A stretch of DNA of 64,000 nt. It comes from Candidatus Omnitrophota bacterium (GTDB lineage Bacteria; Omnitrophota; Gorgyraeia; JAGLLT01). Below are positions 1 to 64,000 of this stretch, one piece after another. Under the pieces are notes generated by a model. It saw nothing but the letters and a program-made list of their open reading frames with translations. It was not told where the DNA came from and searched no databases. How positions within the stretch are numbered: position 1 is the first letter of the stretch; each line of letters opens with the position of its first letter. The stretch spans positions 34,381 through 98,380 of the forward strand of contig JAGLLT010000039.1 of assembly GCA_023140385.1 (NCBI GenBank), written 5' to 3'. The translations under genes were made by a program, and so were the position numbers.

Positions 1-1146
1 TTAATATTAACTGAAGCTGTTAAAACTAGAGCCAGCGATGTGCATATTGAACCTTTAGAGAAACAATTTAGAGTGAGGTATAGAATAGACGGGCTATTGC
101 ATGAAGTGCCGGGGCCGCCGAAGCATTTGCAGGGTTCGGTGATAAGCAGGTTGAAGCTTATGGCGGGCATTGATATCGCTGAAAAGCGCCTGCCCCAGGA
201 CGGGCGTATCAAAGTTAAGCTTTTAAATAAAGATTTAGATTTACGGGTTTCTACGCTCCCCGGCATATATGGTGAAAGTGTGGTTATGAGAATCCTGGAT
301 AAATCAAGCCTCTTAATAGGCTTGGAAGAACTCGGATTTTTTTCAGAGGATAGGAAGAAATTTGAGGAGTTGATTGAGATGCCGAACGGGACGCTTCTTG
401 TTACCGGCCCGACTGGCTCCGGTAAAACCACTACTCTTTACGCCGCCTTAAACTATATAAATAAACCTAATAAAAAATTAATTACCATTGAGGATCCCGT
501 AGAATATCAGATAAAGGGAATAAATCAGGTTCAGATAAAACCTCAGGTTGGCCTTACCTTTTCTGCGGGATTGCGCGCTATGTTAAGGCAGGCGCCAGAC
601 GTTATATTGGTTGGTGAAATACGTGATAAGGAAACGGCCTCCATTGCCGTGCAGGCCGCCTTAACCGGCCATTTAATTTTTTCTACTCTCCATACTAATG
701 ATGCCGCGGGAGCTGTCACCAGATTGATAGATATGGGAGTTAAGTCATATCTGGTAGCTTCTACTTTGCAGGCGGTTTTAGCTCAGCGTTTGATCAGGAT
801 GATCTGTCTGAACTGCAAAGAACCTTATCAGCCAAAACCGGAAGAGCTAAAGGCTATGAATTTAAAAGAGGAGGATATCGTTGAGGCTACTTTCTTTATG
901 GGTAAAGGCTGTGACGCGTGCGGCAATACGGGATTTAAGGGGAGGAAGGGCATTTTTGAACTGATGCTGATAAATGATATTATTCGAGAGATGATATTTG
1001 AGAGAAAGTCCAGCGCGGAGATAAAGACCAAAGCCGTTGAAATGGGCATGAAGACGTTGAGAGAGGACGGTAAGGTAAAGGCTTTAAAAGGATTGACAAC
1101 TATCTCTGAAGTAGTCAGAGTTGCCCAGATAGATGAAGTATCATAA
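1..1146 (+). CDS. Type II secretion / type IV pilus assembly ATPase, GspE/PilB family (5' end lies outside the window)
   Basis: Frame 1 is open from nt 1. Translation shows ASDVHIEP, Walker A TGPTGSGKTTT and the GHLIFSTLHTNDAAG segment, followed by a C-terminal CxxC...CxxC tetracysteine. Confidence 0.85.
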   Translation, partial: LILTEAVKTRASDVHIEPLEKQFRVRYRIDGLLHEVPGPPKHLQGSVISRLKLMAGIDIAEKRLPQDGRIKVKLLNKDLDLRVSTLPGIYGESVVMRILDKSSLLIGLEELGFFSEDRKKFEELIEMPNGTLLVTGPTGSGKTTTLYAALNYINKPNKKLITIEDPVEYQIKGINQVQIKPQVGLTFSAGLRAMLRQAPDVILVGEIRDKETASIAVQAALTGHLIFSTLHTNDAAGAVTRLIDMGVKSYLVASTLQAVLAQRLIRMICLNCKEPYQPKPEELKAMNLKEEDIVEATFFMGKGCDACGNTGFKGRKGIFELMLINDIIREMIFERKSSAEIKTKAVEMGMKTLREDGKVKALKGLTTISEVVRVAQIDEVS

Positions 1147-1163
1147 ATCAATGAGGGGTATCT

Positions 1164-2234
1164 ATGATTAATATAAACAAACTACTAATGGAATGTATAG
1201 ATAAGGGCGGGTCTGATCTGCATCTGACTGTGGGCAAGCCTCCCATACTCAGGCTGGACGGCCGCCTTGTGTCTCTGGATTTTCCTGAATTGAAACCGGA
1301 TGATGTAGAAAGCATGATGACTCAGATTACTGATGAAGAAAAAAGGCGCAAAGTTAGTGAGGTAGGCGGCTGTGACTTTGGTTTTGGTTTTGGCAAGAAC
1401 AGGTTTAGGGCATCAGTCTACCGCGGGAGAGGGGTAATAGGGATATCACTCCGGCTTATTCCCTCCGAACTACTTACTTTTAGTGAATTAGGATTGTCGG
1501 ACAAAGTAAGGGATCTGCTTTTTAGAACGAGGGGCCTGATTTTAGTTACCGGCCCGACCGGTTCAGGCAAAAGCACGACGCTGGCAACAATGATAAATTA
1601 CATAAATACAAATATTGACTGTCACATAATAACCATTGAAGATCCCATTGAATATTACCATCAGCATAAAAAGAGCATTATAACTCAAAGAGAGGTGGGT
1701 ATGGATGTGCCGTCATTCTCAGAGGCGATAATCAGGGGGTTGAGAAGCGACCCCGATGTTATCCTGGTAGGAGAGATGCGCGATCTGCCGACAATACAGG
1801 CAGCCCTTCTCGCGGCGGAAACAGGCCATCTGGTTTTTGCTACTCTCCATACTGTTAATGCCGCCCAGACGGTTGACAGGGTGGTAAACTCTTTTGCTAT
1901 TCATCAACAGGAGCAGGTGAGAGCACAACTTTCAGCCTGTATTCTGGCGGTCTTATCGCAAAAACTTTTACTGAGGAAGTCCAAAAAAGGGCGCGTTGCC
2001 TGTTTTGAAGTTATGGTGTCTACTTCTTCCGTACAGAGTCTAATACGGGAAAAAAAGACCTTTAGGATACCTTCTGAACTTCAAACGGGCTCAAAGTACG
2101 GCATGAAGCCTTTTGACTTTTCTCTTATTGAACTTTATCAAAATGGTATAATATCCAAAGATACGGCTTATAAAAACGCTTTTGACAAGGAGCAGTTTGA
2201 CACTATGTTTAAAGAGAGAGTGAATAGAAAATAA
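1164..2234 (+). CDS. pilT: Twitching-motility (retraction) ATPase PilT
   Basis: 356 aa with Walker A LVTGPTGSGKSTTLA and the PilT-type motifs GHLVFATLHT and AIHQQEQVRAQLS. The size matches PilT. A GAGGGG RBS lies upstream. Confidence 0.8.
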   Translation: MININKLLMECIDKGGSDLHLTVGKPPILRLDGRLVSLDFPELKPDDVESMMTQITDEEKRRKVSEVGGCDFGFGFGKNRFRASVYRGRGVIGISLRLIPSELLTFSELGLSDKVRDLLFRTRGLILVTGPTGSGKSTTLATMINYINTNIDCHIITIEDPIEYYHQHKKSIITQREVGMDVPSFSEAIIRGLRSDPDVILVGEMRDLPTIQAALLAAETGHLVFATLHTVNAAQTVDRVVNSFAIHQQEQVRAQLSACILAVLSQKLLLRKSKKGRVACFEVMVSTSSVQSLIREKKTFRIPSELQTGSKYGMKPFDFSLIELYQNGIISKDTAYKNAFDKEQFDTMFKERVNRK

Positions 2235-3958
2235 TGGCCGGAAAGCAGTTTAGAAGAAAACCGCTGGGCGAGATACTGTTAGACCAGGGTATTATATCCC
2301 AAAAGCACCTGGATGAGGCTCTGGATGAGCAAAAGAAGTCAGGAAAACTTTTAGGAAGGGTCCTTGTTGATTTAGGTTTTGTCAAAGAAAAAAGAATCTT
2401 AGAGGCCCTGGGTCTCCAGATAGGCATGAGAGTTACCGATCTGGAAAAGATGAAAATACCTGAAGAGATTATACAAGAAATTCCCGCTTCTTTGGCCCAG
2501 GTTTATAACGTTATTCCCGTGAAGCGGGAAGGGAATGTGTTGACGGTAGCTATCTCCGATCCGTTAAATATTAATGTCCTTGATGATTTGAGATTTGTAT
2601 TGAACTGTGAAGTGCAGGGAGCCATTGCCAGTGAAGATGTGATTAATGAAGCCATAGAAAAGTACTATGGGGGAAGCAAAAGCGATGAATCCTTAAGCGG
2701 CTTGGTTCGGGAGATAGAGGAAAACACCCCCGCGGTAATAACGTCAGAGGTAACGGAAACTCTGGATATAGCGGGCCTGAAGGAGCTGGCCTCTCAGGCG
2801 CCGGTGGTTAAGCTGGTTAATCTGGTTTTGCTGCAGGCGGTGAAGGATCAGGCCAGCGATATTCACTTTGAGCCTTTTGAAGATGAATTTAAGGTGAGAT
2901 ACAGGGTTGACGGAGTTTTATATGAGATAACCCATCCGCCGAAAAATTTGAGCCTGGCTATTACATCCAGAATTAAAGTAATGGCTAGTTTAGATGTAGC
3001 CGAGTCGAGGATGCCTCAGGATGGGCGCATTATGATGAGGGTTATGGGCAGAAGCATTGACTTGCGGGTTTCTACTTTGCCGACAATTTTCGGTGAGAGC
3101 GTAGTTATGAGAGTTTTAGACAGGAGTGTGGTAAGCTTGTCTCTGGATGAGATAGGATTGATGCCGGATCAAAAAGAAAAAATTATCACCCTAATACATA
3201 AACCCAACGGCATCATTTTATCTACGGGGCCTACCGGCTCCGGCAAAACAACTACCCTCTATTCGTGCCTGAGAAGCGTAAATAAAATAGAATTTAAAAT
3301 TATTACTACCGAAGATCCGGTAGAATATGATATCGCCGGCATTATACAGGTAAGCATTAAGCCCAAGATTAACTTGACATTTGCCACCTGCCTGAGACAT
3401 ATATTAAGGCAGGATCCGGATGTTATTATGGTAGGTGAAATTAGGGATAAGGAGACGGCCCAAATCAGTATTCAGGCCTCTTTGACGGGGCATCTGGTTT
3501 TTAGCACACTTCACACGAATGATGCCCCGAGTTCGGTGGCAAGGCTGATAGATATGGGCATTGAACCTTTTTTAATAACCTCCACCGTAGAGGCAATTAT
3601 TGCTCAGAGGTTAATACGAGTTCTTTGTCCCAAATGCAAAGAGCTTTATGTTCCTTCTGAATATGAGCTTTCTCAAATTGGCCTGGATCCGGGGAGGGTT
3701 GGAAGTAAGAAATTTTACCGGGCAAAAGGTTGCCGCGAGTGCAATAATATCGGATACAAAGGCCGCAGCGGGATATATGAGATACTGCTAATGAATGATA
3801 AAATAAGAGCCTTGATTATGGAAAAGTCACATAGCGCTCTTCTACGCAGAGCCGCGATAGAAGCCGGTATGCGCACATTAAGGGAAGACGGCCTGCTGAA
3901 AGTTTACGAGGGGTTGAGCAGCATTGAGGAGGTAGTCCGTGAAACCCAGGGTTATTAA
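2234..3958 (+). CDS. pilB: Full-length assembly ATPase PilB/GspE with N-terminal GspE_N (T2SSE_N) domain
   Basis: 574 aa. An N-terminal ~140-aa GspE_N-like domain is followed by SDIHFEP, Walker A STGPTGSGKTTT and GHLVFSTLHTND, then a C-terminal Cys4 zinc site. Confidence 0.85.
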   Translation: MAGKQFRRKPLGEILLDQGIISQKHLDEALDEQKKSGKLLGRVLVDLGFVKEKRILEALGLQIGMRVTDLEKMKIPEEIIQEIPASLAQVYNVIPVKREGNVLTVAISDPLNINVLDDLRFVLNCEVQGAIASEDVINEAIEKYYGGSKSDESLSGLVREIEENTPAVITSEVTETLDIAGLKELASQAPVVKLVNLVLLQAVKDQASDIHFEPFEDEFKVRYRVDGVLYEITHPPKNLSLAITSRIKVMASLDVAESRMPQDGRIMMRVMGRSIDLRVSTLPTIFGESVVMRVLDRSVVSLSLDEIGLMPDQKEKIITLIHKPNGIILSTGPTGSGKTTTLYSCLRSVNKIEFKIITTEDPVEYDIAGIIQVSIKPKINLTFATCLRHILRQDPDVIMVGEIRDKETAQISIQASLTGHLVFSTLHTNDAPSSVARLIDMGIEPFLITSTVEAIIAQRLIRVLCPKCKELYVPSEYELSQIGLDPGRVGSKKFYRAKGCRECNNIGYKGRSGIYEILLMNDKIRALIMEKSHSALLRRAAIEAGMRTLREDGLLKVYEGLSSIEEVVRETQGY

Positions 3959-3974
3959 AGAAAGGGTATAAAAT

Positions 3975-4135
3975 AACCAAGATATACCCAATGGGCACAA
4001 GCAAGAAACAATAACCAAATAATAACCAATGACCAAATTCGAATAACCAAACCAAGGCAGGAGCGAATGTTTGATGATTGGTTATTGAATATTGGTAATT
4101 GTTTGTATCTTGTATCTTGGTTATTGGTGATTTAA
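3975..4135. repeat. Intergenic array of ATAACCAA direct repeats (at least 5 copies) followed by inverted TTGGTTAT/GTATCTTGG copies, forming an imperfect long palindrome between pilB and pilC
   Basis: Read directly from the sequence. The left arm contains aataaccaa, ataaccaa and ccaagatatac. The right arm contains ttggttatt (x2) and gtatcttg (x2). Confidence 0.5.
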
Positions 4136-4185
4136 ACTTAAATATTTTCGACAATACAGGTGGAAAGACTAAGGAGGAGTAAACA

Positions 4186-5481
4186 TTGTCTAAGTTTGAG
4201 TATAAGGCTATAAATTCGAATGGGAAAGAGATATCCGGTTTTGTAGATGCCGTTAATACGCAGGAAGCTATCGGACGCATTAAGGATAAAGGGTATTATC
4301 CCATTCAACTTACTGAAACTGAGGATAAGTTCGTGTCTGAACCGGTGTCCACTTCCGGGGGGCATGTAAAAGCGCCTGTCAAAAAGGGCGGAGTGAGCAA
4401 AGAAATCGTAATTCCTTTTTTAGGTATAGGTGTTGTTAAGAGTCAGGATGTAGCCCTTTTTACCCGCCAGCTGGCCACGCTTATCGATGCCGGCTTGCCC
4501 CTGGTGAGAAGCCTGAATGTTTTGCATGACCAGTTGAAACTGGGGCCTTTAAAAGATGTCATAGAAAGCCTTTCCAAAGAAGTTTCGGCTGGAGGAACTT
4601 TAAGTGAAGCTTTGGCCAAGTATCCGAAAATTTTTAACTCCTTGTATATTAATATGATAAAGGCGGGTGAAGCCGGCGGCGTACTGGAGATAGTTCTGGA
4701 ACGGTTGGCGGAATTCAACGAAAAAAGTTTGGCCCTCATCGGAAAGGTTAAAGCGGCTATGGCCTACCCTGTTCTGGTGGTAGTTTTTTCTTCGGCTGTA
4801 CTTTTATTTTTAACTCTTTTCCTTATACCTAAATTTATGGATATTTTTGCTTCTATGGACATAGAAGAAATGCCGGTGCCGACAATGCTTATAATGAATT
4901 TTTCAAGGATGTTTAAAAATCCATTGTGTTTAGGTTTAGGCTTGGGGTTGGTGGCTGCTTTAATAATTTTATATAAAACCTTTTCAAAGATGAAAGGCTT
5001 TAAATTATTTATTGCTAAAATAAAACTGCGTGTGCCGGTGGCAGGGGAGTTGACGAGGAAGATTGAAGTTGCTATGTTCTCACGGACACTCGGCACCCTG
5101 ATATCAAGCGGGGTTCCTATTTTACAGGCCTTGAGAATTACCAGGGGCACAATGAGTAATGAACTTATATCCCAGGCTTTAGGCCGTGTGCACGATAGTA
5201 TCAGAGAGGGTGAATCTATTGCCGCCCCTCTTAAAGCAAGCGGAGCTTTTCCTCTTATGGTTGTCAATATGATTGATGTCGGGGAAGAAACAGGTTCCCT
5301 TGATAATATGTTGATCAAGGTGGCGGATATATATGATGGCGAAGTGGATACTACCATAAGCGCGCTTACCTCGATAATTGAGCCTTTTTTAATTATCAGC
5401 ATGGGCCTTATTGTCGGCTTTATCGTTATCGCGATGTTTTTGCCCTTAATTCAGTTGATGTCAAGTATTGGCGTGAATTAA
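4186..5481 (+). CDS. pilC: Type IV pilus / T2SS inner-membrane platform protein PilC/GspF
   Basis: TTG start with an AGGAGG RBS. The N-terminus MSKFEYKAINSNGKEISG is typical of PilC. The protein has two GspF repeats and three transmembrane (TM) segments. Confidence 0.85.
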   Translation: MSKFEYKAINSNGKEISGFVDAVNTQEAIGRIKDKGYYPIQLTETEDKFVSEPVSTSGGHVKAPVKKGGVSKEIVIPFLGIGVVKSQDVALFTRQLATLIDAGLPLVRSLNVLHDQLKLGPLKDVIESLSKEVSAGGTLSEALAKYPKIFNSLYINMIKAGEAGGVLEIVLERLAEFNEKSLALIGKVKAAMAYPVLVVVFSSAVLLFLTLFLIPKFMDIFASMDIEEMPVPTMLIMNFSRMFKNPLCLGLGLGLVAALIILYKTFSKMKGFKLFIAKIKLRVPVAGELTRKIEVAMFSRTLGTLISSGVPILQALRITRGTMSNELISQALGRVHDSIREGESIAAPLKASGAFPLMVVNMIDVGEETGSLDNMLIKVADIYDGEVDTTISALTSIIEPFLIISMGLIVGFIVIAMFLPLIQLMSSIGVN

Positions 5482-5512
5482 AGAAGAGGTTAATCGATGA
5501 TTATTGGCGTTG

Positions 5513-5541
5513 TTGAGTTAAGCCGGGAAATATGGTATAAT
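5513..5541 (+). promoter_or_regulatory. Candidate sigma70 promoter for the pseudopilin operon (TTGAGT-17-TATAAT)
   Basis: Read from the sequence: ttgagt taagccgggaaatatgg tataat. Confidence 0.4.
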
Positions 5542-5561
5542 TGTTTTGAGAGGATACTGGT

Positions 5562-5984
5562 GTGAAAAAGAGCGGATTTACTCTTATAGAGATGATGGTT
5601 GTGCTGATTATTATGGGCATTTTGGCGGGCTTGGTGACCAGTGCCACTATCAAAACTTTGCAGGACGCGAAGAAGAGCGAAGCGGAGGTAGTTATTTCAG
5701 CGGTTGCCTCAGCCTTAGCCAGATATGAGTCTGACATTGGCGATTATCCACCGGGGAACGGTTCAGGTAACGCTTTTTGGTACTACCTGCAGGATGATAG
5801 GAGCCTTGATGTTTCCTCGGCATGGAACGGGCCCTATATGACCTTTGATAATGATGATATATCAGGTAACGCGGTAAAAGACCCTTGGGGCAATGCTTAT
5901 AACTATAAGAACTACCCAGGGGTTCATAATCCCGCCTTTGTTGATATAGAGGATGGTTCCGGAGAAGATGTTAATAACTGGTGA
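5562..5984 (+). CDS. GspG-like major pseudopilin, paralog 1 (prepilin class III signal)
   Basis: KKSG|FTLIEMMVVLIIMGIL prepilin cleavage/methylation motif. GspG-like core with YESDIGDYPP...WNGPYM...DPWGNAYNY. Confidence 0.75.
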   Translation: MKKSGFTLIEMMVVLIIMGILAGLVTSATIKTLQDAKKSEAEVVISAVASALARYESDIGDYPPGNGSGNAFWYYLQDDRSLDVSSAWNGPYMTFDNDDISGNAVKDPWGNAYNYKNYPGVHNPAFVDIEDGSGEDVNNW

Positions 5985-6442
5985 GAAAGATGAAAAATAA
6001 AGGTTTTACCCTAATTGAGATGATAGTGGTTATGACTATTATCGGCATCCTGGCCGCTTTAATTTCGGCGGCGACCTTTAGGGCTATAGAGGATGCTAAA
6101 GAAAGTAAAGCGGCGGCGGCTATTTCCGCCGTAGAAGCGGCTCTGGCAATGTATGAATCTGACGTAGCAGGTTATCCTCTGCAAGCCGCCGGCGATAATG
6201 CCTTTAAATCCCATCTCCAGAATGATGATGGCGCGGTTGGCTGGAACGGCCCATATATGAACTTTATAGATGAAGACCTGGACAAGCCTGCCGCGATAGG
6301 AGGAACCAAGTATATGGATCCCTGGGGCAATGCCTACCAGTATAAATGTCCGGGTAATAATGGTGTTTATGATATCTGGTCTTGCGGTAATGACGGAGTT
6401 GATGATAGTGGCGGCGGAGATGATATTAATGCCTGGGATTAA
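5981..6442 (+). CDS. GspG-like major pseudopilin, paralog 2
   Basis: KG|FTLIEM N-terminus and the same GspG-like core. It ends ...GNDGVDDSGGGDDINAWD. Translation may begin at GTG 5981 or at ATG 5990. Confidence 0.75.
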   Translation: MRKMKNKGFTLIEMIVVMTIIGILAALISAATFRAIEDAKESKAAAAISAVEAALAMYESDVAGYPLQAAGDNAFKSHLQNDDGAVGWNGPYMNFIDEDLDKPAAIGGTKYMDPWGNAYQYKCPGNNGVYDIWSCGNDGVDDSGGGDDINAWD

Positions 6443-6471
6443 GGTTGTACTATTAAGATAAATGGTGGTTT

Positions 6472-6942
6472 ATGGTGAAAAAAGTCAGGATTAAAAGAAA
6501 TAAGCGCTTAAAAGGCTTTACACTTATAGAGATGATGTTTGTGATTGTTATTATCGGCATCCTGGCCAGTTTGATGACTACCGGAGCCTTCAGGGCTATC
6601 AGGGAGGCGAGAGAAGAGAAGGCCAAAGTTGCCATCTCGGCCATAGAGGCCGCCCTTGAGATGTACAAACTTGATGTGGGCTCTTATCCGGCGGGAGACG
6701 GCTCAGGCAACAGCTTTAAATCCCACCTGCAAAATGATGATGGCGCGGTTGGTTGGAGCGGGCCCTATATGAGTTTCAACTCCACAAACAACAGTATAAA
6801 TGATCCTTGGGATAATGCCTACCGGTATAAATGCCCGGGCACTAGTCACGGTAGTACTGAAAATCCCCTTGATATCTGGTCATGCGGCAATGATGAAGTT
6901 GATAACAGCGGCGGCGGGGATGACCTTAACACATGGGATTAA
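6472..6942 (+). CDS. GspG-like major pseudopilin, paralog 3 (long basic leader)
   Basis: Leader MVKKVRIKRNKRLKG|FTLIEMM. Its C-terminus is nearly identical to that of paralog 2. The upstream leader block is duplicated before 6972. Confidence 0.75.
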   Translation: MVKKVRIKRNKRLKGFTLIEMMFVIVIIGILASLMTTGAFRAIREAREEKAKVAISAIEAALEMYKLDVGSYPAGDGSGNSFKSHLQNDDGAVGWSGPYMSFNSTNNSINDPWDNAYRYKCPGTSHGSTENPLDIWSCGNDEVDNSGGGDDLNTWD

Positions 6943-6971
6943 GGCTGGACTGTTAAGATAAATGGTGGTTT

Positions 6972-7523
6972 ATGATGAGAAAAGTCAGGATTAAAAGAAA
7001 TAAATTCTTAAAAGGTTTTACCCTGATGGAAATGATGGTGGTAATTGCCATAATGTTTATTGTAGTTGCCGTAGCAATGCCCAACTTCTGGGGCGGCCGC
7101 GGTAGTAAGGAGCACAAAGGAGCCGCCAGAAGAATTGCCTCAACCTTGCAAGTTGCTAAAGGTTGTGCCGAGGCTCAGAATGTTGTTCATCACTTCCTCG
7201 CCTGGATAAACTCAGGCAACACTATCAGTATGGATATATATAAGACTACCTATGCAACCTTTCCACCCGCGAACAAGGTGGGTAAAAGCGAAAAAATGAC
7301 CCTGTCAGCCCCCTTTAATATATCAACTACCTTAGATGTTCCCAGTGATGGTAGTACCTGGGGCGCGTACTATATTAAATTCAATCCTGAGGGAAGCGCC
7401 GATGACGGTGACGCCGCCATCGGAGATGAGACCATCACTATCTGGAATACAGCTACCGGAAAGTCTATTGATATTACCATTTCAGAGGATACGGGCTGTA
7501 TCTCTATCGGAGATCTTTATTAG
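6972..7523 (+). CDS. Minor pseudopilin, GspH/FimT-like
   Basis: Leader MMRKVRIKRNKFLKG|FTLMEMM (a duplicated leader) followed by a hydrophobic helix and a 183-aa body. Confidence 0.6.
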   Translation: MMRKVRIKRNKFLKGFTLMEMMVVIAIMFIVVAVAMPNFWGGRGSKEHKGAARRIASTLQVAKGCAEAQNVVHHFLAWINSGNTISMDIYKTTYATFPPANKVGKSEKMTLSAPFNISTTLDVPSDGSTWGAYYIKFNPEGSADDGDAAIGDETITIWNTATGKSIDITISEDTGCISIGDLY

Positions 7524-7597
7524 AAGGAAAGGTTCTCTTGTATTTCTTTCCCTGAAATTTCAGCAAAATGATACAGTTATACAGCAAAATATTTTGC

Positions 7598-7627
7598 TTG
7601 ACAGTTATCCTTTTCTATTGTTAAAAT
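7598..7627 (+). promoter_or_regulatory. Candidate sigma70 promoter (TTGACA-17-TAAAAT) overlapped by the 14-bp perfect palindrome GCAAAATATTTTGC
   Basis: Read from the sequence just upstream of the PEP-CTERM gene. Confidence 0.45.
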
Positions 7628-7729
7628 AAACAAACGGGCTTTATATCTTATTTTTAACTTTCTATCTATCTTGCATGTTTGTTTAAAAGGGATTTTTCCG
7701 GCAAGATAACAAAGGCGGAAAGGAGTATT

Positions 7730-8485
7730 ATGAGAAGGTTTGTTCTTGCAATTTTATTATTATTTGTAGCTTTAAGCGTTTGTTCATTATCAAACGCCCA
7801 ACAGATTGCCCCCCGCAAATGGTCTCAACTGCCCGATATGGAGTGGGGTTTTGATGTATATTCAACAATTATGCCGTACGGTTACAGTAGTAATGTCGCT
7901 GATGACTGGCTCTGCACCAACGGACTGCCTATTACCGATATCCACTGGTGGGGTTCATACGGTGATTGGTCTATGGACGCGCGTCCGGAAAATACTATAA
8001 CCGGTTTTCAGATAGATATATTTGGCTATTATGCGCCGTACCCATTTTATATTCCTCACGCGAGATATAATCTTACTATAGAAGAAGTGAATGAGACCTA
8101 CTGCGGCTTACAGGAATATACAGGACACAGCGCATTTGAGTACTCTATTATACTTGATGAACCCTTTAATCAGGAAGAAGGAAGTACCTACTGGCTGATG
8201 ATAGCGGCTTATTTAGAAGATGGGACTTCTTATGAGTGGGGCTGGAAAACAACTGATCCTGATTCAAGGTATGGTTGCGGCGCGGTTAAATACACAGGAG
8301 ATAGTTGGGAGTGGATTCCAATTGAATACAGCGATTACGTAGATCCAAGTCATCCCTATTATGATTACGGCCCGGTTAATATGGCCTTTGAGCTGACTAC
8401 TATCCCTGAACCGGCCGCGATAATTATGCTGGGAAGTTTGGCTACCGGATTGTTCGGCATAGCAGGCATAAAAAGAAAAAGGTAA
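7730..8485 (+). CDS. Secreted Trp/Tyr-rich protein with a C-terminal PEP-CTERM sorting signal
   Basis: AGGAG RBS. N-terminal signal peptide MRRFVLAILLLFVALSVCSLSNA. The C-terminus IPEPAAIIMLGSLATGLFGIAGIKRKR* has PEP, a hydrophobic TM segment and a basic tail. Confidence 0.7.
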   Translation: MRRFVLAILLLFVALSVCSLSNAQQIAPRKWSQLPDMEWGFDVYSTIMPYGYSSNVADDWLCTNGLPITDIHWWGSYGDWSMDARPENTITGFQIDIFGYYAPYPFYIPHARYNLTIEEVNETYCGLQEYTGHSAFEYSIILDEPFNQEEGSTYWLMIAAYLEDGTSYEWGWKTTDPDSRYGCGAVKYTGDSWEWIPIEYSDYVDPSHPYYDYGPVNMAFELTTIPEPAAIIMLGSLATGLFGIAGIKRKR

Positions 8486-8566
8486 AAAAGGTTACACCTA
8501 TTTAATTCCTGACTCTAACTATAATAGCAGTCTATAAAATAGGTGTGGCCTTTTTTTCAGATAAAG

Positions 8567-9049
8567 ATGATTGATAAAGGTAAGTTAACGGGATTTACCC
8601 TGATTGAGCTTTTAGTTGTTTTGCTTATTGCCGGCGTAGTAACGGCAATAGCTGTTCCTTACTGTTGGGGCGGGTATTCAAGCGCGGAGGTTAAAGCAAG
8701 CAGTAGAACCATTGCTTCGACTTTACGGCGGGCGAAGATTAACGCCGAGGCTCAGGGTAAGCGGTACCGTGTAGACTTTACCCCTTCAGGCAGCTGTCTT
8801 GATATGGATATCTATACAGATTTAAGCAGTTCGACGCCTACCAAGGTAGGTAAAACAGAAAAAATAAAGCTAAGTTCCGCGTTTGTAATTACCACTACCT
8901 TTACTAATTCCAAAGCCCTCTTTACCCCTCACAGCACTTCCAACGGAGGCACCGTTAAAATAAAAAATTTAAAAAATGGTAAAAGTATTAAAATAACCGT
9001 CTTGTCGATTACCGCCAGAATAAAGGTTAAGGATTACGAGGAAGATTAG
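8567..9049 (+). CDS. Minor pseudopilin, GspH/FimT-like paralog
   Basis: KLTG|FTLIELLVVLLIAG prepilin motif. It is paralogous to the 6972 protein (WGG...RTIASTL...AEAQ...MDIY). The start could be GTG 8543 or ATG 8567. Confidence 0.6.
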   Translation: MIDKGKLTGFTLIELLVVLLIAGVVTAIAVPYCWGGYSSAEVKASSRTIASTLRRAKINAEAQGKRYRVDFTPSGSCLDMDIYTDLSSSTPTKVGKTEKIKLSSAFVITTTFTNSKALFTPHSTSNGGTVKIKNLKNGKSIKITVLSITARIKVKDYEED

Positions 9050-9158
9050 TATGCCGGCTTTGGCCGCCCCCGGAGATATATTTTACCCAAAAGCACCTTT
9101 TATTTAATTTGATATAATGGCCTATTTATGGTAAGATATATATGCAGGAGGAATACAA

Positions 9159-9557
9159 ATGAGAAAAAGTAAGGGTTTTACGCTTTTAGAGATTGTGATT
9201 GCCCTGGCCATTCTGGTGATAGGTTTGGTTGGTATTTTGAGCCTCTTTCCGGTAGGTTTTCAGGCCTCCCGCAGAGCCTGTATGCTGACAGAGGCCACCA
9301 TTCATGCTCAGCAGGAGATAGAGAATTTTAAGCGGTTGGGGTATAGTCATCTTGATACAACTTTTACTGATGGGGCAGCTTCTAAGGTTGACGGGACGGC
9401 TGGTTGGACTGACTTTGGCGATGGTATTGAGTGTCAAGTTACTGTTACAGAGATAAACCCGCCCGGCGGCCTCAAAAGCGTTGAAGTTGAAATTCGATGG
9501 AAGGAGAAAGGAAGCTTTAAAAGTGAGACATTTATTACGTATATTGCCGAAAAATAA
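9159..9557 (+). CDS. Minor pseudopilin, GspI/PilV-like
   Basis: MRKSKG|FTLLEIVIALAIL prepilin motif. The protein is 132 aa. Confidence 0.6.
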   Translation: MRKSKGFTLLEIVIALAILVIGLVGILSLFPVGFQASRRACMLTEATIHAQQEIENFKRLGYSHLDTTFTDGAASKVDGTAGWTDFGDGIECQVTVTEINPPGGLKSVEVEIRWKEKGSFKSETFITYIAEK

Positions 9558-10143
9558 AAAAGGCTTTACCTTAATTGAAGTTTTAATAGCCAGCGTCATT
9601 CTGGTGATAGTGATGGGAAGCATGACTTTGGTATTTATCGAAGCCAACCGCGCCTGGACCCAGAGTGAGGCCAAACTGCAGGTTTATCAAAACGCCAGGG
9701 AAGCCCTCAGTCGGATGACAAGAGAACTGGCCTGCGCCTATCAGAGTTCATCGTCTACTACTCTGGAGAAGTTTAACTGGGATGATAGCCAGAAAAAGCT
9801 TGCTTTTACCGCCGCCTTTAATGTTGTTTATGACACCGATGAGTACGATTTAACTAAATTAGGCTACTGGCTTGACACTACGACTATGACACTGAAGAGA
9901 TATAAGAAGGATTATGGCGGCGGCGGCGGCGGAACGTGGAACCCGATAGCGGAAAATATTAAAACTTTAGCTTTCAAATATTACGATCATAAATTAGATA
10001 TTTGGGTCAGCGTTTGGGATCCTGCTGGTGCTACTCCCAGAGATTATTTGCCCAGGGCGGTTGAGATTACCATAACTGCCGAAGATAAACAGGGAAGGTT
10101 TACCAGAACTTTCGTAGATACAGTTTATATACCGATGTCTTAA
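9523..10143 (+). CDS. Minor pseudopilin, GspJ/PilW-like
   Basis: KNKKG|FTLIEVLIASVIL prepilin motif, about 200 aa. GTG 9523 has a GGAGAAAGGA RBS and overlaps the end of the upstream gene. Confidence 0.55.
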   Translation: MRHLLRILPKNKKGFTLIEVLIASVILVIVMGSMTLVFIEANRAWTQSEAKLQVYQNAREALSRMTRELACAYQSSSSTTLEKFNWDDSQKKLAFTAAFNVVYDTDEYDLTKLGYWLDTTTMTLKRYKKDYGGGGGGTWNPIAENIKTLAFKYYDHKLDIWVSVWDPAGATPRDYLPRAVEITITAEDKQGRFTRTFVDTVYIPMS

Positions 10144-10232
10144 TTTAATTTTCCCATTAGCGTGAAAGAAAGCCCCGAAGCCGCTCTTCCTTAGCTTAAG
10201 CAGGCCGGTAAAAAAAATTAATTAAAAGTTGT

Positions 10233-10262
10233 TGATTAAATATAGAAGGTGTTGTACAATAT
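10233..10262 (+). promoter_or_regulatory. Candidate promoter upstream of pilMN (TTGATT-17-TACAAT)
   Basis: Read from the sequence. Confidence 0.35.
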
Positions 10263-10309
10263 TACGGCGGGATTTGACTAACTTGAACTTTTAATAAACT
10301 GGTATATTT

Positions 10310-11965
10310 ATGGCAACGATAAAAAATTTAATCGGATTAGATATAGGCGGCAGCTCTGTCAAGCTTGTTAAATTTAAAAAAGTAAGAAATAAAATTCAGC
10401 TGGAAAAAGCCAGGGCTATAGAGCTAAAAGACGCGAAGTCTCTTCCCGCGGCCATAGCCGCTTTATTGAAAAGCGAAAAGATTCACACCTCAAAAGTTGC
10501 CGTATCCATTTCCGGCCAGTCAGTTTTTACGCGCTATGTTAAACTGCCAAAAATTTCCCAGAAAAAAATTGAGCAGGTAGTAAAATATGAAGCTCAGCAG
10601 CAAATTCCTTTTCCCATAGACAAGGTTATCTGGGATTATCAACTATTCGAAAATTCAAAGTCTCCTCAGTTAGAGGTCTTTCTTTCCGCTGTAAAGAAAG
10701 ATATTATTGACAACATCTACCGCCAGGTTTCTCAGGTTAAAGGCCTGGATGTTGTTTCTATGCAGGCGGCTCCCGTCGCTCTTTACAACATACTTAAGTT
10801 TAGCGGTGAAGTTAAAAATGACGCTATCATTCTTGACTTTGGGGCGAAAATAACCAATGTTGTTATTGCCAAGGGCAAGCAGATATGGATTAGAAGTATT
10901 CCTATAGGCGGTGATGATTTAACAAAAGCCATAAGTAAGCAGATGAAGACGGGGCCTGAGCAGGCAGAGGCCATGAAGAGAAAAGAAGGCATTATCCTTG
11001 CCGGAGCTACGGGGGATGAAGAGTTGACCCCGAGGTCTGATCTTATTTCCAAGGCTATCAGCCCCGTACTTACAGACCTGTTAGCGGAAATTATGCGCTC
11101 TATCAGTTATTATAAGTCTCAGTTTGATAAAACGGCCGCTTTTCAGGAGATTCTTCTGACGGGGGGCGCTTCAAAGATTATGTGCGTCGAGAGATTTTTT
11201 GAGCAAAACTTAAAAATTAAAACCCGCAAAGTTAATCTCTTAAAAGGCTTTGTTGTCAACAAATACATGAAGGCAAACCTTGATGTCATAGAGGACAGGC
11301 TGGGAGTGGCCATGGGGCTGGGGCTGCCAGCCGTCCAAACACCTGTCATAGAGATTAACCTGATATCCAGAGAACAAAGAAAGCTGAAGGAGTTCGGCAA
11401 GAAAGAGTTTTACATAATTGCCTCTGAGATTGTGCTTTTGGGCATTTTTCTGATGTTATCTTTTTTCTGCTCTCAGTCGAAAGAGTTAAGCCAAAGAAAC
11501 CTGCTGGCCATAACCGGCGAGATGGATAAGTACCGCGGAAATCAACGCTCCGTTTACGCGCTTCACGATCAAAACAAAGATGTTGAGGCAAAGCTGGATT
11601 TTCTCGGCGGCCTTATTTACCGAAAGAGGTTCTGGCTTGATGTAATAGCCGAAATAAACGCTATTGTGCCTAAAGAAGCCTGGTTGACAAAGTTAACCAC
11701 TGATCTCAGCCGGGAAGCAATAATTATTGAAGGAAAAACAACGGGGCCGTTTGATACCGTTAAAAGCATAAAAGAAAATTTGTTAAAATTAAATTATTTT
11801 TCTGAGGTGGAAACACTCAGGGCGGACCGCCCCTCCCCTCAGGAAGAGGAAGAGTTAGAAGAGTATAATATTATATTTACATTGAAGTTAAAATTGAAGA
11901 AACCCTCCCCGGCTTATTATGATAGAGAGAAAGAAGATCTGATTGAAAGGCATATGGTGAAATGA
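10310..11965 (+). CDS. pilMN: PilM-PilN fusion protein (actin-like ATPase-fold PilM fused to bitopic PilN)
   Basis: An N-terminal IGLDIGGSSVKLV actin-fold segment of about 340 aa is followed by IEINLISREQRK, a TM helix and a PilN-like periplasmic domain. The reading frame is continuous. Confidence 0.75.
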   Translation: MATIKNLIGLDIGGSSVKLVKFKKVRNKIQLEKARAIELKDAKSLPAAIAALLKSEKIHTSKVAVSISGQSVFTRYVKLPKISQKKIEQVVKYEAQQQIPFPIDKVIWDYQLFENSKSPQLEVFLSAVKKDIIDNIYRQVSQVKGLDVVSMQAAPVALYNILKFSGEVKNDAIILDFGAKITNVVIAKGKQIWIRSIPIGGDDLTKAISKQMKTGPEQAEAMKRKEGIILAGATGDEELTPRSDLISKAISPVLTDLLAEIMRSISYYKSQFDKTAAFQEILLTGGASKIMCVERFFEQNLKIKTRKVNLLKGFVVNKYMKANLDVIEDRLGVAMGLGLPAVQTPVIEINLISREQRKLKEFGKKEFYIIASEIVLLGIFLMLSFFCSQSKELSQRNLLAITGEMDKYRGNQRSVYALHDQNKDVEAKLDFLGGLIYRKRFWLDVIAEINAIVPKEAWLTKLTTDLSREAIIIEGKTTGPFDTVKSIKENLLKLNYFSEVETLRADRPSPQEEEELEEYNIIFTLKLKLKKPSPAYYDREKEDLIERHMVK

Positions 11966-12744
11966 ATTTCTATATAAAACTGCTAAAAAAGAATTTGTTT
12001 GCCTTTATTTTTATGGGTGTACTTTTAATAGCTATTATTATTTCAGCCGGTGTTTTTACGGCGCTTCTGGCCGGCAAGGCTGGTGTTGAAAATAAGGTTA
12101 AAGGAGAGTTGGTTCTCCGAGAGAACCTTACGATGGCAAAGAAAGACGCTCCTACTCTTGAGTGGATTAGCTACCTGACGAAAAAGAATGAGGCGCTTGA
12201 TAAAATATATAACGGCCTTATGGAAAAAATTGACGGGCCGGCCGTAAAGATGCCCGTGGAAGTGATGGAGTCCTTAAAGTTTAAGGAAAAGATATTTGAA
12301 GTTCAAAAAGATCTTAGAAAAGAGGCCGCCGGCAAACAGTTGGAGTTTAAAGATAAGGCTGTATTCTTAGGTTTTAAAGAGTATGAAACCAAGATTCCGC
12401 GTGATAAAGAGGTTCCAAACCTGACTAAACAGCTGGAGATCATAGAAGAGTTGATATCATTGATGTTTGAAAGCGAAATTGAAACCATTGAAGATATCGA
12501 ACTTCTTAAGTTTAATGATGGAGCCATTAAGGAAAAGAAAGATGAATTTAGGTACCGGGTCTTTCCTGTAAGGCTGGAGATTACTTCAAGCGTTAAAAAT
12601 CTGGCCTGGTTTTTCTTCAGGCTGTCTGAGTCGGACTTTATTTTTATGCCGGAGGAGCTAAAGATAGACTCTATGCCGGACTTAAAAGATAGAGTTAAGG
12701 GTAATTTTGTTATTTCCACTATTATTTTTTTGACAGACAATTAA
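11962..12744 (+). CDS. PilO-like bitopic inner-membrane pilus alignment protein
   Basis: ATGA overlap with pilMN. The protein has an N-terminal TM helix and a coiled-coil periplasmic domain. It is called PilO-like from its size and position. Confidence 0.45.
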   Translation: MNFYIKLLKKNLFAFIFMGVLLIAIIISAGVFTALLAGKAGVENKVKGELVLRENLTMAKKDAPTLEWISYLTKKNEALDKIYNGLMEKIDGPAVKMPVEVMESLKFKEKIFEVQKDLRKEAAGKQLEFKDKAVFLGFKEYETKIPRDKEVPNLTKQLEIIEELISLMFESEIETIEDIELLKFNDGAIKEKKDEFRYRVFPVRLEITSSVKNLAWFFFRLSESDFIFMPEELKIDSMPDLKDRVKGNFVISTIIFLTDN

Positions 12745-12756
12745 CCGGTAGGGCGA

Positions 12757-13458
12757 ATGGAAAAAAATTTTATTGTGAATAATATAGAGAAAATTGTTTT
12801 TTTTCTGCTTTTTATCGCGGCGGCAGCGCTCTTCGGAGGCTATCAAAAAGGACTTTATCTAAAGGGTATTGATGTTCAAAAAAAGCTTGCGGGCTACAAA
12901 TTTATACCGCCGCCTACAAGCATAGAGGGCATAGACACGCATAAAGAAACTATTGTGGAGCTAAGCAAGACCGCTTCTTTCTCCGACTACGAAGCTTGTT
13001 TTGAGAGGCAGGCGTTTAGTAAGTTTTTCATTCCTCCTCCGGTGGTGCCGCTCTTTGAGTATGAAAGCTGTAGTCCCGTTTATATGGATATAGTCTATAA
13101 AGGCTATATACAGTCATTAGCCGGAGTAGTGGGACAGATTAAAGTTGATAAAAGAAGTTACTTTGTGAGGGAGAAGGAGCGGATTGCTGACTACACGGTT
13201 GTAAAGATCAGAAAAGACTACGCGGTAGTTGAGAATACCGCGGGTAAAGAAATCAGATTGCCCCTTAGAGAAAGAATTTTAGGGGATGATTATCAGGCAG
13301 TTTTGTTTGTAACCGGGACAGGGGAAACAGTTAACGTCAAAAGAGGGGATGTTATAGAAAACTTCAAAGTACTTGACATTACACCTACTTGTGTGGTATT
13401 ATACAATGAAGGTACCCACCAACGCCTGGTTATTAAGCTGGAAGCGGGAAAGCAGTAG
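12757..13458 (+). CDS. Hypothetical membrane-anchored protein (possible PilP analogue)
   Basis: N-terminal TM or signal-anchor segment. The assignment rests only on its position between the PilO-like and secretin-associated genes. Confidence 0.3.
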   Translation: MEKNFIVNNIEKIVFFLLFIAAAALFGGYQKGLYLKGIDVQKKLAGYKFIPPPTSIEGIDTHKETIVELSKTASFSDYEACFERQAFSKFFIPPPVVPLFEYESCSPVYMDIVYKGYIQSLAGVVGQIKVDKRSYFVREKERIADYTVVKIRKDYAVVENTAGKEIRLPLRERILGDDYQAVLFVTGTGETVNVKRGDVIENFKVLDITPTCVVLYNEGTHQRLVIKLEAGKQ

Positions 13459-13515
13459 ATCGGGCGCTTGCAGTTTAATAAATTATTAGAGAAATATAAA
13501 AAAGGAGTTTTTATA

Positions 13516-14622
13516 ATGCTCAGGATTAGAGTCTTATTTGTTTTGACAATAGTGAGTTTGATTGCAGTTTTAACTGTACGTGGTACTGCTTACGGTGAAG
13601 TAAAGGGTAAAGCTGAAGATCTTGCCAAAAAATTAGCCGAACGTAAACAGCTGCGTCGGGAAGAAAGCGAAATCCTTGTTGAAGGCAGGACCCAAAGGGG
13701 CATATACTACTTCAATAAAGGCTATTATCATGAGGCCATTCAGCAGTTTCACCTTGTGCTTGAGATGTCACCGGATAATAAAAAGGCAAAAAGCTACCTC
13801 AACAAAGCTATAGATAAACTGCAAATCGCCGCAAAAAAGCACTACAATAAGGGAAAGGCTTATTATAACAAAGGCTATATGCAAAAATGTATCGATGAGA
13901 TGTCTTTAATCCCTGAGGGGTACCCCTATTACGCGGAGGCCCGAGAGTACATTATAAATGCCCGGGAGGTGTTAACCGGCGGCAAGGTTTACGGAATAGA
14001 GAGTCCCAAAGCCGGAACTCAGCACGTTAAGGATGAAATGAAGCGGATGACAAAAGATAAAGAGCTGGTGATGCTGAGAAAAAAGGCTCATGAGCAGAAG
14101 CTAATGATGGACGTAGAAAGGTCATATCTGCCTCCTGAGAGGCGGGAGGAGATAGAAGAAGACGATGAGATAACACCGGAGGAGATTGCTGAAAGGAAGA
14201 AAGAGGAGGCTGAGGAGAGGCTAAGGGTTAAGATGAACAAAAATATAGTACCGGCGTTAAGTTTGAGCGATGCCGATATCCGCGACGTTATAAGAGAGCT
14301 TGTCAAACTGACAGGAGTCAATATTATACTTAACGAAGGCGCGCTGAAGGAGGCGTCCGGTGGAGAAACGCTTAGCATATCTTTTACTACCGTTACTCCA
14401 ATGGCCCTTTTGGATCTGCTTGATATCGCCCTTAAAACAACGAACTTAGCTTATAAGGTAGAGCCGTCGTATATATGGATTTCAGACAAGACTTCTATTG
14501 CCGAGGAAAAGATGGTTACTCGTACATATAAACTGAAGTACGGTGTACGAAGTATTCGTGATGTCGGCTTGATTCAGTTTGACGGCGGCGATGAAGAGAT
14601 TGAAGAGGACGAAGATTTTTAA
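13516..14622 (+). CDS. Periplasmic TPR protein carrying a secretin N0 domain and a truncated N1 domain (split-secretin N-terminal module)
   Basis: AAGGAG RBS. N-terminal signal peptide and TPR-like repeats. An E-rich linker is followed by the N0/STN-like segment DADIRDVIRELVKLTGVNIIL...LLDIALKTTNLAYKVE. After N0 comes MVTRTYKLKYG, which looks like the start of an N1 domain. The protein ends with an acidic tail. Confidence 0.6.
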   Translation: MLRIRVLFVLTIVSLIAVLTVRGTAYGEVKGKAEDLAKKLAERKQLRREESEILVEGRTQRGIYYFNKGYYHEAIQQFHLVLEMSPDNKKAKSYLNKAIDKLQIAAKKHYNKGKAYYNKGYMQKCIDEMSLIPEGYPYYAEAREYIINAREVLTGGKVYGIESPKAGTQHVKDEMKRMTKDKELVMLRKKAHEQKLMMDVERSYLPPERREEIEEDDEITPEEIAERKKEEAEERLRVKMNKNIVPALSLSDADIRDVIRELVKLTGVNIILNEGALKEASGGETLSISFTTVTPMALLDLLDIALKTTNLAYKVEPSYIWISDKTSIAEEKMVTRTYKLKYGVRSIRDVGLIQFDGGDEEIEEDEDF

Positions 14623-14664
14623 ATTCAGCTATTATCAACCAAAACAACCTGTAGAGTGCAAGCT

Positions 14665-15858
14665 ATGATAAAAAGAATTACTATTTGCGTTTTTCTAAGC
14701 ATCCTGGCCATAAATTCACTGTCTTTTGCCGAAGATAGTATGACCATTAAAGAGTATCTGGAGGAAGCGCTCCCGCTTCAAAAAGACAGAAAGATAGTCT
14801 TGGACAGGACTACCGGTATTCTCACCATAACAGATACCCCGACTAACCACAAGTTAATCAGGAAGCTTATCAAAGAGTTTGATGTCGGCCCTTCACAGGT
14901 TATGATTGAAGCCAGGTTCGTGGAGGTGAAGGTGAGTAACCTGGAGGAGTTAGGGGCAGAGTTTTACTGGTATCAGGCGGGTGAGCCGGAGAATGATAAG
15001 ATACTTGAAGGTTTGTCAGTGGGAGACGCGGCGCAGATTACTGATGATTTTGGTTATAGTGATCCTACTTATTACGCGACTACTCTCGATGGTATACAGT
15101 GGGGAAGGGCAGATGACTACGGAGAATATCAGCATTTTCCTCAATCGGGCTATGGAATGGACTTTTTTATCGGCAAGACAGGCTATCACGGTAACTACTT
15201 GAGGGCTTATATCCACGCGCTGGAGCAAAAAGGCAAGGCCAATACGCTCTCAGCGCCCAAGATAGCCACCCTCTCCGGACAGATGGCCAGTATGGAGGTA
15301 AGCCGGGTGTTTCCTTATGTCAGCGAGGTAGAGTTGGAGAACTTGGGGACGGCCGATCACCCTATCTGGTGCCTTAAAAAGACGGTAGAGGAGAAAATGA
15401 TGGGTATCTCGCTTGAGGTGACGCCGTATGTCGCCAAAGGCAGTAAATATATCACCCTTGACCTTCACCCCGAGGTTAACGTTATGCTTGATCAGAAGTC
15501 CATCAGGCCGCCAGTTACCACAAGCTACCTTACTTATTATTGGCATGGGAGTGACGAAGGTTATGAGCGATATACATATACCAGTACCGTTCCCGGCGTG
15601 CCTGATTCCGTTGGCTGGCCTACGGTTGACACCCGCTCTACCCAGACAACTGTGGTTACCAAAAGCGGAAGGACTATTATCTTGGGCGGGATGATAAAGG
15701 AGGAGGAAAAGGTTTACCGTAAAAAGGTACCTTTTTTAGGCAGTATTCCGCTTTTAGGCAACTTGTTTAAGTACAAATATATTGATAAGGAAAAGACAAA
15801 TCTCCTTATCTTTATCACAGCTACTTTAATTACTCCCGAGGGTAAGGAAATAAAATAA
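14665..15858 (+). CDS. Short secretin (N3 domain + secretin core), paralog A
   Basis: Signal peptide. N3-like segment TGILTITDTPTNHKLIRKLI...QVMIEARFVEV. C-terminal secretin signature VPFLGSIPLLGNLFKYK...NLLIFITATLI. Confidence 0.75.
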   Translation: MIKRITICVFLSILAINSLSFAEDSMTIKEYLEEALPLQKDRKIVLDRTTGILTITDTPTNHKLIRKLIKEFDVGPSQVMIEARFVEVKVSNLEELGAEFYWYQAGEPENDKILEGLSVGDAAQITDDFGYSDPTYYATTLDGIQWGRADDYGEYQHFPQSGYGMDFFIGKTGYHGNYLRAYIHALEQKGKANTLSAPKIATLSGQMASMEVSRVFPYVSEVELENLGTADHPIWCLKKTVEEKMMGISLEVTPYVAKGSKYITLDLHPEVNVMLDQKSIRPPVTTSYLTYYWHGSDEGYERYTYTSTVPGVPDSVGWPTVDTRSTQTTVVTKSGRTIILGGMIKEEEKVYRKKVPFLGSIPLLGNLFKYKYIDKEKTNLLIFITATLITPEGKEIK

Positions 15859-15859
15859 T

Positions 15860-17023
15860 ATGAAAAAGATAAAGAGTTATCTAATATTAATTTTTTCATT
15901 AAATATACTATTATCCGGCAGCTACTGCGCGGGTGAGACCATAAAGGATTATTTGGAGGAGGTTTTGCCTTATCAGGAGGGCCGAAGGATAGTTATAAAT
16001 ACGGCCACCGGAGTTTTGACTATTACCGACACGCCCACTAATCATAAACTGATTAGAATGCTGATAAAAGAGTGGGATGTCGGGCCGCGTCAGATTTCCA
16101 TTGAGGCTAAATTTATTGAGCTTAGAGAGGGTGTCATTGATGAAATGGGCATTGAGTGGTACGGGACAAGAAGTGATACTCAGTACCAGGTGGGAGTAGA
16201 AAGAAGAAGAAAAAAACATAATTTTTACATTGGTGACGGTCCCCAAAGAGGTACGAATGATGAGGGAACTCCGGTAACGGTTCCGCCTGCTTATGACGAG
16301 AATATCTCCGGCGCCGAAGAGGCCTTTGATTACAGGTATGACGCCTGGGCGTCTCCTCCATGGAGCGGTACAGAGTGGGGCGCGCCCAATCAGCCGGCAG
16401 GTGTTGGTTTGTGGGTAGGCAAAAGTTCTATGTCGGGCAGCGGTTTATTCGGCTACCTGAAGGCTTTGGAGTCGACAAGTAAAGTAAATGTTTTATCCTC
16501 ACCGAGAGTTACCACCCTTTCCGGCCAGATGGCTAATATTGAGTTGGCTGTGACAGCGCCTTACGCTTCTAGTGTAGATTTAACCGATACAGGCAGGTCT
16601 GCGTTTGGCCAGTATGAGACTTATGAAATTGAGGAGAAAAAGACAGGTGTTTTTTTAGAGGTGACGCCTTCGGTTGCCGAAGGCGGCAACATTATTACTC
16701 TTGATCTGCACCCTGAGGTAAGCGAGGTAGTAAGGAAGGTTCCCCTTTCAAGCAGTGATCAGTTTCCTGAGTATCTGGGCTGGCCAATTGTTGATACCCG
16801 CTCTATGCAGACAAGTATTACCATAAGAAGCGGAGAGACGATTGTTATCGGCGGTTTGATGAGGGATGATGAGGTAGTCACGGAAAGAAAGGTTCCTTTT
16901 TTAGGAAATATCCCCATTTTAGGGAATTTATTTAAGTATAAGTTAAAGAGCAGGGAAAAGACAAATCTGGTTATCTTTTTAAAGGCGACTCTGGTATCCG
17001 CGGAGGGTGAGGAGTTAAAGTAA
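15860..17023 (+). CDS. Short secretin (N3 domain + secretin core), paralog B
   Basis: Signal peptide. N3-like segment TGVLTITDTPTNHKLIRMLI...QISIEAKFIEL. C-terminal secretin signature VPFLGNIPILGNLFKYK...NLVIFLKATLV. Confidence 0.75.
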   Translation: MKKIKSYLILIFSLNILLSGSYCAGETIKDYLEEVLPYQEGRRIVINTATGVLTITDTPTNHKLIRMLIKEWDVGPRQISIEAKFIELREGVIDEMGIEWYGTRSDTQYQVGVERRRKKHNFYIGDGPQRGTNDEGTPVTVPPAYDENISGAEEAFDYRYDAWASPPWSGTEWGAPNQPAGVGLWVGKSSMSGSGLFGYLKALESTSKVNVLSSPRVTTLSGQMANIELAVTAPYASSVDLTDTGRSAFGQYETYEIEEKKTGVFLEVTPSVAEGGNIITLDLHPEVSEVVRKVPLSSSDQFPEYLGWPIVDTRSMQTSITIRSGETIVIGGLMRDDEVVTERKVPFLGNIPILGNLFKYKLKSREKTNLVIFLKATLVSAEGEELK

Positions 17024-17033
17024 GGTTAAAATT

Positions 17034-17333
17034 ATGAAGAAATTCCAAAAATTTTCAATTGTTATTTTTATATGTATGTTAATATTGCCGCTTTACCCGC
17101 AAGCTGGTTTTGCTCAGAACAAAAAGATTAAACTTACTACCTGTGATTTACACAAGGAGTATACCATTAAAGGAATTGTAGTTTACCGCTCCGGCACGCC
17201 GGATTTAGAGCAGATAAATGAGGAGCTTATAAAACGGGCCGGGAAGCTGAAGGCGGACTGTATTATCGGAGTAAGATATCTTGAGGCCATGGGGTATTTA
17301 TTTGGTTACGGAACTGCCGTTAAGGTGAAATAA
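17034..17333 (+). CDS. Small secreted YbjQ/UPF0145-like protein
   Basis: Signal peptide. The C-terminal ADCIIGVRYLEAMGYLFGYGTAVKVK resembles the YbjQ family. Confidence 0.4.
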   Translation: MKKFQKFSIVIFICMLILPLYPQAGFAQNKKIKLTTCDLHKEYTIKGIVVYRSGTPDLEQINEELIKRAGKLKADCIIGVRYLEAMGYLFGYGTAVKVK

Positions 17334-17463
17334 TTCCGCGCATAATCGCAATTCTTTTTAAATATCTATTATCCTGACATAAATCTCTGAAATTTTCTAA
17401 AGGTGCCGGTTGAACCGGTATAAATCTTTCCTATAATTATGAATGTCCATAGATAATTATTAA

Positions 17464-18297
17464 ATGATGGCTCTAAAAAAATATCTTGTTGTTCACCTAA
17501 CTGTCTTATTAGCCTGTAGTACGGTTTACGCCTTTGATGACCTTTCTTCCGGCCTAAGCGGCCATTATGCTTCAATGAACTTCTCCGTCCGCGCGACGAC
17601 TGTCGGAAAGGCCAGGGTAATAGGCGAGAAATCAGAAAGGTACTATAAAAGACTCTTAAAAAAATTAAGATACGGCGGTATGCTGAAAAAGAAGTGCCGT
17701 ATCTATATTTATAGTAACCATGAAGCATACATACAGTCTCTGCGTTCTGCCGGCATAAAGATACCGGCGTGGTCGGGAGGATGCCATTTACCGAGAAGGC
17801 ACTATGAGTTCGGATATCCTGTGGTCTGCGGATTTATAGAAAAGAGGCTATTAACCGAGGTTTTACCGCATGAGTTAACGCACGCTATATTCGCGGAATT
17901 TGTGTATGGTAAGAGAATTATAGAAAAACGCCTTTCTCCTTTGCCGCTCTGGATTGATGAAGGTATGGCCGTTTATATGCAGGAGAGGTCTGATTATAAG
18001 CAGGTAGTAAAACAGGCCGTCAGCGAAGGTGGTTATATCAGGTTGAAAGATCTCTTTATATTAAAAAGGTATCCGAAAGATGAAGCAAAGCTAAAGTATT
18101 TTTACGCCCAATCACCCAGCCTGGTTGATTTTTTGCTGAATAAGTATCCGGGCGGTAAGTTTATGTCTTTGGCCAAAAAATCGGTCTTTTCCGCCAAATC
18201 CGATGAAGAGATTTTAACTTCGGTTTATTACGGCAAAATAACAAGCATCAGCCAGATGGAGAAGCTCTGGATAAAGTTCGTTAAAGAGAGATATTAA
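17464..18297 (+). CDS. Secreted putative zinc metallopeptidase, peptidase-MA-like (HExxH...E)
   Basis: Signal peptide. HELTH motif followed about 30 aa later by WIDEGMAVY, a gluzincin-like third zinc ligand. Confidence 0.5.
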   Translation: MMALKKYLVVHLTVLLACSTVYAFDDLSSGLSGHYASMNFSVRATTVGKARVIGEKSERYYKRLLKKLRYGGMLKKKCRIYIYSNHEAYIQSLRSAGIKIPAWSGGCHLPRRHYEFGYPVVCGFIEKRLLTEVLPHELTHAIFAEFVYGKRIIEKRLSPLPLWIDEGMAVYMQERSDYKQVVKQAVSEGGYIRLKDLFILKRYPKDEAKLKYFYAQSPSLVDFLLNKYPGGKFMSLAKKSVFSAKSDEEILTSVYYGKITSISQMEKLWIKFVKERY

Positions 18298-18319
18298 AAT
18301 TTTTGCAAACTGTAGAAAA

Positions 18320-19120
18320 TTGAAAAAAACCATTTTTTTTATATTATTAATCGGTGTTTTATTATCTCAGCCGGCCGCGGCAAATGGGAAGAAAGCGGGC
18401 AGTTTGGGATTGCCCCAGGTTTTAAAGAGGATGCACTTTGTTATTTACCACAACGACCGCTCCTATGCCAATAAGGTGAGCTGGAAGGCGGAGTACAGCT
18501 ATAAAAAGATTTTAAGACATTTTAATGTTCAGGGGTTTCGCCCCTGGGAAGGAAAAGAAAAATGCGTTATATATCTTTTTGAAAACAGAGCTGAGTATAT
18601 AAAAAAATCCAAGGCCCCTGAATGGTCAGGCGGATGCGCCAGAGATAATCCTCCGCGCCTCTATATTTATAAAGGGGCAGAAGATTTGCTAAAAAATACA
18701 CTTCCGCATGAAATAACCCACCTGATTTTTCATGAGTTAATTCCCAGGAGCAAGATTCCCTTATGGCTTGATGAAGGAATGGCTCAATATGAGGAAGATA
18801 AATGGGGTTCGGGTGTTTTTAAGGATTATCTTAAAGATAGAGTGAAGAAGGGTATCTATATCAGTTTTGATGAACTTTTCAGTATGAAGCGTTATCCTTC
18901 CGGCGATGAGAAGATAAGCCTGTTTTACGCGGAGTCGGCGAGCATTATTGATTACCTGAGGAAGAAGCAGATTGCCAGCCTTTTCGGTAAATTTTTGTTG
19001 AAAATCAGGCGCGGGAAGCCGGTTGGTAAAGCCCTTTCGGAAACCTATTATCCCAAGTTTAAATATGGAGTTGCTGATTTAGAGAGAAAATGGAAAAAGT
19101 ACGTAGTAAACAAATATTAG
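18320..19120 (+). CDS. Secreted putative zinc metallopeptidase, paralog of the 17464 gene
   Basis: Signal peptide. HEITH followed by WLDEGMAQYEE. It aligns with the upstream paralog along its whole length. Confidence 0.5.
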   Translation: MKKTIFFILLIGVLLSQPAAANGKKAGSLGLPQVLKRMHFVIYHNDRSYANKVSWKAEYSYKKILRHFNVQGFRPWEGKEKCVIYLFENRAEYIKKSKAPEWSGGCARDNPPRLYIYKGAEDLLKNTLPHEITHLIFHELIPRSKIPLWLDEGMAQYEEDKWGSGVFKDYLKDRVKKGIYISFDELFSMKRYPSGDEKISLFYAESASIIDYLRKKQIASLFGKFLLKIRRGKPVGKALSETYYPKFKYGVADLERKWKKYVVNKY

Positions 19121-21789
19121 AAACCGGCGAAAAAAAGGCCTTTTTGTTAGATGGTACCTCGTTTTGTTATAGAGCCCACTATGCTATAAAAAGCCTGACT
19201 AATTCCAGCGGCAGGCCAACCAATGCTATTTATGGTTTTGTTGTAATGTTAAATAAGATTATTACTGATGAAGCGCCGGAATTTCTTGGTGTAGCTTTTG
19301 ATGTAAAGTCGCCAACCTTCAGACACAAGAAATTTAAAGAATATAAAGCTAACCGCCCGCCGATGCCGGATGAGCTGTCCGAACAAATACCGGTAATTAA
19401 AGAGGTGCTTAAAGCTTATCACATACCGATTTTTGAGAAGGCTGGATATGAGGGTGAAGACATTATAGCTACTCTGGCTAAAGACCTGAAGAAAAAAAGT
19501 ATAAAGGTTTACGTGGCAACCGGCGATAAGGATATTCTGCAGTTAGTTGACGATAATTTAAAAGTTTACAACACCAATAAAGACGGTTTGTTATACGATG
19601 GGGAGATGATAAAGGAGAAATATGGCGTAGGCCCGGAAGCGATTGTAGAGGTAATGGCGCTCATGGGTGATAAGGTGGACAATGTGCCGGGCGTTCCCGG
19701 CATCGGTTTAAAAACGGCGCGAAAGTTAATTCAAGAGTTTGGTACTTTAGAAAAACTATTAAACAGCGCCGACATGATAAAAAATGAAAGACTGTCCAGG
19801 CTTATCAAAGAGCATTCAGCTGACGCCAGGCTATCCAAAGAGCTGATTAAAATTGACTCAGACGTACCCATAGAGGTGGATATAGATAAGTTAAAAAGGA
19901 GAGAGCCGGATAAAGAGAAGCTCTTTATGATTTTTAAGGAGTTAGAGTTTCGAAGACTATTAAAGGAGTTTGCTCCCTCCGGCGGACTAAAGAAGGACTA
20001 TAATTTAATTACCGGGAAAAGAGAATTTGAGAAGCTTATTGAAAGCCTGAAAGATGCCGCTGTTTTTGCCTTTGACTTTGAGACTACCAGCCCTAATCCG
20101 CACGAAGCGGAACTTGTAGGTGTCTCTTTTTCGTGGAAGGAAGGAATCGCGTATTACGTACCCTTAATCGGCCTGGACAAGGGGCGCGAAGGTATTGTTA
20201 GGGACGAGGCCTTATGTTCTTTGAAGTCCATCTTTGAAGACGAAAAGATAAAGAAGGTTGGGCAAAACGTAAAGTATGAAACTATTATACTTACCAGGCA
20301 TAAGATTAACTTAAAAGCAATTTACTTTGATACAATGATAGCTTCTTATGTTTTAAATCCCTCTAAGTCTAACCATAATTTAGAGGATATTTCCCTTGAA
20401 TACCTGGGACACAAGATGATATCTTATCAGGACTTAACCGGTAGGGGCAAAGAGGCTGTCGCGTTAAAGGATGTGGCGCTGGATAAGGTTTGTGAATATG
20501 CCTGTGAAGATTCTGATGTGACCTTCAGATTGCATAATATCCTGAAAGATAAATTAAAAGAAAAGGGACTATTGAAGCTCTATGAAGAGATTGAATTGCC
20601 GCTGATAGAAGTCTTAGCCTATATAGAAATATGCGGTGTGAGCGTTGACAAGAAGAAGCTTGAAGTTATGTCCGGGAGATTAAAGAAGCAGCTGCAGAAA
20701 CTGGAAGATGATATCTTTTGTGAAGCCGGCGTAGAATTTAACATAAGGTCTCCCAAACAGCTTCAGGAGATACTGTTTAACAGACTGAAGCTCCCGGTGA
20801 TTAAGAAGACAAAAACGGGCGCCTCAACTGACGCGGAAGTTCTTAAGAGGCTCTCTTTAGATCATAGCCTGCCCGCTATGATATTAAAATACAGGGAACT
20901 CTCAAAGATTAAAACAACTTATGTTGACAGCCTGCCCAATCTTGTTAATAAACGGACGAAAAGAATACATACTTCTTATAACCAGACCGTAACCCAAACA
21001 GGCAGACTAAGCTCTTCGGGCCCCAACCTGCAGAATATTCCCATAAGAAGTAAGTTGGGCAAGGAAATTAGGGAGGCGTTTGTGCCGGTCTCTGAGGATT
21101 TTCAACTTCTTTCTGCCGATTATTCTCAGATTGAATTAAGGGTTCTTGCTCACCTTTCAGGGGACGGCAATTTAAAAAGAGCTTTTAGGGAGGGCATGGA
21201 TGTTCATACATATACAGCCTCTCTCGTATTTGAGGTTGGGATACAAGAAATTACCGAAGAAATGAGGGCCGTGGCTAAGACTGTAAATTTTTCAATTATC
21301 TACGGTATAAGCGCCTTTGGCCTCTCAAGAGAATTAAACATAGAAATGGCTAAGGCTAAAAGTTTTATTGACAATTATTTCAAAAGGTATCCGGGGGTAA
21401 AAGCGTATATTGACGCCCGGATAAAGGAGGCGGAGGAAGAGGGATATGTTACTACCTTATTCGGCAGGCGCCGGTATATACCGCAGATAAAAAGCGGGGA
21501 TATCTCTCAGGTCAATTTTGCCAGGCGTGTTGCTATTAATACGCCGGTTCAGGGAACGGCGAGTGATTTAATAAAAATCGCAATGGTTAATATATATAAT
21601 GAGTTGAAAAAAAATGGTTTTTTGTCCCAAATGATTATGCAGATTCATGATGAGCTTATTTTTGAAGCGCATAAAGACGAAACGGCTAAATTAAAAAAGA
21701 TGGTTAAAGAAAAAATGGAGCATGTAGTTGTGTTGGACATTCCCATAAAGGTAGATATCAAGGTGGGCAAAAGTTGGGCGGAATGCTGA
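19090..21789 (+). CDS. polA: DNA polymerase I
   Basis: 899 aa containing 5'-3' exonuclease, 3'-5' exonuclease and polymerase domains. Motif A DYSQIELR and the O-helix RRxAKTVNFSIIYG are present. Confidence 0.9.
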   Translation: MEKVRSKQILETGEKKAFLLDGTSFCYRAHYAIKSLTNSSGRPTNAIYGFVVMLNKIITDEAPEFLGVAFDVKSPTFRHKKFKEYKANRPPMPDELSEQIPVIKEVLKAYHIPIFEKAGYEGEDIIATLAKDLKKKSIKVYVATGDKDILQLVDDNLKVYNTNKDGLLYDGEMIKEKYGVGPEAIVEVMALMGDKVDNVPGVPGIGLKTARKLIQEFGTLEKLLNSADMIKNERLSRLIKEHSADARLSKELIKIDSDVPIEVDIDKLKRREPDKEKLFMIFKELEFRRLLKEFAPSGGLKKDYNLITGKREFEKLIESLKDAAVFAFDFETTSPNPHEAELVGVSFSWKEGIAYYVPLIGLDKGREGIVRDEALCSLKSIFEDEKIKKVGQNVKYETIILTRHKINLKAIYFDTMIASYVLNPSKSNHNLEDISLEYLGHKMISYQDLTGRGKEAVALKDVALDKVCEYACEDSDVTFRLHNILKDKLKEKGLLKLYEEIELPLIEVLAYIEICGVSVDKKKLEVMSGRLKKQLQKLEDDIFCEAGVEFNIRSPKQLQEILFNRLKLPVIKKTKTGASTDAEVLKRLSLDHSLPAMILKYRELSKIKTTYVDSLPNLVNKRTKRIHTSYNQTVTQTGRLSSSGPNLQNIPIRSKLGKEIREAFVPVSEDFQLLSADYSQIELRVLAHLSGDGNLKRAFREGMDVHTYTASLVFEVGIQEITEEMRAVAKTVNFSIIYGISAFGLSRELNIEMAKAKSFIDNYFKRYPGVKAYIDARIKEAEEEGYVTTLFGRRRYIPQIKSGDISQVNFARRVAINTPVQGTASDLIKIAMVNIYNELKKNGFLSQMIMQIHDELIFEAHKDETAKLKKMVKEKMEHVVVLDIPIKVDIKVGKSWAEC

Positions 21790-21806
21790 AGATAAGAGGA
21801 GTATGA

Positions 21807-22403
21807 ATGAAGGTTATCGGGGTTACCGGAAGTTACAAAAGCGGCAAAAGTACGGTAAGCAGGATGTTTTGGGAGTTGGGAGCGAGAATAATTGATGCTG
21901 ATAAGATGGGCCATGAAGCTCTGCTTCCTCAAAAAGAGACTTATGAAAGGGTAGTAACTGTTTTTGGCCGCGGTATTCTTGATAAGTCAGGCAGGATAGA
22001 TAGAAAAAAACTGGCTGCTATAGTTTTTAGTAATGCCGGCAGGCTTAACAAACTTAACAAAATAATTCATCCGGAGGTTATAGGGAGAATAAAGAATGAA
22101 ATAGCGGAAGCAAAAATAGAAGTGCCGCAGCCGGTTATTATTGTTGAGGCACCCCTATTATATGAAGCAGGCATAACGCGGATGATGAGTAAGATAATAG
22201 TAGTTGATTTAAGTTATGAGCGGCAAATAAAAAGGGCGTTTGAAAGCGGGATTGGTTCTCAAGGAGAGATAAAGGAGAGAATATCAAGCCAGATGCCCCT
22301 TGATGAAAAGAAAAGGCTGGCTGATTTTATAATTAACAATAATGGGAGCATGGAAGAAACAAAAAGACAGGTAGAAACTATTTGGAAAAAAATAAAGGAG
22401 TAA
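21807..22403 (+). CDS. coaE: Dephospho-CoA kinase
   Basis: P-loop GVTGSYKSGKST and the HPEV motif. The protein is 198 aa. Confidence 0.85.
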   Translation: MKVIGVTGSYKSGKSTVSRMFWELGARIIDADKMGHEALLPQKETYERVVTVFGRGILDKSGRIDRKKLAAIVFSNAGRLNKLNKIIHPEVIGRIKNEIAEAKIEVPQPVIIVEAPLLYEAGITRMMSKIIVVDLSYERQIKRAFESGIGSQGEIKERISSQMPLDEKKRLADFIINNNGSMEETKRQVETIWKKIKE

Positions 22404-22409
22404 GAAACT

Positions 22410-23696
22410 ATGGCAGTAAATCAGGAAGTAAGCCACAAAGATGAGTTAAACATTGAGAATTTGAAAAAGATGAAAATGACAGAATTGACGAAGCTGGCTT
22501 CTAAGTTGAATATCAACGGAGTCAGTAATCTGAAAAAGCAGGAGATGATTTTTAAGCTTCTTCAAGCAAGCGCCGAAAAGAGCGGGAATATGTTTGGAGA
22601 GGGAGTGTTGGAGGTTTTACCTGACGGTTTCGGTTTCTTGCGCTCTCCCAACTATAATTATTTGCCGTGTCCCGATGACATTTATATTTCACCTTCTCAG
22701 ATTAAGAAATTTTCGCTGAGAACCGGCGATGTAGTCAGCGGACAGATAAGGCCGCCAAAAGAGAGTGAAAAGTATTTTGCCCTTTTAAGAGTGGAGGCTG
22801 TTGATTTTGAAAGTCCGGAGAAGTCAAAAGAGAAGATACTTTTTGATAATCTTACTCCTCTTTATCCGCGGGAAAGGTTTATTCTTGAGACAACACCCGA
22901 TGAGATTTCTATGCGAATTATGGACTTGCTGACTCCGATAGGAAAGGGCCAGCGCGGACTAATTGTTGCTCCGCCCTACAGCGGAAAGACGGTTCTTCTG
23001 CAGGAGTTTGCCAACAGTATAACGATTAATTATCCCGATGCGGTATTGATGGTTCTTTTGATTGACGAAAGGCCGGAAGAAGTTACTGATATGCAGAGGT
23101 CTGTAAGGGGAGAGGTGATAAGTTCTACTTTTGATGAGCCGCCGGTTAGGCACGTTCAGGTGGCCGAGATGGTTTTAGAAAAGGCAAAAAGATTGGTTGA
23201 AAGGCATAAGGATGTTGTGATATTATTAGATAGTATTACCAGGCTGGCAAGGGCCTATAACTCGGTCGTACCCCACTCAGGCAGGATATTGTCAGGAGGA
23301 GTAGATGCTGCTTCTATCGAAAAACCCAAGAGATTCTTCGGGGCGGCCAGATGCGTTGAGGAGGGTGGAAGCCTGACGATTATTGCTACCGCCTTAATTG
23401 ACACTGGCTCTCGTATGGACGATGTAATATTTGAGGAGTTTAAGGGAACCGGCAATATGGAGCTTACTTTAGACAGAAACCTTTTTCATAGAAGGATTTA
23501 CCCGGCCATAGATATAAAACGCTCAAACACCAGAAAGGAAGAGCTGTTGTATGATTCGGAGGAGCTAAAAAGAATCTGGATACTCAGAAAAGCTCTTGGT
23601 GAAGCGACAAGCTTAGAAGCCCTTGAACTCTTGATAAACAAAATAAAGAAGACAAAAAGCAACGCCGAATTTTTACTGTCACTGAAGGATATTTAA
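22410..23696 (+). CDS. rho: Transcription termination factor Rho
   Basis: N-terminal domain and cold-shock-domain-like RNA-binding region. Walker A APPYSGKT and the typical Rho ATPase core. Confidence 0.9.
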
Positions 23697-23713
23697 AGAA
23701 AGGAAATAGTAAA

Positions 23714-23914
23714 ATGAAAGATAAGCTTCATCCGGAGTATAAGGAAAGCACTATTAGTTGCGCTTGCGGGAATGTGGTGCATACCCGTTCAACTAAGCAG
23801 AACATTAAGGTTGAAATTTGCAGTAAGTGTCATCCGTTTTTTACCGGCACTCAAAAACTGGTTGATTCGGCGGGCCGCGTTGAACGGTTCAGGAAAAAAT
23901 ACGGCAAGAAATAA
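23714..23914 (+). CDS. rpmE: 50S ribosomal protein L31
   Basis: MKDKLHPEY...CxC...[10 protein letters not shown]. Confidence 0.9.
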
Positions 23915-23916
23915 AG

Positions 23917-24978
23917 ATGTTTAAACAATTAGACACTTTATTAAAGCGCTTCGATGAGGTTCAGAAGCTTCTTGTTGACCCGGAGGTAATCTCTAACAGC
24001 CGCAGGTATCAGCAGCTTGCCAAAGAGAGGGCTCATTTAGAGCCGGCGGCGCTAAAGTACAGGCAGTTTCAGAAGAATGAGAATGATATCAGAGAGATAG
24101 ATGGCCTGTTAAAAGAAAAGCAGACGGAGAAAGACTTTTCTGAACTTGTTGTATCAGAAAAAAAAAGGTTGAACGAAGAAGGCCTGAAACTCAAGGAGGA
24201 ACTGGAGGAATTTCTTTTTGAGCGGGAGGAGGGCCTGGACAGGAATATTATTATGGAGATCAGGGCGGGAACGGGAGGAGAAGAGGCCGCTCTTTTTGCC
24301 GCCGATCTCTTTAAGATGTATTCGAAATATGCTCAATCCAAGGGTTATAAAGTTGACATTCTGAGTTCTCATCCTTCGGCAGGCGCCGGCTTTAAAGAGA
24401 TAATTTTTTCTGTTGAAGGCAGGATGGTGTATAAGATATTCAGATATGAAAGCGGTACTCACCGGGTGCAAAGGGTTCCGGCCACCGAGACCTCAGGCAG
24501 AATACATACTTCAGCGGCTACGGTCGCTGTTCTGTTGGAGGCGGAAGAGGTTGATTTGAAGATTGACCCGGGTGAACTGAAAATTGACACTTACCGTTCC
24601 TCGGGAGCCGGGGGCCAGCACGTCAACGTAACAGATTCTGCCGTACGTATTACGCATTTACCGACTAATACGGTGGTCAGTTGTCAGGACGAACGGTCCC
24701 AGATGAAAAACAGGGCCAAAGCAATGAAAGTTTTGCGGGCCAGGATTCTTGATAAGTTAGAAAAGGAAAAGCAACGTGAGATTTCAAAATCAAGAAAGTC
24801 TCAGGTAGGCACCGGAGACAGGTCTCAAAAAATCAGGACATATAATTTTCCTGACAGACGGGTTACCGATCACCGCATACATTTAACCCTTTACAGGCTG
24901 GAAAGCATACTGGAAGGCGACATGGAAGAGCTGATAACCGCCCTCCTTAAAGAAGATAGAAAGCGTTCTTTAAAATGA
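23917..24978 (+). CDS. prfA: Peptide chain release factor 1
   Basis: GGQHVN motif. RF1-type sequence of about 353 aa. Confidence 0.9.
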
Positions 24979-25793
24979 CCAAAAAAATAGTTATGATATT
25001 GTCTTTTATGTTTATATTTACATGCGCGGCCAGCATTCGGCTTTCTGCCGATAACTTCCTAGAGAAGCGCCGCCGTGCGTTATTAAAGGAGATGAGGGCC
25101 AAAACAGATGTAAAGCAAGAGGGAAGGATGTGCCGCTCAGAGAACTTCAATGTTATTACGGACAAAAAAAGTATCGAGGAGTTTGGCGTAAAAAATACAA
25201 AAAAATTTGAGGCTTCAATGCTCAGGATATGTTATATATTGGAAGAAGCCCACAGAATTACAAGAAAGATTACCGGTATATCTACTTCGGGCAAATATGT
25301 TATAAATATTTTATCACCGGAGATTTTCGAGAAAAAATGGGGAAGATCGGGGGATGACTTAGTATATTACAGCGGTTCACGTTTCTGGATGGCTATGCCG
25401 ATTGAGGTTATGCGAAATCCCCTTGATGATTCACCTGATACGATAGCCCGCCTCTGCAACACATTTGCCCTGATGTTTATTTATGGAAAACAGGGTTCTA
25501 GGTTTGATGCTGCTGATGCCTCAAGGTTCCGGGAGTATATAGAGGAGTTGGGCGTGAAGTTATCTTCATGGAATCATAGTTTGTCCTCCCAAGAAAAGAA
25601 AGGAATAGTAAGCGAGATAGATAAGGAGTACACCTTTTTATTTAAAAAGTACCCTGACCTGTTTAAGAAAAAAAGTGTTAATAAAAAGACTATGAAATGC
25701 AGGTGGTGCAAAAAAGAGATTAATATAACGGGCAAAAGAAGGGGATCGCGGATTAAATGTCCGCATTGCGGTAAGAGTGTTAACATAAAATAG
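24975..25793 (+). CDS. Hypothetical secreted protein with a C-terminal CxxC-X14-CxxC zinc ribbon, inserted between prfA and prmC
   Basis: Signal peptide. The C-terminus has CRWCKK...CPHCGK. Confidence 0.4.
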
Positions 25794-25794
25794 A

Positions 25795-26670
25795 ATGGGT
25801 AAGTTTTTGAGCAAAACATTAAGGGCCTGCCTGGAGAGCGCGGATGAGATTTTCAGAGATAACGGAATAAGAAATTCCCGCCTGGAAGTCGAGGTTCTTT
25901 TTTGCGCGGCTTTAAGAATTAAAAGGCTGAATTTATACATTGATGAGATTAATCTTGGAGATAACCGGTTTAACATAATAAACGAATGGATAAAAAGGCG
26001 GCTTGCGGGTGAACCCCTGGCCTATATAGTCGGCAGCGCCGTTTTTTACGGCCTTGAATTTAAGGTTGATAAGGGGGTTTTGATACCGCGTGCCGAAACT
26101 GAACTTCTGGTTGAAAAAGTCCTTAATATTATTAAAGACAGTGAGTTAAGCAAACCGGTCATCGCGGATATAGGAACAGGCTGCGGAAATATTGCTATTT
26201 CATTGACAAAATGGCTAAGTAGTTGTAAAATGATCGCTACTGACATTTCCGGCTTAGCGTTAAAGGTAGCCGGTGAAAATGCTAAAAGGTACGGCTTTGA
26301 AGGAAGAATTACCTTTTTAAAAGGTGATCTGTTTAAGCCTCTTGAGGGCTTTAAAGAACAAATAGATATCATAGTCTCTAATCCGCCCTATGTAAGTACT
26401 TGTGAATTAAATAAGTTGCAGCGTGAAGTTAGAGAAGAACCGCTTTTGGCGCTCGCGGGCGGCAGGAACGGTTTGTTGTTTTATAGAAAAATAATTAAAG
26501 AAGCCCATCTTTTTTTGAAACCATTGGGTTTTTTGGTGTTAGAGCTGGGCAAAGGACGCCTTAAAGGGGTTAATGAGATGCTTTCATCAGCCGGCCAGTA
26601 TAAAAAAACAGGGATTCTTAAGGATTATAGCGGCATAGACAGAATAATAGTCTGCCAAAAAATAAAGTAA
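25795..26670 (+). CDS. prmC: Release factor glutamine methyltransferase
   Basis: NPPY motif (IIVSNPPYV) and SAM-binding site DIGTGCG. Confidence 0.85.
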   Translation: MGKFLSKTLRACLESADEIFRDNGIRNSRLEVEVLFCAALRIKRLNLYIDEINLGDNRFNIINEWIKRRLAGEPLAYIVGSAVFYGLEFKVDKGVLIPRAETELLVEKVLNIIKDSELSKPVIADIGTGCGNIAISLTKWLSSCKMIATDISGLALKVAGENAKRYGFEGRITFLKGDLFKPLEGFKEQIDIIVSNPPYVSTCELNKLQREVREEPLLALAGGRNGLLFYRKIIKEAHLFLKPLGFLVLELGKGRLKGVNEMLSSAGQYKKTGILKDYSGIDRIIVCQKIK

Positions 26671-26677
26671 AGCAAAG

Positions 26678-27940
26678 ATGGATAAGGTTGTTATAAATGG
26701 CGGCAGAAGACTAGAAGGGCAGATTACGGTTAGCGGGGCGAAGAACGCGGTATTGCCGATTTTAGCCGCTACTCTGTTGACAGAAGATAAGTCAGTTATA
26801 AAAAATGTGCCCCGCGTGGTTGATGTCCAGACTATAATTAAGATAATTGAAGCTCTGGGTGTTCAGGTTAATAATGAGGGAGACAGGGTTGAAGTTATCC
26901 CCGGCAGATATACTTCATTTACGGCGCCCTATGAGTTAGTCAGCACAATGCGGGCGTCTGTATGCGTTTTGGGGGCTCTTTTAGCAAAAGTGGGCCGGGC
27001 AAGGGTATCTATGCCGGGCGGCTGTGTAATTGGTCTTAGGCCGGTAGATTTACATTTAAAGGGGTTAAGGGCGTTAGGGGCCAAGATAAAGTTCAACCAC
27101 GGATACATCGATGCTGTTTCTTCCTGCTTGAGGGGGGCCGATATCTATCTGGGGGGAGCCTTTGGTTCCAGTGTTTTGGCAACGGCCAATGTAATGATGG
27201 CGGCAACTCTGGCAAAAGGCAGGACTGTAATAGAAGGCGCGGCCTGCGAACCGGAGATAGTCGACTTAGGAAATTTTTTAAATAAAATGGGTGCCGGGAT
27301 TTCCGGGCACAACTCACCCGTTATAGTAATAGATGGAGTTAAGAAGCTTCACGGCGCGGAGCATACGGTTATTGCCGACAGGATTGAGGCCGGTACTTAT
27401 ATGATAGCCGGCGCCATTACTAAGGGTGATATAACCCTGAAAAATGTCTGTTTTTCTCATTTGGGGGCTGTAATAGACAAACTCAAAGAGGCGGGGGTGG
27501 ACATCTTAAAGGGTAATGGTTTTCTGAGAGTCAGACGCGAAAAGGAACTAAAACCCATAGATGTAACCACATTACCTTATCCGGGCTTTCCGACTGATTT
27601 ACAGGCGCAGATGACAGCCTTGATGGCGGTAGCCGGCGGAATTAGCATCATTACGGAGAAAATATACCCCGGACGCTTTATGCACGTCAGTGAGTTAAAT
27701 AGAATGGGAGCGGAAATATATATTGAGGGTCCCAGCGCCATAGTTAAAGGTGTTAAATCATTAAGCGGGGCGCCGGTGATGGCATCTGATTTAAGGGCGT
27801 CAGCGGCCCTGATACTTGCCGGACTTACGGCTAAGGGCAAAACAGAAGTTTCGCGTATTTATCATCTCGACAGGGGCTATGAGAAAATAGAAGATAAATT
27901 ATCCGTATTGGGAGCTGATATTTTGAGGCAAAAGGAGTAA
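26678..27940 (+). CDS. murA: UDP-N-acetylglucosamine 1-carboxyvinyltransferase
   Basis: The N-terminus INGGRRLEGQITVSGAKNAVLPILAATLL is typical of MurA. The protein is 420 aa. Confidence 0.9.
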   Translation: MDKVVINGGRRLEGQITVSGAKNAVLPILAATLLTEDKSVIKNVPRVVDVQTIIKIIEALGVQVNNEGDRVEVIPGRYTSFTAPYELVSTMRASVCVLGALLAKVGRARVSMPGGCVIGLRPVDLHLKGLRALGAKIKFNHGYIDAVSSCLRGADIYLGGAFGSSVLATANVMMAATLAKGRTVIEGAACEPEIVDLGNFLNKMGAGISGHNSPVIVIDGVKKLHGAEHTVIADRIEAGTYMIAGAITKGDITLKNVCFSHLGAVIDKLKEAGVDILKGNGFLRVRREKELKPIDVTTLPYPGFPTDLQAQMTALMAVAGGISIITEKIYPGRFMHVSELNRMGAEIYIEGPSAIVKGVKSLSGAPVMASDLRASAALILAGLTAKGKTEVSRIYHLDRGYEKIEDKLSVLGADILRQKE

Positions 27941-27985
27941 TATTTTTAATTTTCCGTCTTATGGCGGAGAGGAAGGAGTTTTAAA

Positions 27986-28228
27986 ATGTCAACGAGAATC
28001 AGATTAAAAAGAATTGGCACAAAAAAAAGAGCGGTTTACAGAATTGTGGTCTGCGACAGCAGGTCATCAAGAGATGGCAGTGTTATTGAAGAGCTCGGCA
28101 CCTACGACCCCAATCAGATGCCCGAATTGATTCAGTTAAAGAAAGAAAGGGCGAAATATTGGGTCGGGGAGGGAGCCGTCAGCAGTCGGACGGTAGAAAG
28201 TATTCTAAAAAAGCAGGAAATAAAGTAA
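27986..28228 (+). CDS. rpsP: 30S ribosomal protein S16
   Basis: MSTRIRLKRIGTKKRAVYRIVV...YDP. Confidence 0.9.
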   Translation: MSTRIRLKRIGTKKRAVYRIVVCDSRSSRDGSVIEELGTYDPNQMPELIQLKKERAKYWVGEGAVSSRTVESILKKQEIK

Positions 28229-28235
28229 TCTTTTA

Positions 28236-28934
28236 ATGCTGAAGATAGACGTTATAACTATTTTTCCGGAGATGTTCAAAGCGGTGACTGGTGAGTCGAT
28301 AATTAAAAGGGCCTGCCAGAAAAAAAAGATTAGGATAGAGATTTATAACTTAAGAGATTTTACGGATAACACGCATAGAAAGGTTGATGAACGGCCGTTT
28401 GGCGGCGGTCCGGGTATGCTGATAAGTCCCGAGCCTGTTTTTAAAGCCGTAAAAAAGATTAAAGGAAGAAGAAAAAAAACAAAAGTTATACTTCTTACTC
28501 CTCAGGGTGTTAAGTTTGAACAGAAAACTGCCGGAAGATTAAGCAGAGAAACGCACCTGATATTTATCTGTCCCCGCTATGAAGGAATTGATGAGCGGGT
28601 AAGGTTGAAGCTGGTAGATGAAGAGATATCTATAGGCGATTATGTGTTAACCGGAGGGGAACTACCGGCTTTGGTAGTAATAGATGCCATTACGCGGTTA
28701 ATTCCCGGTGTTCTGGGAGACAGTGAGTCGGCTATATCAGACTCATTTGAGAATAACCTGTTAGAGCATCCTCAGTACACGCGGCCGGCAAACTTCAGAG
28801 GATTAAAAGTGCCGGAGGTTTTACTTTCAGGAAACCACAGGTTAATTAAAGAGTGGAAAAGGAAACAGTCTCTTTTAAGAACAAAAAGAAAGAGGCCGGA
28901 TTTGTTAAAAAAAGAAAGGAACAATCATGAATAA
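28236..28934 (+). CDS. trmD: tRNA (guanine37-N1)-methyltransferase
   Basis: MLKIDVITIFPEMF...CPRYEGIDERV. This is the TrmD fold. No rimM gene lies between rpsP and trmD. Confidence 0.9.
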   Translation: MLKIDVITIFPEMFKAVTGESIIKRACQKKKIRIEIYNLRDFTDNTHRKVDERPFGGGPGMLISPEPVFKAVKKIKGRRKKTKVILLTPQGVKFEQKTAGRLSRETHLIFICPRYEGIDERVRLKLVDEEISIGDYVLTGGELPALVVIDAITRLIPGVLGDSESAISDSFENNLLEHPQYTRPANFRGLKVPEVLLSGNHRLIKEWKRKQSLLRTKRKRPDLLKKERNNHE

Positions 28935-29277
28935 GGTTGCGTTAATTGAAAAAGAACAGGTCAAGAAAGATATGCCGGCTTTTAAGGCGGGAGATACCGT
29001 TAAGGTGTACGTGCGTATTAAAGAGGACGAAAAAGAACGCCTCCAGGTTTTTGAAGGGATTGTTCTCGGCATTAATGGCGGGGGAGTCAGCAAAACCTTT
29101 ATAGTGAGAAAGATATCCTATGGTGTGGGAGTAGAGAGAACATTTCCGGTTTATTCACCCAATGTGCAGAAGATTCAGGTTATTAAAAGAAGCAAGATGA
29201 AAAGGTCGAAACTTTTTTATTTAAGGGATAGAGTAAGTAAAAAGTTTAAGGTTGAAGAAGAGTGGGGCAAGCGGTAG
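28927..29277 (+). CDS. rplS: 50S ribosomal protein L19
   Basis: FKAGDTVKVYVRIKE...RLQVFEGIVL. Confidence 0.9.
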   Translation: MNKVALIEKEQVKKDMPAFKAGDTVKVYVRIKEDEKERLQVFEGIVLGINGGGVSKTFIVRKISYGVGVERTFPVYSPNVQKIQVIKRSKMKRSKLFYLRDRVSKKFKVEEEWGKR

Positions 29278-29296
29278 GAGCCTGAAACCTTAGATA

Positions 29297-29911
29297 GTGA
29301 TTGGTAAAATGTACCTAAGAAAATCAATTGAGACTTATTTAAAAGATCTTTCCGCGAAAAAATCGGCTCCGGGCGGAGGCAGCGCGGCCGGCCTGACCGC
29401 GGCTCTGGGAGCCTCTTTGGCTTGTATGGTTCTTCAATTTTCCGCGAAAAACAACCGGACAGCCGCGTTATTGAAAAAAGCCGGGTTTCTCAGGAAGAAA
29501 TTTGCCTGCCTAACGGACGATGACATCACGGTTTATCAAAAAGTTTCTCTTGCCTATAAGCTGCCCAAATCAACCGAAACTCAGAAAGCAAGAAGAAGAG
29601 AACGGATTCAGCGGTCTTTAAAATCAGCCCTTTCTGTCTGTGAGGAACTTTGCGAATTGTGTTATGAAGGTATGATGATTACAAAGAGACTGCTTAGGGT
29701 CGGTAATGAAAAATTGATTTCCGATACGGGAATAAGTCTTCTTCTTTTTGAAGCGGCCTACCAGTCATCTCTCTATAACGTTAAAATCAACCTTAGAGGA
29801 ATTAAGGATATAAACTTGAGAAAAAAAGTTAGGCGAAACATAACGGCCTTAAGTAAAAAAGTATCAGCTTTAAAGATAGAAGTTGTAAAAAGAGTAGATA
29901 ACGTCTTATGA
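29297..29911 (+). CDS. fchA: Methenyltetrahydrofolate cyclohydrolase / formimidoyl-THF cyclodeaminase-like (FTCD_C family)
   Basis: KKSAPGGGSAAGLTAALGASLACMV motif. The gene is adjacent to folD. Confidence 0.65.
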   Translation: MIGKMYLRKSIETYLKDLSAKKSAPGGGSAAGLTAALGASLACMVLQFSAKNNRTAALLKKAGFLRKKFACLTDDDITVYQKVSLAYKLPKSTETQKARRRERIQRSLKSALSVCEELCELCYEGMMITKRLLRVGNEKLISDTGISLLLFEAAYQSSLYNVKINLRGIKDINLRKKVRRNITALSKKVSALKIEVVKRVDNVL

Positions 29912-30831
29912 GCGCTAAAATTTTAGACGGCAAGTCCATTGCCTCAAAAATTAAAGAGGAATTAAGGAAAGAAATAGAGTCTTTGATAAAAAAATATCAA
30001 AAGGTTCCTGTCTTAGTTTCTATTCAGGTTAGCCGGGACGCGGGTATTGAGAGTTATGTAAAAGCTCAAAAGAAGGCGGCTGACCGCCTGGGAATTGGAT
30101 ATCAGCGGCTGGTATTACCAGAAGACATTGACGCCGGAGGACTTGTTGAAAAAATCGAAGAACTAAATAATAGAGATGAGGTTACGGCTATTATCCTACA
30201 ACAGCCTTTATCCGAAAGGGTAATGGAGGAAGAAAGGCGGGGCAACATATCAAAAACAGCCTTTGAGCAGTTTATAGATGCCGCGAAGGATGTTGAAGGG
30301 ATGCATTTAAAAAATTTAGGAAATTTGTTTTACGGCTCTAAGTTAGAAACAGCTGGTTTTGGCAAACTCGCTCCCTGCACGGCTATGGCGGTTATGGAAT
30401 TATTAGATTCCCTAAATAGAGATCCGCGCGAAGAAAATTTACGCGGCAAAGAAGTGGTGATAGTGGGGCACAGCAAAATTATAGGCAAGCCTTTAGCCTT
30501 ATTATTATTAAATAGATTCGCGACAACCACTGTTTGTCATATTGCTACTTCAGAAAGAAATCATTTAGAGGAGCACGTCAAAAGAGCCGAAGTTTTAATT
30601 TCAGCGGTGGGGCAGCCCGGCCTAATAAAAGGCGGTTGGATAAAAGAAGGAGCGGTTGTTATTGACATTGGAACCAGCAGGATAAATGGCAAGCTTGCGG
30701 GTGACGTAGAATTTGATAAGGCCAAAGAGCGAGCTTCCTACATAACGCCTGTGCCGGGCGGAGTGGGGCCGTTGACGACAACTATGCTGATGAAAAACGT
30801 CATTACTTTATATCGTAAGGCCAATGATTAA
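29908..30831 (+). CDS. folD: Bifunctional methylene-THF dehydrogenase/cyclohydrolase
   Basis: ILDGK start and the C-terminal YITPVPGGVGPLT. It carries an insertion of about 20 aa relative to typical FolD. Confidence 0.85.
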   Translation: MSAKILDGKSIASKIKEELRKEIESLIKKYQKVPVLVSIQVSRDAGIESYVKAQKKAADRLGIGYQRLVLPEDIDAGGLVEKIEELNNRDEVTAIILQQPLSERVMEEERRGNISKTAFEQFIDAAKDVEGMHLKNLGNLFYGSKLETAGFGKLAPCTAMAVMELLDSLNRDPREENLRGKEVVIVGHSKIIGKPLALLLLNRFATTTVCHIATSERNHLEEHVKRAEVLISAVGQPGLIKGGWIKEGAVVIDIGTSRINGKLAGDVEFDKAKERASYITPVPGGVGPLTTTMLMKNVITLYRKAND

Positions 30832-31708
30832 AAAAATATCGGACATCCTGAAGAAAAAAGAACGGACTCTTTCCTTTGAGTTTTTTCCTCCGAAGACACA
30901 GAAGGGCCGCCTTAAACTGTTTGAGACAGTGCTTCTATTAAAAGACCTCCAGCCTGATTTTGTTTCTGTAACTTACGGAGCAGGCGGCAATACCAGAGAG
31001 CTGACGCTGGATGTAGTATGTGAGTTAGAAAAACGTTTTGGCCTTTCCGTAATGCATCATCTTACCTGCATCGGACACAGCTTGGGGGAAATAGAGAAGA
31101 TAATTAGCCAAATGCGGGAGAAAGGCATTTGTAATGTTCTGGCCTTATATGGTGATATTCCTCTTGATGAAGCTATGCCCTCTTTAGCCCTCGGCGAGTT
31201 AAAGTACTGTTATCAGCTTTGCCGGCTGTTAAGGTCTTACGGAGATTATTTTAGTATAGGCGTGGCCGGTTTTCCTGAAGGGCATATAAACTCTCCTGAT
31301 AAAGAAACTGACATAAAACATCTTAAGGCCAAGTTAACATCCGGAGGGGAGTTTGTAATAACCCAGCTTTTTTTTGACAATAACGACTACTTTGATTACG
31401 TTAAAAAAATAAGGAAAGCGGGCATAGCGGCGAAGGTTATCCCGGGCGTACTGCCTATAACAGATTATTATAAGTTATTAAACTTCTGCCAGCGATGCGG
31501 CGCCGGTGTTCCCGAGTTAGTTCATAGACTGTTTAAGCCTATAGCGGATAACAAGGAGACTGTTTATAAAAAAGGGGTTGAATTTACGCTGAAACAGTGC
31601 CGCCAGCTTCTTGCCGGCGGAGCGCCCGGCCTCCACTTCTTTACTCTTAATAAAGCTGATCCGGCTAGGGAAATAGTAAACGAGCTCAGGCGTTCAAAAA
31701 GTGGTTAA
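30824..31708 (+). CDS. metF: 5,10-methylenetetrahydrofolate reductase
   Basis: LSFEFFPPKT N-terminus and a TIM-barrel MetF pattern. Confidence 0.8.
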   Translation: MIKKISDILKKKERTLSFEFFPPKTQKGRLKLFETVLLLKDLQPDFVSVTYGAGGNTRELTLDVVCELEKRFGLSVMHHLTCIGHSLGEIEKIISQMREKGICNVLALYGDIPLDEAMPSLALGELKYCYQLCRLLRSYGDYFSIGVAGFPEGHINSPDKETDIKHLKAKLTSGGEFVITQLFFDNNDYFDYVKKIRKAGIAAKVIPGVLPITDYYKLLNFCQRCGAGVPELVHRLFKPIADNKETVYKKGVEFTLKQCRQLLAGGAPGLHFFTLNKADPAREIVNELRRSKSG

Positions 31709-31719
31709 GGAGTTATCAT

Positions 31720-32562
31720 ATGCGGGATGATAGAATAACTATACCTCATTTAGTTAAGATGAAAAAGGACAAGCGTAAAATTACTATGCTCACCGCCTAC
31801 GATCATCCTCTGGCTTTGTTGGTTGACAGGTGCGGAATTGACATTATTTTAGTCGGAGACTCGTTAGGCAATGTTGTTTTGGGTTACGATTCGACAGTAC
31901 CGGTAACAATGGAGGAGATGATACATCACGCGAAGGCCGTCCGCCGGGCGGTCAGCCATGCCTTTTTGATAGGTGATTTACCATTTATGTCATATAATAT
32001 AAGCCCCAGGGAAGCCGTAAGGAACGCCGGCAGGTTTTTAAAAGAAGCAGGGTGTGACGCGGTAAAACTGGAAGGCGGTGAAGAGACGGTGGACGCGGTA
32101 AGCCGCATAGTAAAGGCCGGTATACCGGTTTTGGGCCATCTGGGCCTTACCCCCCAGACTATTTCCAAGCTTGGAGGTTTTAAGGTGCAGGGAAGGGACG
32201 CGAAAGGGGCGCGTAAAATTATAAACTCCGCTTTAGCCCTTCAGGAAGCGGGGTGTTTTGGTATTGTGCTTGAATGTATACCTGATAAGGTAGCCGGAAT
32301 TATATCGGAAAAGCTTGATATTTTTACTTTGGGCATCGGCGCCGGGCCGCGGTGCGACGGCCAGGTTTTAGTGCTTCATGATCTACTGGGGCTTTACAGC
32401 GGATTTAAGCCGAAATTTGTTAAACAGTACGCTGACTTATCGGGCGATATACAGTCAGCTGTGACTGCTTTTAAAAATGATATAGAAGAGGGCAGGTTCC
32501 CTACGAAGGATTTTTCTTTTGCTATGAGTGATAAAGAGGCGCGGAAGTTAAATGAAGACTAA
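31720..32562 (+). CDS. panB: 3-methyl-2-oxobutanoate hydroxymethyltransferase
   Basis: KITMLTAYDHPLALLVDRCGIDIILVGDSLGNVVLGYDST is a near-canonical PanB motif. Confidence 0.9.
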   Translation: MRDDRITIPHLVKMKKDKRKITMLTAYDHPLALLVDRCGIDIILVGDSLGNVVLGYDSTVPVTMEEMIHHAKAVRRAVSHAFLIGDLPFMSYNISPREAVRNAGRFLKEAGCDAVKLEGGEETVDAVSRIVKAGIPVLGHLGLTPQTISKLGGFKVQGRDAKGARKIINSALALQEAGCFGIVLECIPDKVAGIISEKLDIFTLGIGAGPRCDGQVLVLHDLLGLYSGFKPKFVKQYADLSGDIQSAVTAFKNDIEEGRFPTKDFSFAMSDKEARKLNED

Positions 32563-33649
32563 AAGAATTTTTTTAGCCGCGACAAAACAGAATGACGGCA
32601 AGACATCTGCCAGCCTGGGGCTGATAAGCGCTTTTTCAAAGAAAACGGCCAATGTAGGCTTTATAAAACCGGTCGGACAGAGATATCTGATAGAAAAAGG
32701 GGAAAAGATTGACGAAGATTCTATTTTAATCAAAGGGGTTTGCGGATTAAAAGACGGCTTAAAGGATATGTCGCCTATAGCCGTTGAAAGAGGATTTACG
32801 GCAAGATATATCGAGGGCGGAAAGAAGCAGGTCTTAGCCGGGTTGGTAAAAAGGTCTTTTGAGCGTGTATCAAAAGATAAAAATCTGGTTATTATTGAAG
32901 GAACCGGGCACGCCGGAGTGGGCAGTGTTTTTGATCTGTCAAATGCCAGGGTTGCCAGCTTACTTAAAAGTAAGGTTATTATAATCTCCAGCGGAGGTGT
33001 CGGCCGGCCAATTGATGAAGTAATGTTAAGCAAAGCTTTATTTGATAGGGAGAAAGTGGATGTTTTGGGGGTTATCATAAACAAGGTTTTACCGGGTAAG
33101 TATAAAAAAATAAAGCGCTTAATCAATCTGGGCTTTAAGCGCAAAGGACTAAAAGTTTTTGGAATTATTCCTTATTATAAGATGTTATCCAGGCCTACGG
33201 TTGGCCAAATACTTGAAGAAGAAAAATCCATAAAATATCTCTGCGGCAAAAAAGGGCTGGAAAATCCGGTGGATAAGGTTATTGTAGGGGCAATGGAGCC
33301 GCATGAGGCGTTAAATTATATATCTGATAACAGTCTGATTATTACACCGGGCGACAGGGAAGACATAATGCTTACATGTATGAGTTCTCATCTGGCCTCG
33401 GGTGAAAGCGAAAGCAGTATATCCGGCATAGTTTTAACCGGAGGAATAAAGCCTCACAGGAGTATATTAAATTTAATAAAGAAAACGGATATACCTGTCC
33501 TCGTGGCAGAGGAAGATACTTATACGATTACCTCTAAAATTCATGATTTAATTATTAAGGTGAAACCCCGCGACGCGGAAAAAACTGAAATTATAAAAAA
33601 GATGGTTGAGCGGTATGTTGACATTGACTGTCTTTACAACTCTATTTAA
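32552..33649 (+). CDS. AAA_26 (BioD-like) + DRTGG domain protein resembling the N-terminal region of phosphotransacetylase
   Basis: FLAATKQNDGKTSASLGL P-loop-like segment and the PGDREDI (DRTGG) motif. Confidence 0.5.
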   Translation: MKTKRIFLAATKQNDGKTSASLGLISAFSKKTANVGFIKPVGQRYLIEKGEKIDEDSILIKGVCGLKDGLKDMSPIAVERGFTARYIEGGKKQVLAGLVKRSFERVSKDKNLVIIEGTGHAGVGSVFDLSNARVASLLKSKVIIISSGGVGRPIDEVMLSKALFDREKVDVLGVIINKVLPGKYKKIKRLINLGFKRKGLKVFGIIPYYKMLSRPTVGQILEEEKSIKYLCGKKGLENPVDKVIVGAMEPHEALNYISDNSLIITPGDREDIMLTCMSSHLASGESESSISGIVLTGGIKPHRSILNLIKKTDIPVLVAEEDTYTITSKIHDLIIKVKPRDAEKTEIIKKMVERYVDIDCLYNSI

Positions 33650-33681
33650 TCAAAATTTGATTATACTTTTATGGAAAAATT

Positions 33682-33710
33682 AAAAGCCCGCTTGGATAAA
33701 GCGGGCTTTT
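33682..33710. terminator. Bidirectional intrinsic terminator (aaaagcccgc-ttggataaa-gcgggctttt)
   Basis: Perfect GC stem flanked by an A-run and a T-run. It serves the + strand DRTGG gene and the minus-strand micro-ORF. Confidence 0.7.
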
Positions 33711-33738
33711 AAAAAGATAAATTAATTTTATTAAATTC

Positions 33739-33852
33739 TTACTTTTTTTTCTTCGCTGCTTTTTTCTTTACTACCTTTTTCTTTGTAGTTGCTTTTTTCT
33801 TTGTTGTCGCTTTTTTCTTTACTACTTTCTTTTTAGCCGCTTTTTTTGCCAT
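33739..33852 (-). CDS. 37-aa lysine/alanine-rich basic protein (histone H1 tail-like). Not in the six-frame track because it is shorter than 60 aa
   Basis: Minus-strand ATG at 33852 is preceded by a GGAGGTG RBS. Translation is MAKKAAKKKVVKKKATTKKKATTKKKVVKKKAAKKKK* with 18-nt periodic codon repeats. It has its own promoter and terminator. Confidence 0.5.
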   Translation of the reverse strand: MAKKAAKKKVVKKKATTKKKATTKKKVVKKKAAKKKK

Positions 33853-33899
33853 CTCCAACCACCTCCCCTTTTTTTACAATCCCTGTTAAATCCAAAATA

Positions 33900-33928
33900 A
33901 TTATACACTATAATTTAAAAAAAAACAA
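33900..33928 (-). promoter_or_regulatory. Candidate minus-strand promoter for the micro-ORF (TTGTTT-17-TATAAT)
   Basis: Read as the reverse complement of 33900-33928. Confidence 0.35.
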
Positions 33929-33946
33929 GACAGCTGAAATATTTTT

Positions 33947-33975
33947 TTGACAAAGCGGCTTTAATAAATTATAAT
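33947..33975 (+). promoter_or_regulatory. Consensus sigma70 promoter for the rnf operon (TTGACA-17-TATAAT)
   Basis: ttgaca aagcggctttaataaat tataat, about 50 nt upstream of the rnfC TTG start. Confidence 0.55.
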
Positions 33976-34024
33976 AGAAAGAATATTAGCGGGCTATAAG
34001 TTTTTTTGATGGAGGGTATATATT

Positions 34025-35338
34025 TTGTTAAAAACATTTACCGGCGGCATCCGTCTCGCGGGACATAAAGAAGCGACCGCGAACAGCTCAATAGAAATCC
34101 CATCTTTACCCGAGCAGGTTATTATTCCTCTTATTCAGTATGGCGGCAGGTTGTGTGAACCATTAGTAAAAACCGGCGAGAGAGTAAAGGCCGGACAGCT
34201 TATCGGTTTTTCTCAAGACTCTTTGTCGGTTGCTGTGCACTCGAGCATTTCAGGAAAGGTGGCGCGGATAGGCGAGTTTGCTCATCCTGATTTTGAAAAG
34301 GCCAGGGCTATTTTGATAGAATCTGACGGGTTAGACGAAAAGGCGCGGGAGGTTTCGGAAAAAGATTATCAAAGTTTATCGAAGGAAGAATTATTAAATC
34401 GTATAAGAAATGCCGGAGTTGTAGGGATGGGCGGCGCTTCTTTTCCGACTCATGTTAAATTAAACCCGCCGCGTAATAAAAAGGTTAACTTTTTTGTCGT
34501 AAATATGTTTGAGTGTGAGCCCTATATAACTACCGATTATCGTTTAGCAATAGAAAGATGCGAAGAAATTTTATCCGGCGTAAATATTTTTTTAAAAATT
34601 CTTGAGGTAGAAACCGCCTATATTGCCATAGGGGCTAATAAAAAAGAGGCTCTGGATATTTTAAAAGAGAAGACCGCTAAATTTGAGCGGATAAAGATAG
34701 CGGCCCTTAAGCCAAAATTTCCTCAGGGTGAAGAAAAGTGTTTGATAAAGGCGGTGTTAAACAAAGAGGTTCCCCGCGGCAAACTGCCTTATGAGGCGGG
34801 GGCTATTGTTTGTAATCCCCAGACTATAATTACGGTTTATGAAGCTGTTTGTTTAGGCAAGCCTTTGTATGAAAAGGTGATAACGGTTACGGGAAAAGGT
34901 ATAAAAAAACCGGGGAATCTGAAGGTTAGAATTGGAACACTGTTAAAAGATATTATAGAGTATTCCGGCGGAGTATTTGAAGAGGAGATGGAGGTAATCT
35001 TTGGCGGGCCTATGATGGGGAGGGCGCAGACTGATATCAATGTGCCCGTTGTTAAAGGAACGTCGGGAATAATTTTTCTTCCCGCGAAAAGCTTAGACCT
35101 TTCGAAAGAAAGCGCCTGCATCAGGTGCGGCAGATGTGTTGAAGTCTGCCCTGTCAGGCTGCTTCCCCTGGAAATTAATAAGTTAGTAAAGAATAAGAAG
35201 TGGGAAAGATTAAACGCTTATCATATTTCTGAGTGTATGTTGTGCGGAGCCTGTGCTTATGTCTGTCCTTCCAAGATTCCTCTTGTGCAAAGATTAAAGC
35301 TGGGGCAGAAGATTACTAAAAGATTGCAAAAAAAGTAA
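34025..35338 (+). CDS. rnfC: Rnf/Rsx electron transport complex subunit C
   Basis: The N-terminus GGIRLAGHKE...GFSQDSLSVAVHSSISGKV and the NADH/FMN domain are present. Two 4Fe-4S motifs are CIRCGRCVEVCP and CMLCGACAYVCP. Confidence 0.8.
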   Translation: MLKTFTGGIRLAGHKEATANSSIEIPSLPEQVIIPLIQYGGRLCEPLVKTGERVKAGQLIGFSQDSLSVAVHSSISGKVARIGEFAHPDFEKARAILIESDGLDEKAREVSEKDYQSLSKEELLNRIRNAGVVGMGGASFPTHVKLNPPRNKKVNFFVVNMFECEPYITTDYRLAIERCEEILSGVNIFLKILEVETAYIAIGANKKEALDILKEKTAKFERIKIAALKPKFPQGEEKCLIKAVLNKEVPRGKLPYEAGAIVCNPQTIITVYEAVCLGKPLYEKVITVTGKGIKKPGNLKVRIGTLLKDIIEYSGGVFEEEMEVIFGGPMMGRAQTDINVPVVKGTSGIIFLPAKSLDLSKESACIRCGRCVEVCPVRLLPLEINKLVKNKKWERLNAYHISECMLCGACAYVCPSKIPLVQRLKLGQKITKRLQKK

Positions 35339-35411
35339 TATCAAAAGTAGTATGAAAAATCGTAAGGAAACCGAGTAATTTTAAAGGAGTTATATTTATT
35401 ATAAGGAGAGA

Positions 35412-35576
35412 GGGAAATCCTAAATACTAAATCCGAAACACTAAACAAATCCAAATGTCCAAAATACAAAATCCAAAACAGTTTAGAACATTTAGATTTT
35501 GAATTTAGAATTTGTTTAGAATTTAGAAATTAGGGCTTAGAGTTTTTAAACGTATAAAGGGTAAATAGTTTTGACA
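35412..35576. repeat. Intra-operon repeat element copy 1 (imperfect long palindrome + conserved tail gagtttttaaacgtataaagggtaaatagttttg)
   Basis: It shares the gggaaatcctaaatactaa head and the tail with 37699-37888. Internal arms ctaaat.../...atttag are inverted. Confidence 0.6.
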
Positions 35577-35578
35577 AT

Positions 35579-36547
35579 ATGCAAGAAACCGAACAGGAAG
35601 GCGAAATGAGTTTAAATCTAACTACCAATGAACCGCCGTACTTAAAAAGTAGTGATAATACAAGAAAGGTAATGCTGACTGTTATCGCGGCGCTTCTTCC
35701 CGCGGTTATTGCCGGTACCTATTTTTTCGGGCCCAGAGCTTTTTTATTAATTGTCGTTTGCGTAAGTACCTGCGTGGTTTCAGAGTTTTTAATTCAGAGG
35801 CTAAGAGGAGTTAAGACAACCATCGGAGATTTAAGCGCCGTGCTTACAGGTTTATTGCTGGCTCTGGTTTTACCTCCCGGACTGCCTCTCTGGGCGGCTG
35901 TTCTGGGCGCTGTGGTTTCGATATTTTTAGGTAAGCAGATTTTTGGAGGATTGGGCGCGAATATATTTAATCCCGCTTTAATAGGCAGAGCATTTCTAAC
36001 GGCTACCTTTCCTGTTATGATGACCGCCTGGACTAAGCCCTTTAGCCTGGAGGCTGTAACGACGGCTACACCCCTGGGACTGATGAAGTTTGAAGGTGTG
36101 GGAACATCGGTAAGCGCGCTTCTTATGGGAAACACAGCAGGCTGTATAGGTGAGACATCGGCCATAGCTTTAATTCTGGGAGGAATATTTCTTTTATTCA
36201 GGAAGGCGGCCGACTGGAGAATTCCCCTGGGGTATTTGAGCGCCGTAGCTGCTTGCTCCTTCCTTTTAAACTGTTTTAATCCGTCAAAATATCCTTCCGT
36301 GAACTTTGAAATTTTGGCGGGAGGGCTTTTAATAGGCGCTATCTTTATGGCTACTGATCCCGCGACCTCTCCCATTACGAAAAAGGGAAGATGGATATTT
36401 GCCGTAGGCTGCGGGTTGATAACTATAATTATCAGACGCTGGGGAGGACTGCCGGAAGGTGTTATGTATTCTATATTATTTATGAACGCTTTAAGGCCGT
36501 TAATAGACAGATATACCAGGCCTGTTTGTTTTGGAGGCGCGCTGTGA
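35579..36547 (+). CDS. rnfD: Rnf complex subunit D (NqrB-like)
   Basis: Polytopic membrane protein with the FMATDPATSP flavin-attachment motif. Confidence 0.85.
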   Translation: MQETEQEGEMSLNLTTNEPPYLKSSDNTRKVMLTVIAALLPAVIAGTYFFGPRAFLLIVVCVSTCVVSEFLIQRLRGVKTTIGDLSAVLTGLLLALVLPPGLPLWAAVLGAVVSIFLGKQIFGGLGANIFNPALIGRAFLTATFPVMMTAWTKPFSLEAVTTATPLGLMKFEGVGTSVSALLMGNTAGCIGETSAIALILGGIFLLFRKAADWRIPLGYLSAVAACSFLLNCFNPSKYPSVNFEILAGGLLIGAIFMATDPATSPITKKGRWIFAVGCGLITIIIRRWGGLPEGVMYSILFMNALRPLIDRYTRPVCFGGAL

Positions 36548-37104
36548 AAAAAGGTTTGAAAATAACCCTGACTCTTACTTTAATCGCGGTTTTATCAGGA
36601 GCAATTCTGGCAGAGGTATATAAAGTAACCGTTGAAGATATTAAGGCCAATCAGAAAAAGGAGATAGAGGAGGCTGTTTTTAGTGTTTTACCCGGGGCGA
36701 AAGAGTATAAAAGAGAGACCCGCGGTAGCCGGGAGTTTTTTAAATGTTTTGACGATAAAGCGGAGTTGCGCGGTATCGCCTTTGTGGCGGAAGGCATTGG
36801 TTATCAGGATATAATTAAGGTTGTGGTGGGAGTGGACAGCGGCCTGTCTAAAATTACGGGAATAAGAGTAATTGCCCACAATGAAACGCCCGGCCTGGGA
36901 GCAAAGATAAGCGAGGGTTGGTTTGAGGAGCAGTTTAAGGGCTTGTCTGCCGCGGTAAGACTGGATTTGGTTAAAGGTGAACCGGATAAAAAAAATCAGA
37001 TTCAGGCAATTACCGGGGCAACTATCTCCTCGCAGGCCTTGGTGGATATTATTAATAAAGAGATAGAGGATATCAAAAAGCATAAGGTAGGCAATTGTGA
37101 CTAA
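36544..37104 (+). CDS. rnfG: Rnf complex subunit G (FMN-binding)
   Basis: GTG start overlaps the rnfD stop. N-terminal TM helix and the FMN-binding motif ITGATISS. Confidence 0.8.
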   Translation: MKKGLKITLTLTLIAVLSGAILAEVYKVTVEDIKANQKKEIEEAVFSVLPGAKEYKRETRGSREFFKCFDDKAELRGIAFVAEGIGYQDIIKVVVGVDSGLSKITGIRVIAHNETPGLGAKISEGWFEEQFKGLSAAVRLDLVKGEPDKKNQIQAITGATISSQALVDIINKEIEDIKKHKVGNCD

Positions 37105-37711
37105 AACTCCGGTAATATTAAAAGATTTTGCTAAAGGGCTCTGGCAGGAAAATCCTGTATTCCGGCTTTTGATTGGTATGTGCCCTACCCTGGCAGTGAC
37201 TTCTCAGGCGCAAAACGGCCTTGCTATGGGTTTGGCCACATCCTTTACCCTGATTGCTTCAAGTACCATTGTTTCCATTTTCAGGAAACTGATTCCTAAA
37301 GAAGTAAGAATTCCTTCTTATATATTAATTATCGCTACTTTTGTAACCATTGTTTCTCTTTATTTACAGGCCAAATTTCCGGATATAAGCAAGGACCTGG
37401 GCCCTTATATACCTTTAATAATAGTTAACTGTCTCATCCTGGGGAGGCAGGAGGTCTTTGCCTCAAAAAATCCGACACATAGAGCCGCGGCTGACGCTTT
37501 AGGGATGGGACTGGGATTTACTATTTCCCTCGTAGCCCTGGGGATGGTGAGAGAACTGCTTGGCTCCGGAACTATCTTCTCCTTTAAAGTTTTAGGAGAC
37601 GGTTTTAGGCCGTGGATTATTATGCTGACCCCTCCCGGAGCTTTTTTAAGCCTGGGACTGATGCTGGGAATGATAAATATTATTGACAGGTTGTTGAAAG
37701 GGAAATCCTAA
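37097..37711 (+). CDS. rnfE: Rnf complex subunit E
   Basis: NCLILGRQEVFASKN and LTPPGAFLSLGLMLGM match the RnfE/RsxE pattern. Confidence 0.8.
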   Translation: MTKTPVILKDFAKGLWQENPVFRLLIGMCPTLAVTSQAQNGLAMGLATSFTLIASSTIVSIFRKLIPKEVRIPSYILIIATFVTIVSLYLQAKFPDISKDLGPYIPLIIVNCLILGRQEVFASKNPTHRAAADALGMGLGFTISLVALGMVRELLGSGTIFSFKVLGDGFRPWIIMLTPPGAFLSLGLMLGMINIIDRLLKGKS

Positions 37712-37888
37712 ATACTAAGCACTAAATACTAAACAAATCCAAATATCCAAAATACAAATGACCAAAACAAAGACACTTAAGGTTTATAACATTTGAGCAT
37801 TAGAATTTTGAAATTATTTAGGATTTAGATATTAGGATTTAGAGTTTGTTTAGAGTTTTTTAAACGTATAAAGGGTAAATAGTTTTGG
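37699..37888. repeat. Intra-operon repeat element copy 2 (starts within the last codons of rnfE)
   Basis: Same head and tail as copy 1. The central region is a divergent imperfect palindrome. Confidence 0.6.
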
Positions 37889-37918
37889 CAGTACGAAAAA
37901 AGGTGTGAAGGTTAAGAT

Positions 37919-38506
37919 ATGATAAAAGAGTTGATTTTAGTTTTTGTCGCGGCCGTGCTTGTAAATAATTTTGTTTTAAAGTACTTTTTAGGCATATGCC
38001 CCTTTCTGGGTGTATCTGATAATCTGCACTCTGCCGTTAGTATGGGTTTTGCCACAACCTTTGTGATGAGCATTACCGCGCCGGTTGCCTGGTGCATCAA
38101 ACATTTTGTCCTTGATAAATTGGGCCTGCCCTTTCTTGAGTACGTTTGTTTTATAATAGTCATAGCTTCTCTGGTGCAGTTTGTGGAGATGGTTATAAAG
38201 AAATTTTATCCGGCTTTGCACCAGGCTATGGGTATTTATCTGCCGCTGATTACGACTAACTGCGCTATACTCTTTATGGCCCTGCAGTTGGTTTTACGCG
38301 AGTATTCATTATTAAGAAGTATAGTTTTTGGTTTTGGTTCAGGCTTAGGCTTTACACTGGCTATTACCATTATGGCGGGAATCAGGGAAGAGATAGAGTT
38401 TTGTGATGTGCCCCGCTGTCTTAAGGGGCCGGGTATTACCCTGATCATCGCGGGCCTGCTGGCCTTAATCTTTGTAGGTTTAGGCGGGTTAATTAAGGTT
38501 AATTAA
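37919..38506 (+). CDS. rnfA: Rnf complex subunit A
   Basis: LILVFVAAVLVNNFVLKYFLGICPFLGVS is a canonical RnfA N-terminus. Confidence 0.85.
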   Translation: MIKELILVFVAAVLVNNFVLKYFLGICPFLGVSDNLHSAVSMGFATTFVMSITAPVAWCIKHFVLDKLGLPFLEYVCFIIVIASLVQFVEMVIKKFYPALHQAMGIYLPLITTNCAILFMALQLVLREYSLLRSIVFGFGSGLGFTLAITIMAGIREEIEFCDVPRCLKGPGITLIIAGLLALIFVGLGGLIKVN

Positions 38507-38540
38507 ATTTTTAGCATAACTAAAAGGACTTAAGTTTTCA

Positions 38541-38819
38541 ATGGAGAAAACTTTATTATCAATGGCGGTGATGGGCGGTTTGGCAGCCCTTCTGGGAATA
38601 ATATTGAGTGCCGCCTACAGCAAGTTAAAGGTTGAGGAAGATCCCGGAGTTGAGAAAATAACTGAACTCCTGCCCGGCGTCAATTGCGGCGCCTGCGGTT
38701 TTGCCAGCTGTGAGGAGTTTGCCCGACAGCTTGTCAGGAAAGAAACGGATATTGAAAAATGCCGAATTACTTTTAGAAACAAAGAGGTTGTTATGAAGAT
38801 TAAAAATTTGACCCCTTAA
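38541..38819 (+). CDS. rnfB: Rnf complex subunit B, N-terminal domain only (membrane anchor + Cys-cluster, no ferredoxin domains)
   Basis: 92 aa. [17 protein letters not shown] matches the RnfB N-terminal cluster. No ferredoxin CxxCxxCxxxCP motifs are present, and no downstream remnant exists because the pyrR leader follows. Confidence 0.65.
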
Positions 38820-38830
38820 TCTTAAAAGAC

Positions 38831-38859
38831 TTGACAAAAAGAACTGATATGGTAATATA
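38831..38859 (+). promoter_or_regulatory. Candidate promoter of the pyr operon (TTGACA-16/17-TAATAT)
   Basis: Read from the sequence. Confidence 0.4.
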
Positions 38860-38875
38860 TCGTATAAGAGAATAA

Positions 38876-38991
38876 GTCCTTTTAATCCGGCCCGGCGAGG
38901 CTGGCAAGGGAGAAAAAAGATGTTAAGATTACGCAAAATGGGAATTAAAAAAACAAAACCTACCTCGCGGCAAGAGGCGGGTTATTTTTTT
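38876..38991 (+). promoter_or_regulatory. PyrR-binding attenuator (binding loop AAUCCGGCCCGGCGAGGCUGGCAAGGGAG) with a downstream GC hairpin + U-run terminator and an overlapping 37-codon leader ORF (38920-39031)
   Basis: UCC...GAGGCU resembles the PyrR binding-loop consensus. The hairpin cctcgc/gcgggtt is followed by ttattttttt. The element sits immediately upstream of pyrR. Confidence 0.5.
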
Positions 38992-39019
38992 GCCTTTTTA
39001 AAAAAACAGGATACGGGAT

Positions 39020-39571
39020 ATGTCTTTAAATGATAACAAGATAATTATGGACAAGGAGCAAATTAAGAGGGCTTTGTTTCGTATTAGCCATGAGGTTCTT
39101 GAAAAGAACAAGGGGACTAAAAATCTGGCTATAATAGGAATCAGAAACAAAGGGGCTTATCTGGCCGCGAGAATGGCCGATTATATTAAAGAAATAGACA
39201 GCAAGGCCGTTCCAGTTGGGATACTTGACATTACACTTTATAGAGACGATTTGACTACAATTGCCTGGCAGCCGGTAGTCCGTAAAACGGAAATTGATTT
39301 TGATATTACCGGCAAGAATATTATTTTAGTTGACGATGTCCTCTTTACGGGCCGTACAATCAGATGCGCCCTGGATGCCTTGATAGACTTTGGCAGGCCC
39401 AAAAATATACAGCTCGCTATCCTTATAGACAGGGGCCACAGGGAACTTCCTATACGAGCCGACTATGTGGGTAAAAATGTGCCCACTTCGTTAAATGAAA
39501 CGGTTGATGTTAGCTTAATAGGGGCGGACGCGGTAGATAAAGTAAGTGTCAGGAAGGTGGGTAAGCAATGA
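39020..39571 (+). CDS. pyrR: Pyrimidine operon regulator / uracil phosphoribosyltransferase PyrR
   Basis: PRTase motif [18 protein letters not shown]. The protein is 183 aa. Confidence 0.9.
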
Positions 39572-40512
39572 GTGATTGGAAAAAGCGCGACCTGCTTACG
39601 CTTGAGTCTTTGGATAAAGATGAGATCAATCACATCCTACGTACGGCCGAGTCTTTTAAGGAGATATCCACCAGGTCTATAAAGAAGGTGCCGGCGCTAA
39701 GAGGGAAAACCATTGCCTCTCTGTTTTTTGAAGCCTCAACGCGCACACGAACCTCTTTTGAGCTGGCCGCCAAAAGACTTTCAGCTGACGTAGTGAGTAT
39801 ACATTCGTCAAGCAGTTCTGTCTTAAAAGGCGAGAGCCTGATAGATACTGCCCGTAATATTGAGGCTATGCGCGTAGACGGAATTATAATAAGGCACTCT
39901 TCGGCCGGCGCGCCCCGCCTTTTATCCGCGAAGGTAAGTGTTCCGGTAATAAATGCCGGTGACGGAGCCCATGAGCATCCTACTCAGGGCTTACTCGATA
40001 TTTTTACCATAAAGCAGAAGAAAAAAAAGATAGAGGGATTGAAGGTGAGTATTGTCGGAGATATTTTGCACTCGCGGGTAGCCAGAAGTAATATCTGGGG
40101 ATTAAGCAAATTGGGGGCGAAAGTCTGCGTTTGCGGCCCGGCCACCCTCTTGCCGCCCTGCATTGAAAAGTTTCCTGTTAGGGTAGTCACCAACCTGAAG
40201 GAGGCCCTGGCGGGCGCTGATGTGGTAATCGCCCTCAGGATACAGCTTGAGAGGCAGAAGGAAAGGTTTTTTCCTACTTTAAGAGAGTACTCAAGGGAGT
40301 ATGGTATAGACAAGGAGAATATTAAGTTAGCAAAAAGGGATGTCTTAATTATGCATCCGGGGCCGGTTAACCGCGGCATTGAACTTTCTCAGGATGTTAT
40401 AGATGGGCCGCGTTCGGTTATCCTTGAGCAGGTAACCAACGGTGTGGCTGTCAGAATGGCTGTTTTGTATTTGCTATTACAAAAAGAGGAAACGAATGAG
40501 TCTATTAGTTAA
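39568..40512 (+). CDS. pyrB: Aspartate carbamoyltransferase catalytic subunit
   Basis: STRTR and HPTQ motifs. Confidence 0.9.
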
Positions 40513-41779
40513 AGGAGCGAGAGTAATAAGCCCCGGGGACAATCTTGATAAAGAGATTGATATTCTAATAAAAAAAGGTGTTATTGAGAAAATCGCGAAG
40601 GGCATAAAAGCTCCGAAGGCAAAAATAATTAACGCTAAAGGTAAAGTCGCTGTTCCCGGTTTAATAGATATGCACACCCATCTGAGAGAACCCGGCAGAG
40701 AAGATAAGGAAAGTCTGTATACCGGTTCACTGGCAGCGGTAGCCGGCGGTTTTACGGCAGTTGCCTGTATGGCCAACACTAATCCGCCTCTGGATTCTGA
40801 GCAGGATATGGAGTATATCTATACTGAAGCAAAGAAAATCGGTTTAGTAGATATCCTTCCTATAGCCGCGGTTACTAAAAATATGGAACAGAAGGAACTT
40901 ACGGAAGCGGCTAAGCTAAAGAAGGCCGGCGCTGTGGCTCTTTCCGAGGACGGGCACCCTATCTTAAATAGTAGTTTTATGAGGCACGCTCTTGAGTATG
41001 CCAATATGTACGGTTTAATTATTATCTGCCACTGTGAAGATAAAGCGCTTTCTGCCGGCGGCGTTATGAACGAAGGCTATATGAGCAGTTTGTTGGGATT
41101 AAAGGGCATACCCGCCGAAGCCGAAGCAATAATAGTTAGCAGGGATATTAATTTGGCCAGGAGAACATCCGGGCGTATTCATATAGCTCATGTCAGCTGC
41201 AAAGAGTCTGTCGCTTTAATAAGGCAGGCAAAGAAAGAGGGTGTAAAGATTACGGCTGAGACCTGCCCCCATTATTTTAGCCTTTCTGATGAAGAGCTAA
41301 AAGAGTATGATGCTAATTTTAAGGTTAATCCTCCCTTAAGGGCCAAAGAGGACATAGCCGCTATAAAGGAGGCTTTGGCTGATAACACCATAGATATTAT
41401 TGTCTCCGACCACGCGCCGCATCTGGAAAGCGAGAAGGAGCTGGAATTTGATAGAGCTCCTTTTGGTATGACCGGACTTGAAACTTCGCTGGGTGTGTCC
41501 TACGGCCTGGTTGAGGAAAAGGTGTTATCTTTAGGGGAGTTGGTAAATAAAATGTCGGTAAGGCCTGCCGGGATTTTTGGATTAGATAAAGGCTCTTTAA
41601 AGGAAGGTGACGCCGCCGATATAACCGTTATAGATCTTTCAACATCCTGGGTGGTTAAAAAGGAAAACTTTAAGTCTAAAGGCGGCAACTCCGCCTTTAT
41701 CGGTAAAGAACTAAAAGCCAGGGCAACCGAAGTAATTTTCTCAGGGCGCCTGGTAATGGAGAACGGAAAAGTTTTATAA
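40496..41779 (+). CDS. pyrC: Dihydroorotase
   Basis: [10 protein letters not shown] metal-binding motif. The likely start is ATG 40496 ([11 protein letters not shown]), overlapping the pyrB end. Confidence 0.85.
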
Positions 41780-41796
41780 ACACAGGAGGTAATTGG

Positions 41797-42087
41797 ATGA
41801 AAAAAGTTACGCGGACGATGGTTATTTTTGCTTTAGCCGGCGCCATTCTCGTTTCTAATCTGGGCTGTATCATGGGAACACAGAACAGAGTAAAATACAG
41901 GGAGCTCGCGGGCAAGCAAAAGGCTCAAGCTGAGGAGTGGCTCCATAGCGCTAACCTATTATGTAATGTTAAAGATTACAACTTCGCCCTGGAGTATTAT
42001 AAAAAAGTAATTACCTACTATCCGTATACCGAGTATGCTAAAAAGGCTCAGGCTAAAATCATAGAGATAGAGAAAATGACAGATTGA
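41797..42087 (+). CDS. Small lipoprotein (lipobox LGC), hypothetical
   Basis: MKKVTRTMVIFALAGAILVSNLGC signal peptide with lipobox. Confidence 0.4.
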   Translation: MKKVTRTMVIFALAGAILVSNLGCIMGTQNRVKYRELAGKQKAQAEEWLHSANLLCNVKDYNFALEYYKKVITYYPYTEYAKKAQAKIIEIEKMTD

Positions 42088-42094
42088 CCGGCCG

Positions 42095-43324
42095 ATGGAG
42101 ATAGTTGCTGACTTTCATGTCCATTCAAAGTATTCAAGGGCAACCAGCAAGAATATGGACATTGACCATTTAAGTATGGCTGCCGCGATTAAAGGAGTAA
42201 ACCTTTTAGGCACGGGGGACTTTACTCATCCTCAGTGGTTTTTAGAGTTAAAAAATAAGCTGGAGTTCAGGTCGTACGGTATCTATGATTACAAGGGTAT
42301 CAGCTATATCCTGACCGCCGAGGTAAGCAATATCTACCATAAGGCGGGCAGAACAAGAAGGATTCACAATCTTATTTTCGCTCCCGGCTTTAAGGTTGTC
42401 AAAGAGATAAATGCCGCGCTTGAGGAGTATGGCAGTTTATTCTCTGACGGCAGGCCCATATTAAAGCTTGACTCAAAAGAGATGGTTAAAATTATTCTTT
42501 CAATTAGTGAAGACTGTATAATCATCCCGGCTCACATCTGGACTCCCTGGTTTGGCCTGTTGGGTTCGAAGACAGGCTTTGATTCTCTTGAAGAGTGTTT
42601 TGAGGAGGAGATCGAAAATATCTATGCCTTGGAAACCGGTTTGAGCAGTGACCCGGCAATGAATTGGCGCCTGAGTAAACTTGACAGGTTTACCTTGATT
42701 TCAAATTCTGACGCTCATTCACCGATGAACATTGCCAGAGAGGCCAACGTTTTTAATTCAAAGTTAGATTACAGTGAGTTAATAAATATAATTAAGGAGA
42801 AAGACAATAAAAAATTTAGTTATACGGTGGAATTTTTTCCGCAGGAAGGAAAGTATCACTATGACGGCCACAGAAACTGCGGCCGGTGCCTGAACCCCAA
42901 AGAGTCAATAAGCTTAAACAATAAGTGCCCGAAGTGCGGCCGGGAGGTAACGGTGGGCGTTATGCACAGGGTAGAAAAATTGAGTGACAGGGAGGAGGGA
43001 TACAGCCGGGACAGCTTTATTCCTTTTAAGAACCTGATACCTCTGAGAGAAATAGTTTCTGAGGTAAAGAATATTGGAGTTAACTCCCGGACGGTTGAGA
43101 ATGAATATAAAAGTATCATCGGCAGATTTAAATCGGAGTTTAACGTTTTGGTGAGGGCTAAAGAAGAGGAGCTGCGTAGTTCTCTGCCGTATAAGATAGC
43201 TGAAGGTATAATGAGGGTTAGGCGGAGGCAGGTGGAGATTTGTCCCGGGTATGACGGTGAGTATGGGAAGATAAAGATTTTTAATGAGAAGGAGAAAAAA
43301 GAGGAGCAGTTAAGCCTTTTTTGA
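42095..43324 (+). CDS. PHP-domain nuclease with a C-terminal zinc ribbon, EndoQ-like (TIGR00375-type)
   Basis: N-terminal DFHVHSKYSRATS PHP motif. Further H/D motifs and CGRCL...CPKCGREVTVGVMHR. About 409 aa. Confidence 0.5.
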   Translation: MEIVADFHVHSKYSRATSKNMDIDHLSMAAAIKGVNLLGTGDFTHPQWFLELKNKLEFRSYGIYDYKGISYILTAEVSNIYHKAGRTRRIHNLIFAPGFKVVKEINAALEEYGSLFSDGRPILKLDSKEMVKIILSISEDCIIIPAHIWTPWFGLLGSKTGFDSLEECFEEEIENIYALETGLSSDPAMNWRLSKLDRFTLISNSDAHSPMNIAREANVFNSKLDYSELINIIKEKDNKKFSYTVEFFPQEGKYHYDGHRNCGRCLNPKESISLNNKCPKCGREVTVGVMHRVEKLSDREEGYSRDSFIPFKNLIPLREIVSEVKNIGVNSRTVENEYKSIIGRFKSEFNVLVRAKEEELRSSLPYKIAEGIMRVRRRQVEICPGYDGEYGKIKIFNEKEKKEEQLSLF

Positions 43325-43328
43325 TAAA

Positions 43329-44114
43329 ATGATGATGCATCAGGGAAACTTCAAAATCATTAGTAATGAAAAAACTGCCGGCGGCTGTTTCAGGCTGAGG
43401 GTTATGGCGCCGGAGGCCGCGGAGGAAGCGCGGCCGGGACAGTTTGTTCACTTGCGCGTACAGCAGGAAATTGATAAACCTTTTTTAAGAAGGCCATTCG
43501 CGGTTTGTGATGTAAAAGACAATGGTGTGCTTGAAATTTTATACAAGGTCAGGGGGCGGGGCACCTCCCTGCTTAGTGAAAAAAAAGAGGGAGGCTTGCT
43601 TGATGTAATCGGGCCGCTGGGAAATGGTTTTGATTGTAACGTCGAACCCAAAAGGGCATTAGTGGTGGCGGGTGGCATAGGAATAGCGCCTCTGATTTTT
43701 TTATCCCGCAAGCTCCTTGACGCGGGCAGAGAGGTTGTATTTATGAGGGGAGCGGTTACTGCCGGGGACGTCCTGTGCTGCCGCGAACTTAAAAATATGA
43801 AGCTAAAGGTAATTACGGCTACTGAAGACGGTTCAGGGGGTATAAAGTCTAAAATTACAGAGGTGCTCGAAAATTATTTGCGGAAAGAGAAAGATAAAGA
43901 GATGGAGATTTTTGCCGCCGGCCCAAGGCCTATGCTAAGGGTTGTTGCCCGGTTAAGCGGGGAGTATAAGATAGAGAGCCAGGTTAGTATGGATGAGATG
44001 ATGGCTTGTGGAGTAGGAGTTTGTTTGGGGTGCGCTGTAATGACCAGAAACGGTTATAAACTGGCCTGCAAGGATGGCCCGGTTTTTAAGGCAGGTGATA
44101 TAATTTGGGAGTAG
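43329..44114 (+). CDS. pyrK: Dihydroorotate dehydrogenase electron-transfer subunit
   Basis: FNR-like FAD/NAD-binding fold and a C-terminal 2Fe-2S CGVGVCLGCAV. Confidence 0.85.
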   Translation: MMMHQGNFKIISNEKTAGGCFRLRVMAPEAAEEARPGQFVHLRVQQEIDKPFLRRPFAVCDVKDNGVLEILYKVRGRGTSLLSEKKEGGLLDVIGPLGNGFDCNVEPKRALVVAGGIGIAPLIFLSRKLLDAGREVVFMRGAVTAGDVLCCRELKNMKLKVITATEDGSGGIKSKITEVLENYLRKEKDKEMEIFAAGPRPMLRVVARLSGEYKIESQVSMDEMMACGVGVCLGCAVMTRNGYKLACKDGPVFKAGDIIWE

Positions 44115-45028
44115 ATTTATCGGTTACATTAGGCAAGATTAAAATGGCCAATCCGGTTATGGTCTCCTCGGGAACTTTTGGCTGCGGCTCAGAGTACGGG
44201 GATTTAGTGGATGTAAACAGTCTGGGGGCTATAGTGACCAAGACGGTTACCTTGAAGCCGCGTTCCGGCAACCCGCCTCCCAGAATAGCGGAGTCCGCCT
44301 CCGGTATGCTAAATGCTATAGGATTAGAAAACATCGGCATAGACCGCTTTATTGAGGAAAAACTTCCTTACTTAAGAAGCTTAAGAGTACCGGTTATTAT
44401 TAGTATTGCCGGCGATACTGTAGAAGAGTATGTCTGTTTAGCCGAACGTTTAAATAAAGAAAAAGCTGCCGCCCTGGAGTTGAATATTTCCTGTCCTAAC
44501 GTTAAATCGAAAAAAGGGCGCATGTTCTCCCAGGACAAGGAGGGGGTTAAGGAGGTGGTGTCTGCCGCAAGGAGGCAAACTAAAGCTACCCTTATTGTTA
44601 AATTGTCACCCAATGTAACTGATATAAAAGAGATAGCCATGGCCGCGGAAGAAGCGGGAGCGGATGTTATTTCGCTGGTGAACACTTTTGGCGGTATGTT
44701 GGTGGATATAGAAAAAAAAGTTCCAAAATTGGGCAATGTTACCGGCGGTCTGAGCGGTCCGGCCATCAAACCCATCGCGCTTAGAATGGTTTACGAAGCG
44801 GCCTCTTGTGTTGATATTCCCGTTGTCGGCCAGGGGGGCATTATGAACTGGGAAGACGCGCTGGAATTTATTATCGTGGGAGCGGATGCTGTTTCAATCG
44901 GTACGGCAAATTTTATTGATCCGCGAAGTACCTTCAAAATATTAGAGGGTATTAAAAAATATATGGCTGCCGGAGGGCTTAAAGAGATAAGCCGGCTCGT
45001 TGGAACTTTAAAGATAAGCAGGGAGTAA
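44105..45028 (+). CDS. pyrD: Dihydroorotate dehydrogenase catalytic subunit (class 1B)
   Basis: TIM-barrel FMN enzyme. The motifs NISCPN and NTFGG are present. Confidence 0.9.
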   Translation: MGVDLSVTLGKIKMANPVMVSSGTFGCGSEYGDLVDVNSLGAIVTKTVTLKPRSGNPPPRIAESASGMLNAIGLENIGIDRFIEEKLPYLRSLRVPVIISIAGDTVEEYVCLAERLNKEKAAALELNISCPNVKSKKGRMFSQDKEGVKEVVSAARRQTKATLIVKLSPNVTDIKEIAMAAEEAGADVISLVNTFGGMLVDIEKKVPKLGNVTGGLSGPAIKPIALRMVYEAASCVDIPVVGQGGIMNWEDALEFIIVGADAVSIGTANFIDPRSTFKILEGIKKYMAAGGLKEISRLVGTLKISRE

Positions 45029-45029
45029 T

Positions 45030-45740
45030 ATGAAGTCAAAACTTATTGTGGCTTTAGACGTTGATACTATAAAAGAGGCTGAGAACCTTTTGAAGAAACT
45101 TCATAAGGAAGTAGAAATTTTTAAGATCGGCCCTCAGTTATTTACAAGATACGGCCCCCGGATTATAAAAACAGTTCATAAATTTAAGCGCGGGGTTTTT
45201 TTAGATCTTAAGCTTCATGATATTCCTAATACTGTTGCCAATACGGCTACCCAGATTACAAGATTAAAAGTTTTTATGTTTACGGTTCATACGCAAGGCG
45301 GTTCGGAAATGATGCGGAAGGCTCAGGGGGCTGCCGCGGAAGAGGCCGGGAAAATGGGGATAAAGCCCCCGGTTATTTTAGGAGTAACGGTGCTCTCAAG
45401 CTTTAATAGAAAAGACTTAAGGGAATTAAATGTAAGCGGCGCGGTTGATGAACAGGTTGCGCGCCTTGTAAGGCTGGCCAGGAAGGCGGGCATAGGAGGA
45501 GTGGTACTTTCACCTAAAGAAGCGGCCGGAGCGAGAAAGATTGCCGGCAGAGATTTTATTATTGTTTGTCCCGGCATAAGGCCGGCGGGCTATAAAAAGG
45601 ATGATCAGAAAAGAACAGCCGGTCCCAAAAAGGCAATTGAGAGCGGAGCTGATTATATAGTTGTCGGGCGGCCTGTAATTAAAGCGGCCAGGCCCGGGGA
45701 GGCGGCCAGGGAGATATTGGCAGAAATTAAAGGAGATTAA
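45030..45740 (+). CDS. pyrF: Orotidine 5'-phosphate decarboxylase
   Basis: LIVALDV...DLKLHDIPNT. Confidence 0.9.
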   Translation: MKSKLIVALDVDTIKEAENLLKKLHKEVEIFKIGPQLFTRYGPRIIKTVHKFKRGVFLDLKLHDIPNTVANTATQITRLKVFMFTVHTQGGSEMMRKAQGAAAEEAGKMGIKPPVILGVTVLSSFNRKDLRELNVSGAVDEQVARLVRLARKAGIGGVVLSPKEAAGARKIAGRDFIIVCPGIRPAGYKKDDQKRTAGPKKAIESGADYIVVGRPVIKAARPGEAAREILAEIKGD

Positions 45741-45746
45741 CCGAGT

Positions 45747-46316
45747 ATGACCGAGAAAGAAATTCTGGATATATTTATCGACTGCGGCGCCTTAATAGAA
45801 GGGCATTTTCTACTTACCTCGGGACTGCACTCAAAAAAGTACTTTCAAAAGAGTTTAGTCCTGCAGTATCCTCAATATACTGAAAAACTTTGCCGCCAGC
45901 TTAGTAAAAAATTCGCTTCCAAAAAGGTAGATGTGGTTATCGCTCCGGCCGTCGGCGCTATTGTTCTCTCTTATCAGTTAGCATCCATTTTTAAGTGCCG
46001 GTCTATCTTTACAGAAAGGCTTGACGGTAAGATGCTTCTGAGAAGGGATTTTAAGATTGCCACCGGCGAAAAGGTGCTTATCGCCGAGGACATTGTGACT
46101 ACCGGCGGTTCGGTTATGGAGTTGGTGGAGCTGGTTCGCGGAGAGGGGGGCGAAGTGATTGGAGTTTGTGCCCTGGTAGACAGGTCAAAGAAGAAAAATA
46201 AGTTTGAAGATGTAGAGTTCAAAAGCCTCCTCAGGCTGAATCTGAAAACCTACAAACCTCAAGAGTGCCCCATGTGCAAAAAAGGCCTGCCGCTCATAAA
46301 GCATGGAAGCAGGTAA
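45747..46316 (+). CDS. pyrE: Orotate phosphoribosyltransferase
   Basis: PRTase motif VLIAEDIVTTGGS. Confidence 0.9.
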   Translation: MTEKEILDIFIDCGALIEGHFLLTSGLHSKKYFQKSLVLQYPQYTEKLCRQLSKKFASKKVDVVIAPAVGAIVLSYQLASIFKCRSIFTERLDGKMLLRRDFKIATGEKVLIAEDIVTTGGSVMELVELVRGEGGEVIGVCALVDRSKKKNKFEDVEFKSLLRLNLKTYKPQECPMCKKGLPLIKHGSR

Positions 46317-46346
46317 AATAGCGTATAGAAAATAGCGTAGAGCGTT

Positions 46347-46467
46347 TAGCGGATAGCGTATAGAAAAAGCAAATATAAAATATTAAAAATCAAAATAACA
46401 TATAAAAAATAGCGGGTACGCCGGGTTGATGGGTTTGCTGTTTTTTTGCTTTTATACGCTATCCGCT
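46347..46467. repeat. Long hairpin element: ~24-bp arms agcggatagcgtatag(gaa)aaagcaaa / tttgcttttatacgctatccgct around a ~70-nt AT-rich loop, preceded by atagcgta direct repeats
   Basis: Read from the sequence after pyrE. Confidence 0.5.
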
Positions 46468-46561
46468 AGTACTTTGTAATCAAATAACTTGACAGTTATT
46501 TTGATAGACGTATAATGATGTTATTGCTTTAGTTGTTACTAATTTGAAAGGGATAGTTACA

Positions 46562-47437
46562 TTGCTTAAAAGTATGACCGGCTATGGGAGCGGTAAGGTA
46601 AGCACGGCTTCGGGGCTGGTGACGGTTGAAATTAGAAGTTTGAATTACCGCTACCTGGAGGTTATTGTCCGCCTGCCGGAAAACATTCTGTGTTTTGAAA
46701 AGAAGGTAAAACAGCTTGCCCAGCAGAAAATCAGGCGGGGACGCGTTAATATTAATTTAAATTTTGAAAGTCATAACGAAGATAACTTCAGGATTGAAAT
46801 TAATAAAAAGCTGGCCACCGGTTACTTAAATGGCCTCGAAAAGCTTAAAAAGGAGTTTAAATTCAAGGAGTCAATAACTCTGCCTCAGCTTTTATCTTTT
46901 CCCGATGTCCTGGTATACAAAAGAAAAAATACCTACCTGGAACGGGAGTGGCCGAGAATAAAAAAGGCTGTAGGGGCCGCCCTTGACAGTTTAATTAAGT
47001 CACGCGGCCTTGAAGGCAGGTTTATGTATAATGACCTTTATAAAAGGACGCGGATTATTGAGAGCTTGCTGTTGAAGATTGAAAAAAGGATACCGCTGAT
47101 GCTTAATAAATATAAAAAGCGACTTTTAAGACGTTTTCAGCGGCCTCATATGAAAACAGTAAAGAGCGAAAGGCTGGAGTCTGACTTTGCTTCTTTTGTC
47201 CAGGGCTGTGATGTTAGTGAAGAGATTACCCGCGTTAAAGCCCACGTAAAAAATTTCAAACAGGTCTTAAAAGCAAATGAAGAAGTGGGAAAGAAACTGG
47301 ACTTTATTGCTCAGGAGTTATCGCGCGAAGCCAATACCATTGCCGCCAAAACCCAGGATTTTACGGTATCCAAAAGTGTAATTGAGATTAAGGCTGAAAT
47401 AGAGAAGATAAGAGAACAGGCGCAAAACGTAGAATGA
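46562..47437 (+). CDS. yicC: YicC-family protein
   Basis: The [12 protein letters not shown]-terminus matches the YicC start when TTG 46562 is used, and an AAAGGGA RBS lies upstream. ATG 46544 is an alternative start. Confidence 0.7.
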
Positions 47438-47697
47438 AAAAAAAGGCCGGAGCGGGCTGCAGCAGACGCTTCATCAATATCGGTTTTGATAACGTAGTTT
47501 CTATAGATAAGATAGTGGCTATACTTTTACCCCAGGCGGCTCCGATAAAAAGGATTAGAGAAGAGGCGCGCCGGCGCAATAAACTAATAGATGCCACCAA
47601 TGGCAGGAGAACACGCGCCGTGATCATTACCAACAGTGATCATATAGTGCTTTCCGCTATTCAGCCCGATACTATAACCAACAGAATAGAAGGATAG
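47434..47697 (+). CDS. remA: DUF370 / RemA-like small DNA-binding regulator
   Basis: [10 protein letters not shown]...[29 protein letters not shown] aligns with RemA/YlzA. The yicC-remA-gmk synteny matches that in Firmicutes. Confidence 0.7.
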
Positions 47698-47714
47698 GTT
47701 CTTCATCTTTTGAT

Positions 47715-48284
47715 ATGCGAGACAGAGGCAGGCTATTTATAATATCAGCTCCTTCAGGGAGCGGTAAAACTACCTTAGAAAAGATGCTTTTACGCGCCGG
47801 GCTGAATTTGGAAAAATCAGTCTCTGTTACTACCCGCCGGCCGAGAAAGGGCGAAAAGAACAGCCGTGACTACTATTTTATATCAGAAAGTGATTTTTTA
47901 AAAAAGAGAGAAAACGATGATTTTCTGGAGTGGGCGAAAGTTTTTGACAGCTATTACGCTACGCCGAAAGCAAAGATTGAAGAAGCGCTTAACAAGGGGA
48001 AAAACGTAATTTTGAGTATTGACGTGCAGGGAGCAAAGCAGGTTAAAAGGAGTCATCCGGAAGCTGTGCTGATATTTCTGAAGGCGCCTGACGCTGAAGC
48101 CTTGCGGGCAAGGTTAACGGAGAGGCTGACCAATACGCCTCGAGAGATTGAAAGAAGGCTTCAGACTGCCGTGAAGGAGCTGGCTCAAAGCGGATTTTAC
48201 GACTACGTAGTTATAAATGACGATTTAAATAGAGCGTTTGAGGAGTTAAGAGGTATAATTCAGGATAACTTAAAGAGGTGTTAA
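47715..48284 (+). CDS. gmk: Guanylate kinase
   Basis: ISAPSGSGKTTL P-loop. Confidence 0.9.
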   Translation: MRDRGRLFIISAPSGSGKTTLEKMLLRAGLNLEKSVSVTTRRPRKGEKNSRDYYFISESDFLKKRENDDFLEWAKVFDSYYATPKAKIEEALNKGKNVILSIDVQGAKQVKRSHPEAVLIFLKAPDAEALRARLTERLTNTPREIERRLQTAVKELAQSGFYDYVVINDDLNRAFEELRGIIQDNLKRC

Positions 48285-48285
48285 A

Positions 48286-48489
48286 ATGATTGATGTATCA
48301 CTTGAGGAGTTGTTAAAAAAGACCGGGAGTTTGTATAAGTTGGTTAATCTGGCTTCCAAAAGAGCGCTTCAGCTAAATGAAGGGGCGACTGCCATGGTTA
48401 AGAGTGATGAAAAGATGAAGTATCCCGCCATAGCTTTAAAGGAAATTTTAGAAGGTAAAATAGACTATAAGGTCAAAAGTGGTAAGTAA
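48286..48489 (+). CDS. rpoZ: RNA polymerase omega subunit
   Basis: KYKLVNLASKRALQL is an RpoZ-like segment. Confidence 0.85.
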   Translation: MIDVSLEELLKKTGSLYKLVNLASKRALQLNEGATAMVKSDEKMKYPAIALKEILEGKIDYKVKSGK

Positions 48490-48621
48490 TATATAGGTTC
48501 TTTCTTGTTTAAGTTGGACGAAATAACCTGATTACAGCGATACCCTTACGGGCACAAGTTAAAAAACCGATTACATCGAGTTTATTGATTAATTTTTATG
48601 TTCTTAGAAAGGTAAGCTTGT

Positions 48622-49161
48622 ATGTCTAAAAAAGATAAAAAAGTGCTTGTTGGAATTTGCGGAGGTATAGCCTGTTATAAAGCGGCTGAACTGGTCAGGT
48701 CGCTAAGAAAGCAGGGCTATAGCGTAACCTGTCTGATGACTAAAGAGGCGGCTTGTTTTATTACCCCGCTCACGCTTCAGCATCTTTCCGGCAATAAAGT
48801 TTTTATTGACCTTTTTAAGCCGGCAGAAAATATTGAACCTGCTCATATCAGCCTGGCTGAGTGGGCCGGTAAAATTGTAATTATTCCGGCCACCTGCCAC
48901 ATAATAGCCAAGCTGGCCGCCGGCCTCTGTGATGATATTGTCTCCCTCACCGTTTTATCTTCATCTGCCCCAGTCTTGATTTGTCCGGCGATGCATGAGA
49001 AGATGTATAAAAAAGAGGTTACGGCCAAGAATATTGTTGTACTTAAAAAAAGAGGCTTTAAATTTGTCGGTCCCGTAAAAGGCGAGCTATTAAATGGAAA
49101 AAAGGCGATGGGCCGCCTTGAAAACCTCGACATTATCCTTAAAAGAATAAAGAGTCTGTAA
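48622..49161 (+). CDS. coaC: Phosphopantothenoylcysteine decarboxylase (stand-alone CoaC flavoprotein)
   Basis: KVLVGICGGIACYKAAELVR flavoprotein motif. Confidence 0.85.
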   Translation: MSKKDKKVLVGICGGIACYKAAELVRSLRKQGYSVTCLMTKEAACFITPLTLQHLSGNKVFIDLFKPAENIEPAHISLAEWAGKIVIIPATCHIIAKLAAGLCDDIVSLTVLSSSAPVLICPAMHEKMYKKEVTAKNIVVLKKRGFKFVGPVKGELLNGKKAMGRLENLDIILKRIKSL

Positions 49162-49162
49162 A

Positions 49163-49837
49163 ATGGCTTCCCAAACCCCCCTGAAGATTGTTATTACAGC
49201 AGGCCCGACCCGCGAACCCCTTGACGCGGTACGGTTTATGTCAAATTACTCAACCGGCACCATTGGCTATCAAATGGCAAGAGAGGCCATAAGGAGAGGC
49301 CATAAGGTTGTTCTTATAAGCGGGCCGGTCAGCCTTAAAGCACCTGAGAAGGCCATAGTGGTGAAGGTAGAGTCTGCCAGAGAAATGTATTTGGCGGTAA
49401 ACAAGCACTTTAAATTATGCCACTGCCTGATTATGTCAGCCGCCGTCTCAGACTACCGCCCCAAAAAAATTATTTCCGGCAAGTTAAAAAAGATAAGAAA
49501 GAACCTTTCTTTAGATTTAGTTCGTAACCCCGATATCCTTAAACAGCTGGCAAAGATAAAAAAAGATAGAATAACCGTAGGCTTTGCTCTTGAGGCCTCC
49601 AATCTTATCTCCAATGCTTCCAATAAGTTAAGAGAAAAAAACCTTGATTTAATTATAGCCAATAAAAAAACTAAAGGCCCAAGCCCCTTTGGAAAAGAGA
49701 AGCCGAGCGGTTTTTTTATAGATAACAGGCTAAAAGCCGAAAGATTTACCAAAATCCCGAAAAAAGCGCTGGCCGGCCTGATTATTGACAAAGTCGAAAA
49801 GTTATGGTATACTTATCACAGAAGTAAAAGGGGATAA
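49163..49837 (+). CDS. coaB: Phosphopantothenate-cysteine ligase (stand-alone CoaB)
   Basis: ITAGPTREPLDAVRFMSNYSTGTIG, the CoaB signature. Confidence 0.85.
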   Translation: MASQTPLKIVITAGPTREPLDAVRFMSNYSTGTIGYQMAREAIRRGHKVVLISGPVSLKAPEKAIVVKVESAREMYLAVNKHFKLCHCLIMSAAVSDYRPKKIISGKLKKIRKNLSLDLVRNPDILKQLAKIKKDRITVGFALEASNLISNASNKLREKNLDLIIANKKTKGPSPFGKEKPSGFFIDNRLKAERFTKIPKKALAGLIIDKVEKLWYTYHRSKRG

Positions 49838-49959
49838 GTGGGTAGGGCGAAACGCCTGAAAAGGTGAAGTTTGCCCTGGTAAAAGTATTAATTATGTCCT
49901 CTTTTGCGGGTTTAAGAAGGCATAGTAGATATAGACCAATGGGAAAGGAGGTGAAGAAG

Positions 49960-50373
49960 ATGAGAAAGGCAAAAGGTTTTACTCTTGTTGAGCTAATGAT
50001 TGTTATGGTCATTATAGGTATTTTACTTAGCTTACTGCTTCCAGGTGTATTTACCGCCCAAAAATCAGCTGTTGATACACAGACTGCCAGCAACCTGCGT
50101 CAGATAGGCATAGCTCTTTTTGCTTATGCTAAAGATAACAACGGGACTTTACCAAAATGCGCAGCAGATGCTCTAGACGATGTTCTGGTAACCGACTATC
50201 TGGATGATGCTAGCGTTTTTTTAAATGGAGATGGTATCGAAATGAATTATAAGCAAATCACCGGCCCTAACTTATACGCCCTGACTTCAGGTACTTGGCT
50301 AATGGCTGATGATGATACTAACGGAAGTAATCAGTGTGTTTGTGCTGATGGCCATGTGGCAGTAAGTAATTAG
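49960..50373 (+). CDS. Prepilin-type N-terminal domain protein with C-terminal ...ADGHV motif (DUF1559 / H-X9-DG-family-like)
   Basis: AAAGGAGGTG RBS. MRKAKG|FTLVELMIVMVIIGIL prepilin motif. The C-terminus is SNQCVCADGHVAVSN*. Confidence 0.55.
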   Translation: MRKAKGFTLVELMIVMVIIGILLSLLLPGVFTAQKSAVDTQTASNLRQIGIALFAYAKDNNGTLPKCAADALDDVLVTDYLDDASVFLNGDGIEMNYKQITGPNLYALTSGTWLMADDDTNGSNQCVCADGHVAVSN

Positions 50374-50408
50374 TAAGGTATTGGAGTGACGTGGTGATCT
50401 AAGATAAA

Positions 50409-50447
50409 AGAGCACTTAAGTGTTTTAAAATTAAGTGCTCTTTTATT
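50409..50447 (+). terminator. Intrinsic terminator (agagcacttaa / ttaagtgctct + tttatt)
   Basis: 11-bp perfect stem followed by a T-run. Confidence 0.7.
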
Positions 50448-50493
50448 AAGGGGGAGTAAGTTTAACCTTTAATTCAGATGAAAAGGTTGTAAG

Positions 50494-50904
50494 ATGTACT
50501 TATCAAAAAGGCGGGCGGGATTTACCTTAATTGAGCTGATGATTGTTATTACCATCATATCCATACTTATCGGGCTCATACTTACAGGCCTTTTTCAAGG
50601 GCAGGTACAGGCGGTTAAGATAAATGTTAGTAACAACTTAAGGCAGTGCGCTATAGGTATTTACGCCTATAGCAGAGACCATGCCGGCCAATGTCCGGGC
50701 AGTTGGGATGAGCTGACAGGCGGAAGTGCACCTTATCTGGATACCGTTAAGGTTACTAAAAATATTACCGGTGATGACTTTGTCCTTGACTGTGCCGGTG
50801 ATAATATGTATAAGATGGAATTAAGCGAGCCGTTAGCCAGTGATGTCAACGGAGCCAAACCAACCAATTTATACGTTTACGGTGACGGCCACGTAGGGCG
50901 GTAG
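50494..50904 (+). CDS. Prepilin-type N-terminal domain protein with C-terminal ...GDGHV motif, paralog
   Basis: KRRAG|FTLIELMIVITIISIL prepilin motif. The C-terminus is TNLYVYGDGHVGR*. Confidence 0.55.
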   Translation: MYLSKRRAGFTLIELMIVITIISILIGLILTGLFQGQVQAVKINVSNNLRQCAIGIYAYSRDHAGQCPGSWDELTGGSAPYLDTVKVTKNITGDDFVLDCAGDNMYKMELSEPLASDVNGAKPTNLYVYGDGHVGR

Positions 50905-50971
50905 TTGATTATTATACAGACTTTGAGAATTTTTGAATTCAAACTATGGCATAAAAAATGGTAGTTTATGA

Positions 50972-51014
50972 GAAGCTTTCCCTGCATCATAATCGGGAAA
51001 GCTTCGTTTTTTTG
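50972..51014 (+). terminator. Strong intrinsic terminator (gaagctttccc / gggaaagcttc + gttttttttg)
   Basis: 11-bp stem, 12-nt loop and a T-run. Confidence 0.75.
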
Positions 51015-51079
51015 CTTGACTTTTGTGCTTATAGTGATAGATTGTAAAAAAGTGTTGTATAAAAGTCTTTATAGACTTT

Positions 51080-51154
51080 GGCGGCGTAGCCAAGCGGTAA
51101 GGCAGTGGTCTGCAAAACCATTATTCAGCGGTTCGAGTCCGCTCGCCGCCTCCA
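51080..51154 (+). tRNA. tRNA-Cys (anticodon GCA), CCA-encoded
   Basis: Cloverleaf derived by hand. Acceptor stem ggcggcg/cgccgcc. Anticodon loop cuGCAaa. T-arm agcgg-ttcgagt-ccgct. Confidence 0.85.
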
Positions 51155-51462
51155 GCCGTCGCTCCTACGGAGCTATGGCTGGCAGGCCAGCCTACATTAA
51201 AGTTACAGCTGGCAGGCCCAGCCTGTATTGAAGCTATGATTGGCAGGTCAGTGTTTACGTTGAAGTTTTTTATCCGTTGCAATTGACATAGAAACAAAGG
51301 TGGGTTTGCGTTATATTTAACAGTAAAAGCGGGTTTAATTGTAGCTAGTAGTAAAAGCGGGTTTATCAGTTGAAGTTTATTTCTAAAGTAAAAGCAGGTT
51401 TATCTGTTATGGTTTATTTCTAAAGTAAAAGCGGGCCTGCCCGCCGTAGCTTTAGCGAAGGC
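51155..51462. repeat. tRNA-flanking modular repeats: a 38-nt post-tRNA block, ~31-nt decaying tandem repeats (ctggcaggccagcct...) and 37-nt tandem units beginning gtaaaagc
   Basis: The 38-mer gccgtcgctcctacggagctatggctggcaggccagcc is identical at 51155-51192 and 51550-51587. gtaaaagc occurs at 51351, 51388 and 51425 with 37-nt phase, and the tRNA begins one period later. Confidence 0.55.
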
Positions 51463-51549
51463 GGGCGAGTGGTGGAATGGCAGACACGTGGGACTTAAAA
51501 TCCCATGGCTGAATAAGCCGTGTGGGTTCGACTCCCACCTCGCCCACCA
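51463..51549 (+). tRNA. tRNA-Leu (anticodon TAA), long variable arm, CCA-encoded
   Basis: Acceptor stem gggcgag/ctcgccc. Anticodon loop cuUAAaa. Variable stem ggct/agcc. T-arm gtggg-ttcgact-cccac. Confidence 0.85.
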
Positions 51550-51732
51550 GCCGTCGCTCCTACGGAGCTATGGCTGGCAGGCCAGCCCGCACACCTTATG
51601 AACCTTTTTATCCGTTGAAGCTGGAAACAAAAAGGTGGGCTTAAGTTGTAGCTAACAGTAAAAGCAGGTTTATCTGTTATGGTTTATTTCTAAAGTAAAA
51701 GCGGGCCTGCCCGCCGTAGCTTTAGCGAAGGC
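51550..51732. repeat. Second copy of the tRNA-flanking module (38-nt post-tRNA block plus two 37-nt gtaaaagc units and a GC hairpin pre-tRNA block)
   Basis: 51640-51732 is nearly identical to 51378-51462. Confidence 0.55.
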
Positions 51733-51809
51733 GGGCGGTTGGCGCAGTTGGTTAGCGCGCCACGTTGACATCGTGGAGGTCACTGGTTCGAATCCAGTAC
51801 CGCCCACCA
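51733..51809 (+). tRNA. tRNA-Val (anticodon GAC), CCA-encoded
   Basis: Acceptor stem gggcggt/accgccc. Anticodon loop uuGACau. T-arm actgg-ttcgaat-ccagt. Confidence 0.85.
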
Positions 51810-51917
51810 CCCTACTACTCACAACATAATAGTTGTTCGAGTACAGTGCGCGGCACCGAACTAACTACGTTGAGTTTTGTAGTGGGTATTAACAGGGTTG
51901 GAATTTAAGGACTAATT

Positions 51918-53624
51918 ATGGATTTAAATGTACTAAGGCATAGCACTTCTCATATTCTGGCGCAGGCGGTGAAGAGCCTCTATCCGGGGGTTAAGTTGGG
52001 TATTGGGCCGTCTATTGAAAATGGGTTTTATTATGATTTTGATTTCAAAGAACCCTTGAGGCAGGATGACCTTTCTCGCGTTGAAGAGAAGATGAAGGAG
52101 ATTATAAAAAAGGAGTATAAATTCGAAAGGGAAGCCCTTTCTAAAGAGGAGGCCCTCAAGCTCTTTAAAGGCTTGAAGGAAGCCTATAAGCTGGAACTGA
52201 TAGAGGAACTTGGCGATGAGGAAATATCGGTCTATAAAAACGGAGACTTTGTTGATTTATGTAAAGGCCCGCACCTAGAGTCAACCGGCCAAATTAAACA
52301 TTTTAAACTTTTGAGCGTAGCCGGAGCTTACTGGAGAGGGAATGAGAAAAATGCTCAGCTTACCAGAATATACGGAACGGCCTTTGACACAAAGAGTGAG
52401 TTAAAAGAACATCTTAAAAGAGTTGAGGAGGCCAAAAAGCGGGATCACAGAAAAGGAGCCTCTTTAGGATATTTTAGTATGCATCAGGAGGTAGGGCCGG
52501 GCCTTGTTGTATATCATCCCAAGGGAGCTCTTTTAAGAAACATCATTGAAGATTATTTAAAAAAAGAGCATTTGGCGAGAGATTATCAAATGGTTTTAGG
52601 GCCGCATATTATGAAGTCCGACATCTGGAAGACATCAGGCCACTATGAGTTTTATCGGGAAAATATGTACTTTTTTGAGATAGACGGACAGGAGTACGCG
52701 GTTAAGCCTATGAACTGCCCCGCGCATATTCTGGTCTATGCCGCGAGGATTAGAAGCTACAATGAGCTACCGATAAGGTTTTTTGAGCTGGGCACAGTCT
52801 ACCGTCATGAAAAGTCAGGCGTCTTGCACGGGTTGATGAGGGCCAGAGGCTTTACTCAGGATGACTCTCATATCTTCTGCACCAAAGAACATCTGCGGGA
52901 TGAGATAACAGGTGTTATTGACTTTGTAAAAAGCACAATGAAGGACTTTGGCTTTAGCCAATATGAGTATGAGTTAAGCACCAGGCCTAAAGAGTATATT
53001 GGGAATTTAGAGGATTGGGAGGCGGCAGAAACGGCCCTGAAGAGCTCTCTTGACTCTGAAGGTGAAAAGTATGAAGTCAATGAAGGAGAGGGCGCTTTTT
53101 ACGGCCCTAAGATAGACATAAAAATAAAGGACTCACTCGGCAGGCCCTGGCAGTGCGCGACCATTCAGTGCGACTTTGCCCTGCCGGAGAGGTTTAATTT
53201 GGCTTACATTGGCAGCGACGGCAAAAAGTATCGGCCGGTAATGCTTCACAGAGTTATCTTGGGAAGCCTGGAGAGATTTATCGGAATTTTGCTTGAGCAC
53301 TATGACTTTGCCCTGCCGGTGTGGTTGGCGCCGGCGCAGGTGAGAATTTTAGCGGTTACCTCAAGAGCTGAAGATTACGCGCTAAGCTTAAAGGCGGAAC
53401 TCCGCGGCGGACTAAGGGTTGACGTGGACCCGCGCAATGAAACTCTGGGCAGCAAAATAAGAAGAGCTCAGGAGGAAAAGATTCCTTATATGTGTATCGT
53501 CGGTGATAAAGAAAAGGAGGCGCGCAAGGTATCGGTTCGAAAAAGAGGTAATGAACAGTTAGGAGTAATGACTGTCGAAGATTTTAAAAAAATAGTAATG
53601 GAAGACATTAGAAACAAGTCTTAA
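51918..53624 (+). CDS. thrS: Threonyl-tRNA synthetase (lacks the N-terminal TGS domain)
   Basis: It begins at the editing domain (RHSTSHILAQA). Class II motifs and a C-terminal anticodon-binding domain are present. An in-frame stop lies 4 codons upstream of the ATG. Confidence 0.9.
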   Translation: MDLNVLRHSTSHILAQAVKSLYPGVKLGIGPSIENGFYYDFDFKEPLRQDDLSRVEEKMKEIIKKEYKFEREALSKEEALKLFKGLKEAYKLELIEELGDEEISVYKNGDFVDLCKGPHLESTGQIKHFKLLSVAGAYWRGNEKNAQLTRIYGTAFDTKSELKEHLKRVEEAKKRDHRKGASLGYFSMHQEVGPGLVVYHPKGALLRNIIEDYLKKEHLARDYQMVLGPHIMKSDIWKTSGHYEFYRENMYFFEIDGQEYAVKPMNCPAHILVYAARIRSYNELPIRFFELGTVYRHEKSGVLHGLMRARGFTQDDSHIFCTKEHLRDEITGVIDFVKSTMKDFGFSQYEYELSTRPKEYIGNLEDWEAAETALKSSLDSEGEKYEVNEGEGAFYGPKIDIKIKDSLGRPWQCATIQCDFALPERFNLAYIGSDGKKYRPVMLHRVILGSLERFIGILLEHYDFALPVWLAPAQVRILAVTSRAEDYALSLKAELRGGLRVDVDPRNETLGSKIRRAQEEKIPYMCIVGDKEKEARKVSVRKRGNEQLGVMTVEDFKKIVMEDIRNKS

Positions 53625-53697
53625 GTTTTAAATTTTTGATTTGTACTTAAGACTTATAACTGACAGTCCGCGGCTGTCATAAGGAGGTGCGTGACTT

Positions 53698-54204
53698 ATT
53701 TCCAAAGAAGCGAGAATAAATGAGTTTATCAGGGTTCGCCAGGTAAGAGTTGTAGGCAAGGATGGTGAGCAGGCAGGTATAATGCTTATCGAGGATGCCT
53801 TGAAGACGGCGGAAGAGAATGGACTTGATTTGGTAGAGGTGGCTCCTTCGGCCGCTCCGCCGGTGTGTAGAATAATGGACTACTCAAAATATAAATATGA
53901 GCAGTCCAAAAGAGCCAAAGAGGCCAGGAAAAAACAGAAAGTTATTGAGATAAAGGAAATAAAATTTAAGCCGAAAATTGAAGAACATGATTATCAGGTA
54001 AAATTAGCCCACGCGATCAAGTTTTTGAAAAAGGGAGACAGGATAAAGGTTGCCCTGAGGTTCCGCGGCAGAGAGGTAACCCATCCGGAAATAGGCCGGC
54101 AGCTGCTTGATAGATTTGTTAATGATACTAAAGAGTGCAGTGAAGTTGCCAGGCGGCCTGCCCAAATGGGAAAAACTATTATTATGTATTTAGATCCTAA
54201 ATAA
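53698..54204 (+). CDS. infC: Translation initiation factor IF-3 with a non-canonical AUU start codon
   Basis: AAGGAGGTG RBS lies 8 nt before ATT 53698. Translation is (M)SKEARINEFIRVRQVRVVGKDGEQAGIM...PPVCRIMDY. The track ORF (53782) is missing the conserved N-terminus. Confidence 0.85.
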   Translation: MSKEARINEFIRVRQVRVVGKDGEQAGIMLIEDALKTAEENGLDLVEVAPSAAPPVCRIMDYSKYKYEQSKRAKEARKKQKVIEIKEIKFKPKIEEHDYQVKLAHAIKFLKKGDRIKVALRFRGREVTHPEIGRQLLDRFVNDTKECSEVARRPAQMGKTIIMYLDPK

Positions 54205-54298
54205 TTAATTTTAAAAGAACAAATGTAGAAAGCGAATTTTTTTATTTTTTTGTATTTTTATATTTGATTTTAGGTAAAAGGAGAAAGGATAAAATAGT

Positions 54299-54496
54299 AT
54301 GCCCAAGTTAAAAACCAACAAAGGAGTGGCCAAGCGTTTTAAGCTTACCAAGAGCGGTAAGGTTAAAAGGAACAAAGCCGGCCACAGCCATATTCTGGCC
54401 AAAAAAAGCAGAAAAAGAAAAAGGAACCTGCGGCAGGCCGGATTAGTGGATAAGAAGGATGAGAAGAAGCTTAAAAGGCTTATGCCTTATAGTTAA
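54299..54496 (+). CDS. rpmI: 50S ribosomal protein L35
   Basis: [24 protein letters not shown]. Confidence 0.9.
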
Positions 54497-54572
54497 GCGA
54501 AGAATAGAGCATAGAAGTCAAATGATAAGTGCCCGATGTCCAATTTTTGAAAAAAAGTAAGGAGAGTGTAGT

Positions 54573-54926
54573 ATGCCAAGAGTTAAACATGCGCCAGCAT
54601 CCGCAAAAAGAAGAAAAAAGGTTCTAAAGGCAGCCAAGGGTGCCCGCGGCGGAAGGAGTAAGCTCCTGCGTACGGCTAAAGAAACTGTTCAGAAAGGTTT
54701 GAGTTATGCCTACAGGGACCGCAAAGCGAAGAAAAGAGACTATAGGGTTTTGTGGATTACCCGAATAACGGCCGGCTGTAAAAAGTACGATATTTTGTAT
54801 TCCAGGTTTATCAAAGGTTTGAAAAAAGCCAAAATTGAGCTTAATAGAAAGATGCTTTCAGAACTGGCAGCTACTGATGATAATGCCTTTAGTAAACTTA
54901 TAAAACTGGTAAAAGAGGGTAAGTAG
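54573..54926 (+). CDS. rplT: 50S ribosomal protein L20
   Basis: MPRVKHAPASAKRRKKVLK... Confidence 0.9.
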   Translation: MPRVKHAPASAKRRKKVLKAAKGARGGRSKLLRTAKETVQKGLSYAYRDRKAKKRDYRVLWITRITAGCKKYDILYSRFIKGLKKAKIELNRKMLSELAATDDNAFSKLIKLVKEGK

Positions 54927-54932
54927 ATAATT

Positions 54933-55241
54933 GTGGATAAGGCTATAATTGTTGCTAAAATTAAGAGACAGCAGGCTGAAATCGCGGAGATGATAGCTCA
55001 GCTTGGAGAGGACAGAAGATTAAAGAACGTTCAGAAGATACTTGAGAAGAGGTATAGAGAAACAGGTCATTTGCTGGAGGCTTTGGGTGAAAAGAGCCAC
55101 ATTCCCAGGGGCGTTGTGGAACTGGATGCCGTAGATGAGCTGAAGAAAACTGATAAAAAGATTGAAAAGATTAAAGTTGGTTTAAAGAAAATAGAAAAAC
55201 TTGATAAAGAAAAAAAGAAAATTGAGAAGAGACTGAAATAG
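54933..55241 (+). CDS. Small coiled-coil hypothetical protein between rplT and pheS
   Basis: 102 aa, K/E-rich and helical. No recognisable motif. Confidence 0.3.
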   Translation: MDKAIIVAKIKRQQAEIAEMIAQLGEDRRLKNVQKILEKRYRETGHLLEALGEKSHIPRGVVELDAVDELKKTDKKIEKIKVGLKKIEKLDKEKKKIEKRLK

Positions 55242-56248
55242 TGTTAAAAGAATTAAAAAAAATTCAAAAGGAGGCCCTGGCAGGGCTGAATAAGGCCGGA
55301 GTTTTAGCAGAGATAGAAAAGATACGCGTGGGATATCTGGGCCGAAAAGGCAGGCTGACGGAGATTCTAAAGAGTTTGCGCAAGCTTCCGTCCGAGCAAA
55401 GGGCGCAGGTGGGTAAGCTGGCCAATGATATTAAGAATAAGCTTATGGCGGAGATAGAAGACCGGCTCAAAAAAATAGAAAGCCGGCCTCGCGGGGAGCG
55501 CGTTGACATAACCCTTCCGGGCATAGTTGCCGCCCATGGAAATAAACATCCGGTTACCCGGATTATAGATGAAATATGTGATATTTTTGTCAGCCTGGGG
55601 TTAAATGTTGTAGAAGGGCCGGAAGCGGAAAGAGAACGGTATAACTTTGAGGCACTGAATATTCCGCTTGATCATCCTTCCAGGGATGCCTTTGATACCT
55701 TTTATATTAAAGATGACCTGCTTTTGCGTTCCCACACCTCTCCGGTACAGATAAGAGTTATGGAGAAGGAAGAACCGCCGGTGGCCGTGATTGTTCCCGG
55801 CAAGGTATATAGACCTGATGCCGTTGATGCTACGCACTCATTTATGTTTCACCAGGTTGAAGGCCTGGTCATAGACAAAAACATTACTTTTTCCGACCTC
55901 AAAGGAACTCTTTCTTTTTTCGCGAACCGTATGTTTGGCGATTCAGTGAAGGTAAGATTCCGGCCTCATTTTTTTCCTTTTACGGAGCCGAGTGCCGATT
56001 TGGATATCAGTTGTATAATCTGCGGCGGCAAGGGTTGCCGCGTCTGTTCCCGAACCGGTTGGCTGGAAGTTATGGGAGCGGGCATGGTCGATCCTGAAGT
56101 TTTCAAAGCGGTCGGTTATAACTATGAAAAGTATAGCGGCTTTGCTTTTGGTATGGGCGTTGAGCGTATAGCTATGCTAAAGTACGGGGTTAACGACATC
56201 AGGTTATTTTTTGAGAACGACCTGAGATTTTTGAGGCAGTGGAGATAA
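55241..56248 (+). CDS. pheS: Phenylalanyl-tRNA synthetase alpha subunit
   Basis: Class II core with FRPHFFPFTEPS. About 335 aa. Confidence 0.9.
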   Translation: MLKELKKIQKEALAGLNKAGVLAEIEKIRVGYLGRKGRLTEILKSLRKLPSEQRAQVGKLANDIKNKLMAEIEDRLKKIESRPRGERVDITLPGIVAAHGNKHPVTRIIDEICDIFVSLGLNVVEGPEAERERYNFEALNIPLDHPSRDAFDTFYIKDDLLLRSHTSPVQIRVMEKEEPPVAVIVPGKVYRPDAVDATHSFMFHQVEGLVIDKNITFSDLKGTLSFFANRMFGDSVKVRFRPHFFPFTEPSADLDISCIICGGKGCRVCSRTGWLEVMGAGMVDPEVFKAVGYNYEKYSGFAFGMGVERIAMLKYGVNDIRLFFENDLRFLRQWR

Positions 56249-56254
56249 TTTTTT

Positions 56255-58333
56255 ATGCTGATAAGTTATAATTGGCTTAAAGATTTTACGGATATTAAGA
56301 TTACGCCTGAAGAGCTGGCCGAAAGGCTTACTATGGCCGGCATTGAAGTCGGGTCAATAGAAAAGCTTAAGGATGATTTTGTTATGGATGCCGAAATCAC
56401 CCCCAACAGGCCTGATTTGTTAAGCATGGAAGGTATTGCCAGAGAGGCGGCCTGTCTAACCGAAAGCAGTTTTCGTGAACTTAACGCGGAGAGCTGTGAG
56501 GTTGAAAATTCAGGCGAGCCCATAGGCGAGCCCATAGAGGTTAAAAATCAGGCGCCCGCTAAGTGCCTTAGATATAACGCGACCTTGATCAGAGATACTA
56601 AAATTAAAATATCGGACGAAAAGATAACCCGCCGGCTAAGCACTTTAGGCCTGAGACCGGTTAATAATATAGTTGATATAACCAACTATTTCCTTTTAGC
56701 CAGCGGACAGCCTTTGCACGCCTTTGACTATGATAAAATTGAGGGCTCAACGCTTGTTGTCAGATGGGCTAAAAAAGGAGAAAGCATTGCCGCGCTGGAT
56801 TCAAGGGAGTATAAACTTGACGAAGATATTCTGGTCATTGCTGATGAGAAAAAGCCGATAGCCATTGCGGGTATTATCGGGGGGATTGATACTGAGATTG
56901 GCTATGAGACAAAGAATGTACTGCTGGAGTGCGCTCATTTTGATCCCGTTGTTATAAGAAGAGCGGCCAGAAGGCTTGGCATCAGCACAGATTCTTCTTA
57001 TAGATTTGAAAGAGGAGTTTGCCTGAAGGCCATACCGGCTGTGGCTCGAAAAGCGGCTCTTCTTATGGCTCAGAGTAGCAAGGGCTCTATAAAGGGTAGG
57101 AGAGATATTTTTAAAGGCGGCTTGAAGGAGCGCTCGGGTAAGTTAAGAATAGATGAAATAAGCAGGATTTTGGGTTTTAAGATTAGCCTCGATAAAGTCA
57201 AAAGGATTTTAACGGCGCTTGGATTTGAAGTAACAGCCGCCGGCGAAAGATCTCTTACGCTCAAGATACCCTTTTTCAGGCAGGATGTTAGCAGAGAGAT
57301 AGACATAATAGAAGAGGTAGCCCGCGTTTACGGCTACGATAAAATGCCTACGACGCTTGCCGGAATATCACCAAAACAGATAATAAAGTACAGATCATCG
57401 GCCGGTATTAGCGAGTTCCGTAAATATAAGATTAAGAAAATTGTAGGAGATATTTTATGCGCTTGCGGGCTTAGCGAAGTTATAACTTATAGTATGATTA
57501 ACGAAAGGTCTTTAAGTAAACTTAATTACCTGCCCGATGAAATTGTTAAAGTCCAAAAAGCTCTGAGTGTGGAGCAGGAGATTTTAAGGCCCACATTAAT
57601 TCCCGGCATCCTGAATGTTTTAAGCTGGAATCTAAATAGGCAGGTTGAGGATTTAATGGTTTTTGAGTTAGGGGATGTGTTTTTAAATAAGGGCGGTAAA
57701 TTTTCTGAAGAAGCCGCTTTGGCGATAGGCCTCTCCGGTAGTAAGTTCACGAATGACTGGCGGGTAAAGTCCAAGCCGTTTGATTTTTTTGATCTCAAGG
57801 GGATAGTTGAAAACCTGTTTAGCCGCCTGGGGATAAAGGATATTGCCTTTAAGCGGGTTGACAGCGGCATTTTTGTTAAGGGCCACAGCGCTGTCGTAAC
57901 TATGGCTGACAAAAAATTAGCCGTCCTGGGCAAGATAAAGAACGTGGTACTTGATACCTTTGATATAGAAGATGAGGTATACGCGGCTGAAGTTTATCTG
58001 GAAGAGGTGCTGTCGTATGTGAGGTTGGATGATAAAGTGAAGCCTATACCGAAATTTCCGGCCGTCACACGCGATCTGGCGGTAATTGTAAAAAACGATT
58101 TATCTTCAAGCGAAATTATTGAAATGATAAAGAAGACGGGCAAGGGATTTATCAGAGAGGTTGCTCTTTTTGACGTTTATTCAGGAAAACAAATTCCCAC
58201 CGGCTATAAAAGCCTTGCCTACTCCATAAAGTACCAGTCAGAAAAAACAACCCTAACCGACACCGAAGTTGATAAAGTGCAAACAGAAATCCAAAAAACC
58301 CTGGTAAACAACCTAAAAGCCCAGATGAGGTAA
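56255..58333 (+). CDS. pheT: Phenylalanyl-tRNA synthetase beta subunit (short form, lacks the N-terminal OB-fold tRNA-binding domain)
   Basis: MLISYNWLKDF start. B3/4, B5 and C-terminal FDX-ACB domains are present. The protein is about 100 aa shorter than canonical PheT. Confidence 0.9.
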   Translation: MLISYNWLKDFTDIKITPEELAERLTMAGIEVGSIEKLKDDFVMDAEITPNRPDLLSMEGIAREAACLTESSFRELNAESCEVENSGEPIGEPIEVKNQAPAKCLRYNATLIRDTKIKISDEKITRRLSTLGLRPVNNIVDITNYFLLASGQPLHAFDYDKIEGSTLVVRWAKKGESIAALDSREYKLDEDILVIADEKKPIAIAGIIGGIDTEIGYETKNVLLECAHFDPVVIRRAARRLGISTDSSYRFERGVCLKAIPAVARKAALLMAQSSKGSIKGRRDIFKGGLKERSGKLRIDEISRILGFKISLDKVKRILTALGFEVTAAGERSLTLKIPFFRQDVSREIDIIEEVARVYGYDKMPTTLAGISPKQIIKYRSSAGISEFRKYKIKKIVGDILCACGLSEVITYSMINERSLSKLNYLPDEIVKVQKALSVEQEILRPTLIPGILNVLSWNLNRQVEDLMVFELGDVFLNKGGKFSEEAALAIGLSGSKFTNDWRVKSKPFDFFDLKGIVENLFSRLGIKDIAFKRVDSGIFVKGHSAVVTMADKKLAVLGKIKNVVLDTFDIEDEVYAAEVYLEEVLSYVRLDDKVKPIPKFPAVTRDLAVIVKNDLSSSEIIEMIKKTGKGFIREVALFDVYSGKQIPTGYKSLAYSIKYQSEKTTLTDTEVDKVQTEIQKTLVNNLKAQMR

Positions 58334-58581
58334 TAGAGAAAGTCCAACCTGACCGCTATTGCAAAAATGCTTGCTTTTGAGCTTGGATTGTGATATATTT
58401 AGTGTAGATAATAATTTCCCTGCTATGTACGTGATGAGCAGATAGACTTGAGCCAACACAGTTTGCCCGGGAACCTAACTTCATACTGCCCGCGGGCGGA
58501 AATGAGAAGGTACCCACTTAGTAGACCGGGTTCAAGCCTATCACGCACGCACGGCATCCGCGGGGATTTCTTTTTAGGCCT

Positions 58582-59913
58582 ATGAATCTATTTAAAAATC
58601 TCGAATCAAAAGATAATACCCCCCAGGAAAATTCGCCTCTTGCTTACAGAATGCGGCCCAGAGCGCTGGAAGAGTTTGTAAATCAAAAACATCTTTTGGC
58701 AGAAGGCAAACCGCTTCTTAGAGCAATAAAGGCGGACAGGCTGACCTCTATCATCTTATACGGCCCGCCCGGTACCGGTAAAACGGCTCTGGCTTCTGTA
58801 ATAAGCAAGGTTACCAACTCGCTTTTTTGCCGGCTGAACGCTGTAACTTCGTCAGTCAAAGAGCTCAGGGTGGTTATTGAAACGGCCAGGAAAAGGAAAA
58901 AGCTTTATAATCAAAAGACCATTCTCTTTATTGATGAAATACACCGTTTTAACAAAGCCCAGCAAGATGTATTGATGCCCGACGTAGAAGAAGGCAATGT
59001 TATACTGATAGGCGCCACCACTCACAATCCCTTTTTTAGTATAAATCCGCCCATAATTTCCCGCTCAGGTGTTTTTGAGTTAAAACCTCTCGGAGATGAT
59101 GATATTCTGAAAATTTTAAGTACAGCGCTAAGAGATAAAGAAAGGGGCCTGGGCAAAATGAAGATTAAGGTAACTGAAGAGGCCCTTAAATTGATGGTTC
59201 GGGCTTCGGACGGTGATGCCAGGCGGGCGCTTAATATCCTTGAGATTGGCGCTCTAACTACACTGCCGGATGAAGATAATGTTATCCACTATAGTAGGCA
59301 GGTTGCCCTGGATTGTATTGGGAGGAAGGTTGTTCTTTATGATAATAAAGAAGATGGACATTATGATACAATATCCGGCTTCATAAAGAGTATGCGCGGT
59401 TCAGACCCGGATGCCTGCGTATACTGGTTGGCCAAGATGATATATGCGGGTGAAGATGTACGTTTTATTGCCAGGCGCATTGTTATCTGCGCCGCTGAGG
59501 ACGTAGGCAATGCCGACCCGCAGGCTTTGATTTTGGCCAATGCCGCTATGCAGGCAGCTTTAAATATAGGCCTGCCGGAGGCCAGAATTCCTTTAGCCCA
59601 GGCGGCTCTTTACATAGCCTGCGCCCCAAAAAGTAACGCTTCCTATCTGGCCATAGAAAGCGCCTTAAAGGATGTGAGAGAGAAGCGTTTGCTTGAAGTG
59701 CCGGAGGGGATAAAGGACGCCCATTACAAAGGCGCCCGGAGATTAAAAAGGGGCGAGGGATACATTTACCCGCATGATAGGGAGCAAGAGGCCCTGGAGC
59801 AGAAGTATCTTCCGTGTAAAAACAGATATTACTTTCCTAAGGATAAAGGCCTTGAAGCCGGATTTAAAGAGCTGCTTGAGTTAAAAGAAAAACTAATTAA
59901 GGGCGGGGCATGA
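58582..59913 (+). CDS. rarA: Replication-associated recombination protein A (AAA+ MgsA/RarA)
   Basis: [10 protein letters not shown] Walker A and the [10 protein letters not shown] sensor region. Confidence 0.9.
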
Positions 59914-60959
59914 AAGAAAGATTTAAGGAGTATCTTTATAATGTTGCCGTAAGCGGACAAAAAGGCGCTTTGGCCTCCACCTTGAGGTTTACCCTGTTAA
60001 TTTTTTCATACCTTTATTGGGCCTGCCTTGAGCTGGTTATTTTTCTTTTCCGGGCACGCGTCCTGCCGCGCTATAAGCCCGAAGTTAAAGTTATCAGTGT
60101 CGGTAACATTACCATGGGGGGAACCGGCAAAACCCCCTTTGAAGAGTATTTAATAAAGCGATTTTTTATTTCCAAAAAGGTAGCCCTTATTTCACGCGGT
60201 TATAATAGTGATGAGTTAAATTTACTACAATATAATCTACCGGGCATAAAGATACTTTCCGGTAAAGACAGGGCCAGGTTGATAAAAAGAGCGATTAAGT
60301 ACTTTAAGCCGGATTTAATTGTTTTAGATGATGGTTTTCAACAATGGCGCGTTTCAAGAGATATCAATATTGTCCTTATTGACGCAACCTGTCCTTTTAG
60401 CAATCAAAGGCTTACTCCGCGCGGTTTGCTGAGAGAGCCGGTTGGCCATCTCAGGAGGGCGGATATTTTTGTGCTGACCAAGGCCGGTTTGGGCCAGGTT
60501 AATCTGCCGCGCCTAAAAGCCCTTTTAAAAAGGATAAAGCCGGAAGCTCCGGTTGTAGAGGCTGAACACATGCCCAGTTGTTTATATGAACCGCTTAAGG
60601 ACAAAAACCTCTCTTTTAAAGAGGTAAGAGGTAGAAAGGTTTTAGGTTTTTGCGCTATCGGTTCGCCCTCATCTTTTCGAGCTACCCTCAGCAGTCTGGG
60701 AGCGGAAGTTAGCGGTTTTGTTAATTTTATTGACCACTATCAGTATAAGAACGGGGATGTTGACAGTCTTATCAATAAAGCGCGCACCGCTAAGGTAAAG
60801 GCGCTGATAACCACTGAGAAGGATTGGATGCGCCTGGACGCGAATATGGTTTTTAGGCTGTCAAGAGAGTTTAAGTTTTACGTACTGAAAATAAAAATAG
60901 AGATACTAAAAGGGGAGGAAAGGCTGGATGAATACATATCCGGCATATCTGGCGGCTAA
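59910..60959 (+). CDS. lpxK: Tetraacyldisaccharide 4'-kinase
   Basis: VISVGNITMGGTGKTP, a P-loop typical of LpxK. Confidence 0.85.
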   Translation: MKERFKEYLYNVAVSGQKGALASTLRFTLLIFSYLYWACLELVIFLFRARVLPRYKPEVKVISVGNITMGGTGKTPFEEYLIKRFFISKKVALISRGYNSDELNLLQYNLPGIKILSGKDRARLIKRAIKYFKPDLIVLDDGFQQWRVSRDINIVLIDATCPFSNQRLTPRGLLREPVGHLRRADIFVLTKAGLGQVNLPRLKALLKRIKPEAPVVEAEHMPSCLYEPLKDKNLSFKEVRGRKVLGFCAIGSPSSFRATLSSLGAEVSGFVNFIDHYQYKNGDVDSLINKARTAKVKALITTEKDWMRLDANMVFRLSREFKFYVLKIKIEILKGEERLDEYISGISGG

Positions 60960-62895
60960 GTTTATTTTGTTTGTACTTAAATGCCTGCCGTTAAATTTTG
61001 CTTTGTTTCTCGGCAGACTTATGGGAAACATGGCCTACCTTTTTTGTGCTAAGCAGAAGAGAACCGGTTATTTGAATTTACGAGCCGCCTTTAGCTGTTC
61101 AAAGTCCCCGGCTGAACTGAAAAGAATTTTAAGGGGCTCATATAAAAACCTGGGCCGGATGTTGGTTGAGATAGCAAGATTTCCAAAATTAAACGAAGAT
61201 TGGGTTGATAGCTTCGTTTCTATAAAAGGGCTTGAAACCGTTAAAAAGGCGAAAGCTAAGGGCGGGGGTTTGATATTTTTGACGGGTCATTTCGGAAACT
61301 GGGAGCTTGCGTCCCAGGTACTAAGTATCAAAGGCTATCCTATGCAAGTGCTGGTCAGAAAACAGAAGCTTAACAGGCTTAATGAGTTGTTAAATAGCTA
61401 TAGAAGCGCTAACAACTGTGAGGTTGTCAGTAAGGGTGTAGGTGTAAAGGCTATTTTAAGAAGTTTAAGAAAAAATAATACCGTGGGAATGCTGGCTGAC
61501 CAGGATGTCCGCCAAAGCGGTGTTTTTGTGGAATTTTTGGGCAGGTACACCTCGGCTCCGTCAGGAGTGGCGGCTATCGCTATGAAGACGGGGAGCCCTA
61601 TTATCCCTTGTTTTCTTAAAAGAGGCGGGGGAGGCAGGCACACCCTGTTTATGATTGAGGAGTTGACGATTGACAGTCAGGGGCCTAAGGAGTCAGTTGT
61701 AAGGGATTGCCTGCAAGGTTATCACAATTTGCTTAGCCGCTATATTAAAGAAAGCCCCGAACAGTGGTTCTGGGCGCAGAAGAGGTGGAGGTCGACGCCT
61801 GCCCGGGCAGTTATTGTATTAAGTGACGGCAAGGCCGGCCATTTGAACCAGGCGAAAGCTGTTAGCCGCCTGCTGGGAGAGGAGCTTGAAAAAAGCGGTC
61901 TTCAGTCAAGACTGCCCTATGCCCGGGAAGACGGCTGTAAAATAATTGAAGCCGGTTTTAGACATAAGGCAGGCTCTGCTTTATTAAATGCCTGCCTGAC
62001 GCTTGCTTTTCTTCAGCCGCTGCGCCTTTTATTGCTAAGATTGTTTCTGACGAAAGAAAGTTACCGCGAGTTGATAAGCAGTTACGCGGATTATGTGATT
62101 TCCTGCGGCAGTAAGCTGGCAGGTATTAATTTAGCGGTTTCTAGGGAAAACGGCGCCCGGAGTGTTGTGATAATGAAGCCGCCGCTTAGAATTAATAACT
62201 TTGATTTAGCCGTTATACCTGAACATGACCGGCCCGGCAAATTCGGGAAATCGGGGAGAGTGGTTGTGACTGCCGGCGCTCCCGGCTTAATTAGCGCTGA
62301 ATCAATAAGGCGCGATAAAGAGACTCTAACTGCCAAGATAAGCCTGAAAGACGGCTCTATTCTTGGTGTTTTTTTTGGCGGAGACAGCCGTCATTATAGT
62401 TATGAGGAAATTCAGATTAAGAGGATGCTGGCTGAGATAAAGAGTATAGCCGCTGAGTGTAATTCCAATCTTTTGGCTACTACATCCAGGCGTACAGGCC
62501 GGGCGTTTGAGTTGTTGTTCGAAGGTTCGTTGGCGGGCTTTGGGGGCTGTAAACTTTTGGTGCTTGCCTCAAAGAATAATCCTCCTGAAACGATAGGCGG
62601 TATTCTGGGCTTATCGGATGTAGTAATTGTTTCTTTTGACAGCCTCTCTATGATTTGCGAGGCCGTAAGTTCTCAAAAGCGAGTTGTTGTACTTGTGCCG
62701 GATAACTACCAGTCCCTGAAAGACCTCAGTAAACACAAAAGACTGATAAGCAGTTTCACCGCGCGGGGCTTTGTAAAAACAGCGGAAGCCGGGAGCTTAA
62801 AGACGGTTGTTAAGGATTTATTCGCGGCAGAGGGAGAGATTAAGGCTCCTGATGACAATAAAAAAATAAGAGAGGCGCTGGCAGGATTAATATGA
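60928..62895 (+). CDS. lpxL: Fusion protein: lipid A lauroyl/myristoyl acyltransferase (LpxL/HtrB family) N-terminal domain + C-terminal ELM1/DUF1022-like (GT-B, LpxB-clan) domain
   Basis: The N-terminus has HFGNWE and LADQD motifs. The C-terminus begins VIVLSDGKAGHLNQAKAVSRLL, resembling the ELM1/DUF1022 start. The reading frame is continuous at 655 aa. Confidence 0.65.
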   Translation: MNTYPAYLAAKFILFVLKCLPLNFALFLGRLMGNMAYLFCAKQKRTGYLNLRAAFSCSKSPAELKRILRGSYKNLGRMLVEIARFPKLNEDWVDSFVSIKGLETVKKAKAKGGGLIFLTGHFGNWELASQVLSIKGYPMQVLVRKQKLNRLNELLNSYRSANNCEVVSKGVGVKAILRSLRKNNTVGMLADQDVRQSGVFVEFLGRYTSAPSGVAAIAMKTGSPIIPCFLKRGGGGRHTLFMIEELTIDSQGPKESVVRDCLQGYHNLLSRYIKESPEQWFWAQKRWRSTPARAVIVLSDGKAGHLNQAKAVSRLLGEELEKSGLQSRLPYAREDGCKIIEAGFRHKAGSALLNACLTLAFLQPLRLLLLRLFLTKESYRELISSYADYVISCGSKLAGINLAVSRENGARSVVIMKPPLRINNFDLAVIPEHDRPGKFGKSGRVVVTAGAPGLISAESIRRDKETLTAKISLKDGSILGVFFGGDSRHYSYEEIQIKRMLAEIKSIAAECNSNLLATTSRRTGRAFELLFEGSLAGFGGCKLLVLASKNNPPETIGGILGLSDVVIVSFDSLSMICEAVSSQKRVVVLVPDNYQSLKDLSKHKRLISSFTARGFVKTAEAGSLKTVVKDLFAAEGEIKAPDDNKKIREALAGLI

Positions 62896-64000
62896 GGGTT
62901 CTTCAGATTTTACCGGCTTTAGAAACTGGTGGAGTTGAAACCGGTACCGTTGACCTGGCAAAAGAACTTATTCGGCAAAACCACAGAGCGGTGGTGGTTT
63001 CTGCCGGGGGAAGCCTGGTTAGTGAGTTAATCTCATTGGGAGTTAAACACTATCAACTGCCGGTTAATAAAAAATCACCTCTGACGATTTTAAGAATGAG
63101 CGGCCTGCTTGCCGGGATAATAAAAAAGGAAAAGATAGACGTTGTCCACGCCAGAAGCAGGGTGCCTGCCTGGATTGCCTGTCTTGCCTGTTATAGAACC
63201 GGCTGTAGTTTTGTTACTACTTGCCACGGTTATTATAATACTCATTTTACAAGCCGCGTTATGGGTTGGGGCAAGAGGGTGATTGTAGTCAGCCGGGCTA
63301 TCGGACGCCACATGATAGACGACTTTAAGGTACCGCCGGAAAGAGTCAGGCATATAGCCCGCGGAGTTGACCTTGAGAAGTTTACCTTTAATCCCGGCTC
63401 TCTTAAAAGAACCGGCGCTTTTAAGGTAGGTATAATAGGCAGAATTACGCCTCTTAAGGGACATAAGTACTTTTTGAAGGCTATATCAAAGGTAGTCAGG
63501 CAACTGCCCCGTATAAGGGCGCAAATTATCGGTGAAGCCGCGCCCGGCAAAATCGGCTGTAAAGAAGAGCTCTTAGTTTCAATCAGGCAGTTAGGCATAA
63601 CAAACTATGTAGAGTTTTTAGGTAGGCGCTCTGACATACCGGCGGTCTTATCCGGACTTGATGTTTTGGTAATGGCTACTACAGCGCAGGAAGCCTTTGG
63701 GAGGGTTTTAATTGAGGCCGGCGCCGTGGGGATACCGGTTATTGCTACAAGAGTAGGAGGGGTGGTTGAGATAATTGAGGATGGTAAAAATGGAATTCTT
63801 GTTCCCGCCCGGGATTCGGAGGCTATTGCCGGCGCCCTTTTGAAAATATACCGCGACCGGCAATTGGCAGAAAGTTTTATCAAGCGGGCCCGGGAGAAGG
63901 TTGAAAGATTATACGATTTAAAGGAGATGTATAATAAAACCATAAAGGTTTATCAGGAGGCCATAGGTTCTTTAAAAATATTGGTTATAAAGTTTAGCGC
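62892..64000 (+). CDS. Glycosyltransferase family 4 (3' end lies outside the window)
   Basis: The frame is open to the window end. The GT4 E-X7-E region is EAFGRVLIEAGAVGIPVIATRVGGVVEIIEDGKNG. There is an ATGA overlap with the upstream gene. Confidence 0.8.
   Translation, partial: MRVLQILPALETGGVETGTVDLAKELIRQNHRAVVVSAGGSLVSELISLGVKHYQLPVNKKSPLTILRMSGLLAGIIKKEKIDVVHARSRVPAWIACLACYRTGCSFVTTCHGYYNTHFTSRVMGWGKRVIVVSRAIGRHMIDDFKVPPERVRHIARGVDLEKFTFNPGSLKRTGAFKVGIIGRITPLKGHKYFLKAISKVVRQLPRIRAQIIGEAAPGKIGCKEELLVSIRQLGITNYVEFLGRRSDIPAVLSGLDVLVMATTAQEAFGRVLIEAGAVGIPVIATRVGGVVEIIEDGKNGILVPARDSEAIAGALLKIYRDRQLAESFIKRAREKVERLYDLKEMYNKTIKVYQEAIGSLKILVIKFS

Follow-up and report, generated by a model that had tools for sequence, protein, structure and literature searches.

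A conserved lysine-repeat micro-gene, very probably protein coding, divergent from the rnf operon in Omnitrophota

The short interval between a DRTGG-domain gene and rnfC in this Omnitrophota contig raises the question of whether a run of lysine codons on its minus strand is a gene and, if so, what a protein composed of a basic repeat could do in the cell. The first-pass annotation of the 64-kb stretch of DNA analysed here (the window) had described the run as an unannotated, divergently transcribed micro-gene encoding a histone-H1-like protein of the AKKK-repeat type. Both parts of that description, the gene and the likeness, are considered below, followed by the possible roles of the product.

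The locus and its expression signals

Read on the minus strand from 33852 to 33739, the DNA was translated into MAKKAAKKKVVKKKATTKKKATTKKKVVKKKAAKKKK, a peptide of 37 aa identical to the one quoted in the first-pass annotation, and the strong GGAGGTG Shine-Dalgarno sequence assigned to it was found in place (Table 1). The match is exceptional for the window: among 55 other ORF starts, those of the large plus-strand ORFs, only two had a Shine-Dalgarno match as long, and most had matches of 3-5 nt. The minus-strand promoter proposed for the gene, TTGTTT-17-TATAAT, was present when counted by hand. Its -35 hexamer, however, agrees with the consensus at only three of six positions, which is the reason why the promoter scan missed it; the promoter gains credibility from the conservation of CTTG and of TAGTGTATA[A/C]T across all orthologs. 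The promoter of the rnf operon on the opposite strand was exactly as described, and the two promoters stand back-to-back with 18 nt separating their -35 hexamers. The terminator had been called perfect and bidirectional. It is strong on the minus strand and the symmetry of A-tract, stem and T-tract is present, but the tail on the plus strand has only four T. The hairpin, which has an equivalent of -18 to -23 kcal/mol in every ortholog, is probably the terminator of the convergent DRTGG gene as well.

Table 1. Positions of the micro-gene, its signals and its neighbours in the window
Feature	Position	Strand	Details
Lysine-repeat micro-protein CDS	33739..33852	minus	ATG 33852..33850, TAA 33741..33739; 37 codons
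Shine-Dalgarno sequence GGAGGTG	33866..33860	minus	7-nt spacer to ATG; invariant in 8/8 aligned lineages
Block TAGTGTATAAT with -10 hexamer TATAAT (33905..33900)	33900..33910	minus	read by hand; TAGTGTATA[A/C]T kept in all lineages
Weak -35 (c)TTGTTT, hexamer 33928..33923	33923..33929	minus	17 nt upstream of -10; CTTG conserved
Hairpin terminator AAAAGCCCGC-loop-GCGGGCTTTT, 14 bp	33680..33712	T-run on minus strand	-20.5 kcal/mol
rnf operon promoter TTGACA-17-TATAAT	33947..33975	plus	12/12 consensus; both hexamers conserved in orthologous loci
AAA_26 + DRTGG domain protein (BioD-like N-terminal part of phosphotransacetylase), convergent	32552..33649	plus	synteny anchor
rnfC, first rnf operon gene, divergent	34025..35338	plus	synteny anchor

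The statement that this is the only minus-strand gene in the window was consistent with our analysis, since the minus-strand ORFs of at least 150 aa all overlapped plus-strand genes. The two that were only partly overlapped (3816-4280 and 9186-9674) had no Pfam match and lay among plus-strand T2SS genes. The credible genes of the window were all located on the plus strand, and the same was true of its three tRNAs and one 6S RNA. Apart from the micro-ORF, the window held no strongly basic ORF (criteria: at least 12 aa, at least 45% K+R, >16 aa). TRF reported periodicities of 15, 18 and 48 nt over it. An Rfam scan of the micro-gene region returned no match, and in the fold of the transcript (z = -1.4) the terminator hairpin was the only stable structure. 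An attenuator or structured small RNA was considered and rejected, there being no structure beyond the terminator and no downstream gene.

Judged from these signals, a sigma-70-type promoter with a weak -35 and a consensus -10 would give rise to an mRNA of ~220 nt with an unstructured, purine-rich body; the perfect Shine-Dalgarno sequence would bring ribosomes to the ATG, 37 codons would be translated, and the strong hairpin would then stop transcription. The micro-gene is probably strongly expressed.

Conservation and coding potential

Further lineages were reached through homologs of the two neighbour proteins and then through the contigs encoding them. Nine lineages of Omnitrophota, a phylum that the NCBI taxonomy places in the PVC group, carried the cassette in the DRTGG-rnfC interval, among them all lineages whose DRTGG protein was 68-73% identical. 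The window itself was 99.96% identical to contig DAOWFJ010000038 of GCA_030638025.1, and its rnfC product had the same sequence as a protein recorded from Candidatus Omnitrophota MAGs. Where identity of the DRTGG protein fell to 58-61% (L013, L022, L023 and L024), the DRTGG gene had other neighbours and the flanking DNA retrieved contained no Lys-rich ORF, and lineages with RnfC 45-50% identical (L026 and L027) carried a CheX/CheC-like gene upstream of rnfC. The micro-gene was found in one clade only and is absent from the DRTGG-rnfC position in more distant Omnitrophota. The gene was not strictly unannotated, as had been claimed: gene callers have predicted the identical 37-aa product on 11 public contigs, flanked each time by the DRTGG gene and rnfC. 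The call, however, carries no name and no family, and the 21-aa ortholog of L015 was not called.

The products over the nine lineages were 15 aa (L012, MAKKKKAAKKKKKKK), 21 aa (L015, MAKKKVAKKKTAKKKTAKKKK, the one missed by gene callers), 30 aa (L016/L017), 37 aa, 50 aa (L025), 51/56 aa (L021/L020) and 78 aa (L018) long, and one (L028-L030, beginning MAKKVAKKKVAKKKV…) was partial owing to a contig end; ortholog length (15-78 aa) therefore varied five-fold among lineages. By comparison, a regulatory alignment of eight lineages contained six invariant or nearly invariant features, i.e., both rnf hexamers, CTTG, TAGTGTATA[A/C]T, GGAGGTG and the start RTG-GCA-AAR-AAR. ATG and GTG interchanged as start codons at a fixed distance from the Shine-Dalgarno sequence, with GTG in most relatives.

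Change in repeat number could be followed in one closely related pair. L020 and L021 have identical DRTGG proteins and 99.64% identity over 7 kb; their 171-nt ORF differed by a 15-nt indel of one unit and an adjacent double substitution, while only eight point differences were present in the remaining 6.8 kb outside the ORF. This pattern, although the numbers are small, fits a hot spot of repeat slippage or recombination. In one further lineage, three independent assemblies were all broken inside the repeat.

The proposal of a gene was open to the objection that the nucleotide repeat alone, rather than a reading frame, might be conserved. In the nine lineages it was the reading frame that was conserved, not merely the repeat. 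Seven lineages together supplied 175 all-purine codons, in which G occurred 0, 2 and 89 times at the first, second and third codon positions, respectively, so that Lys was kept, Glu was never made and Arg almost never; the pattern held in every lineage. The chi-square p value for these positions (~1e-37) is inflated because the repeat units are not independent. In the sister lineage (L002, L003 and L008), the surrounding DNA was 94.2-94.5% identical to the window, and the ORF differed from that of the window at three sites, all of them synonymous third positions. The alternative two frames were interrupted by stop codons in five of eight orthologs and were open in the shortest ones. Moreover, the longest A-run was 6-8 nt compared with 9-11 nt in synonymous shuffles (P<=0.05 in five of the seven lineages), which is consistent with selection against slippery poly(A) for the faithful expression of the micro-gene. 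Because the cassette is conserved in nine lineages, the frame is kept beyond the nucleotides, divergence is synonymous only and G is placed at third positions, the AKKK-type micro-gene is very probably a real, divergently transcribed protein-coding gene, as first proposed. The same comparisons point to strong selection on the charge and the small-residue spacers of its product.

The peptide and its relation to known lysine-rich proteins

The peptide starts with Met-Ala-Lys-Lys, continues with [A/V/T/P]2-3-K3 repeats and closes with a run of Lys, without any non-repeat segment; the units are AAKKK, VVKKK, ATTKKK, ATTKKK, VVKKK and AAKKKK. It contains 21 Lys (~60%), no Asp or Glu and no aromatic residues; its net charge is about +21, and its calculated mass of 4.1 kDa corresponds to 4139 Da, or 4008 Da once Met is removed. 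The orthologs are likewise built of [A/V/T/P]2-K3 pentapeptides with occasional hexamers, with D+E = 0 in all of them, 57-73% basic residues and an alphabet of K, A, T, V, P and rarely R. A single-sequence AF2 model was one continuous helix (pLDDT 92). Because the peptide carries a charge of +21, this helix is not taken as a stable fold and the model is read as a tendency to form a helix that would come into play on a polyanion. Lacking a possible hydrophobic core, the peptide is expected to be disordered in the free state and may turn helical on a polyanion. The non-Lys residues are distributed all around the predicted helix, which therefore has no amphipathic, membrane-active face.

The label histone-H1-like was apt only as an analogy, in composition and pentamer periodicity; profile scores were far under the cutoffs and the non-repeat domains of such proteins were absent. 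The 37-aa peptide had no match in Pfam or NCBIfam, and none to HC2 even at E<=10. HC2 (PF07382) was the only Pfam family surfacing with the 56- and 78-aa orthologs, at 13-14 bits against a gathering cutoff of 40. In NCBIfam, only three profiles surfaced with the longer orthologs: Hc2 (NF038052, 8.2 bits, cutoff 135), the Burkholderiales/Bordetella H1-like family NF038053 (7.7-9.2 bits, cutoff 80) and Rpf (NF046106, ~8 bits, cutoff 180), the last an equally weak match that was rejected as spurious. There was no match to the winged-helix domain of Pfam Linker_histone, a domain that can have no place in 37 aa of pure repeat, and none to ribosomal-protein families of NCBIfam or Pfam. The sub-threshold HC2 and H1-like matches are best read as compositional echoes, not as family membership. 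A homology search with the 78-aa ortholog gave 8000 candidates, none with E<=0.001, in a collection that itself lacks every micro-protein. Homology tools are blind to a lysine-repeat family of this kind. In the collection of papers searched, none combined Omnitrophota with "lysine-rich".

In architecture, the likeness to Hc2 is nonetheless a specific one. Hc2, the histone H1-like protein of chlamydiae, consists of consecutive pentamers with two basic residues and A/V/T/P, has occasional hexamers and no acidic residues, and changes in size by in-frame loss or duplication of repeat elements; BpH1 is likewise variable in repeat number (PMC2848022). The Omnitrophota protein resembles Hc2 (HctB) in its Lys-rich pentamers with A/V/T/P, acid-free repeats, hexamers and in-frame gain and loss of repeats, and both are found in hosts of the PVC group. 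However, Hc2 has 165-237 aa, with a conserved 24-aa N-terminus, a 69-aa C-terminal region and two basic residues per pentamer, whereas the Omnitrophota protein has 15-78 aa, only repeats and three Lys per pentamer, and is 3-10 times smaller. Low-complexity sequence of this kind cannot show common ancestry between the two.

The C-terminal domain of the eukaryotic linker histone H1 undergoes a disorder-to-helix transition on DNA. As an acid-free, low-complexity polycation rich in Lys and Ala, the micro-protein resembles this domain and BpH1 of Bordetella, and its predicted helical propensity fits such a transition. On the other hand, it has neither a winged helix nor S/TPKK motifs, its charge density is much higher and it is 5-10 times smaller. 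The similarity to the H1 tail is one of composition only, being rich in Lys, Ala, Thr and Val and free of acidic residues but nearly free of Pro.

In AlgP of Pseudomonas, a KPAA-repeat region binds DNA and its repeat number is a hot spot (PMC9239181). AlgP and PhaF, the latter likewise from Pseudomonas, share with the micro-protein a tandem short Lys-containing repeat, which in them is a polyanion-binding module differing in repeat number between species. Their repeats have a period of 4 (KPAA, 25% Lys) and are joined to a folded N-terminal domain for localisation or specificity; the Omnitrophota protein has a period of 5-6 (xxKKK), no KPAA and no other domain.

[quoted passage not shown] These two, compared here by description only, are like the micro-protein very small and highly basic, and they accompany the condensed nucleoid of a small cell form. 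ScvA is rich in Arg and Gln and is not a Lys pentamer repeat. To our knowledge, the Lys-rich H1-like repeats of bacteria always occur within larger proteins that also carry a conserved or folded domain. By analogy, the micro-protein is best regarded as a stand-alone miniature analogue of Hc2/H1-type proteins, not as a member of their profiles.

Possible roles of the micro-protein

With a charge of +11 to +46, no acidic and no hydrophobic residues, the products must, we infer, act electrostatically on polyanions. The most likely function, by analogy, is non-specific binding and compaction of a polyanion (DNA, RNA or polyP). The peptide would bind electrostatically and without sequence specificity, neutralising charge, by the same mechanism through which the Lys-rich repeats of Hc2, the H1 C-terminal domain and AlgP/PhaF work; the number of repeats, which would set its valency, shifts rapidly as 15-nt units are gained or lost in frame. 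The chromosome would be the leading candidate for the polyanion, with RNA/ribosomes or polyphosphate as alternatives. We consider it reasonably likely that the locus is a monocistronic gene for a stand-alone polycationic micro-protein with nucleoid compaction as its leading role. This role is placed first because of the analogy with Hc2 and the H1 C-terminal domain and because of the small cells of the phylum; small cells have been reported for Omnitrophota. Against it, the 15-aa ortholog of L012 is very short for a chromatin protein, and homology to characterised DNA-binding families is not significant (8-14 bits against cutoffs of 40-135). The roles would rank as nucleoid, RNA/ribosome, cis-regulation of rnf and polyP/export, with a non-coding repeat essentially excluded.

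A partner in RNA or the ribosome, the product being a tiny basic ribosome-associated protein or an RNA chaperone or translation modulator, is rather unlikely but has precedents. In size it would compare with very small basic ribosomal proteins, or in mechanism with the KPAA region of PhaF. Hc2 binds both DNA and RNA, the latter more strongly than Hc1 does, and represses translation (PMC2848022), and the KPAA region of PhaF, a disordered Lys-repeat region, binds mRNAs, whose translation it activates (PMC12818456). High expression is also suggested by the very strong Shine-Dalgarno sequence and the compact cassette. However, length varies five-fold between close relatives and differs even within a 99.6%-identical pair, which is unlike stoichiometric ribosomal proteins, and neither a ribosomal-family match nor linkage to ribosomal or translation genes was found.

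The act of transcription or translation could also matter rather than the peptide, although we regard this as improbable. In one version, supercoiling or competition for RNA polymerase would tune the rnf promoter in cis; in the other, the ORF would be a Lys-codon-rich sensor whose translation signals the state of lysyl-tRNA or of the energy supply, and read-through would run antisense to the DRTGG operon. Every locus found to have the micro-gene keeps the back-to-back layout with a consensus rnf promoter, loci with broken rnf/DRTGG synteny showed no micro-gene, and so strict an association with the promoter region of rnf could indicate a cis-regulatory role. Conservation of Lys codons by itself would fit a codon sensor. 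Nevertheless, the minus strand has no downstream gene, only a strong terminator shared with the convergent gene, and no alternative or antiterminator structure was found (z = -1.4). Known leader peptides have few regulatory codons and stable lengths, in contrast to the 11-46 Lys codons and five-fold length range here, and the restriction of non-Lys positions to small A/V/T/P with acidic residues excluded speaks for selection on the product.

Still less probable is an organiser of polyP granules or of another polyanion (e.g., a cell-envelope polymer), or an exported polycationic peptide, antimicrobial or directed at a host, from an Omnitrophota cell that may be predatory or parasitic. Oligolysines are membrane-active polycations; however, the product has no signal peptide, no transporter, immunity or ppk genes are adjacent, and the predicted helix has no amphipathic face. 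An amphipathic antimicrobial helix was rejected on the same grounds, the non-Lys residues lying around the whole helix and a signal peptide being absent. For granules there is the precedent of AlgP, whose Lys-repeat domain localises to polyP granules and spaces them (PMC9239181). Finally, that the locus is no gene at all but a purine-rich tandem DNA repeat or a small RNA with an incidental open frame would agree with its low complexity, with a 15-nt period that preserves the frame automatically and with the other frames being open in the shortest orthologs, but is very improbable given the invariant Shine-Dalgarno sequence and ATG/GTG at fixed spacing, the G counts of 0/2/89, the synonymous-only divergence, the stops in other frames of five of eight orthologs, and the lack of an Rfam match or significant RNA structure.

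What sets the locus apart is that nothing but the repeat is encoded, in as few as 15 residues, by a gene equipped with a promoter, a terminator and a near-perfect ribosome-binding site of its own, and that such a repeat-only gene is conserved over a clade of an uncultivated phylum of the PVC group. Tentatively, the orthologs may represent the first recognised members of a class of repeat-only oligolysine micro-proteins (15-80 aa), which would serve as a main intracellular polycation of ultra-small Omnitrophota, as counter-ion and condenser of nucleoid and RNA, with a valency tuned by rapid in-frame slippage, a class that is perhaps widespread but has been missed. Four causes would explain why such genes stay hidden, which together form a blind spot: HMMER-type homology searches discount composition, clustered protein databases omit the products, gene callers with short-ORF thresholds skip the short forms, and assemblers break in the repeat. 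The interest of the finding would be greater if a composition-aware survey showed a widespread, overlooked class. If abundant, the micro-protein would be a minimal natural system for the organisation of chromatin or RNA by pure polycation valency and an example of a tunable trait evolving through repeat slippage.

Gene order and strand bias around the micro-gene

The 37-aa lysine-repeat micro-gene lies between a DRTGG gene and rnfC, and on its lower-coordinate side are found, in this order, genes for an FTCD_C protein, FolD, MetF (MTHFR), PanB and the AAA_26+DRTGG protein, the last being the DRTGG gene just named. This order is conserved between the window and the related loci L001 and L015-L025, and the set represents C1/folate (Wood-Ljungdahl-type) genes directly preceding rnf. 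The DRTGG gene has other neighbours in Omnitrophota that are less closely related, where it adjoins CdhD/corrinoid Fe-S protein genes. In the lineage of L013, which lacks the micro-gene at that position, the DRTGG gene is followed by a 91-aa Cys-rich ORF with CxxC pairs and a basic C-terminal tail (KKPKIKNQRLK).

The strand bias across the 64 kb is extreme; the 6S RNA and the three tRNA genes are on the plus strand, as are all protein genes of the window. Two minus-strand ORFs within the cluster resembling type II secretion or type IV pilus genes had no match in the family search and look like shadow ORFs.

Features of the window and of the related loci L002 and L013
Feature	Position	Strand	Detail
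Gene cluster resembling type II secretion or type IV pilus genes	2234-10143		includes T2SSF, pseudopilins with N-methylation motif, GspH- and GspJ-like genes
Minus-strand ORFs	3816-4280, 9186-9674	-
FTCD_C to DRTGG genes	29297-33649
Terminator hairpin	33680-33712		GCCCGC-TTTATCCAA-GCGGGC
Micro-gene	33739-33852	-
tRNA genes	51080-51151, 51463-51546, 51733-51806	+
6S RNA	58414-58570	+	83 bits
L002 hairpin	~4141-4172		GCCCGC-TTGGATAAA-GCGGGC
L013 ORF	1736-2011	+	91 aa

Inversion of the terminator loop

The loop of the hairpin terminating the micro-gene is exactly inverted between the window and L002, whose lineages are 94% identical, and BLAST gave a 32-nt perfect match on the reverse strand between the two hairpins. 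The same inversion relative to the window was also present in L003 and L008. This looks like a hairpin 'flip' at the palindrome, which could have arisen by intrastrand template switching or by inversion.

Codon pattern, repeat structure and assembly breaks

The KKK triplets of the micro-gene and its orthologs use patterned codons, usually AAG, then AAA, then AAR, and as a result A-runs do not exceed 8 nt. In most lineages, A-runs in these ORFs were shorter than expected from synonymous shuffling, and the codon pattern may be a way of keeping the ribosome or the polymerase from slipping on poly(A). In residues 5-37 of the window peptide, the repeat units are arranged in mirror-symmetric order (AA, VV, ATT / ATT, VV, AA), which agrees with the 48-nt period detected by TRF. 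Either the history of duplication or chance may account for this order.

Three contigs with partial orthologs (L028, L029 and L030), obtained from different sequencing runs (SRR11803957, SRR11799735 and SRR11802934), have their position 1 at the identical point within the ORF, 232 nt upstream of rnfC. Short-read assemblies are apparently broken by the 15-nt repeats of this ORF. If so, longer alleles of the micro-gene would stay hidden.

Follow-up and report, generated by a model that had tools for sequence, protein, structure and literature searches.

The rnf operon in the window, the 64,000-nt stretch of an Omnitrophota contig that was analysed here, contains two copies of a short palindromic element, which are probably independent insertions of a small, non-coding, non-autonomous and selfish element of the MITE type. 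Both copies are derived insertions; in relatives, the gene junctions concerned are tight and show translational coupling. In a phylum for which all knowledge comes from metagenomes, the Omnitrophota, mobile repeats thus remodel an operon that is central to energy conservation, with tight coupled junctions broken and protein tails trimmed. Pfam searches confirmed the identity of the genes as rnfCDGEAB, and the features of the operon on which the following argument is built are:

33947–33975, + strand: predicted promoter of the rnf operon (TTGACA-17-TATAAT, 12/12), from the consensus scan only
34025–35338, + strand: rnfC (Pfam), with the Lys-rich C-terminal tail cut by insertion 1 to …RLQKK(stop), compared with …RLKGKNRDAK(stop) in the sister species
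35336–35411, + strand: left part of insertion 1, missing from copy 2; supplies the rnfC stop (35336–35338)
35412–35545, + strand: palindromic core of copy 1, with CTAAAT/ATTTAG heptamer-periodic arms; matches the family profile
35546–35580, + strand: right-end tail of copy 1 with the terminus TAAATAGTTTTGACAATAT; 31 nt are identical to copy 2
35606–36547, + strand: rnfD (Pfam), with a start conserved in the sister species (L017) and its own SD sequence (GGAAGG) kept 3' of the element
37097–37711, + strand: rnfE (Pfam), with the tail cut by insertion 2 to …RLLKGKS(stop), compared with …RFLKRKKSVKVKI(stop) in an insertion-free strain
37700–37858, + strand: palindromic core of copy 2, which holds the rnfE stop (37709–37711) and is missing from contigs L097 and L098
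37859–37894, + strand: right-end tail of copy 2 with the terminus TAAATAGTTTTGGCAGTAC; the boundary follows from the empty site, as L097 resumes at window position 37896
37919–38506, + strand: rnfA (Pfam), with its own SD sequence (GAAGG) kept 3' of the element

The presence of two copies in this operon, as put forward in the original prediction, was confirmed. They occupy positions 35412–35580 and 37700–37894 on the + strand, and no third copy was found in the approximately 82 kb of the contig that were searched. Within the window, the head GGGAAATCCTAAATACTAA is found at exactly two positions (35412 and 37700; 0.06 occurrences expected by chance), and so is the core of the tail, AAACGTATAAAGGGTAAATAG (35548 and 37862; 0.01 expected). 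Formal alignment yielded a mean column identity of 84%, with identical heads (19 nt) and tails (31 nt) and a more diverged interior that contains indels. Each copy is a composite of a palindromic core and a right end of ~35–45 nt (TAAATAGTTTTGRCARTAY). The core is a 135–160-nt end-to-end palindrome with 7-nt periodicity, and its arms form the anticipated imperfect palindrome, which in a gapped alignment comprises 47 Watson-Crick pairs for copy 1 and 45 for copy 2. Owing to the indels between the arms, the element escaped a gapless inverted-repeat tool. The positions of the right ends (35580 and 37894) were set by the homology between the copies and by the empty sites. On the left, copy 1 probably extends for another 76 nt (35336–35411), which gives insertion lengths of 245 nt for copy 1 with this left part and 195 nt for copy 2. 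The sister species, with its overlapping rnfC and rnfD, lacks this left part, which is possibly the left end of a full-length element: it is weakly similar to the corresponding ends of two further insertions of the same genus and has no significant match elsewhere. Copy 2 contains no ORF of at least 20 aa, and copy 1 only two short antisense chance ORFs that reach beyond it into the flanks.

The insertion at the rnfE–rnfA junction is polymorphic among very closely related strains. Contig L097, which is 99.4% identical to the window over 1.8 kb, skips from position 37705 to 37896 and encodes an RnfE of 210 aa, the gene of which overlaps with rnfA by ATGA. This empty allele and a contig with copy 2 (L004) belong to the same metagenome assembly, indicating that remodelled and intact forms of the operon coexist as strain variants in one sample and offer a natural with/without comparison for the role of translational coupling in a membrane complex. 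A further contig with 91% identity (L098) is also empty at this site. The sister species (L017, 93–94% nucleotide identity) has no copy 1 and instead shows an ATGA overlap between rnfC and rnfD. The C–D and E–A spacers of the nine nearest relatives range from -11 to +15 nt, with the exception of the E–A junction of L017, which contains a different palindromic element between duplicated AAAAAAG. In another Omnitrophota genome (L086), palindromes are located at four rnf junctions, and a palindrome different from the present one occurs twice (~93% identity), at rnfE–A and rnfA–B. The empty sites of both copies, the tight junctions in the nine relatives and the more than 100 relatives of the core found elsewhere (see below) support the MITE-like mobile repeat that had been listed among the possible roles of the element. 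The description of the two copies as an internal duplication turned out to be misleading: since they are only ~84–87% alike and differ by indels, compared with a divergence time corresponding to 0.5%, copy 1 was not the source of copy 2 within that period, which calls for a further donor copy or for recombinational import of the allele. Just downstream of copy 2, the divergence amounts to 3%, which might reflect a recombination tract.

The ends of the insertions were compared with those of related elements, for which the following features are relevant:

35326–35335, + strand: possible left copy of a target-site duplication of insertion 1, GCAAAAAAAG, which aligns to the single TTAAAAGGAAAAA of the empty site in L017
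35581–35591, + strand: possible right copy, GCAAGAAACCG, which aligns to the same single TTAAAAGGAAAAA stretch in L017
3959–4157, + strand: related insertion with a different heptamer palindrome (AATAACC) and the same genus-specific type of right end, between the genes for the T2SS E-type ATPase and T2SS F

For insertion 1, GCAAAAAAAG and GCAAGAAACCG may represent a target-site duplication, with an imperfect match in low-complexity sequence. Copy 2 has no clean target duplication at the empty site defined by L097, and none was visible at the ends of the core palindrome in the metagenome relatives. The element at 3959–4157 is missing in the sister-species contigs L238 and L239, where the spacer measures 18 nt, and a duplication of ~9 bp, AAAGGAAGG, is readable. 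L017 contains a 350-nt insertion where the window has an empty site (position ~41775), and this insertion is accompanied by an exact duplication of TTTTATAA. Copies 1 and 2, the 3959–4157 element and the L017 insertion share the right-end motif TAAATA(G)TTTT(C)GRCARTAY, which ends exactly at the insertion boundary in all four; those with duplications have 8–9 bp of them. The terminal 19-mer of the copy 1 tail differs at three positions from the right end at 4139–4157, and this ~35–45-nt right end was found in this genus only. All four elements point in the same direction on the leading strand (GC skew +0.17), and no fixed tetranucleotide was seen next to the insertions. The core termini in relatives read (GG)AAATCCTAA…TTAGGATTT(CC), the core itself being an end-to-end inverted repeat. 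The full insertions of this genome have asymmetric ends, with inverted-repeat similarity no better than that of shuffled sequences (p 0.17–0.52). Terminal inverted repeats between the left part and the tail of copy 1 were suggestive by eye and were rejected as not significant against shuffles.

Each copy landed in the A/G-rich last codons of rnfC or rnfE, just 5' of the ribosome binding site of rnfD or rnfA, presumably mobilised in trans by a putative transposase. The upstream proteins lost 5–6 C-terminal residues and the insert supplies the stop codon; the rnfE stop lies inside copy 2, which thus starts in the last codons of rnfE as had been noticed from the sequence. Stop and start codons are now about 210–270 nt apart at both junctions, and translational coupling is therefore lost. 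This is the reverse of a suggested role in carrying translational-coupling signals, as the insertions destroy ATGA stop/start overlaps. Judging from the sequence, rnfD and rnfA would have to initiate from their own retained SD sequences. The expectation that the next gene follows closely was correct in that both genes start ~25 nt past the end of the element; the annotated rnfD start (35579) overlaps the element end, whereas the sister species shares a start at 35606. The element thus shifts gene-start calls. It would be a passive passenger of the rnf mRNA transcribed from the promoter at 33947–33975, and no dedicated function would be needed to explain its presence. The repeated hits at rnf junctions are probably due to the codons of the Lys tails offering a preferred A-rich target, and to the fact that only positions between stop codon and SD sequence tolerate inserts.

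The core belongs to a family that extends far beyond this genus. A scan of metagenome and viral contigs with a 19-nt pattern retrieved at least 139 loci, and nhmmer subsequently identified at least 109 non-overlapping core matches (E down to 1e-23) in the at least 139 loci listed. Family cores sit in intergenic spacers in either orientation (17 the same as the genes, 11 opposite), including spacers between convergent or divergent genes in roughly genomic proportions. Where elements occupy the stop-to-SD interval of co-directional genes, the distance from their end to the following start codon is typically 16–23 nt. In an alignment of 45 members, nearly all have kept the core boxes CTAAACAA and TTGTTTAG; the similarity between members is ~72–89%, and is the same within one genome as between unrelated contigs. 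Four of the relatives are phage contigs. In two related phages (L110 and L115; capsids 47% identical), copies lie at the same pair of junctions within the head-gene module, one preceding the capsid gene and one following the adaptor gene, and two other related phages (L106 and L116; portals 61% identical) have one copy each upstream of the portal gene. Comparison of the similarity within and between phages was uninformative for distinguishing inheritance from re-insertion, with all pairs in the 72–89% band. A functionally constrained sequence would be compatible as well with the shared phage junctions and the uniform similarity. We regard the core as a new palindrome family of the familiar selfish-repeat kind, although an oddly widespread one with copies in phage structural modules. 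Searches of Rfam and of the accessible literature gave no match, which makes the family worth cataloguing, and it may mark a link between phages and hosts.

Several searches for the tail, or for a mobilising partner, gave no matches. The exact tail 21-mer was absent from GTDB genome and JGI metagenome contigs (collections that do not contain the source MAG), and the tail 19-mer from IMG/VR viral contigs. A degenerate right-end pattern was matched 107 times in viral contigs, close to the chance expectation for ~15.5 effective bases, and was discarded. A blastn search in distant mode against GenBank phages and PLSDB plasmids, in which the low-complexity filter may mask the query, returned no match, and a literature search that included literal sequence strings found nothing relevant on the element. 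None of the at least 139 loci listed showed two half-elements on either side of a gene, and in the annotated parts of the contig neither a transposase domain nor a gene for a REP-associated tyrosine transposase (RAYT) or an IS200/IS605-type enzyme was seen. The idea that the heptamers guarantee stop codons in all three frames was dropped, because it was true for just 24 of the 45 members.

Instead of being selfish, the element could be a functional cis-acting RNA module of polycistronic transcripts, which we consider rather unlikely. Its hairpin might be cut by RNase III or block exonucleases, or its array of SD-like AGGA repeats might act as a standby site for ribosomes; the module would set the relative expression of the flanking genes and mobility would merely be its route of delivery. 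The location of elements in stop-to-SD spacers between co-directional genes, the same-junction copies in both pairs of related phages and the conserved core boxes are consistent with such a role. The orientation balance is no argument against it, because a palindrome yields the same kind of hairpin either way. Folding results were divided. The minus strands of both copies fold better than shuffled sequences (z -3.3); these folds and those of most family members lie far below the shuffled controls or have energies of -25 to -45 kcal/mol. On the + strand, which is transcribed with the rnf genes, copy 2 is modestly better than shuffles (z -2.1), but copy 1 is no better (z -0.45). Furthermore, the differences between the copies are one-sided without any compensatory changes, and RNAalifold found only 12 consistent pairs in the family, with a covariation term of -0.17. 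The occurrence of elements between convergent and divergent genes and the lack of elements at the same junctions in close relatives also argue against an RNA function. At the gathering threshold, Rfam identified only 6S RNA and three tRNAs in the whole window, and at E ≤ 5 only a chance miRNA match (17.8 bits vs 82) between 35300 and 38000. The arms of copy 1 contain eight C·A mismatches that would be G·U pairs on the minus strand. Antisense RNA as an explanation of this strand asymmetry was rejected: the ratios of 8:2 and 6:2 come from two related copies and are not significant, and the bias was absent across 34 family members (15:19, p 0.71). The family likewise shows no bias in orientation and strand stability. 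Neither copy contains an intrinsic terminator-like site; the T-run of the tail sits 7–20 nt past the base of an A/U-rich stem.

In a related, unlikely scenario, the CTAAAT heptamer palindrome is a conserved, orientation-independent cis-module that is shared by phage head-gene and host operons and ferried by MITE-like carriers and phages. This scenario is kept alive by the orthologous phage junctions despite only 47% capsid identity, by the core boxes in nearly all of the 45 members and by a similarity that is no higher within genomes. Candidate roles include a dsRNA processing or stability site, a standby site in which UCCU repeats mask SD-like AGGA repeats, or an array for a heptamer-reading protein. 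If so, the insertions at rnfC–D and rnfE–A would deliberately re-tune the stoichiometry of the Rnf subunits.

It is doubtful that the element acts at the DNA level as a repeat of the REP/BIME type, in which a nucleoid protein, gyrase or a RAYT-like spreader would bind the phased heptamers, and the palindrome would serve as a cruciform or single-stranded DNA hairpin. The end-to-end palindrome, the invisibility of target duplications at the core ends, the strong conservation of the core boxes across unrelated contigs and the absence of an orientation bias could be explained in this way. Strict 7-nt periodicity, which was seen in several unrelated palindromes of this genome, would fit as well. 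However, the element is far longer than REPs, its repeat units are not palindromic singly, an end tetranucleotide of the GTAG/CGTC type was not seen, and neither was a RAYT or IS200/IS605-type gene in the annotated parts of the contig. The genus-specific insertions moreover carry 8–9-bp duplications, unlike the products of HUH single-strand transposases, which to our knowledge make no target duplications.

Very improbably, the tail provides an outward promoter, or half of one (TTGACA at 35572–35577), as a separate start for rnfD and rnfA. The tail of copy 1 does end in a perfect TTGACA, and two other palindromes of the contig (46320–46480 and one 0.8 kb upstream of the window) precede a consensus TTGACR-16/17-TATAAT. 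In contrast, copy 2 has TTGGCA, and the SD sequence occupies the place of a -10 hexamer, which is absent at 16–18 nt in both copies. Consistently, the consensus scan for sigma-70 promoters with -35 and -10 hexamers at this distance found none in either tail; the sole match inside a copy is a weak one (9/12) in an arm of copy 1 (35482–35511). The suggestion that the element carries internal promoters was therefore not sustained, the only consensus promoter being that upstream of rnfC. A sigma-54 promoter or a Xer/dif-like site in the tail was rejected by eye. Although short-read assemblies break at the repeat, several of them inside it, an assembly or chimera artefact is hardly credible, because the same sequence was found in independent assemblies (one NCBI MAG, four ENA and three Logan), with identical sequence and context in a 155 kb NCBI MAG contig and in several independent assemblies from ENA (L001, L002 and L003) that run through both copies.

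As a selfish repeat, the element resembles the Correia/NEMIS elements of Neisseria, RUP of Streptococcus pneumoniae and Nezha of cyanobacteria, all of which are non-coding, hairpin-forming and 100–250 nt long, inserted into spacers, co-transcribed and strain-polymorphic, with several families per genome. Correia elements have 26-nt terminal inverted repeats, a TA duplication and an IHF site, and promoters and RNase III cleavage have been documented for them. The element described here has no significant terminal repeats and no promoter, and its duplication measures about 8–10 bp where readable. With the 127-bp ERIC/IRU sequences of enterobacteria and Yersinia it shares the long imperfect palindrome, the location in transcribed spacers in either orientation and the variable presence. 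There is no sequence similarity to ERIC/IRU, and the 7-nt units, the copies on phage contigs and the extra asymmetric right end are particular to the present element. We know of no mechanism that mobilises ERIC/IRU.

REP superfamilies have been defined previously (PMC3733652). Like REP/BIME sequences, the element is a palindromic extragenic repeat between co-directional genes without an obvious duplication at the palindrome ends; REPs are 20–40 nt long with a GTAG/CGTC tag, whereas it measures 135–200 nt, lacks a visible tag and has no RAYT that could be found nearby. The STRR sequences of heterocystous cyanobacteria are also intergenic arrays with a 7-nt period, but these are direct arrays, in contrast to the inverted arrays that form the palindrome here. 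Mycobacterial MIRUs are likewise repeats at operon junctions that interact with the flanking stop and start codons. MIRUs keep the coupling via small overlapping ORFs, whereas the insertions in the rnf operon abolish the ATGA overlap. The RNase III hairpins of phage T7 are comparable as long imperfect intergenic hairpins in polycistronic messages, including phage structural operons, but they are not a dispersed family shared with host chromosomes, and the sense fold of copy 1 is weak. Palindrome-associated transposable elements (PATEs), which derive from IS200/IS605, insert 3' of a fixed 4–5-nt target without target duplication and show a replication strand bias. The four elements of this genus do share one direction on the leading strand, but two of them are accompanied by duplications of 8–9 bp.

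Two repeats are present at the positions of the original prediction, inside a complete rnf operon. Coordinates are window positions.

33947-33975, + strand: promoter of the rnf operon, TTGACA-17-TATAAT, a perfect match (promoter scan)
34025-38819, + strand: complete operon rnfCDGEAB (Pfam)
35412-35545, + strand: core of copy 1, at the rnfC-rnfD junction (profile/alignment)
37700-37858, + strand: core of copy 2, at the rnfE-rnfA junction (profile/alignment)

The window contains the 19-nt head and the 21-nt tail core two times each and no more, where chance would give 0.06 and 0.01, respectively. The similarity of the copies held under formal alignment (84% column identity); the head and a 31-nt tail are identical and the interior is far more diverged, with indels. 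The imperfect palindrome proposed for the interior was also recovered; copy 1 forms 47 Watson-Crick pairs and copy 2 forms 45. No third copy was found in the window and 10 kb on either side. Both copies are spanned by some independent assemblies, and several break inside them; since the identical sequence was obtained in several independent assemblies, among them the 155.7-kb contig DAOWFJ010000038.1 of a Candidatus Omnitrophota MAG (GCA_030638025.1), the repeats are not an assembly artefact. Short-read contigs of the same population from several samples (L002, L004-L008) stop within the head or at base 1 of the identical tail; the repeat fragments assemblies of this population.

Both copies are insertions, and the evidence is stronger for copy 2 than for copy 1. 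In the nearest GTDB genome, the sister species Ca. Omnitrophota CSMAG_1507 (L017; 93-94% nucleotide identity), rnfC and rnfD share an ATGA overlap where the window has approximately 256 extra nt (35336-35591). For copy 2, a 210-aa variant in the 90% cluster of RnfE is the same as the window protein up to the C-terminal tail. Contig L097, which encodes this variant, stems from a metagenome assembly that also gave a contig with copy 2; it is 99.4% identical to window 35904-37705, resumes at 37896 and has an ATGA overlap of rnfE and rnfA. A further contig (L098, 91% identity) likewise lacks copy 2. Spacers at C-D and E-A measure -11 to +15 nt across the nine nearest relatives, except for the E-A junction of the sister species, which carries a different palindromic element flanked by duplicated AAAAAAG. 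These tight or overlapping junctions indicate that the empty, coupled state is ancestral. The element at the E-A junction of the sister species (L017 4398-4571) is of GATTACA type and has three hairpins, with a fold z score of about -5.5 to -6, and its last small hairpin, GAAGCTTTCCC-TGCATYATAATC-GGGAAAG, recurs at window 50972-51005 as a terminator-like hairpin upstream of a tRNA cluster.

The elements inserted where A-rich codons encode the Lys/Arg tails of RnfC and RnfE; both tails are shortened, and the insert now supplies the stop codon. The native Shine-Dalgarno sequences of rnfD (GGAAGG) and rnfA (GAAGG) are kept 3' of the element. As called, rnfD (322 aa, start 35579) overlaps the last bases of copy 1 and has nine additional residues (MQETEQEGE) missing from the sister species; the start at 35606 is conserved with it and has a Shine-Dalgarno sequence. 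On the best-supported reading, the element cuts short the tails of the proteins encoded upstream and breaks translational coupling at the two rnf junctions.

Each copy is a composite of the palindromic core and a tail of 35-45 nt. Matches to the wider family end where the palindrome ends, and the tail found no match elsewhere, except that its last 19 nt resemble the right ends of two other insertions of this genus:

3959-4157: insertion of ~200 nt with an AATAACC-type heptamer palindrome, between the genes for a T2SS E-type ATPase and T2SS F
L017 8467-8816: non-coding insertion of 350 nt, downstream of an amidohydrolase/dihydroorotase-type gene (Pfam)

The first is missing from the sister species (contigs L238 and L239), where the spacer is 18 nt, and the comparison makes a duplication of ~9 bp readable; its palindrome folds as RNA with z -2.6 (sense) and -4.4 (antisense). 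In the second, the inverted repeats are of GGATTAAG type and the target duplication (TTTTATAA) is exact; the window has the empty site at ~41770-41785. In 4/4 cases (both rnf copies and these two insertions), the right-end motif ends at the insertion boundary and points to the downstream gene, 22-31 nt ahead of its start. Copy 1 has 76 extra nt on its left that copy 2 lacks and that may represent the left terminus of an element of full length. The similarity of the terminal repeats of the insertions was not significant when tested, the candidate target duplication of copy 1 (GCAAAAAAAG / GCAAGAAACCG) is imperfect, and copy 2 shows no clean one.

The cores of the two copies are ~84-87% alike and differ by indels, and the strain lacking copy 2 (L097) differs from the window by 0.5%; copy 2 was therefore not copied from copy 1 in that time. 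It came either from a closer donor copy elsewhere in the genome or with a filled allele imported by recombination. Relative to L097, divergence is 3% over the 99 nt that follow copy 2 and 0.5% upstream of it. In both cases, the family must have more members than these two copies.

The core is not confined to this locus, as a profile of both copies matched palindromes in the Omnitrophota-type genomes L086, L019 and L076, with two core-family copies in L086 (E 1e-34 to 1e-37). A degenerate 19-nt pattern common to both copies and L019 was used to collect further loci and hit at least 120 contigs from metagenomes and 19 viral ones; nhmmer identified at least 109 non-overlapping members in these loci (E down to 1e-23). 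Among the matches listed, members are end-to-end palindromes of ~107-200 nt with the termini (GG)AAATCCTAA…TTAGGATTT(CC), and nearly all conserve the boxes CTAAACAA / TTGTTTAG. The arms have a 7-nt period, and pairwise identities (72-89%) are no higher within genomes than between unrelated contigs. Of the roles originally proposed, that of a MITE-like mobile repeat is supported by the filled and empty sites: a MITE-like, non-autonomous mobile insertion is the best-supported reading, and the element would be a new family of this known kind.

A minority reading is that of a conserved cis-module which phages also carry. Family members occur on four IMG/VR contigs (L106, L110, L115, L116) that are true phage fragments with a gene for an HK97-type major capsid protein, a portal or an SU10-type adaptor, and each has one to three full or partial CTAAAT-family copies between head-module genes. 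L110 and L115, with capsids 47% and adaptors 44% identical, have copies at the same two junctions; L106 and L116 (portals 61% identical) each have one upstream of the portal gene. The orthologous phage junctions and the 72-89% identities could reflect either functional constraint or a common target preference combined with low-complexity similarity. Filled and empty alleles coexist in one sample, which makes a direct test of the cis-module reading worthwhile.

No sign was found that the element provides a promoter, a terminator or any specific function as RNA. The suggested internal promoters were not supported, as a scan detected no sigma-70-like promoter in the tail of either copy; neither copy contains a terminator-like site or matches an Rfam family. 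Compared with shuffled controls, sense-strand folding is modest for copy 2 (z -2.1) and no better for copy 1 (-23.9 kcal/mol, z -0.45). Folding of both antisense strands is stronger (z -3.3), as the transition mismatches are mostly C·A in the sense strand. The differences between the copies are one-sided, and the asymmetry between their strands is not significant; nor is it a trait of the family, as among 34 members between co-directional genes the sense strand is weaker in 15 and stronger in 19 (p 0.71). Members are oriented with the genes in 17 cases and against them in 11, and also occur between convergent and divergent genes. RNAalifold retrieved no more than 12 consistent pairs and next to no covariation. 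The element is absent from the same junctions in close relatives. These results give an RNA role no positive support; since a palindrome forms a hairpin in either orientation, they do not prove its absence either.

Other long heptamer-periodic palindromes of unrelated sequence lie on the same contig, at 3995-4130 and as a pair that is a second repeat family of the contig:

46320-46480: ATAGCGT-type heptamer palindrome
L009 (same contig) 8042-8195: ATAGCGT-type heptamer palindrome, 0.8 kb upstream of window position 1

An upstream stop codon lies at most a few nt from the start of each, and each is followed by a consensus sigma-70 promoter (TTGACA-16-TATAAT; TTGACG-17-TATAAT). The distant Ca. 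Omnitrophota MEGAHIT-group-1.613 (L086) has eight long palindromes in 12 kb (97-10134), with one at each of four rnf junctions (C-D, D-G, E-A, A-B). One of these is a G+C-rich, REP-like hairpin, and those at E-A and A-B are ~93%-identical copies of one type. Together with the pair in the window, this implies that two copies of one palindrome in one rnf operon arose at least twice. The repeated hits in rnf are most simply explained by A-rich Lys-tail targets and a narrow set of positions that tolerate inserts.

Upstream of rnfC lies a small minus-strand ORF (33680-33852, 37 aa as called), whose A-rich, repetitive sequence (18/15-nt repeats) suggests that it is Lys-rich. A strong bidirectional terminator hairpin follows it, and the same arrangement is found in L019-L021. 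Repeated spacers (direct-repeat families D3, D6 and D10, e.g. AGTAAAAGCGGGTTTATC…) with G+C-rich inverted repeats lie between three tRNA genes at 51080-51806; the region looks like a locally duplicated tRNA-spacer unit. One further RNA gene was annotated:

58414-58570: 6S RNA gene (Rfam RF00013, 83 bits)

The GC skew is uniformly and strongly positive across the window (1-64000; +0.11 to +0.23) and the + strand carries all genes examined, which places the window on a leading strand; the four elements that carry the genus-specific right end are all oriented the same way.

Follow-up and report, generated by a model that had tools for sequence, protein, structure and literature searches.

An endonuclease Q-family gene within the pyrimidine biosynthesis cluster of Omnitrophota bacteria

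The pyrimidine biosynthesis (pyr) cluster of a Candidatus Omnitrophota bacterium contains, between pyrC and pyrK, a gene for a 409-amino-acid PHP protein. We consider it reasonably probable that this gene encodes a genuine endonuclease Q (EndoQ), is likely co-transcribed with the pyr genes, entered the cluster by a single ancestral insertion, and has been kept as a trapped passenger rather than as part of a circuit that senses the nucleotide pool. The EndoQ family itself is already known; its pyr-operon context is previously unreported. The analysis covered a 64-kb stretch of the genome, referred to here as the window, and related loci, which are given by their L numbers.

Identity of the 409-amino-acid protein

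Sequence comparison and structure prediction strongly support the assignment of the 409-amino-acid protein as a genuine bacterial EndoQ. The protein begins with MEIVADFHVHS and carries CPKCGR at residues 278–283. The TIGR00375 profile matched it along its full length (model positions 2–374 of 374, E = 7e-56) with 190.2 bits against a curated cut-off of 326.6, and the protein is best assigned to a diverged EndoQ subfamily. A phmmer search of the PDB returned the Pyrococcus furiosus enzyme (PfuEndoQ; 5zb8_A, E = 5.4e-55, query residues 3–401 against chain residues 3–388), and 7k30 was matched too. The AlphaFold (AF2) model had a pLDDT of 88.6 and a pTM of 0.87; in Foldseek it aligned to 5zb8 with TM scores of 0.87–0.89 and to 7k30 with 0.83–0.86 (402–406 columns), compared with 0.35 or less for the next-best PHP folds. 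A sequence-only reading of this DNA had called the protein EndoQ-like and had proposed the profile search and the comparison with the P. furiosus structure; both agree with that call, the profile match at a score below its cut-off. Placement in a different PHP family, with histidinol phosphatase as the example, had been named in advance as the contrary outcome; it is excluded by the values for the histidinol phosphatase 2yxo (E = 0.39, TM 0.21). Close relatives of the protein bear the NCBI name "endonuclease Q family protein" and have a precomputed PF27218 (MJ0043_C) assignment. A Pfam scan of the 409-amino-acid protein itself gave no match, and the Pfam copy used apparently did not include PF27218.

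Residues with known roles in PfuEndoQ are retained. The predicted metal ligands H8, H10, E76, H91, H147, D206, and H208 are equivalent to Pfu H8, H10, E76, H84, H139, D193, and H195, and all seven are invariant across 85 of 85 aligned sequences. The lesion-pocket residues T150, E180, G182, L183, and N204 correspond to Pfu T142, E167, G169, L170, and N191; in Pfu numbering, T142, E167, and G169 are present in 85/85 sequences, L170 in 84/85, and N191 in 80/85. The first zinc ligand is a histidine in 84 of the 85 family members and a cysteine in PfuEndoQ. The zinc ribbon had initially been placed at the C terminus, but its ligands (residues 259–281 of 409) put it in the center of the protein, ahead of a helical domain and the clamp-binding tail. 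That tail matches a strict QhxhF-type C-terminal pattern in 50 of 85 loci, and most of the others have a looser QxxLF. Nearly all bacterial homologues end in a QxxLF-type tail, and PIP-like tails were seen in three MAGs labelled as DPANN archaea. The C-terminal tail has low pLDDT in the AF2 model and is probably flexible. A beta-clamp-binding consensus at the C terminus of bacterial EndoQ homologues has already been noted (PMC4858679).

Organization and transcription of the pyr cluster

Nine genes on the plus strand between positions 39020 and 46316 of the window run in the order pyrR-pyrB-pyrC, a 96-amino-acid ORF, the 409-amino-acid PHP ORF, and pyrK-pyrD-pyrF-pyrE, with all names assigned from Pfam and NCBIfam profile searches (Table 1). 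Junctions throughout the pyr cluster are overlaps of 4–17 nt or gaps of 1–17 nt; the gaps around the inserted genes are 17 nt (pyrC to the lipoprotein gene), 7 nt (lipoprotein gene to EndoQ), and 4 nt (EndoQ to pyrK). ORF coordinates and profile matches thus bear out the tight spacing and the pyr order R-B-C-K-D-F-E that had been read from the sequence, and both extra plus-strand ORFs between pyrC and pyrK lie where they were first placed. The absence of carAB from the window also held: tblastn with the CarA and CarB proteins of relatives found neither gene within the 64 kb, where the largest ORF is no longer than 899 amino acids.

Table 1. Coordinates of the pyr cluster, its upstream elements, and selected motifs in the window
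Feature	Positions	Strand	Evidence
Promoter-like site: TTGACA, 16 nt, TG-n-TAATAT	38831..38858	+	Consensus scan, 10/12 plus extended -10 TG; pattern match only
Probable PyrR-binding attenuator leader: binding loop, terminator hairpin, U-run	38875..38992	+	RF00515, 46.1 bits (gathering score 54)
pyrR, regulator/uracil phosphoribosyltransferase	39020..39571	+	NF003549, 245.7 bits (cut-off 138)
pyrB, aspartate carbamoyltransferase	39568..40512	+	NF002032, 418.9 bits (cut-off 263)
pyrC, dihydroorotase	40496..41779	+	TIGR00857, 441 bits (cut-off 279); start 40496 as in relatives
Probable lipoprotein, 96 aa, one TPR/BamD-like helical hairpin	41797..42087	+	
EndoQ-family putative lesion-specific endonuclease, 409 aa: PHP, Zn-binding, and C-terminal helical domains	42095..43324	+	
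Zinc-knuckle ligands H259, C262, C278, C281 (HCCC)	42869..42937	+	Aligned to Pfu C249, C252, C268, C271
QLSLF, predicted beta-clamp-binding pentapeptide, extreme C terminus	43307..43321	+	Read from sequence
pyrK, DHODH electron-transfer subunit	43329..44114	+	NF000798, 189 bits; PF10418 match too
pyrD, dihydroorotate dehydrogenase 1B	44105..45028	+	NF005574, 395.7 bits (cut-off 269)
pyrF, OMP decarboxylase	45030..45740	+	NF001273, 262 bits (cut-off 193)
pyrE, orotate phosphoribosyltransferase	45747..46316	+	TIGR01367, 219.7 bits (cut-off 150)

Both inserted genes are judged to be real because their dN/dS values against the 93%-identical relative L086 (EndoQ, 0.13; lipoprotein gene, 0.16) are similar to those of the flanking pyr genes (0.08–0.14); the same values rule out an ORF artefact. 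The 96-amino-acid ORF is preceded by AGGAGG, 7 nt 5′ of its ATG, and its product has a putative signal peptide, with a hydrophobic N terminus that ends in VSNLGC and Cys24 as the candidate lipobox cysteine. It is probably a lipoprotein: Cys24 is invariant in three orthologues, but the lipobox (N-L-G-C) is atypical, with a non-standard Asn at -3. A standard lipobox is found in two of the three sequences aligned (GLSC in L001 and VQGC in L064). The protein matched TPR_1 (E = 7e-4) and the BamD model TIGR03302 (E = 2.4e-8), both under cut-off. Orthologues occupy the equivalent slot in L001, L064, L086, and L087, and the family forms only 7 clusters in a database of 5.8 billion proteins. Small TPR-like proteins also occur in the matching slot of L046 and L025, and their homology to the lipoprotein is uncertain: the L046 protein showed weak similarity (20% identity, pairwise E = 5e-6), and pairwise comparison found none for the L025 protein.

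An attenuator upstream of pyrR is probably real. The RF00515 model matched in full, although its 46.1 bits fall short of the gathering score of 54 (E = 1.8e-5, 301 nt searched), and an independent scan placed a terminator-like hairpin at 38964–38981, followed by a T-run. RF00515 elements also lie directly 5′ of pyrR in L001, L087, L003, L013, L009, and L006 (41–49 bits) and in L036 (54.5 bits). These leader elements were scored by cmscan; two regular expressions missed most of the loci, including L036. The scan for terminators gave no terminator-like signal between pyrC and pyrK, and terminator-like matches were not enriched. Promoter-like matches were in modest excess, with 22 found against a shuffled expectation of 12.6 (sd 3.7). 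The pyr genes and the two inserted genes are likely to be co-transcribed from a single PyrR-attenuated promoter, because the gaps flanking the inserted genes are only 4–17 nt, no internal terminator signal was found, and a promoter-like site and the probable PyrR attenuator lie upstream. The rest of the window is also strongly polarized; nearly all of its genes are on the plus strand, with about 60 unrelated genes running in one direction.

Distribution of the pyr linkage and of EndoQ

The arrangement recurs in related lineages, a point that the sequence-only reading had marked for checking, and the recurrence is confined to Omnitrophota. EndoQ follows pyrR-B-C in 18 of the 80 species-level GTDB genomes sampled, all of them Omnitrophota-type MAGs, and in five further loci that are also Omnitrophota-type (L001, L003, L004, L086, and L087). 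In other phyla, no pyr gene was found near EndoQ at any of 61 loci; sequence of at least 3 kb on both sides was available for 35 of them. Within Omnitrophota, the adjacency of pyrC and EndoQ is kept at approximately 45–50% PyrC identity despite rearranged flanks and a rearranged downstream cluster. The gap between the two genes is 9–22 nt in nine relatives and wider, at 82–172 nt, in L006, L007, and L023; in L086, pyrC and the lipoprotein gene are held apart by 380 bp of repeat-rich inserted sequence. EndoQ has moved elsewhere in the Omnitrophota lineages L024 and L026.

In L001, L064, and L087, carAB lies between EndoQ and pyrK, and it is missing from the operon in both the window and L086. 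EndoQ and the small, lineage-specific lipoprotein gene have entered a pyr operon of the Bacillus type between pyrC and carA, the form that relatives show, and carAB has since been lost from this position in the window's own lineage. A neighbor-joining tree of 85 EndoQ sequences placed the pyr-linked genes in neighboring groups on a star-like, poorly resolved backbone, and suggests that the pyr-linked EndoQs may be monophyletic. The cluster has also taken up other genes. At least eight relatives encode Fpg/MutM between carB and pyrK, and a SLOG/LOG-like putative nucleotide-processing gene is also found in this interval of the cluster; further inserts include the lipoprotein, a Mut7-C domain protein, a flavodoxin, YjbQ, a PEMT-like methyltransferase, and a tRNA.

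The literature treats EndoQ as a mainly archaeal enzyme with few bacterial representatives. In our scan, relatives turned up in at least 544 species-level genomes from many uncultivated phyla. Fusions of EndoQ to a UvrD helicase, approximately 1100–1165 amino acids long, occur in L067, L072, L075, L078, and L080; PolX is encoded within 2–4 genes of EndoQ at five loci, mostly from Patescibacteria; and a HIT hydrolase gene adjoins EndoQ at seven loci. Clustering of neighboring genes revealed no universal partner of EndoQ outside Omnitrophota. Judged from these gene neighborhoods, the EndoQ contexts in other phyla appear overtly related to DNA repair, with the HIT linkage less clear.

Interpretation and comparison with known systems

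By homology, EndoQ would act as a zinc-dependent PHP nuclease. It would rotate a deaminated nucleotide (dU, dI, or dX) or an AP site, where the base is missing, into a pocket next to the metal center and cut the strand directly on the 5′ side of the damage. The QLSLF peptide would tether the enzyme to the beta sliding clamp, and DNA polymerase I, with its 5′-3′ exonuclease domain, and ligase would then finish the repair; a DNA polymerase I with this domain is encoded in the same window. The arrangement with the pyr genes looks like one ancestral insertion, which would have occurred early in Omnitrophota and been inherited vertically ever since in a co-directional, streamlined genome. EndoQ would be a "trapped" passenger that benefits from being expressed in step with growth and the demand for nucleotides, analogous to the unrelated genes that persist in ribosomal-protein operons.

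The sequence-only reading had instead proposed a link between pyrimidine-pool status and the repair of uracil in DNA. Its premises fared well, in that the EndoQ identity and the recurrence stand and co-transcription is plausible, but the link itself is only an inference, and the arrangement is restricted to one phylum, apparently stems from a single insertion, and lies in a long co-directional stretch. In its adaptive form, this explanation holds that EndoQ was deliberately placed under the UMP/UTP-sensing PyrR attenuator, so that low pyrimidine pools or a high de novo flux would increase the removal of uracil and hypoxanthine; under the same conditions, dUTP/dTTP imbalance or exposed single-stranded DNA would raise the uracil load. 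The upstream PyrR attenuator is conserved in eight loci, and even between deeply diverged relatives EndoQ keeps its place next to pyrC, on its downstream side, although carAB, pyrKDFE, and the flanks change position; the persistence of this adjacency and the embedded fpg, to which the SLOG/LOG-like gene may be added, could point to selection for a functional link. Against it, a linkage that is probably one event in one phylum counts only once as an observation, the cluster also accepts the clearly unrelated inserts described above, and a rise in EndoQ at low UMP is a regulatory direction with no established connection to uracil load. We regard adaptive coupling as doubtful. Inherited, trapped synteny accounts for the data no less well, because the linkage is absent from the other phyla sampled, apparently reflects one insertion, and sits among approximately 60 co-directional genes.

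Position without co-regulation would be expected if EndoQ and the lipoprotein gene formed their own transcription unit, with a promoter within or after pyrC and with pyrK-E read through or restarted. The wider pyrC-EndoQ spacing in L006, L007, and L023 and the repeat-rich insert of L086 are compatible with such a unit, as are weak promoter-like matches on the plus strand at 40998–41025, 42076–42105, and 42468–42495, but these score 9/12, lie inside coding sequence, and belong to the modest excess over shuffled sequence already described. Because the intergenic gaps in the window and in nine relatives are also short, we find a separate unit rather improbable. It is far less credible still that the PHP protein is a metabolic phosphoesterase of pyrimidine metabolism, for example, a recruited nucleotide phosphatase, instead of a repair nuclease. 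Its gene does sit in a biosynthetic operon and PHP domains are known in phosphatases such as histidinol phosphatase; this candidate was nevertheless rejected, since the full-length match takes in all three EndoQ domains, with the Zn-binding and C-terminal helical DNA-binding domains among them, the protein has a clamp-binding tail, its similarity to metabolic PHP enzymes is weak, and members of its subfamily occur in other phyla as fusions with UvrD helicase.

Base-damage repair in Omnitrophota might be wired into nucleotide-pool sensing, with a clamp-tethered EndoQ expressed from the PyrR attenuator, Fpg/MutM embedded in the same cluster in many lineages, and repair tracking de novo pyrimidine flux; we think this unlikely, and such coupling is not known to have been described for any bacterium. 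A functional coupling would provide the first dU/hypoxanthine repair nuclease under a pyrimidine-nucleotide riboswitch-like attenuator and would connect the homeostasis of dNTP pools with DNA repair in streamlined bacteria. Whether or not the link exists, hundreds of uncultivated bacterial species carry an EndoQ of a distinct subfamily with an HCCC zinc site and a QLxLF tail, and the variation of its context by phylum (pyr operon, UvrD fusion, or PolX/HIT) suggests partners for the steps that follow nicking by bacterial EndoQ.

The Bacillus pyr operon has the order pyrR-pyrP-pyrB-pyrC-pyrAA-pyrAB-pyrK-pyrD-pyrF-pyrE. The relatives L001, L064, and L087 share its R-B-C-(carA-carB)-K-D-F-E arrangement, and the cluster in the window likewise begins with PyrR, matched at equivalog level, downstream of a probable RF00515-type leader with a terminator-like hairpin. 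It differs in having no pyrP and only one detected attenuator, in the lipoprotein gene and EndoQ between pyrC and carA, and in the loss of carAB from the window and L086.

PfuEndoQ (PF1551; PDB: 5ZB8, 7K30–7K33) has the same three-domain architecture, metal ligands, and pocket residues as the window protein, and both proteins carry a sliding-clamp-binding peptide at the extreme C terminus. The two are only 32–34% identical, however; the window protein has an HCCC rather than a C4 zinc site, a 7-residue insertion after E76 (residues 79–85), and a bacterial QLSLF tail in place of the archaeal PIP box, and its gene lies inside a pyr operon of a mesophilic bacterium with approximately 44% GC. Bacterial EndoQ homologues are found in Bacillus pumilus and B. 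subtilis, and EndoQ activity has been demonstrated for them (Shiraishi et al. 2017, cited in PMC5961232 and PMC4858679). Three EndoQ families (1–3) have been proposed. The UvrD-fused, PolX-linked, and HIT-linked proteins belong to the same subfamily, with 47–58% identity, the HCCC zinc site, and a QxxLF tail, but have no pyr genes nearby.

The pyr operon and its EndoQ-family gene

Nine closely spaced genes form the pyr operon, seven of which are pyrimidine genes by Pfam and NCBIfam matches (pyrR, pyrB, pyrC, pyrK, pyrD, pyrF, and pyrE). The sequence-only reading had placed two unrelated genes between pyrC and pyrK; both ORFs lie there, encoding proteins of 96 and 409 amino acids with spacings of 17, 7, and 4 nt around them. 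The carAB genes, which it had noted as absent, are truly missing from the window because tblastn with the CarA and CarB proteins of relatives gave no match within it, and its longest ORF does not exceed 899 amino acids.

Coordinates of features in the window and at loci of EndoQ relatives in other genomes (L handles)
Feature	Locus	Coordinates	Strand	Details
T2SS/type IV pilus-like cluster	window	40-17023	+	
Tandem secretin genes	window	14656-15858, 15860-17023		followed by two tandem Peptidase_MA_2 genes
Pol I	window	19090-21789		5'-3' exonuclease domain
Folate/Wood-Ljungdahl genes, rnf region	window	29297-33649, 34025-38819	+	
Promoter-like site	window	38831-38858		TTGACA, 16 nt, TG-n-TAATAT
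Probable PyrR-binding attenuator (RF00515)	window	38875-38992		full-length alignment
pyr operon	window	39020-46316	+	nine genes
pyrR	window			NF003549, 245.7 bits (cut-off 138)
pyrB	window			NF002032, 418.9 bits
pyrC	window	end at 41779		TIGR00857, 441 bits
96-aa ORF	window	41797-42087	+	between pyrC and pyrK
409-aa ORF	window	42095-43324	+	between pyrC and pyrK
pyrK	window	start at 43329		
Perfect consensus promoter	window	46489-46516		precedes yicC
yicC-remA-gmk-rpoZ-coaC-coaB	window	46544-49837	+	directly after pyrE
coaBC as two ORFs	window	48622-49161, 49163-49837		
6S RNA	window	58414-58570	+	RF00013, 83.2 bits
Three small ORFs	window	63090-63943	-	no Pfam match
~380-bp insert	L086	7322-7702		in place of 17-nt spacer
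pyrC-EndoQ slot	L046	8437-9533		
pyrC-EndoQ slot	L025	8933-9990		
tRNA after EndoQ	L003	8740-8811		
tRNA after EndoQ	L004	8847-8918		
tRNA after EndoQ	L006	11311-11382		
tRNA after EndoQ	L013	11185-11256		
tRNA after EndoQ	L015	11715-11786		
fpg/mutM	L003	14151-14951		between carB and pyrK
fpg/mutM	L004	13146-13946		between carB and pyrK
EndoQ-UvrD fusion	L080	10001-13498		

The proposed resemblance of the 409-amino-acid PHP protein to EndoQ was borne out by sequence, predicted fold, and retained active-site residues. TIGR00375 matched end to end (model positions 2–374 of 374, E=7e-56), at 190 bits compared with a curated 326.6. In a sequence search of all PDB entries, those of P. furiosus EndoQ were the sole matches (5zb8, E=5.4e-55; 7k30, E=3e-54), covering residues 3–401. 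An AlphaFold2 model built from 41 homologs (pLDDT 88.6, pTM 0.87) superposed on 5zb8 with a TM score of 0.87–0.89; for the DNA complex 7k30, the score was 0.83–0.86. Histidinol phosphatase and other unrelated PHP families, the alternative raised in the sequence-only reading, were rejected because 2yxo gave E=0.39 and the next best PHP proteins in the structure comparison reached TM ≤0.35. The CPKCGR ribbon is present, but it is central (residues 278–283 of 409) and not C-terminal as had been described. These proteins already carry the NCBI name "endonuclease Q family protein," and dN/dS of the EndoQ gene is 0.13 against the 93%-identical relative L086, similar to the adjoining pyr genes.

Upstream of pyrR, the RF00515 element scored 46.1 bits, below its gathering score of 54 (E=1.8e-5, local search), and its terminator hairpin and U-run were also picked up by an independent scan. 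In L036, too, the element sits immediately before pyrR (54.5 bits), as it does in L001, L087, L003, L013, L009, and L006 (41–49 bits). The terminator scan placed no terminator-like sites in the pyrC-to-pyrK interval, and overall they are not enriched (14 seen versus 9.2 expected, SD 3.1). Since a promoter-like site and the probable attenuator lie upstream and no terminator-like site intervenes, EndoQ and the pyr genes are likely co-transcribed under PyrR control. The consensus promoter before yicC, the next gene, marks the end of the pyr unit.

Recurrence in Omnitrophota and the variable pyrC-EndoQ slot

Scanning a single genome for each GTDB species returned at least 544 relatives, and the best 80 loci were searched by tblastn with the pyr proteins of the window. 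EndoQ adjoins pyr genes in 18 of these 80 loci, all titled Omnitrophota or vaguely named MAGs, so the arrangement recurs as the sequence-only reading had asked, in Omnitrophota only. pyrR-B-C lies directly upstream in 16 of the 18 (with a gap of 9–22 nt in 9 of the 16); in the other two, the contig begins at EndoQ and continues with pyrK-D(-F-E). L026 retains the downstream part of the cluster alone. No pyr genes were found by tblastn within reach of EndoQ in the other 61 of the best 80 loci, 35 of which have at least 3 kb on both sides; these come from Patescibacteria, WOR-3, Thermodesulfobacteriota, Nitrospirota, Chloroflexota, Aminicenantes, DPANN, and others. The nearest homologs (57–93% identity) are all Candidatus Omnitrophota. 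Pyr-linked EndoQs fall into adjoining groups of a poorly resolved neighbor-joining tree, consistent with a single early insertion followed by vertical descent.

Within Omnitrophota, the conserved core is pyrR-B-C followed by EndoQ, and the region downstream of EndoQ and the genes bordering the cluster vary. L001 and L087 have the order rnf, pyrR-B-C, lipoprotein, EndoQ, carA-carB, pyrK-D-F-E, which L086 shares without carAB. L003 and L004 have pyrR-B-C, Mut7-C, EndoQ, flavodoxin-like, tRNA, SLOG/LOG-like, carB, (YjbQ), Fpg, pyrK; the Mut7-C gene is annotated in L004 and is an uncalled region with matching sequence in L003. Fpg, a second base-damage repair protein (Fapy_DNA_glyco, H2TH, and zf-FPG domains), is encoded in the carB-pyrK interval of at least eight relatives (L003, L004, L006, L007, L011, L013, L015, and L026), beside flavodoxin-like, SLOG cluster-4/LOG-like, YjbQ, and PEMT-like methyltransferase genes. 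None of these five gene types occurs in the window. In one Omnitrophota clade, a tRNA gene soon follows EndoQ, or EndoQ and the flavodoxin-like gene, and the pyrR-B-C-EndoQ transcription unit of that clade probably ends at this gene.

The pyrC-EndoQ slot is occupied by a lipoprotein, a Mut7-C domain protein, or other secreted proteins, or is empty. In the window, the 96-amino-acid ORF follows a strong ribosome-binding site (AGGAGG). Its description as a lipoprotein holds for the signal peptide and invariant Cys, but the lipobox, N-L-G-C, is atypical. The protein has a single TPR/BamD/YbgF-like helical hairpin, with family matches below threshold. Orthologs (46–93% identity) fill the identical slot in L001, L064, L086, and L087, and a database of 5.8 billion proteins holds seven clusters in total, every one from Kappaea-like Omnitrophota. 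With a dN/dS of 0.16, it is a real protein, probably of the envelope and restricted to this lineage, and nothing about it points to pyrimidine metabolism or DNA repair. The slot in L046 and L025, both high-GC, Omnitrophota-type loci, holds a secreted protein of ~225–250 amino acids and a signal-peptide protein of 111–123 amino acids with a TPR-like hairpin. The small L046 protein is 20% identical to the lipoprotein (pairwise E=5e-6), and pairwise comparison detected no similarity for that of L025; both may be distant counterparts. The insert between pyrC and the lipoprotein gene in L086 carries GGATTAAG / CTTAATCC many times over, in direct and inverted orientation, and resembles an insertion of a small repeat or MITE-like element within the operon.

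Genome context and interpretation of the linkage

Housekeeping genes fill 63 kb of the window, nearly all of them on the plus strand. Essentially all real genes of positions 1–62895 are on that strand, only three small minus-strand ORFs are free of plus-strand overlap, and the 36–50 kb stretch profiled shows positive GC skew. Genes present include polA, coaE, rho, prfA, prmC, murA, trmD, rplS, tRNAs, thrS-infC-rplT-pheST, rarA, lpxK, and a lipid A acyltransferase, with 6S RNA between pheT and the rarA/mgsA-like AAA+ gene. The order yicC-remA-gmk-rpoZ-coaC-coaB resembles that of the B. subtilis ylo region, whose genes are found downstream of the pyr operon without adjoining it; the order is ancient and has been retained for no obvious functional reason. 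The T2SS/pilus-like cluster encodes three T2SSE ATPases, a T2SSF platform protein, pilM, and at least seven pseudopilin-like proteins with N-methylation motifs. The genes panB, one for a DRTGG-domain protein, and rnfCDGEAB come after those for an FTCD_C-domain (cyclodeaminase-like) protein, folD, and MTHFR; this gene set fits the acetogenic/Rnf metabolism reported in some Omnitrophota (PMC10066038).

The EndoQ gene lies inside a pyr operon that probably has a PyrR leader, an arrangement conserved across Omnitrophota. Its placement could reflect a functional link between the pyrimidine pool and uracil repair; the adjacency persists despite extensive local rearrangement, and Fpg has a place in the same clusters. 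We nevertheless consider such adaptive coupling unlikely and lean toward trapped synteny, with generic expression matched to growth or nucleotide demand, because the linkage apparently arose in one lineage, many unrelated genes have been accepted into the cluster, and the genome is co-directional. Same-strand genes with short gaps are the norm here, which weakens any inference from embedding alone.

EndoQ, the activity of bacterial EndoQ, and the clamp motifs have been published, and a full-text literature search found no paper tying EndoQ to Omnitrophota or pyr operons. What appears to be new is the phylum-wide pyr-operon context of a known family. The literature's picture of bacterial EndoQ as limited to a few groups is outdated, given how widely relatives occur in the species-level scan.

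Predicted action and comparison with P. furiosus EndoQ

Among the contexts in other phyla, those with UvrD and PolX point to a role of this subfamily in repair. EndoQ is the N-terminal domain of a fusion with a full UvrD/PcrA-type helicase in L067, L072, L075, L078, and L080 (1086–1165 amino acids in complete ORFs; Chloroflexota, Rhodothermaceae, Desulfobacterales, and similar MAGs), with the QLxLF end retained; this fusion probably accounts for the older "DNA helicase UvrD" labels of homologs that stand alone. In L032, L040, L044, L049, and L059, mostly Patescibacteria, EndoQ has a PHP-domain family-X DNA polymerase two to four genes away; at seven loci (L024, L038, L043, L053, L055, L061, and L085) from WOR-3, Cloacimonadota, and vaguely titled MAGs, its immediate neighbor is a 160-amino-acid HIT-family hydrolase. 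Polymerase and hydrolase alike may act as partners downstream of EndoQ.

The last five residues of the protein, QLSLF, form a classic bacterial pentapeptide for binding the beta clamp. The strict QhxhF-type tail occurs in 50 of the 85 loci read, and a looser QxxLF ends most others. The PIP box of archaeal EndoQ, its stimulation by PCNA, and the clamp-binding consensus in bacterial homologs have been described (PMC4858679); the tail is therefore confirmatory and not new. Members of the same subfamily (52–53% identity) in L029, L047, and L071, from MAGs labeled Micrarchaeota or Aenigmatarchaeota (DPANN), end in PIP-box-like QRGLGEYL, QKSLDEFF, and QKRLDSFL where bacterial counterparts have QLxLF, and the motif appears to have been exchanged to suit the host clamp.

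By homology, a base (dU, dI, or dX) or AP site would be flipped into a pocket adjoining the PHP-domain zinc site, which would nick DNA directly 5' of the lesion; the beta clamp would hold the enzyme through its tail, and Pol I and ligase could complete repair. P. furiosus EndoQ binds the catalytic metals through H8, H10, E76, H84, H139, and D193, with the conserved H195 beside the metal site, and T142, E167, G169, L170, and N191 line the lesion pocket (Miyazono et al., PMC5961232). All are retained in the aligned 409-amino-acid protein, as H8, H10, E76, H91, H147, D206, and H208 and as T150, E180, G182, L183, and N204, with no or almost no variation across 85 aligned family members. In contrast to P. 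furiosus EndoQ, the first zinc-knuckle ligand is a His (His259) in place of Cys in 84 of the 85 sequences, and an HCCC zinc site is therefore typical of this subfamily.
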